Source of the DNA: Eledone cirrhosa
Taxonomy: Eukaryota
Length of the DNA: 64,000 nucleotides
Assembly: GCA_964016885.1 (NCBI GenBank)
Contig: CAXHJY010000335.1
Span: forward strand, 10,354-74,353
Reading direction: 5' to 3'
The notes under the pieces were generated by a model. That model was not told the origin of the DNA. It ran no database searches and worked only from the letters and a program-made list of their open reading frames with translations. This document shows, one piece after another, positions 1 to 64,000 of the stretch. The translations under genes were made by a program, and so were the position numbers. The number at the start of each line of letters is the position of its first letter. The first letter of the stretch is position 1.

Positions 1-268
1 GTTACGTCTAGCTGATTTTCCCGAAATTTCAAGGCATATTATGCACATAAAAAAAATTCATTTTCTTGATCCCCTAGGGCCCACATTAGGTGAAAACCTA
101 CATTTTTCCTGCTTCATCGAGGAAAATCTTAAAGATATCCAGCCATCAGAGTATTCGGTTTATTTTCTTTACATACTGTCCAGGCATGCAGTTTTTCCAC
201 GATTAGGTCTGTTGGCAGCCTGCGTTCCAAAATACCTTATCCCGTGCAACGCCGGGTACCACTGCTAG
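1..268 (+). mobile_element. Helitron-like element, 3' end
   Basis: GC hairpin CCCGTGCAACGCCGGG (241-256) followed 8 nt later by CTAG|T (265-269), the canonical Helitron 3' terminus. Confidence 0.65.
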
Positions 269-1149
269 TTATTGATAAAGTGCAGACTTTGATAATGGAG
301 GATTGTCATTTTATGGTACAAGAAATAGGGAACAAGTTTGAGATCATAAAAAATTCTGCACATGTAATTTTAAAGGAAGATTTGGGCATTTGCAGAAGGG
401 CAGTGAGATTTGTGCCCAAGCAATTTTCTCAGGAACAACAACTTTATCTTATGGTTGTGCAGAACCTGCGAGATTCTACCAACATGAATACTTGCGTGGA
501 GATGAAATGTGGTTGTATGGATATGATGACCCAGAAACCAAAGCTAAATCCTCACAGTGGAGGCATCTAATGTTACCAAGGCCCCCAAAAAGCATGTCAG
601 GTGTAGACAAAAGTCAAGATGCTGCTGATTGTTTTACTTAACTACTGAGGTGTTGTACATCATGAATATGCACAAGAAGGATAAATAATTACAAAGGAAT
701 ATTATTAGAAAATCCTCCAACATTTTTGTGATGTTCAGCACAAAAGGCTGGAGCTATAGGCCTTGCAAAATTGGCAGTTGCATAATAACAACATCCCAGC
801 TCATTTGTCACAGCTGATCCAAGGTTTCTTGGCATTTTGTTAATCTGCAAGGCTCTCTACACACCAAGCATGGTTTCTTCTGACTTCTGATTATTCCTAA
901 AAATGAAGATGCCATTGAATGTTTCTCACTGTGAGAGCCTAGAGGACATTATGTGGACTGTGATAGCTAAGCTGAGAGCCATTTCAGAAGAAACATTCCA
1001 GGAGATGATTCAAACAGTGGAAGGATCGCTGGGCTAAGTGTGTGGAGGAAGAAGGTGTCTACTTTGAAGAGGATTAGAAATTAACCCAACAAATATATAA
1101 TTGGTTTTTCCCCAGCCTAAGGCAGAATGCTTTTACAACAGACCTCATA
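269..1149 (+). mobile_element. Decayed mariner (DD34D-type) transposon
   Basis: Broken transposase motifs AVRFVPK, GDEMWLYGYDDPETK..SSQW, LHNNNIPAH, YTPSMVSSDF; right end ...CAGACCTCA|TA. Confidence 0.85.
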
Positions 1150-1358
1150 AATGTGTGTATGTGTGTGTGCATGCATGTGTGTGTATGTCTATGTCTTTGT
1201 TTATCCTCTAACTTAGCAGTTTGATAAAATAAGTACCAAACTCGAAAAAGTACTGTGTTTTGATATAATCAAATAAATCCCCCTTTCTAGGCAGTGCCCC
1301 AGTATGGCTGCCATCTGATACCTGAAACCAGTAAAAATATAAAAGAATACCAGAACAC

Positions 1359-1500
1359 CTTTTCTTTGTCCTTTGGTGCGACAATCAGAATACTTTCTCC
1401 TGAGACATCAATACCAGCTCTACCAGCTCTTCCAATCATTTGTAAATATTGACATCTGCTGATGAACTTTTTACCAACATAGGGGCAGCGTAATATAACT
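1359..1500 (-). CDS. HELQ: HELQ exon with motif VI; the gene continues beyond the left edge
   Basis: (R)[40 protein letters not shown]; GTCCAG acceptor; AAG|GTGTTC donor; phase joins the exon ending at 16230. Confidence 0.97.
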
Positions 1501-2810
1501 CTGGACAAATATGATATAAAATATGATTCATTTGAAAATACACAAACTATTTGATACATAGGATGAGAGACAGACTGTCAGTTAGATAGATGGACAGGTT
1601 GATAGGTAGACAGGCTGATAGGTAGACAGGCTGATAGATAGACAGGCTGTTAGGTAGACAGGCTGATAAGTAGACAGGCTGTTAGGTAGACAGGCTGATA
1701 GGTAGACAGGCTGTTAGATAGACAGGCTGTTAGATAGACAGGCTGATAGATAGACAGGCTGATAGGTAGACAGGCTGTTAGGTAGACAGGCTGATAGATA
1801 GACAGGCTGTTAGGTAGACAGGCTGATAGATAGACAGGCTGTTAGGTAGACAGGCTGTTAGATAGACAGGCTGATAGATAGACAGGCTGTTAGGTAGACA
1901 GGCTGATAGATAGACAGGCTGTTAGGTAGACAGGCTGTTAGGTAGACAGGCTGATAGATAGACAGGCTGTTAGGTAGACAGGCTGATAGGTAGACAGGCT
2001 GTTAGGTAGACAGGCTGATAGATAGACAGGCTGTTAGGTAGACAGGCTGATAGGTAGACAGGTTGATAGGTAGACAGGCTGTTAGGTAGACAGGCTGATA
2101 GGTAGACAGGTTGATAGGTAGACAGGCTGTTAGGTAGACAGGCTGATAGGTAGACAGGCTGATAGGTAGACAGGCTGTTAGGTAGACAGGCTGTTAGGTT
2201 GACAGGCTGATAGGTAGACAGGCTGATAGGTAGACAGGCTGATAGGTAGACAGGTTGATAGGTAGACAGGCTGTTAGGTAGACAGGCTGTTAGGTAGACA
2301 GGCTGTTAGGTAGACAGGCTGATAGGTAGACAGGTTGATAGGTAGACAGGCTGATAGGTAGACAGGTTGATAGGTAGACAGGCTGTTAGGTAGACAGGCT
2401 GTTAGGTAGACAGGCTGTTAGGTAGACAGGCTGATAGGTAGACAGGCTGTTAGGTAGACAGGCTGATAGGTAGACAGGCTGTTAGGTAGACAGGCTGATA
2501 GATAGACAGGCTGTTAGGTAGACAGGTTGTTAGGTAGACAGGCTGATAGATAGACAGGCTGTTAGGTAGACAGGTTGTTAGGTAGACAGGCTGATAGGTA
2601 GACAGGCTGTTAGGTAGACAGGCTGTTAGGTAGACAGGCTGATAGATAGACAGGCTGTTAGGTAGACAGGTTGTTAGGTAGACAGGCTGTTAGGTAGACA
2701 GGCTGTTAGGTAGACAGGCTGTTAGGTAGACAGGCTGTTAGGTAGACAGGTTGTTAGGTAGACAGGCTGATAGATAGACAGCCTGATAGATAGACAGGCT
2801 GATAGATAGA

Positions 2811-3364
2811 TTTCTTTATTAGCCACAAGGGCGCAACAAGAAAGGGGACAATACAAAGACATGCCGGGGATTTTACATACAGTCATGTAAAAAATATAAA
2901 AACAAACAATTTCAACAATCGAAATCCCCAATAGGGGGGAGGCGCCACAAATGGGTTGTTTAATACCCCGTCGATAGAACAACCCTCAACTCCAGGAGCG
3001 TGTTGTGCAAGTGCTCCTTTCTTCCTTTTGCTCTCTTCCTCAACCTACAGGCTTATAAACAGAGAAGGCCCAATCACTCGGGCCATTTTCGCTTCATTCA
3101 CCCACCTTTCAGTAAATTTACTGGGGTGCAGTGCCTCTCTCTCCACCCTGATTCTCCTTCTAAAGTGATACTTAAAGAAGGGAATCAATTGTTGTCCGGA
3201 GAGAAAGGCATCTGTCCTCAGTCCTCTCAACCTCGTCCACCATATAACTTCTTTCACCATAGCCACCGTACAGAGGAAAACCGCCTCTCTTTCGTTTTTG
3301 AAAGAGTCTGGCGGTTTGATCCTTACTATGGACTCGGCAGTCAACTGTATTTGTCCCATACGCG
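2811..3364 (-). mobile_element. Tx1-clade LINE copy E1 (short 5'-truncated copy, distinct subfamily)
   Basis: ORF2 C-terminus (3045-3359) homologous to E2-E4; its own 3' UTR ends GGCTAATAAAGAAA. Confidence 0.9.
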
Positions 3365-4051
3365 ACAGGCTGTTAGGTAGACAGGCTGATAGATAGACAG
3401 GCTGTTAGGTAGACAGGCTGATAGATAGACAGGCTGTTAGGTAGACAGGCTGTTAGGTAGACAGGCTGTTAGGTAGACAGGCTGTTAGGTAGACAGGCTG
3501 TTAGGTAGACAGGCTGTTAGGTAGACAGGCTGTTAGGTAGACAGGCTGATAGGTAGACAGGCTGTTAGATAGACAGGCTGTTAGGTAGACAGGCTGTTAG
3601 GTAGACAGGCTGTTAGGTAGACAGGCTGTTAGGTAGACAGGCTGTTAGGTAGACAGGCTGTTAGGTAGACAGGCTGTTAGATAGACAGGCTGTTAGGTAG
3701 ACAGGCTGTTAGGTAGACAGGCTGTTAGGTAGACAGGCTGTTAGGTAGACAGGCTGTTAGGTAGACAGGCTGTTAGGTAGACAGGCTGTTAGGTAGACAG
3801 GCTGATAGATAGACAGGCTGATAGGTAGACAGGCTGATAGATAGACAGGCTGTTAGGTAGACAGGCTGTTAGGTAGACAGGCTGATAGGTAAACAGGCTG
3901 TTAGGTAGACAGGCTGTTAGGTAGACAGGCTGATAGATAGACAGGCTGTTAGGTAGACAGGCTGATAGGTAGACAGGCTGTTAGGTAGACAGGCTGTTAG
4001 GTAGACAGGCTGATAGATAGACAGGCTGTTAGGTAGACAGGCTGATAGATA

Positions 4052-7023
4052 AGTTTCTTTTATTTGCCACTAGGGCATCAAAAGTGGGACAAGTACAAAG
4101 GGGGGAGTTTACACAAAAAGGCGTCCTCAATAAGGAGGAGGCAATAACAAAATATAAAAATAAAATAAGATATAACAAAATATAAAATTTTTAACAAAAT
4201 CCTCAATAGAGAGGAGGCGCCTTGGGGGGTCGCACACACCCCCGAAAAAAAGTGTGCAACCCTTTTCCTCAGGAGCACAGAGAAGGGGTGCTCCCTCGTT
4301 CCTTCCTCTTTTCCACCTACAGGCTTATGTAAAGAGAAGGCCCATTCACACGGGCCATTCTCGCCACTTTCACCCATCTTTCATAAAAACGACTGGGGTG
4401 CAGCACCTCTCTCTCCATCCTGATCCTTCTTCCGAAATGATATCGGAAGAAACGGACCAGTTGTTGGCCAGAGAGAAAGGTGCCTGACCTCAGTCCTTTC
4501 AGACGCGTCCACCATACAACCTCTTTCGCCATGGCTATTACGCACAGAAACACCGCCTCTGCTTCATCTTTGAAGGGGGGAGGCGGCTTGATCATTACAA
4601 TAGACTCGGTGGTCAACCGGATCGGTCCCACCCTTGACAGCAGTTGTTCGACATAGCCCCACAGATCGGCTACGCCCGAGCAGTGTACCAATGCGTGTGC
4701 AACGGTTTCCTCGTCGCACACGCATCTGGGACAGATCTTTTTGGCGGGGTCCCTACCCGGGCGCCCGTGTCTGTAGAGCCTTTCTCGAACGGGTAAAGCC
4801 CCTCGGTAGCACTGCCAGGCCAGGGACTTCTGGAAGTTGTCCATAGGTCCCGGGCTGAATGTCCTACCGAACAGGCTGGCCAGTTCGTCCTCCTCCATGT
4901 CTAGGGCTTCTCCGAGGGCGTCGTCGCACCTGCTGCGTACCAGCCCTCTATAGAATGTTGCGGTGGAGTCTCCACTGATAACCGGATCCGCCTGCCAGAG
5001 GGCGGTGAGCGCCTGGGCACACTCAGTGTGCCAGGCGCCCAGTTTTCTCGGTCTTTGCTTGACCCAGGATTGCAGCTCGGTGAGTGAGATGAGTCTGGGA
5101 AAGGTTCGTCTCACAAACGAGGCCCACACCGGTTGTCCGGTGAGGAATACGTAGAGGTGCCGTAGCCTTAATGCGTGTTTACGCATCATTAGCCACGGCA
5201 TCCCCAGCCCTCCTTTCGAAGGGTGTTGACAGCAGATGGATCTCCTCACCATAGGAGCCCGCCTCTTCCAAAGGAATTGGAAGAGCGTGCGCTCCATCTT
5301 GGTGAGGGTTTCCCTTGGGCAGGGCACTACGGTCAGGCGGTAGTAGATGACGGACGCTATATAAGTGTTCGCCACCTCCGCCCGACCTTTCAGGGATAGT
5401 TTGCAACTGGCCCACTTCTGGGTCAGTGCAAACACCCTGTTCGTAACCTCCGCCCAGTTTTTCTCCACCTGGAGGTCCGGTCCGAACCAGACCCCGAGCA
5501 ACTTCACCGGGCCCTCCGTCCAGCGTCCGACGACGCCATCAGAGGGCATCGGTCTGCCCCTCCACGTGCCGAGTTGCAAACCGATCGACTTGTCCCGGTT
5601 CAGCTTAGCCCCTGTGAACTTTTCGTACTCCTCCAGTAAGGTGCCGACCGCCTCGATTTCGGAGGCCGTCAACACCATTACTGTCACATCATCGGCGTAG
5701 GCTGACACCGTTTTCCGCAATCCCGGTTCCAAAGGGATGCCCTGCAACAACTCCAACTTCCGCAGTAGTGGCTCGAGAGTCAACACATACAGAAGGGAGG
5801 AGAGAGGGCACCCTTGTCGGATGGACCGCGCGATTTTGAACGGCTCCGAGAGGTAGCCATTCACCTTGACCCTAGAGCAGATGCGGCTGCTGTGCATAGC
5901 AGTGATCCAGCCCCTGAAAACGGGTCCGAAGCCTGCCGCCGCTAGCACCGCATCCAGGTAACCATGGTCGACCCTATCGAACGCCTTAGATTGATCCAAG
6001 TTGATCAGAGCCCCACCAAAGCCGGGTTCGTTCCCAACCCTCTCTATGATGTATCGCATGAGGTGGAGGTTGTCATGGATGGACCTGGACGGGATAGCGC
6101 ATGTCTGCGCATCTCCCACCAGGTTGCCCACGACAAGCGCCAACCTCTTTGCTAGCACCTTGGCCAAAATCTGTAACTCTGTATTTAGCAGAGTTATGGG
6201 CCTGAAGTTACTTATTTCGTCCCCCTTGTTCTCGTCCTTCCTCACTAGCGTGACTACGCCCTTGGTCACAGTACAGGGAATTCTCCCGTTCTGTTGCCAG
6301 TTGCAGTAGACCGCCTCGAGGAGATCGGGGAACAAGTCCGGCATAGCTAGATATAATTCGTAAGGAAGACCATCGAGACCCGGGGATTTGCGTTTGCTGC
6401 ATTGGCCCAGCACGTCCTCTATCTCAGCGGCCGAAATCGGCTCCTCGCAAGACTTCGCCTCCCTGTCCGAGAGGCGCGGCAGGCCGTCGAGGTATGGACC
6501 GAAGTCCACGTTTCCAACCGGCTCCCCGCCCCTCCCGAACAGTCGGGCAAAGTGCCTTTGAAAGGCCTCACACATCTGCTTAGGCTCAAGAATCGCCCGT
6601 CCATCCAGGTCTCGCAAAGACCGGATGGTGGATTTAGTTCCACTGTTGGCCTCTGTCACGCGGGCCCAGCTAACAGCTTTGGCCCCCTCGTTCCCTAGAG
6701 CACGTATTTTACTTCGGACAACGCAGCCTTCGTGCTTCGCGTCGAAAAACTGGCTCAAAGCCGTTCTCGACGCTAGCACTCTGGCCACGTCGCCGCTTCT
6801 AATTGCCTCTTCTACTCTATCTATTAGCTCCCTTTCCTTCCTATTCCTATCCGCAGCTAGAACCTTACTAAATTCAATCGAGACTACTCTAATCTCTCTC
6901 TTTAGAGATACCCACCACCTGCTGTTGACGATCGCTCCAGTCAACCGTTCCTTAACTAACGTACTAATCCGATTCCTGTAGGCTCTACTTGCCGGCAAGG
7001 ACAAGTTGAGCTTCCAGTAACCG
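4052..7023 (-). mobile_element. Tx1-clade LINE copy E2 (5'-truncated; RT and CCHC intact)
   Basis: Open frame 4317-7004 with QGCPLS, YADD and CPRC..H....C; nearly identical to E3. Confidence 0.95.
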
Positions 7024-7255
7024 GATAGATAGACAGGCTGTTAGGTAGACAGGCTGTTAGGTAGACAGGCTGTTAGGTAGACAGGCTGATAGGTAGACAG
7101 GCTGATAGATAGACAGGCTGATAGATAGACAGGCTGTTAGGTAGACAGGCTGATAGGTAGACAGGCTGTTAGGTAGACAGGCTGATAGGTAGACAGGCTG
7201 ATAGGTAGACAGGCTGTTAGGTAGACAGGCTGTTAGGTAGACAGGCTGATAGATA

Positions 7256-10200
7256 TATTTCTTTTATTTGCCACTAGGGCATCAAAAGTGGGACAAGTAC
7301 AAAGGGGGGAGTTTACATAACAAGGGGTCCTCAATAAGGAGGAGGCAATAACAAAATATAAAAATAAAATAAGATATAACAAAAAATAAAATTTTTAACA
7401 AAATCCTCAATAGAGAGGAGGCGCCTTGGGGGGTCGCACACACCCCCGAAAAAAGTGTGCAACCCTACTCCTCAGGAGCACAGAGAAGGGGTGCTCCCTT
7501 GGTCTTTCATCTTCCTCACCTATAGTCTGATGTAGAGTGAAGGCCCATTCACACGGGCCATTCTCGCCACTTTCACCCATCTTTCATAAAAACGGCTGGG
7601 GTGCAGCACCTCTCTCTCCATCCTGATCCTTCTTCCGAAATGATATCGGAAGAAACGGACCAGTTGTTGGCCAGAGAGAAAGGTGCCCGACCTCAGTCCT
7701 TTCAGACGCGTCCACCATACAACCTCTTTCGCCATGGCTATTACGCACAGAAACACCGCCTCTGCTTCATCTTTGAAGGGGGGAGGCGGCTTGATCATTA
7801 CAATAGACTCGGTGGTCAACCGGATCGGTCCCACCCTTGACAGCAGTTGTTCGACATAGCCCCACAGATCGGCTACGCCCGAGCAGTGTACCAATGCGTG
7901 TGCAACGGTTTCCTCGTCGCACACGCATCTGGGACAGATCTTTTTGGCGGGGTCCCTACCCGGGCGCCCGTGTCTGTAGAGCCTTTCTCGAACGGGTAAA
8001 GCCCCTCGGTAGCACTGCCAGGCCAGGGACTTCTGGAAGTTGTCCATAGGTCCCGGGCTGAATGTCCTACCGAACAGGCTGGCCAGTTCGTCCTCCTCCA
8101 TGTCTAGGGCTTCTCCGAGGGCGTCGTCGCACCTGCTGCGTACCAGCCCTCTATAGAATGTTGCGGTGGAGTCTCCACTGATAACCGGATCCGCCTGCCA
8201 GAGGGCGGTGAGCGCCTGGGCACACTCAGTGTGCCAGGCGCCCAGTTTTCTCGGTCTTTGCTTGACCCAGGATTGCAGCTCGGTGAGTGAGACGAGTCTG
8301 GGAAAGGTTCGTCTCACAAACGAGGCCCACACCGGTTGTCCGGTGAAGAATACGTAGAGGTGCCGTAGCCTTAATGCGTGTTTACGCATCATTAGCCACG
8401 GCATCCCCAGCCCTCCTTTCGAAGGGTGTTGACAGCAGATGGATCTCCTCACCATAGGAGCCCGCCTCTTCCAAAGGAATTGGAAGAGCGCGCGCTCCAT
8501 CTTGGTGAGGGTTTCCCTTGGGCAGGGCACTACGGTCAGGCGGTAGTAGATGACGGACGCTATGTAGGTGTTCGCCACCTCCGCCCGACCTTTCAGGGAT
8601 AGTTTGCAACTGGCCCACTTCTGGGTCAGTGCAAACACCCTGTTCGTAACCTCCGCCCAGTTTTTCTCCACCTGGAGGTCCGGTCCGAACCAGACCCCGA
8701 GCAACTTCACCGGGCCCTCCGTCCAGCGTCCGACGACGCCATCGGAGGGCATCGGTCTGCCCCTCCACGTGCCGAGTTGCAAACCGATCGACTTGTCCCG
8801 GTTCAGCTTAGCCCCTGTGAACTTTTCGTACTCCTCCAGTAAGGTGCCGACCGCCTCGATTTCGGAGGCCGTCGACACCATTATTGTCACGTCATCGGCG
8901 TAGGCCGACACCGCTTTCCGCAATCCCGGTTCCAAAGGGATGCCCTGCAACAACTCCAACTTCCGCAGTAGTGGCTCGAGAGTCAACACATACAGAAGGG
9001 AGGAGAGAGGGCACCCTTGTCGGATGGACCGCGCGATTTTGGACGGCTCCGAGAGGTAGCCGTTCACCTTGACCCTAGAGCAGATGCGGCTGCTGTGCAT
9101 AGCAGTGATCCAGCCCCTGAAAACGGGTCCGAAGCCTGCCGCCGCTAGCACCGCATCCAGGTAACCATGGTCGACCCTATCGAACGCCTTAGATTGATCC
9201 AAGTTGATCAGAGCCCCACCAAAGCCGGGTTCGTTCCCAACCCTCTCTATGATGTATCGCATGAGGTGGAGGTTGTCATGGATGGACCTGGACGGGATAG
9301 CGCATGTCTGCGCATCTCCCACCAGGTTGCCCACGACAAGCGCCAACCTCTTTGCTAGCACCTTGGCCAAAATCTGTAACTCTGTATTTAGCAGTGTTAT
9401 GGGCCTGAAGTTACTTATTTCGTCCCCCTTGTTCTCGTCCTTCCTCACTAGCGTGACTACGCCCTTGGTCACAGTACAGGGAATTCTCCCGTTCTGTTGC
9501 CAGTTGCAGTAGACCGCCTCGAGGAGATCGGGGAACAAGTCCGGCATAGCTAGATATAATTCGTAAGGAAGACCATCGAGACCCGGGGATTTGCGTTTGC
9601 CGCATTGGCTCAGCACGTCCTCTATCTCAGCGGCCGAAATCGGCTCCTCGCAGGACTTCGCCTCCCTGTCCGAGAGGCGCGGCAGGCCGTCGAGGTATGG
9701 ACCGAAGTCCACGTTCTTAACCGGCTCCCCGCCCCTCCCGAACAGTCGGGCAAAGTGCCTTTGAAAGGCCTCACACATCTGCTTAGGCTCAAGAATCGCC
9801 CGTCCATCCAGGTCTCGCAAAGACCGGATGGTGGATTTAGTTCCACTGTTGGCCTCTGTCACGCGGGCCCAGCTAACAGCTTTGGTCCCCTCGTTCCCTA
9901 GAGCACGTATTTTACTTCGGACAACGCAGCCTTCGTGCTTCGCGTCGAAAAACTGGCTCAAAGCCGTTCTCGACGCTAGCACTCTGGCCACGTCGCCGCT
10001 TCTAATTGCCTCTTCTACTCTATCTATTAGCTCCCTTTCCTTCCTATTCCTATCCGCAGCTAGAACCTTACTAAATTCTATCGAGACTACTCTAATCTCT
10101 CTCTTTAGAGATACCCACCACCTGCTGTTGACGATCGCTCCAGTCAACCGTTCCTTAACTAACGTACTAATCCGATTCCTGTAGGCTCTACTTGCCGGCA

Positions 10201-11152
10201 AGGACAAGTTGAGCTTCCAGTAACCGGGGCCCTGTCTATGAGTTCTGTCAAGGTTGACCATGCAGGTCACTAATTTGTGGTCTGAATAGCCAACAATGCG
10301 CATTTTTGGACAACTTAAAAAGTCCTTATCCTTAATTCTAACTAAGAACCTATCTAGGTACGACCTAGATGATCCGCTACGATTTGCCCAAGTCCAGGTT
10401 GGCGCAGTCGGAAAATCTAGTCGATATCTATCGGCCAGGTCAAATCGACCGATTAACCCTTTGAGGCTATTACACCCCTCTCTATCGGGGCAGGCCCCTA
10501 CGTAGTCCCAGCGTGCATCTAGGATACCATTCCAGTCCCCCACTAATAGCAAGGAGCGGGACGTCCCTAGAAAAGTCTCCAGACGATGGAAGAAGTCCGG
10601 CCGCATTGACCCGAAAGGGCCGTAGGCGGCTACCAACCTAAACGCTCCGCCTTTACCACTGCCAAGGTCCAGAACCACTAGTCGACCCTCCGGGTCCAAA
10701 TGTACCATCTGTGTTGCGAGACCCAGATGTTTTTGCAGCAGAACGACAACTCCACCCCCACCTCCGGGCTGACAGAGAGATGCGTGCATCTCAAAGTCAT
10801 CAAAGGTGGGGGCCAGCTGTCGCACGTTGCTGATCTGGGCCTCGCAAATAACCATCACATCTATACGTTGTGACCTGAGGTCATTTAGAAGCATTGCTTG
10901 CTTCCAAGTTGAGCCCAGGCCACGCGCATTTAAACAGCCTACTCTTAGCATAGCCATGTTGGTGGTGAAGAGAAAAGGCACTTACCTCTCTGCGTCCCGG
11001 GTATCGGGCTGCACAATTTCCATTAGGGTGGGGGATGGGTTGTTGGGTGGGGTGGTGGTTTGTGGAAGTGTGGGGGCATCAGTGTGTTGTGTGGTTGGGG
11101 AGCTTGGAGTTGTGTGGGTGTTTGGGGAGGGGGTGGGATAGTTTTTTAGGAG
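7256..11152 (-). mobile_element. Tx1-clade LINE copy E3 (complete ORF2 plus ORF1 tail)
   Basis: 3' UTR with AATAAA; intact ORF2; about 170 bp of Thr/Pro-rich ORF1 tail; apparent TSD AGGCTGATAGATA. Confidence 0.96.
7520..10957 (-). CDS. Tx1 ORF2: APE endonuclease, reverse transcriptase and CCHC finger, uninterrupted
   Basis: LRVGCLNARGL, GDWN, YLDR, SDH, GPGYWKLN, KSPGLDGLP, KAFDRV, QGCPLS, YADD. First true ATG at 10957 (the track starts at GTG 10981). Confidence 0.95.
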   Translation of the reverse strand: MAMLRVGCLNARGLGSTWKQAMLLNDLRSQRIDVMVICEAQISNVRQLAPTFDDFEMHASLCQPGGGGGVVVLLQKHLGLATQMVHLDPEGRLVVLDLGSGKGGAFRLVAAYGPFGSMRPDFFHRLETFLGTSRSLLLVGDWNGILDARWDYVGACPDREGCNSLKGLIGRFDLADRYRLDFPTAPTWTWANRSGSSRSYLDRFLVRIKDKDFLSCPKMRIVGYSDHKLVTCMVNLDRTHRQGPGYWKLNLSLPASRAYRNRISTLVKERLTGAIVNSRWWVSLKREIRVVSIEFSKVLAADRNRKERELIDRVEEAIRSGDVARVLASRTALSQFFDAKHEGCVVRSKIRALGNEGTKAVSWARVTEANSGTKSTIRSLRDLDGRAILEPKQMCEAFQRHFARLFGRGGEPVKNVDFGPYLDGLPRLSDREAKSCEEPISAAEIEDVLSQCGKRKSPGLDGLPYELYLAMPDLFPDLLEAVYCNWQQNGRIPCTVTKGVVTLVRKDENKGDEISNFRPITLLNTELQILAKVLAKRLALVVGNLVGDAQTCAIPSRSIHDNLHLMRYIIERVGNEPGFGGALINLDQSKAFDRVDHGYLDAVLAAAGFGPVFRGWITAMHSSRICSRVKVNGYLSEPSKIARSIRQGCPLSSLLYVLTLEPLLRKLELLQGIPLEPGLRKAVSAYADDVTIMVSTASEIEAVGTLLEEYEKFTGAKLNRDKSIGLQLGTWRGRPMPSDGVVGRWTEGPVKLLGVWFGPDLQVEKNWAEVTNRVFALTQKWASCKLSLKGRAEVANTYIASVIYYRLTVVPCPRETLTKMERALFQFLWKRRAPMVRRSICCQHPSKGGLGMPWLMMRKHALRLRHLYVFFTGQPVWASFVRRTFPRLVSLTELQSWVKQRPRKLGAWHTECAQALTALWQADPVISGDSTATFYRGLVRSRCDDALGEALDMEEDELASLFGRTFSPGPMDNFQKSLAWQCYRGALPVRERLYRHGRPGRDPAKKICPRCVCDEETVAHALVHCSGVADLWGYVEQLLSRVGPIRLTTESIVMIKPPPPFKDEAEAVFLCVIAMAKEVVWWTRLKGLRSGTFLSGQQLVRFFRYHFGRRIRMEREVLHPSRFYERWVKVARMARVNGPSLYIRL

Positions 11153-11965
11153 AGGCTGATAGATAGACAGGCTGATAGATAGACAGGCTGTTAGGTAGAC
11201 AGGCTGTTAGGTAGACAGGCTGATAGGTAGACAGGCTGATAGGTAGACAGGCTGATAGGTAGACAGGCTGATAGGTAGACAGGCTGATAGATAGACAGGC
11301 TGTTAGGTAGACAGGTTGTTAGGTAGACAGGCTGATAGGTAGACAGGCTGTTAGGTAGACAGGCTGTTAGGTAGACAGGCTGTTAGGTAGACAGGCTGAT
11401 AGATAGACAGGCTGTTAGGTAGACAGGTTGTTAGGTAGACAGGCTGATAGGTAGACAGGCTGTTAGATAGACAGGCTGATAGGTAGACAGGCTGTTAGGT
11501 AGACAGGCTGTTAGGTAGACAGGCTGTTAGGTAGACAGGTTGTTAGGTAGACAGGCTGATAGATAGACAGGCTGTTAGGTAGACAGGCTGTTAGGTAGAC
11601 AGGCTGTTAGGTAGACAGGCTGTTAGGTAGACAGGCTGTTAGGTAGACAGGCTGTTAGGTAGACAGGCTGATAGGTAGACAGGCTGATAGATAGACAGCC
11701 TGTTAGGTAGACAGGCTGATAGATAGACAGGCTGTTAGGTAGACAGGCTGTTAGGTAGACAGGCTGTTAGGTAGACAGGCTGTTAGGTAGACAGGCTGAT
11801 AGGTAGACAGGCTGTTAGGTCGACAGGCTGTTAGGTAGACAGGCTGTTAGGTAGACAGGCTGTTAGGTAGACAGGCTGTTAGGTAGACAGGCTGTTAGGT
11901 AGACAGGCTGTTAGGTAGACAGGCTGTTAGGTAGACAGGCTGATAGGTAGACAGGCTGATAGATA

Positions 11966-14900
11966 ATTTTCTTTTTATTTGCCACTAGGGCATCAAAAGT
12001 GGGACAAGTACAAAGGGGGGAGTTTACATAACAAGGGGTCCTCAATATGGAGGAGGCAATAACAAAATATAAAAATAAAATAAAATATAACAAGATAAAA
12101 TTTATAACAAAATCCTCAATAGAGAGGAAGCGCCTTGGGGGGTCGCACACACTCCCGAAAAAAAGTGTGCAACCCTTCTCCTCAGGAGCACAGAGAAGGG
12201 GTGCTCCCTTGGTCTTTCATCTTCCTCACCTATAGTCTGATGTAGAGTGAAGGCCCATTCACACTGGCCATTCTCGCCACTTTCACCCATCTTTCATAAA
12301 AACGGCTGGGGTGCAGCACCTCTCTCTCCATCCTGATCTTTCTTCCAAAATGATATCGGAAGAAACGGACCAGTTGTTGGCCAGAGAGGAAGGTGTCTGA
12401 CCTCAGTCCTTTCAGAAGCGTCCACCATACAACCTCTTTCGCCATGGCTATTACGCACAGAAACACCGCCTTTCCTTCGTTTTTGAAGAGGGGAGGCGGC
12501 TTGATCGTTACAATAGACTCGGTGGTCAACTGGATCGGTCCCACCCTTGACAGCAGTTGTTCGACATAGCCCCACAGATCGGCAATGCCCGAGCAGTGTA
12601 CCAATGCGTGTGCAATGGTTTCCTCGTCGCACACGCATCTGGGACAGATCTTTTTCGAGGGGTCCCTACCTGGGCGCCCGTGTCTGTAGAGCTTTTCTCG
12701 AACGGGCAGAGCCCTTCTGTAGCACTGCCAGGCCAGGGACCTCTGGAAGTTATCCATGGGTCCCGGGCTGAATGTCCTACCGAACAGGTTGGCCAGTTCA
12801 TCTTCCTCCATGCCTAGGGCTTCTCCGAGGGCGTCGTCGCACCTGCTAACTACCAGCCCTCTATAGAATGACGAGGTGGATTCTCCACTAACAGCCGGGT
12901 CCGCCTGCCAGAGAGCAGTGAGCGCCTGGGCACACTCAGTGTGCCAGGCGCCCAGTTTTCTCGGTCTTTGCGTGACCCAGGATTGCAGCTCGGTGAGTGA
13001 GACGAGTCTGGGAAAGGCTCGCCTCACAAACGGGGCCCACACCGGTTGACCGGAGAGGAATACCTGGAGGTACCGTAGCCTTAATGCGTGTTTACGTATC
13101 ATTAGCCACGGCATCCCCAGCCCTCCTTTCGAAGGGTGTTGACAGCAGATGGATCTCCTCACCATAGGAGCCCGCTTCTTCCAAAGGAATTGGAAGAGTG
13201 CGCGCTCCATTTTGGCGAGCGTTTCCCTTGGGCAAAGCACAACGGTCAGGCGGTAGTAGATGACGGGCGCTATATAAGTGTTTTCCACCTCCGCCCGACC
13301 TTTCAGGGACAGTTTGCACTCGGCCCACTTCTGGGTCAGTGCAAACACCCTGTTCGTTACCTCACCTCAGTTCTTCTCCACCTGGAGGTCTGGTCCGAAC
13401 CAGACTCCGAGCAACTTCACCGGGCCCTCCGTCCAGCGCCCGACGACGCCATCGGAGGGCATCGATCTGCCCCTCCACGTGCCGAGTTGCAGACCGATCG
13501 ACTTGTCCTGGTTCAGCTTAGCCCCTGTAAACCTTTTGTACTCCTCCAGTAAGGTGCCGATGCTCCCGATTTCCGAGGCCGTCGACACCATTAGTGTTAC
13601 GTCATTGGCGTAGGCCGACACCGCTTTCCGCAATCTCGGTTCCAACAGGATGCCCTGCAACAACTCCAACTTCCGCAGCAGTGGCTCTAGAGTCATTACA
13701 TACAGAAGGGAGGAGAGAGGGCACCCCTGTTGGATGGACCGCGCGATTTCGAACGGCTCCGAGAGGTAGCCGTTGTCCTTGACCCTAGAGCAGATGCGGC
13801 TGCTGTGCATGGCATTGATCCAGCCCCTGAAAACGGGTCCGAAGCCTGCCGCCGTTAGCACCGCATCCAGGTAACCATGGTCGACCCTATCGAACGCCTT
13901 AGATTGATCCAAGTTGATCAGGGCCCCACCAAAGCCGGGTTTGTTCCCAACCCTCTCTATGATGTATCGCATGAGGTGGAGGTTGTCGTGGATGGACCTG
14001 GACGGGATAGCACATGTGTGCGCATCTCCCACCAGGTTGCCCATGACAAGCACCAACCTCTTTGCTAGCACCTTGGCCAAAATCTGTAACTCTGTATTTA
14101 GCAGAGTTATGGGCCTGAAATTATTTATATCGTCCCTCTTGTTCTCGTCCTTCCTCACTAGCGTGACTACGCCCTTGGTCACAGCACAGGGAATTCTCCC
14201 GTTCTGTTGCCATTTGCAGTAGACCGCCTTGAGGAGATCGGGGAACAAGTCCGGCATAGCTAGATATAGTTCGTATGGAAGACCATCGAGACCCGGGGAT
14301 TTGCGTTTGCCGCATTGGCTCAGCACATCCTCTATCTCCGCGGCTGAAATTGGCTCCTCGCAGGACTTCGCCTCCCTGTCCGAGAGACGCGGCAGGCCGT
14401 CGAGGTATGGACCGAAGTCCACATCCCCAACCGGCTCCCCGCCCTTTCCGAACAATCGGGCAAAGTGCTTTTGAAAGGCCTCACACATCTGCTTAGGTTC
14501 AAGGATCGCCCGTCCATCCTGGTCTCGCAAAGATGGTGGATTTAGTTCCACTCTTGGCTCTGTCACGCGGGCCCAGCTAAGAGCTTTGGTCCCCTCGTTT
14601 CCCAGAGCACGTATTTTGCTTCGGATGATGCAGCCTTCGTGTTTCGTGTCGAAGAACTGGCCCAGGGCCGTTCTCGACGCTAGCACTCTGGCCACGTCGC
14701 CGCTTCTAATTGCCTCTTCTACACTATCTACCAACTCCCTTTCCTTCTCATTTCTAGTTGAGGCTAACTCCTTACTAAATTCTATAGAGACTACTCTAAT
14801 CTCTCTTTTGAGAGATCCCCACCACCTGCTGTTGACGATGGCGCCCGTCAACCGCTCCTTAACTAAAGTGCTAATCCGGTCCCTGTAAGCCTTACTTGCC

Positions 14901-15848
14901 GGTAAGGACAAGTTGAGCTTCCAGTAACCGGGTCCCCGTCTATGTGTTCTGTCAAGGTTGACCATGCAGGTCACTAACTTGTGGTCTGAATAGCCAACCA
15001 TGCGCATTTTTGGACAACTTAAAAAGTCCTTATCCTTAATTCTAACTAAGAACCTATCTAGGTACGACCTAGATGATCCGCTACGATTTGCCCAAGTCCA
15101 GGTTGGCACAGTCGGAAAATCTAGTCGATATCTATCGGCCAGGTCAAATCGATCGATTAACCCTTTGAGGCTATTACACCCCTCTCTATCGGGACAGGCC
15201 CCTACGTAGTCCCAGCGTGCATCTAGGATACCATTCCAGTCCCCCACTAATAGCAAGGAGCGGGACGTCCCTAGAAAAGTCTCCAGACGATGGAAGAAGT
15301 CCGGCCGCTTTGACCCGAAAGGGCCGTAGACGGCTACCAACCTAAACGCTCCGCCTTCACCACTGCCAAGGTCCAGAACCACTAGTTGACCCTCCGGGTC
15401 CAAATGTACCATCTGTGTTGCGAGACCCAGATGTTTTTGCAGCAGAACGACAACCTCACCCCCACCTCCGGGCTGACAGAGAGATGCGTGCATCTCAAAG
15501 TCATCAAAGGTGGGGGCCAGCTGTCGCATGTTGTTGATCCGGGCCTTGCAAATAACCATCACATCTATACATTGTGACCTGAGGTCATTTAGAAGCATTG
15601 CTTGCTTCCAAGTTGAGCCCAGGCCACGTGCATTTAAACAGCCTACTCTTAGCATTGCCATGTTGGTGGTGAAGAGAAAAGGCACTTACCTCTCTGCGTC
15701 CTGGGTATCGGGCTGCACAATTTCCATGAGGGTGGGAGATGGGTTGTTGGGTGGGGATGACTTGGGTGGGGGTGCCTGTGGTGGGGAGGCCTTTGTAGAG
15801 GACGCGGTTGATTGGTTTCACGCAGGAATTCCCCACGTCCTCTACAAA
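11966..15848 (-). mobile_element. Tx1-clade LINE copy E4 (older; ORF2 inactivated)
   Basis: ORF2 15661-12230 has an in-frame TGA at 13369-13367, YADD changed to YAND, and compensating indels near 14530-14555. Confidence 0.95.
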
Positions 15849-16229
15849 TATATACAGAATATATTTGCTATGTGTATACCAGTTATTAGAATAAGTACAC
15901 TTTCTCTGCATGTCATGAGAATTGACTAAAAGGGTTGGCACCAGGAAGGGCATTGGGCTGTAAAACATTGTCTCAATTCCATGTTAGCATGGAAAGGAAG
16001 ACGTAAAAATGATTATGATGATGATATAAATCCATAATTTACAAAGAAATTAAAAAAAATTCTCTAACTACTATCATTTCAAATAATACAGAAGTGAGGT
16101 GTGATCTATAGCCCATCTGGGAGGTCTGTAGCTCTAATTAAGAACAGACTTAGTCTATGACAACCTGTCCAACCCATGCCAGCATGGAAAAATGCATATT
16201 AAATGATAATGATGATGTTGAAAACAAAC

Positions 16230-16469
16230 CTTTTAGCAGGAAGATTGACACCGGCAGCTAGGGTTGAAGTACAAGCTAATAAGCACAGAGTACCATCTGA
16301 GTATGCATCTTCTATCAGCCTCCGTTCATCACTAGTAAGCCCACTGTGGTGATAGGCAAGGCCAAAAGGAACCGTTTGTGCTAAAACAGAGCACAAATGT
16401 CCATTGTTATCAGCTTTCAGATCTTTCAGAAGTTGTTTTTTATGAGATCTGTGAATATCCAGTAAATTC
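16230..16469 (-). CDS. HELQ: HELQ exon with motifs IVa and V
   Basis: [46 protein letters not shown]; TTGCAG acceptor; AG|GTTTGT donor. Confidence 0.97.
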
Positions 16470-17410
16470 CTGCAAAATATAAATATGGTCAACCCTTCTG
16501 ATTAGAAAACTGCCTGAAAACACCTCTGATTTTATGAGACAAAATTATCCATTTTAATGAGTTCATATTTATATTAAAACCTTCCATAATAATTCTATGT
16601 AAGAACTTTTTGTCAAGTAATGCTCCAAACATCAGCTTAATAATAAGAAAGTTAGTTATGTTACTAAATGTCTTAAAATTCTTGATTATTTCCAAAATAT
16701 CTTGAAAAACATAGGCAGTGTTTTTCATAAGAAATATGGTAATGAAAGGATTATGGTTAAGAAAGAAAAGGTGCATTAGATGAATTTAACTCTTAACATT
16801 CTGCAATAATTTAGAAGATAATACTAAAAAAAATATGGACAGATAGTTTTGAACATTTGTAGCAAGAGAGTAAAAGAGTAAAAGAATTGCTGAATCAGCA
16901 ATTCTGTGCTTAAACTTTAATCTGTTCTTATAATAAATATATATATATATATATCAAGGGAAAAGGGAATATGATATATATATATATATATATATTCCAC
17001 CTTCTCTTTTCATTTCTTCTTGGCTAATCAATATGTTGGGCCTCATCTATATCTCTTCTTTTCAGTTACAGTACATTGGTTTCTAACATATTTTATCTTA
17101 TTTGTAAATAGTCAAAAGATCAATTGTCTTTCTTGTGTCCATTTGTTACTGTCCCATGTGTGTACACTGGAGCCAGTTGTAATGATCTTAAAGCACTGAA
17201 ATAACATATCTCCATTGATCAACTGATGAAAGGGGACTGCCTTTGTTTCGTTCATTTTTCTGTTGTCTTTGCCCATATTTTTATTTATAAATATAATCCT
17301 CATCACCGTTTAAAGTCCATTTTTCCATGCTAGCATGGGTTAGATGAGCTGTCCCATTGTGAGTCAAGCCAGGTCAGATGACCGTGTCTTTCTCATGCAG
17401 AACTGATTAT

Positions 17411-19568
17411 ATCATCATCCTCACCGTTTTACGTCCGTTCTTCCACGCTAGCATGGGTTAGACGGGTTGTTCTGTTGTGGGCAGTGTCCAGTCTTGCTCA
17501 TATGGGAACTGATTCTGGCTTGATTTCTACAGCTGGATGCCCTTCCTAACACCAACCTCATTTACAGTGAGTGCTGGGTGCTTTTTTCCGTGGCGCCTCG
17601 GGTCTTCTGTATTACTGCGTGACGCCAGAGGTCACAGTCGTGTGTCATCGCCTTTGAGTAAGGTTGGCTTTTATCACCTCATCCCAGGTCTTCTTAGGTC
17701 TCTCCACTCCACGGTTTCTATCGACTTCTAGTGCTCTGCATCTTTTTATGCAGTTGTCATCCTTCATACACATCACATGTCCATACCAACGCAACCTCCT
17801 CTCCTGCACACAGCATTTGATTCCTCTTATGCTCAGTCTCTCTCTCAATTCGTTTATGCGTTTCTGTTCGAGTATATTACTATTACACATCCATCAGAGC
17901 ATGCAGGCTTCGTTTCTTTCTAATCTACGCAAGTCTTCTACAGACAGCGCCCAGGTCTCACTACCATGTAACATTGCTGTTTGTATACACGCATCATACA
18001 GTCTGCTCTTCATTTTGAGAGGAAAAGCCTTTTGCAGCTAGCAGTGGCTCCCTGAACTTCTTCCATCCCGTTCTTACCCTAGTTATTGTACTTTCCGAAC
18101 ACCCACCTCTGCTGCTAATTCTGTCACCTAGGTAGCAGAAGCTGTCTACTGTTCCTACAGAGCCCTCCCAGAGTTTGGTCATGCTTGTTTCCTGTGGCTG
18201 TTTGCTGCTTGCTGTCCCAGTGCAGCTGCTACAGGTGAAGCCTACATTCTTAGTTAAGCTTCCCGAGATCCCACTACATCTCTTGTGTACCCATTGTTTG
18301 CATTTGGGGCAGAGGATGGAGTTCCTACCTACACCTTTCCTACATTCTGAGCAAGGCCATTTCCCTGAGGGGATCTGGGTTCTGTTTTCTCCTCTACTTA
18401 CAAGGACCTTAGTCTTTGTAAGGTAGACTTTGAGACCCCTTTTTTCTAGTCCCTGCTTCCATGTTTAGAATTTCTTCTCTAGTTCTACCATAGATTCAGC
18501 TATAAGTGCGAGGTCATCTGCATACAGGAGTTCCCACGGGCATCCGGTCTTAAACTCATCCGTTATTGCCTGCAAAACTATGATGAACAGGAGAGGGCTA
18601 AGAACAGAGCCCTGGTGGACACCGACCTGCATGCTAAATTCATCGCTATAGTCATTGCTAATCCTAACTTTGCTGACTGCTCCCCTATACATGGCTTGTA
18701 CAACTTTCACAAGCCATTCATTTACCCCTAGTTTCCTAAGAGCCCACCAGATTATGGCACGGGGAACTCTGTCAAAGGCTTTCTCCATATCGACGAATGT
18801 CAGGTAGAGTGGCTTACTTTTAGCTAGGTACTTTTCCTGTAACTGCCTCACAAGGAAGGAAGAAGGCATCAGTGTTGCCTTTTCCTGGCACAAACCCAAA
18901 TTGCATCTCATCTAGTTTCACCCAGTCCCTAATCAACTGTGCTATAACTCTTTCTGTTACTTTCATGACCTGGTCCATCAGCTTTATACCTCTATAGTTT
19001 CTTCTATCTAGTTGTAGCAGTTGACAATGAAGCTGCTGCACCAATCCTTTGGTATGACACCTTCTAGTATTACCTGGTTAACAATACGTGTGGTTATGGT
19101 GTGACCTACCGACCCAGATGCCTTCAGCATCTCGGCAGCTATACCCGATGGACCGGTTGCCTTCCCCGTCTTCATATCTTTGATTGCCTTACTTACTACT
19201 CTGCTGCTGACTTGTATTGCTGGCCCCTCTATAGGGTCTACTTGGGGTAGAGTCTCTTTCTCCCAGGCATTCTCCTCATTTAGTAATCTTTCATAATAGC
19301 TCTTCCACACATCTTTCTTCTCAGCACTTGTGAGTGCAAGCTCACCTTTATCATTCCGGATACACTTCTCTCCAATGACATCACAATTCTCTCTGACACA
19401 CTGCCTCACAATCTTGAACATCTCCTGTTTCTGGTCCTCACGTTGCAAGACATGCTTCAATTTTCTATCCGCCGCTTCCCTTCTAGCTAAGTATACTTGT
19501 CACCTAGCTTCCCTCCTGGTCTCTATGTAACGTACCCTGCTTCCCCCGTTCTTCCATTCTTTCCATGC

Positions 19569-19570
<2 letters not shown>
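17411..19570 (-). mobile_element. RTE-clade LINE with PHD finger (5'-truncated, frameshifted)
   Basis: Fragments with KAFDRVP, QGSVLSP, YADD, PHD cysteines at about 18220-18365 and RRLRWYGHV; (GAT)n-type tail at 17411. Confidence 0.93.
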
Positions 19571-19612
<42 letters not shown>

Positions 19613-19614
<2 letters not shown>

Positions 19615-22600
19615 GCAATCCAAAACTTCAGAGTTGGTACCATGAATGTAGGCACCTTAAAGGGTCGCTCTAACGAGGTTGTAGAAATGCTTGAACGTAA
19701 GGAGGTCGATGTTTGTTGTATTCAAGAGACCAGGTGGAGGGGAGGGTCGGCTAGATTCATCGTGGGTAAAGAGCGATGCTATAAGCTTTTCTGGGTGGGA
19801 AATGACAATGGGTTGGGTGGGGTAGGAATCATGGTAGCAGAAAAGTGGGGAGATAAGATAATAGACGTAAATAGAGTGAACGACAGAATAATTAAAATAA
19901 GACTTGTCCTCAATAAAACTACGGTGACAGTAATATCTGCGTACGCACCCCAATCCGGACAGCCCCGCGCTATAAAAGACAGATTCTACGAGACACTGAT
20001 GCTCGCTACCTCCCAAATAACCGACAGTGACTATATAGTTATTGCAGGCGACCTAAATGGTCACGTTGGACAACATTGTGACGGCTATGACGGAATCCAT
20101 GGAGGCTATGGGTTCGGTACTAGAAATGAGGAAGGCTCCAGAATCCTGGAATTCTGCGACGCAAATAACTTAACTATCTGTAACACTAACTTCAAAAAAC
20201 GAGACAATCACTTGATCACCTATAGATCGGGGGAACACACAAGCCAGGTAGATTATATCCTTACCAGAAGACGTGACAGAGTGTCTGTTGTTAACACTAA
20301 ATCCCACCCCCATGAAGAATTCACCTCCCAACATAGACTGATAATTAGCGACCTCATAGTCAGGACGAGACGTACTAGACAGCGAAAGAGGACTATCCTC
20401 AGGAGAAAAATATGGAAGCTAAAGGACCCCATAGCCAGAAATAAATTTCAAAGCAAATTACTTGACGCTTTCGACAGTAAGGAAGAGCAATTAGAGTCGT
20501 ATAATATAGAGGAACAGTGGGAATTCCTGAGAGCAAACCTGCTGACGGCGGCAGACGAAGTCTGTGGCTGGAGCAGGCCTGTAGGTAGGAGGAGAGTAAC
20601 ATGGTGGTGGAACAGTAAGGTGGAGGAGTCAATTAAGGCCAAAAAGCAGGCTTGGAAAGTATGGCGGGATGGGGGAAGTAGAGAAGACTATCAAGTGGCC
20701 AGGAGGGAAGCTAGGAGACAAGTGTACTTCGCAAGAAGGGAAGCAGAGGAAAGAAAGTTCAAGCATGTTCTACAACGTGAGGACCAAAAACGTGAGGTGT
20801 TCAGGATTGCCAGGCAATGTGTCAAGGAAAACCGTGATATTGTCGGGGAGAAGTGTGTACTTAACGATGATGGCATACTTGCCATCACCGACGCTGATAA
20901 GAAGGTAGCTTGGAAGTGTCACTACGAAAGGCTTCTAAATGAGGAGAACAAATGGGAGAAAGACAGTCTCCCCCAGATCGATCCAATAGAGGGACCAGCA
21001 GTGTTAGTTGAAGGTAGTATAATAAGTAAGGCAATCAAAGATATGAAGACGGGTAAGGCGGCTGGGCCTTCGGAAATAGTTGCTGAGATGCTGAAGGCAT
21101 CTGGTTCGGTGGGACACACCATGGTCACCCGGATAGTTAACCAAGTCGTACAGAATGGGGTTGTTCCGAAGGAATGGCGTAGCAGCATCATCGTTAACTG
21201 CTATAAGGGAAAAGGAGACGCCCTAGATAGGAGTAACTATAGAGGCATTAAATTAATCGACCAGGTCATGAAGGTCACGGAAAAAGTAATAGCGCAACTA
21301 ATCAGAGAGAGAATTGATCTAGATGAAATGCAGTTCGGGTTTGTGTCAGGCAAAAGTACCACAGACGCTCTTTTCATTGTACGACAACTACAGGAGAAGT
21401 ACCTAGCTAAAAGTAAACCCCTATACTTAGCTTTTGTCGACTTGGAGAAAGCCTTCGACAGAGTCCCCCGTTCCATTATCTGGTGGTCTCTTAGAAAACT
21501 AGGTGTTGACGAATGGCTTGTGAGAGCTATACAAGCCATGTATAAAGAAACAGTCAGTAAGGTTAGAATTAACAACGAATATAGTGAAGAGTTTAGCGTA
21601 AAAGTTGGTGTCCATCAGGGCTCTGTACTTAGCCCCCTACTATTTATTATTGCCCTTCAGGCTATAACAGAGGAGTTCAAGACCGGCTGCCCATGGGAAC
21701 TCCTATACGCAGATGATCTAACGCTCATAGCTGAATCAATGACCGAACTAGAGAAGAAATTCCAAACGTGGAAGCACGGCCTAGAATCAAAAGGCCTTAA
21801 AATTAACCTGGCTAAGACTAAAGTTCTAGTTTGTAGGAAAGAAAATAAGGCGGCGGTCCCATCGGGGAAATGGCCATGCTCAGTGTGTAGGAAAGGCGTA
21901 GGTAGAAACTCCATTTTATGTCCCAAATGCAAAGTATGGGTGCATAAAAGATGTAGTGGGATCACAGGTAAGCTAACTAAGAACATAGATTTTACATGTG
22001 GCCGGTGCTCTGGTGCAATAAGTAGCAGCAAGTGCCCACAAAATACTAGCTCCTTCAACTGCGCAGAGGGTTCTATAGAAATAGTGGACAGCTTCCGTTA
22101 TCTGGGTGACAAAATCAGCAGTGGGGGAGGGTGCTCTGAAAGTACAGTAGCTAGAGTCAGAACTGGATGGAAAAAGTTCAGAGAGCTTATACCACTATTA
22201 GCCGCTAGAGGGTTCTCCCTAAAAATGAAAGGCAGGTTATACGATGCCTGCATACGAACAGCAATGCTGCATGGCAGTGAGACCTGGGCATTGTGTGCAG
22301 AGGATATACGCAGACTAGAGAGGAACGAAGCTTGCATGCTCCGCTGGATGTGCAATAGTAATATACGTGAACGGCAAAGCATAAACGAACTAAGGAAAAA
22401 ATTAGAAATAAGAGGGATCAGATGTTGTTTACTCGAGAGAAGGCTACGTTGGTACGGTCACGTGATGCGCATGAAAGACGACAGCTGTATAACAAAGTGC
22501 AGGGCAATAAAGATAGACGGTAGCCACGGAGTAGGCAGACCCAGAAAAACATGGGACGAGCTGATAAATTCCGACCTCACACGCTTACACCTCTCCAAGA

Positions 22601-23161
22601 CAATGTCACTGGACCGAGACCTTTGGCGGTACTCAGTAATAGAGAAGACCCGCCTTACCTAAATACAAAGTAAAAACCTACTACAGTCAGTAGGCACCTC
22701 TATCAAAACACACCCCCGTCCCACCACCTCCACCCCACCCACACCGCCCCTTTCAATGTAAAGTTATGTTGGTCCCACAACATCCAGGCCGAAACAAATG
22801 AGATCGTGTAGGTGTCACGACAAAAAACACAGAGTCCACGCTGTAAATGTGGCCGTGTAGGCAACACGGTAAAAACCTCCCAGCCCCACACTGTAAATGT
22901 GGTTGGTGTTAGGAAGGGCATCCAGCTGTAGAAAACCCGCCAGACAGTCCACGCTGTAATGTGGCCGTGTAGGCAACACGGTAAAAACCTCCCAGCCCCA
23001 CACTGTAAATGTGGTTGGTGTTAGGAAGGGCATCCAACTGTAGAAAACCCGCCAGACAGTCCTATGCGAGCAAGACAACCACTCTTGCCTCAAGTGGGAA
23101 AACCCCCGTCCAAACCCATGCAAGCGTGGAACACGGACGCTAAACCTGATGATGATGATGA

Positions 23162-23163
<2 letters not shown>
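19613..23163 (+). mobile_element. RTE-clade LINE, young, between (TA)n tracts
   Basis: Intact ORF; 3' UTR with an internal tandem duplication (about 22840-23060); (GAT)n tail; (TA)n at 19572-19613 and 23165-23198. Confidence 0.96.
19642..22662 (+). CDS. RTE ORF (1006 aa): APE endonuclease and RT with an inserted PHD finger
   Basis: The frame extends upstream as IQNFRVGTMNVGTL; QETR, GDLN, QGSVLSP, YADD, a C4HC3 motif, YLG and GRPRKTW. Confidence 0.95.
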   Translation: MNVGTLKGRSNEVVEMLERKEVDVCCIQETRWRGGSARFIVGKERCYKLFWVGNDNGLGGVGIMVAEKWGDKIIDVNRVNDRIIKIRLVLNKTTVTVISAYAPQSGQPRAIKDRFYETLMLATSQITDSDYIVIAGDLNGHVGQHCDGYDGIHGGYGFGTRNEEGSRILEFCDANNLTICNTNFKKRDNHLITYRSGEHTSQVDYILTRRRDRVSVVNTKSHPHEEFTSQHRLIISDLIVRTRRTRQRKRTILRRKIWKLKDPIARNKFQSKLLDAFDSKEEQLESYNIEEQWEFLRANLLTAADEVCGWSRPVGRRRVTWWWNSKVEESIKAKKQAWKVWRDGGSREDYQVARREARRQVYFARREAEERKFKHVLQREDQKREVFRIARQCVKENRDIVGEKCVLNDDGILAITDADKKVAWKCHYERLLNEENKWEKDSLPQIDPIEGPAVLVEGSIISKAIKDMKTGKAAGPSEIVAEMLKASGSVGHTMVTRIVNQVVQNGVVPKEWRSSIIVNCYKGKGDALDRSNYRGIKLIDQVMKVTEKVIAQLIRERIDLDEMQFGFVSGKSTTDALFIVRQLQEKYLAKSKPLYLAFVDLEKAFDRVPRSIIWWSLRKLGVDEWLVRAIQAMYKETVSKVRINNEYSEEFSVKVGVHQGSVLSPLLFIIALQAITEEFKTGCPWELLYADDLTLIAESMTELEKKFQTWKHGLESKGLKINLAKTKVLVCRKENKAAVPSGKWPCSVCRKGVGRNSILCPKCKVWVHKRCSGITGKLTKNIDFTCGRCSGAISSSKCPQNTSSFNCAEGSIEIVDSFRYLGDKISSGGGCSESTVARVRTGWKKFRELIPLLAARGFSLKMKGRLYDACIRTAMLHGSETWALCAEDIRRLERNEACMLRWMCNSNIRERQSINELRKKLEIRGIRCCLLERRLRWYGHVMRMKDDSCITKCRAIKIDGSHGVGRPRKTWDELINSDLTRLHLSKTMSLDRDLWRYSVIEKTRLT

Positions 23164-23203
<40 letters not shown>

Positions 23204-23281
23204 ACTGAAACCAGTAAAAGAATAAAAGAACAATGCATGATTGCTTTAAAAGCTAGTTATAGAGAGGCAGGGATTCCATAC

Positions 23282-23436
23282 CGTTTATATTTGGCCAACA
23301 TTTTGGTGAGCATACTGGCCACATTTTCACAATTATTCTTTGTAGAACAAAACAATAGACAGGAATTGTCAGGAATCACCTCCAAGACTAGACCTAGCAG
23401 ATGATCTGGGTCTGTTTTACACATTTGTTTCTTGTA
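23282..23436 (-). CDS. HELQ: HELQ exon with motif IV (not in the ORF track)
   Basis: YKKQMCKTDPDHLLGLVLEVIPDNSCLLFCSTKNNCENVA...; TTTCAG acceptor; CG|GTATGG donor. Confidence 0.95.
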
Positions 23437-23988
23437 CTGAAATAATATAAAATAATAAAATACAAGAATTTAGAAAAATAAAAAATATATATATAACAAT
23501 GTTATTTATTTAAACTAGTCTTTGGAACATAAATTAACAAAGATGCTCACATACAATTATGATGGAAGATAAATATAAATATTTTAACCCAATTGTTATG
23601 TTTTTAAAAGAGTTGGCACCAGAAAGGGTTTCTGGCTGTAAAACAATACCCCCAAAATCCATGAAAAGAAGAATTAAGCTTGTTTTAGTAGGGATAATAT
23701 CTTTAAATGGTGGTGGTTGTATTTCTAATGAAAAAAACACTGCCTATAAATTTCCTATAGTTTTTGAAAATAATCAAGAATTTGGAGTGATTTCATAATA
23801 TAACTAACTATCGCATTATTTAGTTGGCGTTTGGAACATAATTTAACAAAAGGTCTTACATAAATAATGAAATAATGAATAATCTTAGTAAATTTCTCAA
23901 ATTCTTCATTAATTAAGTGCAATAGAGTGTATTTCATTAGAAATAGTTATGTAAACGTTAAAACTGCTAAAAAAAATTAATATCAAAC

Positions 23989-24090
23989 CTGAAATGTGGT
24001 CACTCTCTCATGGGCTAGGATATCTTCTGAAAACTTTGGACACACGCAGTAGATATTTTCTTCAAGTTTGACATACTCAGTAAGTGTAAC
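23989..24090 (-). CDS. HELQ: HELQ exon (RecA1-RecA2 linker; not in the ORF track)
   Basis: VTLTEYVKLEENIYCVCPKFSEDILAHERVTTFQ continues FRP|V as in HELQ; CCTAG acceptor; CAG|GTTTGA donor. Confidence 0.9.
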
Positions 24091-24137
24091 CTAGGTTTTT
24101 GAATATACAGAAAAAATAATAAAATAAAATAATGAAA

Positions 24138-24520
24138 TTTACAGCTCACATGTATATAGGTTTAGCTGGCCTCTCATAGGAGCTTGCATTTCATAAGAGG
24201 TTTCTCAAGTATTTTATCATAGCACCAGCACTACCACTTTACAGGGTCAACTGGTTTATTTTTTATCATGGCAGCATCACTGGTGAAGCACTCTGCTCAT
24301 TGCAGACCCTAGTCCTATCATAGACACATATATGTTGTTACAGCTCACATCTATGTAGGTTTTGCTGGCCTCCTATGAGCTTGCATCTCAAAGGAGGTTT
24401 CTTGCGTGTTTTAATAAGGGCCCAGTCCTAACATAGACACACATAAGTATGTTGTTATAGCTGACATCTATGTAGGTTTAGCTGGCCTCCAATGGGCTTG
24501 CATATCAGAAGCAGTTTGTC
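24138..24520. repeat. Three degenerate direct repeats (starts about 24138, 24338, 24456)
   Basis: Recurring TTACAGCTCACAT.TAT.TAGGTTT.GCTGGCCTC...GCTTGCAT. Confidence 0.75.
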
Positions 24521-24707
24521 GGGTGTTTTAAAGATAGGGGCACCAGTCTTAACATAAAAAGCAACATGTAATGAAATATACTGCACAATGTTCCAAGTTG
24601 ATGATGATAGTGAAATATTCTTATTACTACTATGTACCAGTAACACACTGGGATTGATTTAATCAGCTTACCCCTCCCCCTAAAATTAGGTACCATTATT
24701 ACTATGG

Positions 24708-25137
24708 GGGTGGTGGATTGTCAGATTCACTAGAGAGTTTGAAAAAATACATTACTGTATCTAGTTAGGTTTCTTTACATTCTGAGTTCAATCCTGCCAA
24801 AGTCAGCTTTAATTTTTACTACTCCAGGTTGATAAAATAAAGTAGTAGTCAAGTACTGCAGTCGACATAGTTAATTTTCTCCTCACCCCAATTTATTGGC
24901 CTTGTGTGTGAATTAGAAATCATTATGATTATCGGTAGAGCGTCAGACACCATGCTTTGCAGCATAGAGTTACGGCCCTTTACCATCTGAGTTCAAATCC
25001 TGCCGAGGTTAGCTTTGTCTTTCATCCTTACTTGGGTTGATAAAATAAAGCACCAGTAATGCACTGGGGTCGATTTAATCAACTTTCCTCCTCCCCCAAA
25101 ATTGCCGGCCTTGTGCCTATAGTAGAAATTATTATTA
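24708..25137 (+). mobile_element. Two tandem tRNA-derived SINEs abutting a HELQ donor site
   Basis: B-box GAGTTCAAATCC; core GCTTTG.CTTTCATCC...GATAAAATAAAG.ACCAG; (ATT)n tails. Same family at about 39229, 41262, 51345 (-), 52146-54622 and 61739. Confidence 0.8.
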
Positions 25138-25142
25138 CTCAC

Positions 25143-25240
25143 AGGTCTGAAATCATTGGTATAAAGTTCTGCATTGAGGAATGTCTTGAGGTCATCAATG
25201 TTGCTAAGTGTGGCACTCATAGCGATTATCTGGCAGTTGT
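25143..25240 (-). CDS. HELQ: HELQ exon with motif III (SAT)
   Basis: [32 protein letters not shown]; TTGCAG acceptor; CCT|GTGAGT donor. Confidence 0.95.
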
Positions 25241-25258
25241 CTGCAATGAGAAGATTAA

Positions 25259-25668
25259 CCCTTTAACATTTACATTACTCCATATTTACTATTATATTTT
25301 CATGGTAAAGGCTTTAGCTCAAATAACATCAAATCTATGAGATTTTCATATTATTTATTTTGAGAACAATACGTTAACATCAGTATGAGCAGCCAGTTAC
25401 AGCTGGTTTGAATAGAAAGAGGTGAGAGAATTATGGCCGGACACGGCTACTTTAAATGCTAAAGGGTTAACCCTTTAGCATCATATTTTCACAGTAAAGG
25501 CTTTACCTCACATAATTATCTCACATAATATCGAATCTATGAGATTTTGATATTATTTATTTTGAGAACAATACCATAACATCAGTATAAGTGGCTGGTT
25601 ACAGCTGGTTTGAACAGAAAGAGGTGAGAGAATTCTGGCCAGATATGGTTGGTTTAAATGCTAAAGGG
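25259..25668. mobile_element. Two tandem piggyBac-type MITEs (25259-25466 and 25471-25668)
   Basis: TTAA|CCCTTTA...TAAAGGG|TTAA termini with a shared central TTAA. Confidence 0.85.
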
Positions 25669-26882
25669 TTAAAGACTAAACAATAAGAACAACAACTGAA
25701 TAATAAACATGGTGATTATCTGGCAGTTGTCTGCAATGAGCAGAGTGCCTCTCCAGTGATGCTGCATGATAAAAAAAACAACCAGTCCACCCTGTAAAGG
25801 GGTAGTGCTGGTGCCATTATAAAAAGCCCCCAGTCATCATTGTAAGGTGGCAGTGCAGATGCAACAACAAAAAGCACCCAGTCCCATCCTATAATGTGGT
25901 AGTGCTGGTGTCACAAGATAAAGTGGCCTGTCCACCGTGTAAGGTGGTAGTGCCAGAGTCATGATAAAATGTTCCCAGTACATTTTGTAAAGTGGTTGGC
26001 ATTAGAAAGAACATCCAGTCATAGAAACAAAGCGAAAATGGGGTATATGCGTAATGAGACAACCGATCCAACCTATACAAGAATGGAAACTAAACATTAA
26101 ATGGTCATGATATGATGATAAACAACAACAAACAACAGCTGACAACAACATAGTGATTACCTGGCAGTTGGGTGCAATGAGGCAAGTAAACAATAAACAT
26201 CAACAACATCTGATAAAAAACAAACAAGAATAACTAAAAACAACAAAATTCTTTTCCCATTATTTTTAGTAGTAGTAGTAGTAGCAGTAACAGTAGTATA
26301 TTCTAATTTATATAATTGTTTCTACTTTTGGCACAAGGCCAGCAATTACCACAGTACATTACTGGTACTTTATTTTATCGACCCTGTAAAAATGAAGGAC
26401 AAAGTTAACCTCAGTGGGATTAGCTTTATTATTCTAGTTTATATAATGTAAATCAATATTAACAAAATTAATAGTTTAGTGGGATTCAATCGACAAGATC
26501 CCACACTTCATTCACTTACTGAGTGGGGTAGAGTTTGTCAATGTTTCCATTTGTCTTTCCATGGCTGATACTATGATATTATCTACCAGTCACAGCACTT
26601 GGCAGAAGGAGCAGCATGAAATAAAGTATCTTATTCTTGAACATAACACATCGCCTGGTCTGGGAAATGAACTCACAACTTCACGATTGCAAATCTAATT
26701 CTCTTAAAAAATTGTTATAATTTAAGATAGTAGTAATTAGCAACAACACTAACACAGTGTGATTCAGAATTGACAATAGTGAGACATGAACAGTTTCTAC
26801 CCACTAATTTTATCCCATATGAGCCAGCCACTCTACAACAGTGTCAGAAAACACAAGCATGATTTAAGAATGTGTCACTTAC

Positions 26883-26958
26883 GTCCATAACATAGAGTTT
26901 TAATTAAGGTTGTCTCTAAGGTGGCCCCTCTGCGACCTCCTTCCCCCAACATGTGCAA
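26883..26958 (-). CDS. HELQ: HELQ exon completing the DELH box (not in the ORF track)
   Basis: Manual translation LHMLGEGGRRGATLETTLIKTLCYG; TTCCAG acceptor; C|GTAAGT donor. Confidence 0.95.
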
Positions 26959-27012
26959 CTGGAATAGAAAGTCAACATTTCATTACATTAAATACATTTT
27001 GAAGTATATATA

Positions 27013-27180
27013 CCATATTTCCTGGCGTTGAAGATGCTACTTTTTTCCTAAAATAAGTCTAAAAAATCTACCATGCATCCTGGAGGTTGAAGGTTGGTTA
27101 TTATTTTTTTTCAAATTTTTGCATGTCAAAATTAGGGTGCGTCCTCGAGGACAAAGCATCTTCGGTGTTGGGAAATATGG
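27013..27180. mobile_element. pogo/Tigger-like MITE
   Basis: TA|CCATATTTCC.G.CGTTGAAGATGC ... GCATCTTCGGTGTTGGGAAATATGG|TA. Confidence 0.75.
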
Positions 27181-28124
27181 TATATATATATATATTAAGA
27201 AAAATGATGAAGTTTTGTTTACATGTAATTAGTGCTTTTATTGTGTAAATGTGGTTGGTATTAGGAAGTGCATCCAGCTGTAAAATCCCTGGCCAAATTT
27301 ACAGTCCTCGTCAGAGTTAGGTATGGCATGGCCAATTCTGGCCGACATGTCTCTCAATGGGAACAACTCTTCTAACCCATGCAAGCACAGAAAAATGGAT
27401 GCTCAACGGTGACGATGATGATAATGACTGATCTGTTACTTGCATTTTGCAGAGGATTGGCTGAAGGTCACCCATAGAAGTTACGGGCCAGACTCCATTA
27501 TCAATCTTACTTCATTAATGACCATCAAACCGAGAGTACCCATTCTATTGAGCTCAATGAATTTGATACCACCACCAGTAATTAACTGAATCACATACAC
27601 TATATATGATTTAATGTCCATTTTTCCACGCTAGCATGGGTATATAATTTATATTAAATTCCATACACTTAACATGTGTAACCTTAGGTTTTGGGGTCCA
27701 GTTATGGTCACCACTGTATAATAGAGGAGCCATTCTAAAACTGGCTGCAGCAGCACTGTGCTGTTATTTTCTTTATTGACCCTGAAAGAATGAAAGGCAA
27801 AGAGAATTTTTATCAGGATTTGAACTTAGAATGCAGAAACCTGGAACAAATAACCAACACTCAAACAAACTCTGCCAAATCAACTGCATGCATGGATGTC
27901 TGTGTTTACATTCCATAACAGTGGTTTGACAAAAAAGATTAACAGAAAATGTACCAGACTTGGAAAAAAAAATGTTCTGGGGTTAATATAACTGACTGAA
28001 AAACCCAGCATGGCCACAGCCAAATGACTGAAACCAGTAAAAGAATAAAAAAATTAGCTAAATAAGTGAAAAAACAAACACAAAAAAAGAGCAAAGCCAA
28101 GTATGTAAGAAACAAGAATCTTAC

Positions 28125-28325
28125 TTCATCAATGACCATCAAACCGAGGGTACCTATTCTATTGAGCTCAATGAATTGGTTGATCAGACTGTGACCTTTC
28201 TCAATGGTTGCTATATAGAGGGTGCTCTTCTGGTGACGTTGAATAGGAGGGTAGCGACCTTTGCTCCCGGCATACTCTTCTACCTGGAAGTTCAACTCAA
28301 CAGCCATTTCAGCAAGGGCTTTTAC
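28125..28325 (-). CDS. HELQ: HELQ exon with motif Ib and first half of Walker B
   Basis: VKALAEM...YAGSKGRYPP...LYIATIEKGHSLIN...GLMVIDE; CAG|GTA acceptor; GAA|GTAAGA donor; 67 codons. Confidence 0.96.
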
Positions 28326-28611
28326 CTGAATTGGAAAGAAAGTTTCATGACTGATGATCAAAGATTTTTTTAATGCTATTATCATTATTATACATGTGTG
28401 TGTGGTGCATCCAGTTTAGAATAGGTAAACCGTACATATCGTAAGAAGTGATTAAATGGGTTGGTGACAGGAAGGGCATCCAATTGTAGAAACCATGTCA
28501 AATATGGTACATATGAGCAAGATGTTTCTCCAATCCAGTGACAACCTGTCCAACCCATGTCCAAAGCATACATAAAATGATGATGATGATACACATCTAT
28601 CTATAAATATA

Positions 28612-29126
28612 CAGGGTGGGTGGATGGAAACTCCTTATTTAAAATTGTTAATAACTTTATTAATAATTGGTTGATTTTCATAAAACGTTATATTTTGAAC
28701 AGTATAATGGTAGAAGTACAGTACAGTTTTTACATAGGCCCCAGTGTTGTTCACCAGTGTTTGTAAATATCTGGATATATTCTCAACTGACTTCAGGCAG
28801 TATGTTGGTCAGCACATAACAAATGGGTTCCTTCCATTGAGTCAGAATTTTTGGGTTTGAGCAATAAACTTCTTCCTTCGCCCATCCCCACAGGACAAAA
28901 TCGCATTGCGTTAAGTCAGGGTTTCTTGCTGGCCATTCATGTATAGCTTGACAACCCAGCCAACATCCTGGAAATTAGACATTAAGCCGCTCACAGATAG
29001 TGCATGCAAAATGAGGAAGGGCCCTGTCTTGCATGAATATGAGGTCTCTGATGTTGTCCCAAGTGGACACAGTAGACCAACAGTTATAAGTAATTTTCAA
29101 TAGGGAGTTTCTTCCCACCCACCCTA
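28612..29126 (-). mobile_element. Internally deleted Tc1/mariner-superfamily element
   Basis: TIRs CAGGGTGGGTGGA.GGAAACTCC / GGAGTTTCTTCCCACCCACCCT; remnants FMQDRALPH and WPARNPDLTQCDF.LWGWAKEEV. Confidence 0.85.
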
Positions 29127-29170
29127 TGTATGTATACACACACATACACACACACACACACATATATATA

Positions 29171-29783
29171 TAAGTTCAGGGAGCTACTGCTACTCAACAA
29201 CAAACGGATTTTCTCTTTAAGTGAAAGGCTGGTTGTACAATGCTTGCATGTAAAGTGCAATGCTACATGGAAGTGAGATATGGGTGGTGACTGCAGAGGC
29301 TGGAGAGAAATGAATCAAGGATACTCCATTGGATGAGTGATGCTAATGTGCATGAAAGACAAAGCACAAAGAAGCTGATAGACAAACTGGGCATAAAAGG
29401 AATCAAATGCAGTGTTCAGGAGAGAAGACTGCACTGGAATGGACATAAGATGCATATGGATGATGATTGTTCGATGAAGAAGTGCATATAAGAGGAATCA
29501 AATGTAGTGTGCAAGAGAGAAGATTGCACTGGTGTAGACATGTGATGTGTGTGGATAATGATCATTGGCTGAAGAAATGCTGAAAGATCCCAGTGGGAGG
29601 AAGCTGCAGAAGAAGAAGACCAAGGAAGACTTGGCTAGAAGTTGTGAGAATTGGATCTCAAAATGCTGAACCCCAGAGAGAAAGTGACAAAGGAATGCAA
29701 CAAATGGAGGGAAGTGGTGCTGGTGAAAACCTGTCCAATTCATGCAAAGAAGGAAAGTCGAATACAAGACAGAGATGATGATA
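29171..29783 (+). mobile_element. Old 3' fragment of the RTE family
   Basis: Decayed KFREL..., AMLHGSE.W and RRLHWNGH; AACC..TCCAA..CATGC tail followed by (GAT)n. Confidence 0.75.
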
Positions 29784-30220
29784 CATATGCATAAGGGATA
29801 AAGATTCCATAACTCCTTGTGGAGTCATAGCGGCATTCTCAAACAGGGTATGTAAGGCACTTTTAAACCTGGCGAAGCCCAACTCTCTCCAGGTCTGAAC
29901 ACAGCCGATTTTTTTCTATAGAGGAAGAATCAACCCCAGTACTGGACAGGCACTTTTTTTTTATCGACCTCGAAAGCATGAAAGCCATTGACCATGGCGG
30001 GATTTGAACTCAGAGCACGCAATGAGGTGGGACGAATACCATAAAGCATTTTATCTGATATCTTAACTAGTCTGCCATTTTGCTGCCTAGTAAGCATAAA
30101 ATATACAAGGTATGATGTTGATGATAATCACATGAGAACTAAAATGGTCAGGTGAAAATGTTTGAGAAGTTAGAAAGTATAACAAAGTGAATAACAATGA
30201 TGTTTTGGGTCAAAACTTGC

Positions 30221-30399
30221 CTTTTCTTGTACAATTGAAACAAATGGTAGAATTAAAATGGCATTTTTCTTCTGGCAAAGTAGCTGACGGAGAATGATGA
30301 TTTCAGCAACAAGAGTCTTGCCACCACTTGTAGGTAGAGAGTAAATCAAATTCTTATTGGATGTTAGTGCAGCCAATGATAAACACTCTTCTTGCCAAT
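30221..30399 (-). CDS. HELQ: HELQ exon with Q motif and Walker A
   Basis: (D)WQEECLSL...[17 protein letters not shown]...[13 protein letters not shown]; acceptor TTCTAG; non-canonical donor AAG|GCAAGT. Confidence 0.95.
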
Positions 30400-30910
30400 C
30401 TAGAATGAGAACATGAAGAAACTGTTACCATATTTCTAATGAAAGATATTGCCTATGATTTTTAAACTCTTTTGAAAATTATCAAGAATTAGGAAGGGTT
30501 TAGTAACAAAACTAACTTTTTCATTATTAAGCTGGTGTTTGGAACATAAATTAACAAAGGTTCTTACAAAGAATTTTTTTAATCATAAAACCAGAGGTGG
30601 TTCCAAGTGTTTTGATATTAAAAATGTTAATGAAAGTTTATGCATTATACATTTGATAGGAACATACATATCAACTAATTGCTCAATAGTGAAACAGACA
30701 CATACATGCAATCATATACATGTGCACACACATACATTATAAAGAGTCTGGACCCGACTGCTGAGCTCTTGCCATTTCAACAGCTAGTTCCAGCTCAGCC
30801 GTCAGTTCCCGACTCTTCATTATATAGCTATACTCTACTATGCAAAGTATTGAGTACTCTGTTGAGTAATGGTCTAACTAGTTTCAAACGGGTTCTAAAC
30901 CTGATTTTTA

Positions 30911-31674
30911 CGAGGGCAATCCCAAAAGTAAGTTCTCTAAAGTGATGGGGAGGCAGAGAAACTGTTTGTACGGCTGTTGGCAACACTGTTGTGATTAGTG
31001 CTTCCTTCACTCCCAAACAAGCATGCGCGCGCTTTGCTGGGATGCTCAATCTTGGCTTGGCAGCCGTTGAGAATGGAGCTCCCGTTGGACGCTACCGCCA
31101 AGTGCGAAGTTCGCGCAGTTATTCGGTTTTTGAACGCAAAAAGCGTTGAACCGATTGAAATTCATCGCCAATTGACGGAAGTGTATGGACAGTCGTGCAT
31201 GGATGTCAAAAACATTCGCAAGTGGTGTAGAGAGTTTACAGCCGGTAATACTGAAATTCACGATGAACAAAGGAGTGAGAGACCGTCAATTTCTGACGAG
31301 ACAGTTGCAAAGGTTGAGGAAAACTTGCGTAAAGATCAACGGATCACTCTGGATGCTCTCTACATTTTGGTTCCTGAAGTTTCCCGAAGCACCATCCACA
31401 GGATTTTAACGGAAAAATTGCGACTGTCTCGTCAGAAATTGATGGTCTCCCACTCCTTTGTTCATTGTGAATTTCAGTACGACTGGTTGTAAACTCTCTA
31501 TACCAATTACGAACGTTTTTGACATCCATGCACAACTGTCCATACACTTCCGTCATTTGGCAATGAATTTCATAGTGAAGGAAGCACCAATCACAACAGT
31601 GTTGCCAACAGCTGTACGAACAGTTTCTCTGCGTCCCCATTGCTTTGGAGACCTTACTTTTGGGATTGCCCTCA
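30911..31674. mobile_element. Fold-back mariner derivative built from two left ends
   Basis: TA|CGAGGGCAATCCCAAAAGTAAG ... CTTACTTTTGGGATTGCCCTCA|TA; transposase HTH N-terminus at 31073-31420 (+), then an inverted copy of the same end. Confidence 0.9.
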
Positions 31675-31741
31675 TATATATATACATACATGTATGTGTC
31701 TTTCTCTCCCTCTCTAAATATGATGATGATGATAATGATGA

Positions 31742-31805
<64 letters not shown>

Positions 31806-31899
31806 TAACGAAGGAAATGTGGTAAGGAACCAGGTGGACCATAACGCACCAAAGTACTCAATACTTGAGGTAGTAAAGTGGGTAATAGGAACCAGTAAG

Positions 31900-31993
31900 A
31901 CCCCGACAGCTGAGCTCCAGCCGTTTCGACGGCTAATTCTGGACTAAATGAAAATTTATCCTGGTATTTAAATAGCCGATCTTCTCAAGGGGT
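31900..31993 (-). ncRNA. Type I hammerhead ribozyme (U3-A8 core variant), sense to HELQ
   Basis: Manual fold: stem I ACCCC/GGGGT; core TTGAGAA; stem II GA(T)CGGCTA/TAGCCGTC; GAA; stem III ACGGCTG/CAGCTGT; cleavage triplet GTC. Confidence 0.8.
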
Positions 31994-34186
31994 AATTCCA
32001 TATATGGTCAAAGTGATTGTCAAAAATCAGTAGTAATTCTGTGGTTGCAAATTAGTAGGGGAGATGGTGGCTAAACCTGCCAGTAGGAGAAAGAGGGGAG
32101 GGGGTGGAGTAGACCCAATCAAGCGTTGGTAGTGCCAGCTACAGCTGGGCATGAGGTCAAAGAAGATACAGGGGAGGGGGAGGGGGAGGAAGTCGGAACG
32201 GTAGGTAGAACAATGGGGGGTAGAAATAAAGGAAAGAAAAAATACTGAGAGTGAAGAAAAGCAAATAAGTGTAAAGAAAAAAGTAAAGTAAATTAAATTC
32301 TACGACCTAGGTGTCAGGCTATTGTTAGGCGAGAATAAAATAAAGAAAGAAAGAAAGAAGTAAAGAAAAAAATAAATAAAGAAATAACGAAATAAGTAAA
32401 AGAACTAGGTGGGACGGAATAGGCAAGGACCCTTTTAAGAGGTATAAGTACGTAAATGATACGGTGACGGGTCAACAAAAGGGGCCAAAATACTAAAGAG
32501 ACTACCACGAAATAAACAATAAAGGTTCCCATCCCGGGCCAGCAACGACCCAGTGCAGCAAAGTGAACTTGTACAAGATAATAATTCTGAGTCCCGAGAA
32601 AAATATATACTAATGCTAACTCTAAAAGATCTAAAACAAGCTACAAGAAAGTTCGTACGAAAAAAAGGTAGAATACGGAGAAATAAATTCAGAATCCACC
32701 CCGCCCAGAAGAAAAGCGAAGCAAGAAATACTGAAACGAAAGATAAGGCATAAGTGCCACTAAGAAATATAGAGGGCACAGAGAATAGTGGGAGCGGTTG
32801 GAAAAAGGGGGCAAGTATCCGGGGTCTAAGCCAACTGCTATAAAGGGCGGAGTCCGCCAAATCTATCATAGACTAGGGGAGGGGGTGGTGGGGGTACTAA
32901 GGCTACATGGGGCCAAAGGGCAGCCTCGGGTGGGCGAGAAAAGACGCCGACAAAGGAGAAGAGCTGGGGTAGAAGGACTAAGGAGAGAGGGGGGGGGGAA
33001 GGAAATAAAGGAAGCGATAAAAGAATACAAAGAAGATCTTACGTCTTCCTTGGCAAGCAGGGGTTACCCATTGCAAAATCGGCAAGTGGGGTGTTATAGC
33101 CCTAGTCTACCCCCCCGGGTCATTATGGGGTTTGAGGGCGAGGTAAGTCCTACGCAATCTATGTTTACATGCAGTAACCAGTTCATCTTTCTTGTTTAGG
33201 AGTTGGTCCGTCGGAAACAGCATTTGTAAAGTTTCCTCCGAGCATAAATTGCACGGACGGCGTCCTCCCATGTAAGAATTGGCTCTGAACAGTAATCTCC
33301 AAGTGAGATCATAGGTGATGTTGTTGTCCTTGAGGTCCCATATGTGGCCCGAAAGTGTAGTGGCGTGACGCCGGGCCGGGTTTCGGAAGGTATGTCTATG
33401 TTGGTATAGCCGGGTCTTGAAGTCACATGCGGTAAGTCTTGAAGGCGTGACGCCGGGCCGGGTTTCGGAAGGTATGTCTATGTTGGTATAGCCGGGTCTT
33501 GAAGTCACATGCGGTAAGTTCGTACAAACTTTCTTGTAGCTTGTTTTAGATCTTTTAGAGTTAGCATTAGTATATATTTTTCTCGGGACTCAGAATTATT
33601 ATCTTGTACAAGTTCACTTTGCTGCACTGGGTCGTTGCTGGCCCGGGATGGGAACCTTTATTGTTTATTTCGTGGTAGTCTCTTTAGTATTTTGGCCCCT
33701 TTTGTTGACCCGTCACCGTATCATTTACGTACTTATACCTCTTAAAAGGGTCCTTGCCTATTCCGTCCCACCTAGTTCTTTTACTTATTTCGTTATTTCT
33801 TTATTTATTTTTTTCTTTACTTCTTTCTTTCTTTCTTTATTTTATTCTAGCCTAACAATAGCCTGAGACCTAGGTCGTAGAATTTAATTTACTTTACTTT
33901 TTTCTTTACACTTATTTGCTTTTCTTCACTCTCAGTATTTTTTCTTTCCTTTATTTCTACCCCCCATTGTTCTACCTACCGTTCCGACTTCCTCCCCCTC
34001 CCCCTCCCCTGTATCTTCTTTGACCTCATGCCCAGCTGTAGCTGGCACTACCAACGCTTGATTGGGTCTACTCCACCCCCTCCCCTCTTTCTCCTACTGG
34101 CAGGTTTAGCCACCATCTCCCCTACTAATTTGCAACCACAGAATTACTACTGATTTTTGACAATCACTTTGACCATATATGGAATT

Positions 34187-34280
34187 ACCCCTTGAGAAGA
34201 TCGGCTATTTAAATACCAGGATAAATTTTCATTTAGTCCAGAATTAGCCGTCGAAACGGCTGGAGCTCAGCTGTCGGGGT
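34187..34280 (+). ncRNA. Second copy of the hammerhead in the inverted arm
   Basis: Reverse complement of 31900-31993; predicted cleavage after C34275. Confidence 0.8.
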
Positions 34281-34513
34281 CTTACTGGTTCATATATACA
34301 TATATATATATATATTCATGTAAAGAAAAACAAATGTACGAAAGAGAGAGAGAGCACAACTCTGAAAATTTCTGTTGCAGAAAGAAAAATGTTTGGAGGG
34401 AAAGAATCTCCATGCATCATTAGTAGGGAGACTGGGTTAATATTTGTGGAGTTTTTATTCACACACCATAATATTGCGAGGATTGGGGTTAATAGTATTG
34501 GGTCTTAACTTAC

Positions 34514-34829
34514 CATAGAGTTTTTTTATGCCTCTCTGTTTCTCGAAGAGTTCTTTGACTTTGGAAGGGAGGCCATAAAATGGTCCTATATCAAAGTTAT
34601 TATAGCCTGCATCTTTCTCTTTCTGCACAATTTCAAGGTCAGCTTTTGCTTCTGCCAGCTTATCCTGCTGTATTTTCTCAATATGTTTACCAATGTTCTG
34701 TGAAATGTGTCCTTGAGCATTTTGAAACAGGCACTTATGTATGCGTTTCTTTAAGAAAGATGTGTTTGTAGTCTTTGCCTTTGAAGGTTTCAAATCTGTT
34801 TTGTCTTCTTTACAGAAAACAGTTTCTTC
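34514..34829 (-). CDS. HELQ: HELQ exon leading into the helicase core
   Basis: TTTAG|GAA acceptor; encodes GPFYGLPSKVKELFEKQRGIKKLY, typical of HELQ; donor G|GTAAGT. Confidence 0.93.
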
Positions 34830-34939
34830 CTAAACAATTTGAAAATGAAACAATATAAATTTTAATAAAAACAAAAAGAAAAGCAACTTGATCATCAGAT
34901 TGGATCATAGAAACTATGTTTCTATTGCTGATACTATCT

Positions 34940-35320
34940 GCGTGGAAAGCTCACCCACTTGCACATTAATTCATAAGTAGACTGTTCTATTGATAAAAAA
35001 CTAGAACACGCATTGTGAAAACCGATGGAGATCCATTCCACTCCATCTTGCTTATAATACGTACATCTAAGGGTTTGAATACAACATAATGGATATATAA
35101 GAGAGGAGTCGATCGACTTTCGTCAAATCGGACCAAGGAAACAATGTTTCTGTTGGTCTTCCTAATTGCTAATACTATCTATCGGTCGCAACTTCAGGTA
35201 GAAGGAGCAACGTGAAATAAAGTGTCTGGCTCAAGGACATAACGCATCGCCCGGTCTGGGAATCGAACTGACAACCTCATGACCGCGGATCCAGTTATCT
35301 AACCAATTAGCCACATGCCT
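34940..35320 (-). mobile_element. tRNA-headed SINE of a second family
   Basis: A-box TGGCTAATTGG, B-box GTTCGATTCC, then a TGTCCTTGAGCCAGACACTTT core; related pieces at about 26560-26700 and 37105-37263. Confidence 0.7.
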
Positions 35321-35397
35321 TCACTGGATATATGAAAGTCACAATAATTTTACATCATATCATGTAATACACACATTTCATAGAAAAATTCCCTTAC

Positions 35398-36069
35398 CTG
35401 TAAAGAACTTTTTACCTGTTTCTCTTGATTTTGGGGATCATTCTGAGATTTCTTCTTCTCAATTTCAAAATCATTGTTTTCAAAGATGGAATCCAAAATT
35501 GGCGAAATTGTGGATGAAAAAATATCACATGTAGAAATATTACTACGGTGAGGTGAATGGCAGTGGACATCTATTTTCTCTTTATTACACTGAGAAACAT
35601 TGTGGGTAGGTGAATGGCAATTGGCATTGACTCTCTCTTTAGAATCCTTTCTTTGGGAAGGACTGTTGTATTCTGAGACTTTCTCACTGTTGGACTTAGC
35701 TGAATGTTTCTCTGATTTGGCAGGTGGAGAAAGACTGAAAAGTTCAGTGGAATAAGATTTGGCAGTGTCAGAAAAATGCAGACCAGAAAAGAGATCAATA
35801 CTTTGAGGCTGAACAATAATTTCATCTGGTGGGGTCTCATAGAATTTAGTGTCAGTTTTCTGTTTTTGAAATTCTTTAGTTTTGTTACTGGAGCAAATTT
35901 TCTCCTGATGAACAGTATGAGGGGAATGTGTGAGCTGAGCAGTTTGTGGACAACTCTGTTGCTTATCATACTGTGTAGTAATTTCAGTAATATTAAGATC
36001 TGCGAGATCAGCATCACTATTCTCAAATAAATCTTCATCATCACTACAAAAAGAATCTAATAAAATATC
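35398..36069 (-). CDS. HELQ: HELQ exon (acidic, Ser-rich N-terminal region, 224 codons)
   Basis: Pyrimidine tract and TTTCAG|GAT acceptor; open frame [16 protein letters not shown]...KSSLQ; donor CAG|GTAAGG; phase 0-0. Confidence 0.85.
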
Positions 36070-36094
36070 CTGAAAAATAAAAAAAAATAAAAAT

Positions 36095-36912
<818 letters not shown>

Positions 36913-37554
36913 TTTTATGTCCGCTTTCCTCTGCTTGCAAGGGTGGGATGGGAACTGATTCTGGCTTGATTTCTACAGCTGGATGCCCTTCCTAACACCA
37001 ACCTCATTTACAGGGAGTGCTGGGTGCTTTTTTTTTGCCGTGGCACCTCCATGACCACTTTGCAGTGGAATGATATGGACCCCAGTCCTATCATCTCATT
37101 TCTACAGCTGAGTAAACTGGAGCAATGCGAAATAAAGTGTCTTGCTCAAGGAAATAACACATCACCTGGTCTGAGAATTGAACTCACAACCTTTCGATTG
37201 CAAGGCCAATGAAAGGTTGTGAGTTCAATTCTTAGACCGGGTGATGTGTTGTTTCCTTGAGCAATATATATATACATACATATATACATCATCATCATAA
37301 TTTTACGTCCGCTTTTCCCTGCTTGCAAGGGTATATATACATACACATAAACATATATATATATACACATATATATATATATCTTTATATATATATATAA
37401 CATCTTTTTGAAGTGAACTGAGAAAGTTTTTCATAGAGCTAAGTGTATGATGTATATATATATACATATATGATGATATATATATATATATGCCTATATA
37501 TTTGCTTGCATAGGTATCCATCTGTATATATATGTTGGTAGATATACTAATTCT

Positions 37555-37616
<62 letters not shown>

Positions 37617-37736
37617 CATAGCACTTAGCTCTATGAAGTTCACTTCAAAAAGATGTTAAATTTGTACTTTACAAAATAGTTAGATGCTTTTCTTACCCAC
37701 TTTATTATTGAGCATGCCATATATATATATATACCT

Positions 37737-37975
37737 ACCTGCTTATGACACCCTTAAAATGATAACAAAAACAAAGCAACACATTACCACTGTCATTGAG
37801 GAGAAAACAGGCTCACTCCTCACAGACAAGTCTGCTGTTATCAGATTGTCTGAGTATTGCAAACACTTTTATAACCACAAACACAGACATGACAGCAGCA
37901 TCCTGGCTAATTCCACCAACTGTAATAGAGAACTGGAGGTACCCCAATTTTCTAGGAGGTAGTTAAAGAAGCATG
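37737..37975 (+). mobile_element. Decayed LINE fragment (linker between endonuclease and RT)
   Basis: AYDTLK..TK...TTVIEEKTGSLLTDKSAVI...EYCKHFYN resembles the RTE pre-RT region. Confidence 0.55.
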
Positions 37976-38017
37976 CTTAGAGATACAAAAATGAAAATAC
38001 TTTTTTTAAAGAAATAC

Positions 38018-38356
38018 CTTAGATAAAGGAGTTGAGGACTCATTTTTCACCAATTCTGTTGTCAAGTAATCAGGTGTTTTCATTGGAGATGTCAGCTGTT
38101 TGGGATTTGGGGGATTAGGCTTGTTGGCAGAATCTCCCTCTGTAAATGTGCAATGGAACCAAGTGGGTTTTTTTCCTGAGGGAATCTTTGAAGGTGAAAC
38201 TTTGCTGGAACCTTCTGGGGGGTTGTTTCCAGTGGGATCAACATCAATCTTCCTTCTGCTAGCAGATGGATAGTCAAAACTAAAGTGAGACAATGTCCTT
38301 TTGTGTACCTTAGTTTTGCGACAGGGACCTTTCTCAACATTATCACCATCATTCAT
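38018..38356 (-). CDS. HELQ: HELQ first coding exon (probable start ATG at 38356; disordered N-terminus)
   Basis: MNDGDNVEK...TPLSK ends at AAG|GTATTT (phase 0), matching the next exon. An in-frame TAG lies upstream of the ATG, and there is a candidate acceptor TTTCAG at 38424-38423. Assigned by phase and position, not by conservation. Confidence 0.7.
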
Positions 38357-39401
38357 AGCAGTCCCCTACGTTGAGTGCATGAAGTAACAACAGTAGCAGC
38401 AGTAGGAGCAGGCTGGAGCCAACTGAAATAAGTTACAAACACATATGAGCTAAAACATACAACAAAATATATTCTATAAGACATTAGAATGAAGGAAAAT
38501 AGAAAGGCTTTGTAAGGGGCATTTATAGTATGTAGAGCTGCTATAGATATTTTATGAGGCAATCACACACACACTAACAAATACACAAACACATACAAAC
38601 ATACACATTCATACAACTTCTGCTAAAATACCTGTCCAAAACCCAGTCATAAATATTTTCTCCAATTAGGAATTGCAGAAAAAAATCAATATAATCATAA
38701 AAATGTTTCTCTGTAAAATTCAATTACTAAATATACATTATTCTAAAATATACAAGGAAACATGGTGTGGGCAATAAATTGCAGTTATGTCCCAATGTAC
38801 TTTAAGTGGTTTTAATACCTCCCAGTCCTTGAGTATCTGTAACCCTACACCCTAACCCTCGGGAACCTTTAATATCTCCCCTAGTCCTTGGGTGCATTTA
38901 ACATACCCTGGTCCTTAGATGCCGCTAACACCCATCTGTCTTTCAGGTGTCTTTAACACCTCTCCCAGCCCTCGGGTACCTTTAAAATCATCGCCAGGTC
39001 CATGGGTACCTTTAACACTTCCACTGGCCCTTTGTTACTTTTACCAAAGTCCACGCCGTCGCCAGGTGATTGTGTTATAGGACACCAAGGACCAGGTGGT
39101 GGTGTTACAGGTAACCAAGGAACAGGTGATTGTGTTCAAGATACCCAGGGACCAGATAATGGTGTTCAAGTCACCCAAGAACTAAGTGAAGGAAGTGTTT
39201 CAACTTAGTAACAGATCAAGTCTGAAATTAGGCGGTGAATTAACAGAGTCGTTAGAACTTCAGATAAATGCTTTGTGGCATTCCTTATAGATCACTGCAA
39301 TCTGAATTCAAATCCCGCCGAGGTCAACTTTACCTTTCATCCTTTCTTCTTTCGCTATATCTCTTTATAACTCTTCTCTTGTAAAAATCGGCTGTTCTGA
39401 C

Positions 39402-39500
39402 CCGGGGAGGGGATAGGCTCCGCCATGTTTAAAAAACGCCCAAGAAACGTCGTAAGTCACTACGGCCACTCTACGGCTCCATCAAGACTTGCGGGTCCAT
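39402..39500 (-). promoter_or_regulatory. Probable HELQ promoter and first exon
   Basis: Local CpG-richer unique sequence; YY1-type motif AAACATGGCGG (plus strand 39420-39430); candidate donor CGG|GTCAGA at 39402/39401. Confidence 0.45.
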
Positions 39501-40042
39501 ACATACAAGTCCGAAATATTGAACAAAGGCACACAAAAACTTCAAGGAATAAAAATATGAAAAGTTGAGAAGATATTTTGAAAAACTGACCTTTTAAAAG
39601 TTAAAATTTATAGTTTGAAATATTTGCTGATCTTGACAACAAAAGATTTGAATAGGAAATATTTCTTTGTTGTTAATTAAACAAATTGCACACAGTCCCT
39701 TATATCAACGGCAGCATGCTCATTGCATTATTACTGAATACAGTTTTATATGATTTTGACACTAAGTCAGGCTAATATGATATTTATGATATGATATGAT
39801 ATTTACATGTGTGCTGTATTTACAAACTCCACAAAGCGGTGTAACAATGAAATATTATTCCTAATGTGTAAAACCGGTGTTAAGTAATATGATGTGATAT
39901 TTTCATTTATTTCCACCTGTGACTATCTCTCTCATGATGAAGTGCTCTAAATCTATATAGAAGATACACCAAGACAGATTTACACGATAGATTACATATG
40001 CGTGTGAAAGAAATTTCACGTTGTGGAAAGGGGATGGTAAAA

Positions 40043-40073
<31 letters not shown>

Positions 40074-40179
40074 TGAGTGAGAGAGAAAAAGAAAGAGAGA
40101 ACGGTGGTGGCGGTGAACAACAACGAACGCTGATTTTTTTGTCATCGTTTTTCTTACGTCTTTATGGAAAGGGTGGTAA

Positions 40180-40225
<46 letters not shown>

Positions 40226-40232
<7 letters not shown>

Positions 40233-40945
40233 CATTGCCATGGAGAATGGTCACCGACACCCGCTGCAACAACCACCCTACCTCATGGGGCTCTTTCCTC
40301 AGACGGGCTGTTACATTTCTGATTTTGCGGAGGAAATCGGCAGTGCAGGGAAGGTGGCCGGTGCGAAAAGGAAGCGGTCGGGGCAAGCCCTGGCATTTGT
40401 TTATCTTCGTTTCCTCTGCATTGCGGATAGTGGTGCCTGGGTTTGCTACCGAAGTGACTAAGTTGGGGACAGACAACAAGTTGCAAAGCATCGCGTCCCA
40501 GATTAGGGATTTACCTCACTCGAATAGGAAGGCACGTACCACACGTAATCTACACGGCAAAGATGCTTAGTGGTATATTTAATGATCACAGAAATGACTG
40601 AAATACGGTTAACCCGAAAGATCTCTGGAGTAACGTTAATCGATTGGGTGCGAAGCTCAGAGATCAGTAGCGCCATTACCTCTTTAAATTGAGAGATCAC
40701 AGCTCCGAATGTCTAAGGAAAGAATCGTTGGACAGATTTTACTTTGAAAACCAACCGACAGGAGACCCAGGGGTACCTCGAACAAGATAGTTTTATAACA
40801 TTCATGAACTCGGCTGGTCTCGCTTGGGGATGATGCCGGATCAATTAGAAACGGTTGCGTCTGACAAGACCCTTTGGAAGGCGCGCTTGAGGACTTTATC
40901 TCTACGACCCTCCCAGGAATAAGTGTGTAAAGAAGAGTAGGAAAT
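40226..40945 (+). mobile_element. Short bipartite non-autonomous RTE derivative after (GA)n
   Basis: GC-rich hairpin-forming 5' part joined to a decayed RTE-type C-terminus ...WSRLGMMPDQLETVASDKTLWKARLRTLSLRPSQE*. Confidence 0.6.
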
Positions 40946-41490
40946 TATTATATATTTATCTTAATTATAGAATTTTGTATAAAACTGTGACTCTTTAAGG
41001 GTCACTAGTATATTCCCCTGATGTTTGCACCCTACTTAGTCAACTTTTAAGGTTGAGCAATGTGTTTCTCTGGGGTCTGCGCCTGCCTAATTGACCTAAT
41101 GGTAACGACGAACTGATATACCATAAATACATCACAATAAAAATAAAAAATATTCAAGATTTAAAAATCAAGGGAAACTACTCTTGTAAAAATAATACAT
41201 GAGTAGTTTTCCTTAGTTTCTAAACGAGGAAAATATTTTCTTAGACTTATTTGTCTCCCTTGCATCCGAAAGGTTTTAGACTTTTATTCTTATGGGATCG
41301 ATAAAATAAAGTACAAGTAACACGCAAAAGTCGATTGAATCAACATTTTCCACCAGAAAATTGTTGGCCTTGTGTCTAAATCAGAAGCCATTATTGTTAT
41401 TATTAGTTCTTCACGTATTTCGATTCTATCGGAAGGTGTTTATAGCATAAGAAGTCCTAGAATAAACCAAAGCGGATCAACAACATTACT

Positions 41491-41492
<2 letters not shown>

Positions 41493-41529
<37 letters not shown>

Positions 41530-41742
41530 GCAGCACGACCACAACCACTACCATCACCACCACCACCACCACCACCACCACCACGAACACCAACAACAGT
41601 AACAACAACGACAACACCACCACCACGAACAACAACAACAGTAACAACGACAACACGCCACCAACACCACTATCACCACCACCAACAACAGCAGTGACAC
41701 CATCACCACCACCACTAACAACAACAACATCAGCATCAGCAG
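41493..41742. repeat. Compound trinucleotide tract (CAG)n/(CAC)n/(CAA)n
   Basis: Seen directly. Confidence 0.92.
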
Positions 41743-42144
41743 TAACGAAAGTTTAGAAAACTGAGCAGCCAGGTTTAAGCTATCGTGCGCATGCGTGGCT
41801 CCCTTTTTCAAAGAAAAGAGATTGACAGAGTTTAAAGAAAGAGGAAATAGAATGGCTCGAGGATGGGGTGGGGGTATGTGAGAGGAGGCGGATGTTAGCA
41901 ATCAGACGATTGATTGCTTGGCATTGATACCTGGGAAACCAGCTGCCACACTAACATACAGCTGCACTATCACACACATAGTAACACACACAGTAACACA
42001 CACAGTGACGCACACAATGACATACACAATGAGACACACAGTGACACAGAGAGTGACAAAAGCATTCATAAATACACAGATACTTAATGGCACATACAGA
42101 CACAGCCACACTGCCTCAGAGTCATACTATCATACATACACACA

Positions 42145-42568
42145 CAATTAAATACATGCATACATACATACATACATACATACATACATACATACATACA
42201 TACATACATACATACATACATACATACATACATGGTGGCTGCCAACTCGTTTTCGAGTACGGCCACTACTTTATATCCATGTAGGAGAACCCCTACCGAT
42301 GCGCTGAACGAGTGTGACTTTTTAGTCCAGCCAGCGACTTGAAAACTCTGGTACAAACACTACACTTGTGACAATTATTGACACAGTGTACATGGTACCA
42401 TGTGACGACAAGTGCAGAGAGATCTCCAGATACAAAGCAATGCCTGTGCCGTGAAGCTTTTATAATGAGCAAAGGAACTGCACAAAGCTAGTCCCACTCT
42501 CTTAACCAAGATGATATTTACCAAAAAGAAGAACAAGTCAACATCATTGGATACCATCAGGGTTGCAG
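42145..42568. repeat. Unclassified repeat X, copy 1 (with leading (TACA)n)
   Basis: Highly similar direct copy at 50129-50610. Confidence 0.9.
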
Positions 42569-42835
42569 GTGTTATATCAGAGTTTTCCTTCTCCTAGAAT
42601 TCTGCCTTGACAAAGGCTAAGGGGTCATCTCTCCCGGTGATTTTGGATGGCCATTGACTCTTAAGAGCTCCTCTGCCCTTTGACAGGTTTTGTTTTTAGT
42701 CCTGCAGGATGTCCAAAGTCACCTTCCTCACCAAGAAACCTTGGTGGGGTTGCCAGTTTAGTCGCCAACGACCCAACCATGAGACAGGTTGTACTGGGAT
42801 ACATGTTACCAGTAGCACCAACTGGTGACCTGACA
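42569..42835 (-). mobile_element. Probable RTE 5' UTR fragment
   Basis: Minus strand contains AAGGCAG...CTAGGAGAAGGAAAACTCTGAT, a motif I associate with RTE 5' UTRs; not checked by search. Confidence 0.5.
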
Positions 42836-42894
42836 TATCATACATACATACATACATACATACATACATACATACATACATACATACATACATA

Positions 42895-43203
42895 GGACAT
42901 CTACGGACCATTGATGAGGAGTTTACAAATCCAATATCCAAGATACACCTTTAGCTTCATACCCATCATTATTGGAGCTACGGGTTATATACCAACCCGC
43001 TTGGACCAAAGTATGACTGAACTTGGATTTGCGGACAAAAAGCGCAGCTCCCTAATTCATAGTCTACAAATGACTGCGATAGCTGGCACCTTCAAAATTT
43101 GCAAAACATTCTTGCGATTCAAGGGATGACAATTTCTTTTCTTTTACAACCTTGCCACCAGGAAGGTGGCCGGTCAAAAAAATATACTCGAAATTAAGAG
43201 AAA
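42895..43203 (+). mobile_element. R4/Dong-like RLE retrotransposon, 3' fragment, in (CATA)n
   Basis: FIPIIIGATGYIP...AIAGTFKICKTFL is homologous to the C-terminus of the neighbouring element. Confidence 0.85.
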
Positions 43204-43237
43204 CATACATACATACATACATACATACATACATACA

Positions 43238-43267
<30 letters not shown>

Positions 43268-43268
<1 letters not shown>

Positions 43269-46200
43269 CTAACTCGACTATTGTGGAAAATACTATCGAT
43301 AATGATAATCAAAAGTATAAACAATTGAAAATTTCCCTCAATGAAATCTTCCAGAGAGAAATTAATTCATGTATAAATATCTCTCTTGCTGAACATGTTA
43401 AAATGACAATGTTGAATAAAAAACCAAATAATGAAATATTACGTGTTATTGACGAAATAGGGGATGAATATTTACGACGGATAAAAACCCCAACATTTTG
43501 GCAAATCAACGCCTGTTTATATGCCTTAGCAATGACAGTGAAGCATTATCTTGGTGACAGCAGAGATATTAACAAGAACAAAACACCACCAAAAATACCA
43601 TCATATATAACTAAAATAGAAAAAAAGATTGCTGACCTACGAAAAAAATATAGGATATGTGACAATGCTCCTTACATGCAAACAAACGCAAAAAAACCTC
43701 ACTCCTCGCCAACAAATAGTGAAAAATAAAATAGAGACGATGTTTGGTAACAGTAGAACCAGAACTCCCCAATATAAGCTGATCACCCTCAAACAAGAAT
43801 TGAGAGCTCTTAGCGAAAAACGCCGATACCTGAAGAAGGTAGATGAGAGAAAAGTGCTTAATAAAAGATTCAGACGAAACCAAACATCAGTCTATAGAGA
43901 TATGAAGGGCAAAATAATAAATGTCACTGAGGCCCCATCCCAGAAAGACATAGATTCTTTTGGAGCAAAATATGGGGTGAAAAGATGAATTTCAACCAAG
44001 ATGACGTGTGGCTAAGAGAAATCCGAAAGAACTATTGCTCCTACACTACAACAAAAACATACGAAATAAGTGAGGGTACCCTTGAGACTCTAATAGGAAA
44101 ACTCCAAGATAAGAAAACACCAGGAAGAGACATGATTGTCGGCTACTGGTACAAAAAAACTGACCTCTACCAACAAGTTCTTAAGGGAGATACACTTATA
44201 CCAGAATGGTTGACATTAGGACAAACATTACTGGTCCCCAAGAACTAAGACACCCACTTGGAAAAAAACTACCGACCCATTGCATGCCAGAACCTGATGT
44301 ATAAGATGTATTCAGCCTGCCTGAACCTATTCCTCCAAGATCACTGTGAAAATAATAACATCATCACAGCTGAACAAGCAGCTGGAAAGAAAGGGGTTTG
44401 GGGATGTGCTGAACAACTCCTAATCAACAAAACTGCGATGTCGGAGGTGCGACAACTTAGGAGGAATATGACTACAGTCTGGCTGGACTACAGGAAAGCT
44501 TTTGATTCTGTTCCCCACTCTTGGATGATAGAGGCCCTCCAACTTGCTAAAGTCCCAGACATTATTGTCAGAGCCATAGAGAGGCTATCTTCTTCTTGGG
44601 CTACTATCCTAAGGTTAAAGACAGAGAGGGAGGACTCTATTTTTACTGATAAAATAAAATATTGCAGGGTATATTTCAGGGGGACAGTCTCTCTGTGATA
44701 TTATTCATTTTGTTATTAAACCCCTTGTCCTTTCTGTTCAAGAAATGTGAGGGATACATCATTGGCTCACAGGAGGACAGAAATACGAACCTAACCCATA
44801 ATTTCTTTGTGGACGATCTGAAACTCTATGCCAAGAACATGGATGGGATGAAGAAAAATCTTGACCTGGTTACAACGTTCTCAAAGGATATAGGAATGGA
44901 GTTTGGCCAAGATAAATGCTCATACATGACTGTAAAGCGGGGAAAAACAACAACCCAATCTAGCAACATTGTCATCAATGGCCTAACTGTTTCACCGATA
45001 TCTGATGAGGACTGCTACAGATACCTGGGGATAGATGAGAACATATCCTATAATCGTATCTGTAATAAAGAACGCGTAACCAACGAATACTACACCCGAT
45101 TAAGAAAGATCTGGTCATTGGAACTCTCTGCGCAAAACAAAACAGTGGCTCACAATGTGTTTGCTGTGCCTGTCCTAACACCAACATTTGGAATACTCAA
45201 TTGGACGATAGACGAAATCCGAGCAGTTGATGTTGGAACTCGAAAAATACTGAACAACACCGGAAACTTCCACATCAACAATGACATAGACCGCCTTTAC
45301 TTAAAACGTAAGCAGGGAGGCAGAGGCCTAACATCAGTCCAAGCAACATTTGAATGTCGCATTATATCTCTCCGACAACATCTACGAACATCAAAGCGTA
45401 GGAGCTCGTTTCTCGAGCAAGTCTATCTGCATGAAACGGATAAGATCATGAGAGTTGGGAAGGAACTCCTCGAGAGATATTCCCTGTGTGATAATCAAAA
45501 ACTCACACCCAGGGATGTCGCACAGCAGTATCGCAGTGAATCCATGGATGAAAAACTGCATGCCTATCAGCAAAAAAATCATGCATGGATATGTTGCCAG
45601 GAAGCTCCAGAGTGAGAGTAATATAGATAAACAAAGTAATCTATCTTGGACCAACAACCGCTATATTGGCTCCCACTTTGAAGGATACGCTTTTGCAATC
45701 CAGGAACAGGAGATTAGCACGAAATACCTGATTCACAAAAGAGATAGGGATGTAGGCAAAACACCTAGATGTGATAACAAATGCAGACTCTGCAGAACTA
45801 ACATCGAGGATATCACCCATGTTGTCAGCAGCTGTCCAAAGATGTCATCGTGGTACTATCTACCTATGAGGCATGATGTAGTGGCCAAAACACTGTACAA
45901 TGCAGTTCGAAAAAAATATAGCCCCGATAATAAACACATTAAAAGCTACAGCAATGTGGAAGACATCCATGTACATAATATGAAAGAGTACTGGTGGAAT
46001 GTTCCAGTAAAAACCACAATAAAATGCAGGCATAACAGACCAGATATTATGATATGGGACAGGGAGAAGAAAGCATGCACAGTAGTGGAAATTAGCTGCC
46101 CAGCAGATGCCAATATAATATCAAAGATTAGTGAAAAGGAGAACATTTATGCAGAACTGATGAGAAATTTGCATATACTCCACCCTGATTACACCTTCAG

Positions 46201-46603
46201 ATTTATGCCTGTGATTATTTGGGCACTGGGATATGTTAGTAACTGCCTCAATACAAATCTTGAGAAGCTAGTCTTCACAGGAATAGAAAGAACACAACTA
46301 GTTAGGAAATTACAAGTACAATCCATTAATGGAACAGTAAAAATATGTAAGACATTCCAAAACTTTTGCATCTAATAACTGCATATACACATATTCAGAT
46401 GCAAAGCATATACACATGCACACATACAACTCAAAACGTACACATCCACACATACAATAACATCCATATCTACACATTCATGCATACATACATATCTACC
46501 TAGCTGGTGATGTGTAAATTCCAATGAGAGAGTCTTGTGTCTATGTTAGAAATCGACTCTCTCTCTATTGGTAAAACTTTGTGAAATTATAAAACCAGAA
46601 GAA
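43268..46603 (+). mobile_element. R4/Dong-like RLE retrotransposon, frameshifted, in (CATA)n
   Basis: KTPGRD, NYRPIAC, DYRKAFDSVPH, GIFQGDSLS, FVDDLK, CRLC..EDITHVVSSC, RHD and RPD..VVEISCP..K (restriction-like endonuclease). Confidence 0.92.
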
Positions 46604-46641
46604 CATACATACATACATACGTACATGCATACATACATACA

Positions 46642-49600
46642 TGATAGCTGCCCCCTTGTTATCTAGTATGGCCATTGCACGAGAAAAAACCCCATAATAA
46701 TAACAACAATAATAATAATAACAACAATAATAACAACAACAACAACAATAATAATATACATATATATATATACTCACATGCACATACATAAACATATCTA
46801 CACACACATGATAGCAATTAACAGCGCTGCGATCGAATGTGGTCTTTTAGCCCAGCCAATGATCTAAAATGTCTTGCACAGAGTTGGCAGCCAAAATATT
46901 CACTGGGAATAGCCGGCTGTGGTTGGAGTTCATGTACTTTTGCATGTCGCTTGAGCCCTCCTGCTGGTTTACATTCTCTACCACATGCTTGGCAAGCATG
47001 ATGAGTAGCATCTCCAACAGCAGCCTGGTAGTCAACCACTGGTCTTACTTTATGACTGCGAAGATGACTTTCGAGTCCAGCTTTGCTTAGGCAGAGTCTC
47101 GCACAGACGCTGCATGTCAGCACCATAGGAGGACCCTCGCCGTCTGGAAGTACAACAGCAATGCCCTTCCTCACATCCCGCTTTACTTTCTCGTATGCGA
47201 TTCGAGATGCCTCAAAGGCAACTTTCCCCTCATACACAGTCTTTCTCCATTTATTACGATCAGCAGCAACATTTTCCCATGTATCAGCAGAGATGTTAGC
47301 GTCTTTCAAAGAGGTTTTCAAGGAATCCTTATACCTCTTTTTTGGTTTATGTGGCGGTCGTTCTCCTTTAACTAACTCTCCATAAAGAGTTGTTTGGGTA
47401 TTCTAGAATCCTTCATCCTGGCAAGGTGACCACTCCAACGGAGTCGTTGCTTAAGCACAAGAGCTTCTATACTGTCACACAGAGAGTTTTCCAAAATCTC
47501 GACATCACTGATGTGGTCCCTCCAGCGAACGCCATGGATCCGTCTGAGACACATCTGATAGAAACGCTCCAATTGCTTAAGGTGGTGTCGATATGTGACC
47601 CAAATCTCACAGGCATAAAGAAGAGAAGAGAGCACACATGCTTTGTACACCTTTACTTTTGTCGTCTTGCATATGTCTCGCCGACCCCAGAGTCGCCTTT
47701 CTAGCTTTCCGAAAGCATCACTTGCTTTCCTAATCCTGAGTGGGATTTCATTATCAAGGTTGCTGTATCGATTGACAGTGCTTCCCAGGTAGACAAACTG
47801 ATCAACCACTCCAAGTCGTTTACCATACACATAGATATTTGGTTCACTGTACTGCTTACCAGGGGCAGGTTGGTACATGACGACAGTTTTCTTGAGGCTG
47901 ACAGTCAATCATAGGGCAGTGCAAGCATCAGAAAATGCATTCAAAATGTGCTGCATATCACTCTCTGTGTGCGCTACAAGATCGCAATCATCTGCATACA
48001 AGAGGTCTCTTATGATTGATGTAAATACTTTTGTTTTTGCAGCAAAGCGCCTGATGTTAAATATGCTGCCTTAGGTTTGATATCGGATGTAAACACCATG
48101 ATCGCAATTCCTGAATGCAATATAGTAAACCATTGCAAAGTATATGGCAAACAGGGTCGGTGCTGGAATATCCCCCTGTTTCACTCCATTTTTTATAGAG
48201 ATAGGCTCTGACATGTTACCTCCGACATTAACCCAAGCCTTCATGTCGTCATGGAAAGACCTAACTAAAGCAAGGAACTTATCAGGGCAACCAAGTTTCT
48301 GGAGAACCTTCCATAATGCATTTCTGTAACAGTATAGAAAGCTTTTGTCAGATCGACAAAAACCTGATACAGATCCAAACCTTGTTCCATGCACTTCTCC
48401 TGGAGCTGTCTAGCTGAGAAGATCATATCAGTAGTGTCGCGTCCAGCACGAAAACCAGATTGACTTTCAGGAAGAACACAATCTGCAATGTGTGTCAGCA
48501 GACGGTCCAGAAGCACCCTACATAAAACTTTCCCCACGACAGAAAGCAATGATATACCTCTGTAGTTCCCACAATCATTCCTGTTACCCTTTCCCTTGTA
48601 CAAGACCACCATTACTGCATCTCTCCAGTCCTCAGGTACGGATTCATTAGCCCATATCCTGCCAAACAAAGAGTGAAGATGCTGCAGAAGTCTCTCACCA
48701 CCATATTGTAGGAGCTCTGCATATATGCCATCCATACATGGAGACCTTCCACTGTTCAGCTTCGAGATAACCACTGCAACCTCCACAAGCGTCGAAGGTT
48801 CTGCGAGAGATACTTTCACAGAACTTTCTGGAATGAGATTGTGGAAGTCTTCATTGACGACAGACGGCTGATTCAAAAGCTCATGAAAGTGCTCTCGCCA
48901 CCTTCGTAGAATTCCTTGTGATGCACGAAGAAGTTCTTTGCCATCCTTGCTGCGAAGCGGTATCACAAGAGAAGAAGACGGTCCATAAACCTCACGCAAG
49001 AGACTGTACAACAGCTTTGTGTTATTGGAATCTGACGCAGTTTGTATCTCATCAGCCTTCTCACTCCACCACTGATCCTTCATCTGAGAAAGACTCCGCC
49101 TAACACGTGATTTCACATCCTTGAGTTCCTTATGCAACATATTCTTCTTCTGTGGTTTTGCCATCAAGTAGCGTGACAGAGCACGCCTCTTATCAGCCAA
49201 CAAGTCTTCTATATGTTCATCATTCTCATTGAACTAGTCTTGATGTTTTCTCTGCACCAATCCCAGAACACGCCTGCCTACATCATAAACCAACTTTTTA
49301 AGGGTCGGCCAATCCTCACCAAGATCTGCAACATGCATCTCTTCTCGCAATCTCCTCTTTACATTTTTATCCCTAAGACGAGCAGCATTCAATCTTCTGG
49401 GCAGGGCAACACCAGGAGCCCGGATTTTACGTTTAGTGATTAGTTTCACTTTTGCGTGTACCAGGCGGTGGTCCGTCCAGCACTCAGCTCCACGAAGAGC
49501 ACGAACACACTGCACATCCCGTCTGTTACGCATCCTGACTACGACGTAGTCCAAAAGATGCCATTCCTTAGATGCAGGATGCATCCATGTAGTCTTAAAT

Positions 49601-50100
49601 TTGTTCTTTTGTTGGAACATGGTGTTGGTAACACACAGATCCAGCTCCTCACACATCTGCAGCAGGAGGATACCATTGTTGTTACACTTTCCCACCCCAT
49701 ACCAACCGATTCATTCCATGTGTTAAAATCCCTACCCACTTTAACATTAAAATCACCAAGCACGATGACTTTGTCTGCCTGAGGGATATTTCTTAAAACA
49801 CCTATCAAGGCATGGCAAAAGGACACTTTTTCTTCATTACAGAATTCATAGTTGGAGCATACACACTCACCAGGGTCGCATATCTTCCTTTCTCCAGCGG
49901 AATTCTCGTGGACATAAGACGCTCACTAATCCCCACTGGGAATTCTTCTAATTTATTCACAAGAACAGTCTTAACAGCAAATGCTGCCTCAGCCTCTCTT
50001 CTGGTTCCTTCATCTCTTCCTTTCCAGAAGAATGTATATTCTCCACAAAATTCTGTAAGATGGCCATCTCCAGCTAACCTCGTCCCAGATAAAGCTATGA
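46642..50100 (-). mobile_element. Decayed BovB-like RTE LINE with three C-terminal C2H2 fingers
   Basis: Endonuclease remnants (ALSGTR, GDFN, WHLLDY, TDH); RT (LPESQSGFR, VKQGD, YADD at about 47990); zinc fingers in 46818-47120. Confidence 0.92.
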
Positions 50101-50128
50101 TTTATGTATGTATTTATGTATGTATTTA

Positions 50129-50152
50129 CAATTAAATACATACATGCCTACA

Positions 50153-50186
<34 letters not shown>

Positions 50187-50610
50187 CATACATACATGCA
50201 TACATGCATACATACATGCATACATACATGCATACGTACAAATATATATACATTCATACATGCATACATGGTGGCTGCCAACTCGTTTTCGAGTACGGCC
50301 ACTACTTTATATCCATGTAGGAGAACTCCTACCGATACGCTGAACAAGTGTGACTTTTTAGTCCAGCCAACGACTTGAAAACTCTGGTACAAACACTACA
50401 CTTGTGACAATTATTGACACATAGTGCTGGGCCCATGGCACCATGTGACGACAAGTGCAGAGAGATCTCCATATATAAAGCAATGCCTGTGCCGTGAAGC
50501 TTTTATAGTGAGCAAAGGCACTGCACAAAGCCAGTCCCACTCTCTTAACCAAGATAATATTTACCAAAAAGAAGAACAAGTCAACATCATTGGATACCAT
50601 CAGGGTTGCA
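50129..50610. repeat. Unclassified repeat X, copy 2
   Basis: CAATTAAATACAT...CATGGTGGCTGCCAACTCG...CATCAGGGTTGCA as in copy 1. Confidence 0.9.
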
Positions 50611-50669
50611 TACATATATACATACATACATACATACATACATACATACTTACATACATACATACATAC

Positions 50670-50700
<31 letters not shown>

Positions 50701-51245
50701 CATACATACTTACATACATACATACATACAGGCATACATACATACATACATACATACTTACATACATACATACTTACATACACTGACACATAGAGATACT
50801 ATCACATTGCCACACTACTCTCACACATACACATAGTCATACTGCCATAAATACACACACACTTACTCATAGTGATGCAGTCACATTACCATACAGACAT
50901 ACGCACACAGACACATAGTGAGACAGCTACACTACCACATAATCACACTATCATACACACATACACACAGAGACATACACATAATTACTCTTTCACACAG
51001 TCACACTACCATGCACACACACATTTATATTGCCACCCCAGAACCTCACTACGAAACACACACAATTATATTACTACACACCCACACTAGCATACATACA
51101 CATACACACATGCACACACATACACATAATTACACACTCACACACTCAGTAATACTGTCACATATCCACTCTACCGTACACACAGTTATTGTTCCACACA
51201 TCCGTATAGTGACAGGTCCACACTACCACAATTAAACGTTTAACA

Positions 51246-51727
51246 CTGAGGTTCTCAATTTCTTTGGCGCCCGCCCCCTCCCCCTCGAAATACCCTCAGC
51301 GCACTCCGCCCCTATTTACAGACAGACCTGCATACACTGAAATTATAAATAATTGTTTCTACTTTTGGTACTTATGACAGTACATTACTGGTACTTTATT
51401 TTATCGACCCCGTAAGGACGAAAGGCAAAGTTAACTTCGGCGGGATTTGAACTCAGAATGGAAAGGGCCGAAACTCTATGCGTCAAAGAATGGCGTCCGA
51501 CCCTCTACCATAAATAATATATAAATAACATCGTTAATTTATATATAATAAATAATAATATATACTATGTATAAATAAATATATATTTTTTATTTTACTA
51601 TATTTATATATATGTATCATTTGATATTTAATACACTATTATATAATCTCTATCACCCCCTTAGGCTGCAATGCCTCCCTGGACATTCTCAACACCCTCG
51701 GGGGGTAGCACCCACTTTGAGAACCTG
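51246..51727. mobile_element. hAT/Charlie-like MITE with a nested minus-strand SINE
   Basis: Termini CTGAGGTTCTCAA / TTGAGAACCTG; imperfect 8-bp TSD GTTTAACA / CTTCAACA. Confidence 0.55.
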
Positions 51728-52129
51728 CTTCAACACAATAAAACATCCACTATAGGCAAAATCACCCCCTAAATAATTAATATCTTATCCACGAAACCTG
51801 ATATTTATCACCAAAAATAAATTCAAACCAAATTCCAATCTAATCCAGACCTCACTCCTGTTAGAGAACCCCTCCCCCCTTGTTGACCCCCACCGCTTTC
51901 TGTTTGGTTTTGGTCATGTCAGGGCTGTAGCCATACTCACCACGCTTGGCCAATTGCGGGTTGGTGAGGCTATTTAACTTAATAAAGATAACGAATTAAA
52001 ATTGAAATTAAAATCAACCCACAACCCTGGTATTAAGAGGACGAATTTCATCAGGCCATAATCGCTCTCAATATTGGGTTTATGTCCAGTTAAGGTTAGG
52101 GTTAGCGCTAAGATTAGGGTTAGCGTTTA

Positions 52130-54905
52130 TATTATATTATATTTTGGCAGTATCGGTAGAGGGTCGGACGCCAAGCTTTCCAACATAGTTACGTCCCTTT
52201 ACGATCTGAGTTCAAATCCCGCCGAGGCTAACTTTGCCTTTCATCCTTACGGGGTCGATAAAATAAAGTACCAGTAATGTACTGGGTAATTGCTGGCCTT
52301 GTGCCTAAACTAGAAACAATTATATTATATTATATTATATTTTATTATATTATATTATACTATATTATATCCCCGCCGAGGTTGACTTTGCCTTTCATCC
52401 TTACGGGGTCGTTAAAATAAAGTACCAGTAATGTACTGGGTAATTGCTGAATCAATTATATTATACTTTATTATATTAAATTATACTATATTATATTATA
52501 TTATACTATATTATATCCCCGCCGAGGTTGACTTTGCCTTTCATCCTTACGGGGTCGTTAAAATAAAGTACCAGTAATGTACTGGGTAATTGCTGAATCA
52601 ATTATATTATACTTTATTATATTAAATTATACTATATTATATTATATTATACTATATTATATTATACTGTATTATAATATATATTATATTATATTATATT
52701 ATATTATACTATATTATATTATATTATACTATATTATATTATACTGTATTATAATATATATTATACTATATTATATTATATTATACTATATTATATTATA
52801 CTGTATTATAATATATATTATATTATATTATATTATATTATACTATATTATATTATATTATAATCCCGCCGAGGTTAACTTTGCCTTTCATCCTTACGGG
52901 CTTGATAAAATAAAGTACCAGTAATGCACTGCGTAATTGCTGGCCTTGTGCCGATAGTAGAAACAATTATATTATATTATATTATACTATATTATATTAT
53001 ACTATATTATATTATATTATATTATATTATATTATATTATATTATATTATATTATATTATATTATATTATATTATATTATATTATATTATATTATATTAT
53101 ATTATATTATATTATATTATATTATATTATATTATATTATATTATATTATATTATATTATATTATATTATACTAGCGGTGGATTGGCGGTATAGGTATAG
53201 GGTCAGACATGCTTTCCAGCGTAGTTACGTCTCTTTACGATCTGAGTTCAAATCCCGCTGAAGTTAACTTTGCCTTTCATCCTTACGGGGTCGATAAAAT
53301 AAAGTACCAGTAATGTACTGGATAATTGGTGGACTTGTGCCTAAAGTAGAAACAATTATATTATATTATATTACTTGTGCCTAAAGTAGACTTGTGCCTA
53401 AAGTAGAAACAATTATACTATACTATACTATACTATACTATACTACACTACACTACACTACACTACACTACACTACACTACACTACACTACACTACACTA
53501 CACTACACTACACTACACTACACTACACTACACTACACTACACTACACTACACTACACTACACTACACTACACTACACTACACTACACTACACTACACTA
53601 CACTACACTACACTACACTACACTATACTATATTATAATATATTATACAGGGCGGTGGATTGGCAGTATCGGTAGAGGGTTTGACGCCATGCTTTCCAGC
53701 ATAGTTACGTCCCTTTATGATCTGAGTTCAAATCCCGCCGAGGTTGACTTTGCCTTTCATCCTTACGGGGTCGATAAAATAAAGTACCAGTAATGTACTG
53801 GGTAATTGCTGGCCTTGTGCCTAAAGTAGAAACAATTATATTATATTATATCCCGCCGAGGTTAACTTTGCCTTTCATCCTTACGGGGTCGATAAAATAA
53901 AGTACCAGTAATATACTGAGATAATTGCTGGCCTTGTGCCAAACGTAGAAACAATTATATTATACTATATTATATTATATTATACTATAATATATTATAT
54001 TATATTATATTATATTATACTATATTATATTATACTATATTATATTATATTATATCCCGCCGAGGTTAACTTTGCCTTTCATCCTTACGGGGTCGATAAA
54101 ATAAAGTACCAGTAATATACTGAGATAATTGCTGGCCTTGTGCCAAACGTAGAAACAATTATATTATACTATATTATATTATATTATATTATATTATATT
54201 ATACTATATTATATTATACTATACTATATTATATTATATTATATCCCGCCGAGGTTAACTTTGCCTTTCATCCTTACGGGGTCGATAAAATAAAGTACCA
54301 GTAATATACTGAGATAATTGCTGGCCTTGTGCCAAACGTAGAAACAATTATATTATACTATATTATATTATATTATACTATATTATATTATATTATACTA
54401 TATTATATTATATTATACTATATTATATTATATTATATTGTGAATTGGCAGTATCGATAGAGGGATGGACGCCATGTTTTCTAGCATAGTTACGTCCCTT
54501 TACAGTTTGAGTTCAAATCCCGCCGAGGTTGACTTTGCCTTTCATCCTTACGGGGTCGATAAAATGAAGTACCAGTAATGTACTGGGTACTTGCTGGCCT
54601 TGTGCCTAAAGTAGAAACAATTATATTATATTATACTATACTATATTATATTATATTATATTATACTATATTATACTATATTATATTATACTATATTATT
54701 TTATATTATATTATACTATATTATATTATATTATATTATACTATATTATACTATATTATATTTTATTATACTATACTATATTATATTATATTATATTATA
54801 TTATATTATATCATATGATATTATACTATATTATACTAGATTATATTATATTATATTATATTATATTATCTTATACTATATTATATTATATTATATTATA
54901 TATTA
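52130..54905 (+). repeat. Tandem array of about 10 SINE copies separated by (TATAT)n/(TACAC)n
   Basis: Longer copies at about 52146, 53174, 53650 and 54440; truncated copies at about 52369, 52514, 52863, 53850, 54054 and 54243. Confidence 0.93.
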
Positions 54906-55536
54906 TGTATATAAATAGGGAGACACAAAGTAGGCTTTCTTTACAAAGGGCTAGCGAATTTGAAAATTAGGTAATGATATGTGGTTCTGTCGTATTTGAC
55001 TAAAGAGAATTAGTCTGTTAGTTGGGATTTAAAAAAAAACCCTGAATGGAAAAAAGGATGATTATTGACGTACATGGGGCATGAACCCACATCTTTATTA
55101 CATTATAATATATATATACATATATATATATATATATTGATATAAAAATGAAAAAACTCATAGCTAGAATAGCCGTTAAAACAGCCAAATGCTGTCAATA
55201 ACAGCGATGGGCAAATATGCCTCAGAGGGTAGAGACCAGCGGACAGTGGTCAGCAGAGAGACGTTCTACGAGGTGAGAGATATGCAGATGAAAGAGGAGG
55301 AGGATAAGGAGAAGTGTGTTGGCGCAGAGAAGTGACTAGAAGAATGAAATAAAGACAGACGGTGTACAAGAGAAGTTCACACACACACATCATCACCCTC
55401 ATCAGCTTTCAAACAAGCAAAATGGTTTCGTACGATTTAATTGAAACCCCGGCGGCATTTGAACGTAGAACAAAGAGAGTCACAACATTGCTAAGCATTT
55501 GTCCGACGCTCTAACGACTATGCCTATTTACCGCCC

Positions 55537-55590
<54 letters not shown>

Positions 55591-55592
<2 letters not shown>

Positions 55593-58500
55593 TTTCTTTA
55601 TTAACCACAAGGGTTTACATAAAGTAGACATTAAGGACAGTGCAGGACAATACAGGACGGTACAAATGGGCATTTCTGCGTGTAAAAACAAAAACAGAGG
55701 ATGTAACAAAAAATAACAATGAAAAATTCCCCAATAGGGGGGAGACTTCGGAGGGACATTTGTGGAGAAAGCCCAGTAAAAGGCCACAATGACCCTGACC
55801 ACCAAGGCAAGTGCCCTCTCCCAGTTTTCCACCTTTAATTTACAGATATATACTCAGAGTAGGCCCCTTCACTCGGGCCATTCTTGCTTCTCACACCCAT
55901 CTTTCAACAAAATGCTGGGAAGAGAGCACTTCCCTCTCTACTCTGATTTTCCTTTTCAAATGAAATTTGAAAAAGTCAATCAGAGCATCACCGAAGAGGT
56001 AAGTGCTCGTCTTCAGCCCTTTCAAACGTGTCCACCATACTATCTCTTTCGCCATGGCCACCAGACAGATAAAAACTGCCTGCCCTTCCCGGCTAAAGGA
56101 AGAGGGCAGGGCAATCCTCACGATGGACTCAGATGATAGCCGGATCCGTCCTAAACGCGACAGCAGGTGTTCGACATAAACCCACAAGTCAGCAATTTTC
56201 GGACACTAGACGAGTGCGTGCAGGACGGTTTCGTCGCCCTGCGCGCATCTCGGACATGCCCGGCTGACGGCACCTCCATGCCTGTAGAGTTTATCCCGAA
56301 CTGGCAAAGCTCCTCGGTAGCACTGCCAGGCCAGAAATTTCTGGAAGTTGTCCATAGGCCCTGGCCCGAAAGTTCTTCCGAAGAGATTGGCTAGTTGATT
56401 TTCGTCGACGCCTAGAGTTTCCCCAAGTACGTCGTCGCTCTTCCCCTCCACTAATCCTCTATAGAACGCCGAGGTGGAGTTTCCACCGATCACATTGCCC
56501 GATTGGTCGAGGGCTGTGAGCGCCTGAAGACATTCCAGTCTCCAGCCGCCCCCTCTCGGTCTTCGCTTGACCCAGGACTGCAGCTCCGTCAAGGAAACGA
56601 GCTGGGGAAATACGTGTCTAGCAAACGGCGACCACACCTGATCACCGTCGAGGAAGAGGTGGAGATGTCGTAGCCTGAGCGCGTGCCTGCGCATCATCAG
56701 CCACGGCATGCCCAGCCCTCCACGTAGCGGGTGTTGACAACAGATGGACCGCCTGACCATCGGAGCGCGTCCCTTCCACAAAAAGCGAAAGAGCAAACGC
56801 TCCAGCGCAGTCAGGCGAGGCTTAGGACAAGGTACGACGGTCAGGCGGTAGCAGATGACGGACGCGATGTACGCGTTAGCCACCTCCGCTCGACCTTTCA
56901 GGAATAGCTTCCTCTCCGCCCATTTCTGTGTGAGAGAAGCCACCCTGCTCGTCACCTCGTCCCAGTTTTTGTCCGTCTGGAGGTCCGGACCGAACCAGAC
57001 TCCTAGCAATTTAACCGGTCCGTCTGTCCAGCATCCAACGACGCTGTTGGACGGCATGGACCTGCCTCTCCAGGTGCCGAGTTGCAGGCCCACTGACTTT
57101 TCCTGGTTGATCATTGCTCCTGTCACCGCTTCGTATTCTCTTAGTGTAGTGCTGATCGCCTCGATTTGTTTGGCATTCGACACCACTACGGTGACATCGT
57201 CCGCATATGCTGACACGGATCTTCCGCATCCTAGTTCGCGCGGGACGCCCCTCAACGTCTCCAGTTTGTGCAGTAATGGCTCGAGAGTCAATACGTACAA
57301 GAGGGACGAGAGGGGACATCCTTGGCGGACCGAGCGCATGATGTTGAACGGTTCCGAAAGGTGACCGTTCACTCTCACCACAGAGCAGATGTCGCTGTGC
57401 ATGGCAGCGATCCAGCCTCTGAAGACGGGCCCAAAGCCACCGCCCTCAGGACTGCCGCTAGGTAACGATGGTCGACCCTATCGAAAGCTTTCGACTGATC
57501 TAAATTGATCAAGGACCCACCCGTGCCAGGTTCCCTAGCTACCCTCACTACGATGTATCGCATGAGGTGGAGGTTGTCGTGGATGGATCTGTCGGGAATG
57601 GCGCATGTCTGCGCCTCTCCCACCAGACCACCAACGACAAGCGCCAACCTCTTTGCTAGCACCTTGGCCAAAATCTTGAACTCTGTGTTTAGCAGAGTTA
57701 TGGGCTTGAAATTATCTATGTTATCCCCCTTGTTCGGATCCTTTCTCAGCAGTGCCACCGCTCCTCGGCTCACAGAGCTGGGAATTCTCCCGTTCTGTTG
57801 CCAGTTACAGTGGATGTCCGCCAAGAGGCCTCCGAACAAGTCTGGCCTCTGTACGTAAAGTTCATAGGGCAGACCATCCAAACCAGGCGATTTACCCCTT
57901 GTGCAGCCAGTCATTGCCTCCCGTACTTCAGCGGCTGTTATCGGCTTTTCGCAACACTCCGCCTCAGTGGCCGAGAGCCGCGGCAGTCCGTCGAAGGTAG
58001 ACACTAAAGTCCATCCCTCGACCCGGCCCACCGCTGCCCCCGAACAGCTGCGCGAAGTGTCTCTGAAAAGCTTCACACATTTGCCCGGGATCGAGTAGCA
58101 TGCGCCCGTCGTGGTCCACCAAAGACCGGATCGTGGCTTTGTTTCCACGACGCGCCTCCGCCACTCGGGCCCATTGAACGGCTTTCGTCCCCTCGTGTCT
58201 GAGAGCACGCACCCTAGCTCTGACAACGCAGCCTTCGTGCTTTGCATTGAAGAATTGGTCAAGGGCCAATTTCGCCGCAAGCACGTCGGTCGCGATGCCT
58301 TTGCTAAGCGCCTCGTCTAATTTTCTAACTAGTTCTCCCTCTGCTCTATTTTTCTCTTTTGCTAAAGCCTTACTAAACCTAATGGATTCTATTCTAATCG
58401 CTCTTTTCAGAGCAAACCACCACTTGTTGTTGACGATAGCCCCGTCAACGCCCGCTTAACTAGTTCGCTAATCAGGTCTCTATAAGCTTTGCGCGCTGGT

Positions 58501-61500
58501 AAGGACGCGTTTAGCTTCCAGTAGCCGGGTCCTCGTCTATGAAGCCTATCTAAGTCAAACACACAGATCACGAATTTGTGGTCCGTGTAGCTGACTATCT
58601 TGAATTGTGGACAGCCTATGCGAGACCTATCTATTTCCCTACAAAATACTCTATCTAGATATGATCTGGATGACCCTATGCGATTTGTCCAAGTCCACAT
58701 TGGTACATTCGGGAAATCCAATCTCGGTACCTGTCAGACAGTTCAAAACACCTGAGCAGGTTGGTGAGGCTCTTGCACCCTCCACCCCTATCCGCTAATC
58801 CCACACAGTGCCAGCGTGCATCTAAGATCCCGTTCCAGTCGCCAACTAACACTAAAGAGCGGGACGTTCCAAGAAAGGTCTCCAGACGCCGGAAGAAATC
58901 AGGCCGCCCTGCTCCTGTCGGGGCATAGACGGCCACTAGCCTGAAAGCTTGCCCTTCTCCGCTGGTCACGTCCAGCACCACCAACTTACCCTCTGGGTCC
59001 AGGAAGATGGCCCGTATGGCGAGATCCAAACCTCTCCGAAAAAGAACAGCAACTCCTCCCCCCGATCCAGGACGGCTGGGAGATGCGTACGCATCGTAGC
59101 CGCCGAAGATCGGTGCGAAGGCCCGTGCTTCGGAGATTCTGGTCTCGCTGATGGCCACTACATCTATGTTTAGTGACCTGAGGTCGTTGAGCAGGTGACC
59201 CTGCTTCCATGACGACCCCAAGCCACGCGCATTTATGCTGCCTATTCTGAGTGAGATCATGTTTAAAATGGAGTGGAAAAGATGGGAAAGACCACTTACC
59301 GTACTTTTCGTAGAGGAAGGATGGTTTCTCCATCCCTTTTCACTTCATCGTCTGGTGAAGGGACCGTTGAATCGTCCCTTCGGCTGGTCGTCGGCTCTTC
59401 TATGAGTATGTCCGAATATACTCTCCGGTTGAGAGTCCCTCCTAGGTCTCTGAAATCACCAACTGCGTTGGGGAATTTCGTTTTAATGTTTGTGTATTGT
59501 TTCTGTGCTATTTTTACCAGTCTTATGTTCGTTGGCGTTTTGATTGCTGCTGGTATTATGTAGTCGTGCTGTGAAATGTCTGTGTGTTCAATTATGTAAG
59601 TCATTAGTTTCTTGTTGTGTGTATTTATTGCCGTGCATTTGTTTTTCTGGGGGTAGGGTGTGGTTCTGCTATTTTCTTGTCGTTGTTGCTGGGTGTGTGT
59701 GTTTTGTTGTTGTGTTTGCGATGTTGGTGCTTGTGGTGGTGGTGTTGAAGGTGTTGTCGCCGGTGGTGATGGTGGTGCTAGTGGGGTGGTGATGATGTTG
59801 GTGGTGTTACTGTTGTGAGTCTCTTTGCAGTAGCCTTTACCCTTTTTTCATTTCTTTCCTCTCTTTTCGAAGGCGACGACGCGCTGCTTCTGCGTTTGTG
59901 CCTTCTTATGACCTTTTGCCATCCCTCTCCCACCTCACACTCCATGTCTGATTCTGTGAGGTCGGGGAGGGGTTCCAGCTCCACTCTTTCACTTGTTGTT
60001 GTTGGTGATGTTTGCAGTGGAGTCTCTGTTGCAGCTGCATTTGGTATTACTGTTGTTGTTGTTAATACTTCCACTGCTGCTGCTGTTCTTGATTTCCGTG
60101 GCGTGGGTATGGGTGCCACGGACCTATCATTCCTGGTTGCCGCTTGTCCTGTTGCTGGTAGCCGTGGAGCCGGTTTCGGAAGGAGGGGGGTTTTCTCCTT
60201 TCTCAGGATCTTCTCGTTGCAGAAGGCCCTGAGGTGAGTCTTCGATCCACAGCGAAAGCATTTCGGGCGTTTGCCCTCAACACTTATGGGCAGTTGAGTG
60301 CCGTTATCGAAGTCTATCACATCCGGGATAGCTTCGATGCACTCCTGGTTGGTTTGGATTAACATCTCAATGGAGGTGCCGACCCAATCTTCTCTTACTT
60401 TTTCTGTACTTGCAGTACAGTTGTTTTGTCCTCGATTCCGATGAGGACAGACGCGGCCAGCCAAGAAGGGGCCATCCCGAGGGGGACGTGGGTCAGTTTT
60501 ACTCTCACAATTTTTTGCCCGCAGTAGGAGGACACCAACACCATTTCCTCGCTGCTTAGGGTCACTAAGGATTGAGCCTTTGCCTCCTGGGGTATGGCAA
60601 AAAGCACGTCTACGGTGGCATATTTCTTGCCTCGGGTGATATGCGTTTTCCGCTGCCACACAGACCCTAAGGCTTTTTGTATTTGAGCCTCTGTGGCTCT
60701 TTCAACCCTACGGGATTTTGTGCTTACTGTACGGTACGTGACCGTACAGTGCTGTTGGGTTTCGAAACATTTTTCGGCTGCCTTACAGATTGCTCGGTGT
60801 CTGGTTTTCGTCACCATCTTCTTCGCTTCCTGTAATTCCTCATTTGTTATGAGGATGGTTTCCAGGTTCTTTGCGATACCTGCAAACGAGATTGGTTTTT
60901 CTTTGCTGCTGTTGTTGTTGTTGTTGTCCTCAGAGCTGCTGTTACTTTTGTTGTTGCTGCAGGTACTACGACTACTGCCGCCGCCGCTGTTGCTGTGGTT
61001 GTTGTTGTTGCTGCTGCTGCTGTTGTTGTTGCTGCTAATGCTGTTGTTGTTTATGCTGCTGCTGATGCTGTTGCGACTGCTACTGTTGTTTTTCTTGTTA
61101 CTGTTGCTGCTGCTGCTGTTATTACGGCTGCTACTGCTATTATTCATGACGTCAGACGAATGAAATGGGTTTTCGTATTTCCCGCACACCTTTTTCATCG
61201 TTGTCGTCGTCGTCGTGGAGAAATTTTGCACGCTTTACACATGATTTTTCTTTACTGGCGTCGCTTGCGAAAGAGAAGGGAGGGAGAGAGACACATTTAA
61301 AGAAGGGAGGGAGAGAGACAATCTTCTCTCTGCTGTAGTGACGATTGAGGAAGAAGAAGACGGAATGAGGGGGAGTGACCTATGAAAATTCTTTTTCGTA
61401 GCCATGTTTTTTTTTTGTTTAAAATAAATATTGGGCACAAAACCCCAATAAGCGGTTATTTAACCCCGAAGGGCCAAATAACGGGCAGAAAGACCCCGCT

Positions 61501-61620
61501 CACGAGGAGGAGGGTGTTTTTGTCTACAATTTGGTTAAAGTTTTAAACAATTTACAAATGTTATAGCTGTCAAAATTTACAATACCTTACAGAGCCGAGC
61601 CTCCGACAACCATAGCATTC
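55591..61620 (-). mobile_element. Apparently full-length Tx1-clade LINE E5 in (TAA)n, frameshifted
   Basis: 5' UTR; ORF1 about 61231-59296 (Ser/Asn tract, CFRCGSKTHLRAFC knuckle); ORF2 59260-55840 (APE, RT, CCHC); AATAAA; (AAT)n at 55538-55590 and 61621-61650. Confidence 0.93.
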
Positions 61621-61651
<31 letters not shown>

Positions 61652-61881
61652 GTTTCTGATTTAGGCACAAGGCCAACAATTTGGGGCAAGGGAAAAGTCG
61701 ATTAAATCAACCCCAGTGTGATATTATTATTATTTCTTGTTCAAATCCCGCTGAGGTTAACTTTGCCTTTCATCATTACGGGGTCGATAAAATAAAGTAC
61801 CAGTAATGCACTGGAGGCGATTTAATCGACTTTCCCCTCCCCCAAAATTACTGGCCTTGTGCCTAAATCAGAAACCATTAT

Positions 61882-64000
61882 TATTTCTTTATTGGCCACT
61901 AGGGCAGAAACATAAAAGACTATACAAAGGAACAGGTATAGTGGAGATTTACACAACAAAACAGGTACCAAATAACAATGAATTAAAACAACAGAATACC
62001 TCAGTATGGGAGAGGGGGTATCCCCCAGGGGCAGTTTAGGATCCCCACAGATCCCAAACCATCCTAACCACCAAGAACACCATAGGAAGGTGCCCTCCCT
62101 CCTCACTGAAATCTTCAGTCTAAAGGCACATGCTCAGAGTAGGCCTATTCACTCGGGCCATCCTTGCTACATTCATCCATCTTTTAACAAATGTACTGGG
62201 AACGGGAGGGCGGTACTTCCATTTAAACCCTCACCTTCCTTTCCAAGCAAAACCTGAAAAAGTCGACGAGGGCTTAACCGAAGAAGTAAGAGTTTGTCTT
62301 CAGTCCTCTCAGCCACGTCCACTGCACAACCTCTTTCGCTACAGCCACTAAGCAGAGGAAAACTGCTTGTCCTTCCCAGCCAAAAGAAGAGAGCTGCGCG
62401 ATCTTCACGATAGCCAGATCCTTCCTACAACTGACAACAGGTACTTGACAAAACTCCTGTCAGTAATGTACGGACATTGGATGAGTGTGTGCAGAACGGG
62501 TTCGTCGCATGGAGCGCACGAGGGCCATCATGAAGTTTTGTGTCTGTGTGATTGGTAGTTGTTGCCATGTGTGGTTTCTTTTTGTGGGTAGTTGTGGTTG
62601 TGGTAGTGTTGGTGGTGGTGGTGGTGGTAGCGATGGTTGTGATTCCAGTTGTGGTGTTAGTGAGGTTGGTGCTGTAGGTTTGTCTGTAACTGTTGGGGTG
62701 TGTTCTCAGTGGTATCTTGCGCATGCTGGTGTGAGACAAGATATTTTTGTGTATTTTCTTTCTTTTTCTTGATTTTGGGGTTCCCTCTCATCTTCACATC
62801 GAGATAAGGAGGTACCAGTGTTTTCGGAATGTCATGGATATGGGTGTGAGTGTGTTTGCATTTGTGTGAGTACCTATATGTGTATTTAAGTTTAGAAGAG
62901 AGGCAGAGCTTCGTCAGGAGACCTCTGGGTGTTTTCACGATGTCTGTTGCTTTTCCTTCTGTTGTTGGTGGTATTGGTGGTGTTCTGTTGCTGCTGTTAG
63001 TGCTGTTGGTGTTGTTTTTGCTCCTGCAATTGTTGGTTTTGTTGTCACTGCCATTGATGTTGCTGGTGCTATCGGAGTTGGTACCACTGTTGTTGTTTTT
63101 CGTTGTTGATGTTGTCATTGGAGCTGTTAGGGTTCAGGTGTTTGCAGGAAGGGACCACGTGGTTCCCCGTGTTCTGTTAAGTACAGAAGCTCTCAAGTGT
63201 CCAGACTCCTCACACAGGTAGAAATGAGGGCAAAAGGCCTCAAGTAATTCATACAACTCCACTCCACCTGGCAATCGAATAAAGCCTGGGATTTTATCGA
63301 TCTTCTTCGGTTTGATGTGGAAAAGCACCTTCACACTGATTCCAGACCAGTTTTCCTGCCGGATTCTTTTCACTCCGTGGAGAGTATCCCTGCCCTTCGT
63401 GACCACGTAGGCAAGAATCCATCAGATACCCAATTCCGCTAGGATTCCTTAAATGTTGACCATCACTGTCCTTCTCCCCAAATATGCTGGATACATGATG
63501 TATTGGTCACTCAGATAGAGAACTATAGAGTGCTTTACAACCAAGGCTTCACTTTTGAAGAACACTGAAATGGTTCTAAATTACCTGGCTCTAGCATTGT
63601 GCTGGATGTCCAGCAATAAGTCTTCCGGTGCCTTTTCTACTTCTGGTGTGGGTGCTGCCACTGGCCGTCTGTTTTTTTTGTCGAAATACATCTGTAGTTC
63701 AAAGATCTTTTGGCGGCTGCTGCCAACACCTCGGTCGGCACGGCTACGTCGGCCCAAAACTTGTCTAATTTGACAAGTTTGACTGCTCATGCCAAATGAG
63801 AGTCTTTGTCTATTAAGTCTATTTTAAACATTTGTGTGGCCTTTGCCACTGTTACTGCAAATGTCTTATTGTTTATGTTGTTGTCCATCTTATTGTTGCT
63901 ATTTGTATTGTTGTTATTGTCTGTGTTACTGCTATTTTTATTGACTGCTTCTATTATGTATTTTTCTTATTGTTGTTGCAGTGATGATGGTGGTGGCAGT
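61882..64000 (-). mobile_element. Tx1-clade LINE E6 with most of ORF2 deleted; runs off the right edge
   Basis: 3' UTR and ORF2 C-terminal remnant (about 62120-62525) fused to decayed ORF1 (knuckle remnant YLCEESGHLRAS); inserted in the ATT tail of a SINE. Confidence 0.85.

Follow-up and report, generated by a model that had tools for sequence, protein, structure and literature searches.

The window, that is, the whole stretch of 64,000 nucleotides of Eledone cirrhosa DNA analyzed here, contains part of HELQ (Table 1). The HELQ exons can be joined in frame across the GT-AG intron at 1501-16229, and 97% of this intron consists of a minisatellite array and LINE elements, much as the initial annotation had described it: between 1590 and 15849, four minisatellite blocks (M1-M4) are interleaved with four minus-strand LINE pieces (E1-E4). 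The array is built from three unit types, the GATAGATA-, GATAGGTA- and GTTAGGTA-units, of which the GATAGATA-unit is in the minority (32/184 units). A 29-mer of the minisatellite has 33 exact matches in the genome, every one of them at the HELQ locus. A second copy of the HELQ flank, whether an empty or another allele, was not found in the assembly, and a search of contigs and one RAD run at 15600-16600 and 11060-11200 gave no piece spanning an element junction, which is uninformative either way.

Table 1 Features in the window (positions are those of the window)
Feature	Coordinates	Strand	Description	Basis
HELQ intron	1501..16229	-	GT-AG, 14,729 bp	in-frame exon splicing
M1	1590..2808	.	minisatellite block, 16-bp unit GACAGGCTG(T/A)TAG(G/A)TA, ~76 units	
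E1	2809..3368	-	5'-truncated (~560 bp), young sister subfamily; ends AAAGAAA-TC; no exact duplication	
M2	3364..4051	.	minisatellite block, ~43 units	
E2	4052..7024	-	5'-truncated directly past endonuclease; ends AAAGAAA-CT; 8-bp duplication	
M3	7024..7255	.	minisatellite block, ~14 units	
E3	7256..11152	-	truncated in ORF1 end; ends AAAGAAA-TA; 13-bp duplication; 99.5% to full-length copy	
E3 ORF2	7520..10957	-	open, 1,145 aa: APE endonuclease, RT (YADD), C-terminal zinc finger	
M4	11153..11965	.	minisatellite block, ~50 units	
E4	11966..15849	-	older, broken ORF2; ends AAAGAAA-AT; 5' end at unique intron; no duplication	
HELQ exon	16230..16470	-	upstream of intron (Helicase_C)	Pfam PF00271, splice, exact contig match
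Sister-lineage LINE	55591..61620	-	full-length, frameshifted copy, (AAT)n on both sides	

At the 3' junctions, all four copies show GGCTGATAGATA followed by two element bases that differ between copies, namely, on the forward strand, GA at 2809-2810 (E1), AG at 4052-4053 (E2), TA at 7256-7257 (E3), and AT at 11966-11967 (E4). Read in element orientation, each copy ends with AATAAA(A)GAAA and two copy-specific bases, and then TATCTATCAGCC follows. The four junctions lie at the minority unit in one register, as had been noticed from the sequence; the chance of this is 5e-4 to 9e-4 with the shared register not yet counted. The positions 4051, 7255, and 11965 given for three of these junctions stand, while that of E1 is at 2808/2809 and not at 2810. 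The target-site duplications proposed for E2 and E3 are present as GATAGATA at 4044-4051 and 7024-7031 (8 bp) and AGGCTGATAGATA at 7243-7255 and 11153-11165 (13 bp), respectively. For E1, no exact duplication was found, and there is a 5-nt microhomology to a common unit; the 5' end of E4 at 15849 adjoins unique intron sequence with neither minisatellite nor duplication. Read against full-length natural copies, the 5' ends of E1, E2, and E3 fall at 5259, 2746, and 1821, and that of E4 falls within the ORF1 tail, bearing out the suggestion that differing 5' ends reflect independent insertions.

E1 is only 76% alike to E3 and was considered as a decayed copy; this was ruled out because the best 40 of 692 candidates for E1 are 99-100% identical to it, which makes it a member of a young sister subfamily. 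E3 is 99% identical to the best 40 of 1,148 genomic candidates, and the best other matches of E4 reach only 96-97%. Judged by these identities, E4 is the only older copy among the four, so that the differing divergence noted at the outset reflects age for E4 and otherwise partly a subfamily difference. The terminal dinucleotides of E2 (CT) and E3 (TA), and also those of E1 and E4, all recur genome-wide and, at the level of sequence comparison, the four copies are members of separate genome-wide subfamilies.

This bears on two other possibilities, a misassembled array and a single insertion that was duplicated locally to give E2-E4. The contig that holds the window (C362) is small, E2 and E3 are 98.6% alike, and no contig was found to bridge an array junction. 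However, E3 is nearer to distant copies (99.5%) than to E2, the duplications of E2 and E3 are separate, the 5' ends differ, and minisatellite words occur in short-read contigs. Because the four copies come from distinct genome-wide subfamilies, each with its own terminal dinucleotide, they are not what an assembly error would give, and we consider both variants of this explanation extremely improbable.

The open ORF2 of E3 retains the endonuclease catalytic residues N9, E38, Y112, D141/N143, D202, and H227, in line with the earlier proposal that E3 provides an intact endonuclease, as far as the predicted protein can tell; the zf-RVT match has an E-value of 3.9e-5, under the Pfam cut-off. Of the proteins with a solved structure, human L1 ORF2p is the best match (PDB 8sxt; residues 8-862, E 1.7e-47; the value for R2 is 5e-19); unlike the present elements, L1 has a poly(A) tail, and its consensus is TTTT/AA. 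Among named proteins, one from Argonauta hians comes closest (66% over the RT region), in keeping with an octopod host. Full-length natural copies of 5,715 and 5,816 bp contain ORF1 and ORF2. ORF1 of the full-length copy L123 has 593 aa with a visible CX2CX4HX4C motif (zf-CCHC E 0.051, below cut-off); a separate ORF1 with a CCHC knuckle is a feature of the Tx1 clade. The organization of ORF2 (APE endonuclease-RT-zinc finger) and the 5'-truncated copies with target-site duplications are features of the L1 group. In a quick RT tree, the lineage falls together with RT proteins of fish and turtles, none of them labelled Tx1, and not with plant L1, and the matches of two protein searches included no named Tx1 protein (such as Tx1L, Keno, Kibi, or Koshi). 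Based on L1-group likeness and architecture, the family likely belongs to the Tx1 clade. For the targets of the next-nearest clade (~50% RT identity, ENA records), one metagenome scan was empty and a second gave distant or partial relatives.

Elsewhere in the genome, the 3' junctions are non-random as well. The exact 23-nt 3' end common to E2-E4 occurs 1,974 times and is followed by NN-TATC in 1,680 cases (85%, where Kojima 2015 takes a single sequence type in more than 20% of flanks as the criterion for a target-specific Tx1), NN being the two subfamily-specific bases; ~15% of these ends do not have NN-TATC after them. With a looser 3'-end pattern, 13,403 further related ends followed by NN-TATC were found, giving a family of ~15,000 copies in the genome. 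The background frequency of TATC is 0.40% per position in 200 kb sampled as twenty evenly spaced 10-kb stretches. For closer analysis we used 99 non-redundant copies (38 E3-type, 33 E1-type, and 28 E4-type; three window loci excluded), which are the best-scoring matches and no random draw. Among them, the 3' flank starts with TATC in 94/99, with TATCTAT in 87/99, and with (TATC)4 in only 34/99, and thus differs from the (TC)n or (TTC)n flank of a Kibi- or Koshi-type insertion.

That TATCTAT follows nearly every copy, with many copies inside long (TATC)n, could also be explained if TATC were the element's own tail, added at random sites, from which repeats later expanded. The 5' flanks speak to this point. 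An exact duplication of at least 7 bp, beginning with the base after the two terminal bases, is present in 50 of the 65 truncated copies whose 5' flank could be read and lacking in the remaining 15/65; 28 duplications are non-periodic, with lengths of 8-25 bp. Non-periodic matches of at least 10 bp were seen in 25/65 true pairs versus 111/4,160 mismatched pairs. TATCT lies within 28 bp of the 5' junction in 54/65 truncated copies, so that the motif is duplicated 5' of copies that have no head of their own. Moreover, off-target copies are without the motif: L174 has a clean 16-bp duplication and no TATC whatever, and L138 and L062 retain just TATC or TATCT; therefore, no fixed tail is added. 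The minisatellite pattern, in turn, is confined to the HELQ locus. Three further unrelated minisatellites behave alike, the minority TATCTAT unit having been chosen in L024 (12/98 units), L135 (9/56), and L143 (13/96; all counts take in the junction copies) and the minority variant being retained in the 5' duplicate. The cases L025/L129 and L017/L124 are ambiguous, and the junctions of L124 and L129 can equally be read with two tail-derived bases. An empty allele was not seen in the assembly, the contigs, or one RAD run. We conclude that the TATC motif is the target rather than the element tail, and consider a tail origin very improbable.

The site preference reaches ~8 bp upstream of the start of the duplication. 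Specifically, the eight bases upstream match TATCTATC at no fewer than six of eight positions in 22 of the 28 non-periodic cases, compared to 25/114 background TATCTAT sites (p = 4e-8). We infer that the site is TATCTATC/TATCTAT, a (GATA)n junction. The junction counts, the duplications, and the upstream flank thus uphold the idea of GATA-repeat specificity, whereas that of a single family does not hold because there are several subfamilies, with endonucleases 71-80% identical to that of E3. As the actual target is ordinary (GATA)n, the HELQ minisatellite serves as a landing pad only incidentally and imperfectly.

Altogether, we suggest, with a probability of roughly 80%, that the four copies are independent young insertions of L1-group elements (likely Tx1) at TATCTATC/TATCTAT, and that the endonuclease likely nicks 5'-ATAGATA/GATAGATA-3'. 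This nick would be on the opposite strand and would prime reverse transcription, followed by a second nick ~15 bp downstream, as in target-primed reverse transcription. The element 3' end, AATAAA(A)GAAA plus two subfamily-specific bases, has no poly(A), and the target-site duplication begins immediately behind it; in addition, the end of a read-through RNA may pair with the primer. The HELQ minisatellite presented ~30 imperfect sites (GTC/TATCTATC) and was used four times, and the four insertions share a single orientation because the motif is on one strand only.

We also considered that the endonuclease may be loose, guided by AT-richness or structure, and that most of the specificity arises when the end of a read-through RNA (UAUCUAU...) pairs with the nicked primer. 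The stretch that a primer would pair, +1 to +7, is the most highly conserved, all four window sites are perfect downstream and poor upstream, the poly(A) tail is absent, and the hairpin loop is nearly identical in the GATA lineages and in a sister lineage with an (ATT)n target (RSGSSR and RIGSSR). L124 and L129 are compatible with two tail-derived bases, and a precedent has been proposed for RTE elements with microsatellite ends (PMC6007223). Nevertheless, the upstream bases are selected although they are unable to pair with the RNA, and L174, L138, and L062 were integrated with TATCT at most. We therefore regard pairing as the main source of specificity as unlikely; a mixed mechanism, in which enzyme specificity is combined with pairing of the RNA end and the primer, could operate. 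The Tx1L endonuclease nicks almost exclusively at its own target (PMC1950540). L1 endonuclease has a looser nicking profile in vitro than the integration profile in vivo, and therefore other factors contribute to targeting (PMC1950540).

Two sister lineages have other targets. The best 30 matches of the sister-lineage copy in the window all end in GAAA-NN-ATT, a pattern with 13,124 occurrences in the genome, and 9/16 longer stretches attain the 5' end, each with (ATT)n before it. The first 100 generic ends listed, which are the start of contig C1 and no random sample, comprised by eye 39 TATC, 4 near-TATC, 38 ATT-type, 16 ACTCT, and 3 other ends. The ACTCT class has 353 copies, located on the largest contigs mostly close to the ends, and inserts at CATT/ACTCTATATATAC in a ~70-bp satellite. 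In quick RT trees (P0203 and ATT rows with stops or frameshifts excluded), the GATA subfamilies form one clade (99), a second clade (95), next to the Argonauta protein, comprises the ATT lineage, and the satellite lineage is nested within the GATA lineages (97). Endonuclease identity to E3 is 78% for the satellite lineage and 61% for the ATT lineage. The motif YAPFW is private to the satellite lineage, the others having Y(A/G)P(F/S/T)G, and it adjoins the position aligned to the L1 asparagine that is equivalent to Tyr-98 of R1Bm (PMC1919474). This change may be linked to the switch to the satellite target, which, from the alignment, is a lead only. No close relative was found for an old fragment at 61878-62400, its best match being at 77%.

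At their 5' ends, full-length copies appear to have a stretch of the target. All 24 listed full-length GATA-type heads have (ATCT)n-like sequence before them, and in L135 the 16-bp duplication is separated from the element start by approximately four ATCT units that are missing from the target minisatellite. Similarly, 10/10 full-length satellite-type copies share an initial satellite piece of 62-65 nt, and in most of them, most clearly in L328, this piece is unlike the copy's own 3' flank. We infer that the target is co-transcribed: full-length RNAs would begin in the upstream target repeat and so bring (ATCT)n along to each new site, and this (ATCT)n may act as a target anew. For melanogaster-type R1, 5' co-transcription of the target is a precedent, and its full-length copies likewise have upstream target at the 5' end and a duplication near 14 bp; R1, however, belongs to the R1 clade and targets 28S rDNA, and the piece it carries is no new repeat target, unlike the heads described here, which are the target sequence itself (PMC2718515). 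A relative starting within 200 nt downstream was found for 27/99 copies in the same orientation and for none in the opposite orientation (a looser count gave 38/101; we adopted the stricter one). Same-orientation chains are expected because the target is strand-asymmetric and do not by themselves show that heads seeded those sites. Tentatively, and with somewhat more doubt than confidence, we propose an octopod LINE radiation that makes its own landing pads: 5' target copies would seed chains and spread (GATA)n, (ATT)n, and the 70-bp satellite, and one lineage would have switched from microsatellite to satellite, keeping the TCTAT core, by few endonuclease changes (candidate G116W).

Microsatellite-specific Tx1-like LINEs are already known, and a (GATA)n target was not found in print. 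Microsatellite targets reported for Tx1 elements are (TC)n, (TTC)n, (TTCC)n, and (TTTC)n (PMC4494074, PMC4640811, PMC13282606, PMC8967140), the former two being those of the teleost elements Kibi and Koshi and the latter two those of crocodilian Tx1 families (PMC4494074); 'GATA' is absent from the main text of PMC4494074. The elements described here resemble these in being APE-type LINEs specific to microsatellites, far above the 20% criterion, but they insert into (TATC)n/(GATA)n in an octopod host, and their sister lineages within this one genome have (ATT)n and a satellite as targets. Tx1L of Xenopus laevis likewise has two ORFs, an APE endonuclease-RT-zinc finger protein, and ~10 bp recognized around the nick (PMC1950540, PMC1919474), but it uses one site in a DNA transposon, while here the target is short and periodic, with more than 15,000 dispersed copies. 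In Octopus vulgaris, 13 active L1-Tx1 families were reported in a paper that does not contain the word 'target'. The literature searched contained neither GATA-specific Tx1 nor targets of cephalopod Tx1, which repeat databases or older work may record.

Our data add (GATA)n to the targets of sequence-specific APE-type LINEs and show that closely related lineages of a single genome use three different targets; for two of the three, copies with an intact ORF2 exist. Loop grafts among L1, Tx1L, and R1Bm did not transfer specificity modularly (PMC1950540). Endonucleases that are 60-80% identical and have different integration sites allow a far tighter comparison than L1/Tx1L/R1Bm and, therefore, the determinants of LINE targeting become testable by few swaps. 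In this genome, simple repeats steer ~29,000 LINE insertions, and introns of conserved genes, HELQ among them, are also hit.

The frameshifted full-length relative in the window belongs to the (ATT)n-targeting sister lineage of the main TATCTAT/(GATA)n family. That sister lineage has ~13,000 LINE 3' ends genome-wide, and the sister lineage that targets a ~70-bp satellite has 353 genome-wide; those on the largest contigs mostly lie close to the contig termini. The satellite tracts in some cases start with TTTAACCCTTTAG, possibly the terminus of a small mobile element. The closest genomic relative of the old Tx1-like copy is 77% identical. At loci L341-L343, Tx1-like 3' ends are followed by ATT/ATA and then by sequence that we take to be similar to a tRNA-derived SINE head; these flanks perhaps represent a fourth target class or, alternatively, loose ATT sites.

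Features in the window and in the searched genome (G000)
Feature	Position	Strand	Remarks
13-bp inverted repeat	15790-15849		GTAGAGGACG...CGTCCTCTAC, T/A runs alongside; 5' junction of E4
Disrupted relatives of the 19531-22662 LINE	17994-19499	-	
LINE	19531-22662	+	Open endonuclease-RT frame, 1,043 aa
Recurring 146-204-bp units	52319-54901		(ATTAT)n and (ACTAC)n tracts in between
LINE relative	55591-61620	-	Full-length, frameshifted; (AAT)n on both flanks
Tx1-like copy	61878-64000	-	Old, internal deletion; stops just ahead of TAATAATGGTTTCTG
Six-copy tandem chain, 70-bp-satellite-targeting lineage	G000:C1:4228986-4259403		L328-L340

Scoring of 40 candidates placed the HELQ exon (16230-16470) solely on the small contig C362 and on no chromosome-scale contig. 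In the adjoining intron, the inverted repeat coincides with the junction of E4, the oldest of the four LINE copies, which lacks a target-site duplication there. Elsewhere in the window, the open LINE frame is presumably RTE-like, and the recurring units are possibly SINE copies bearing pentanucleotide tails.
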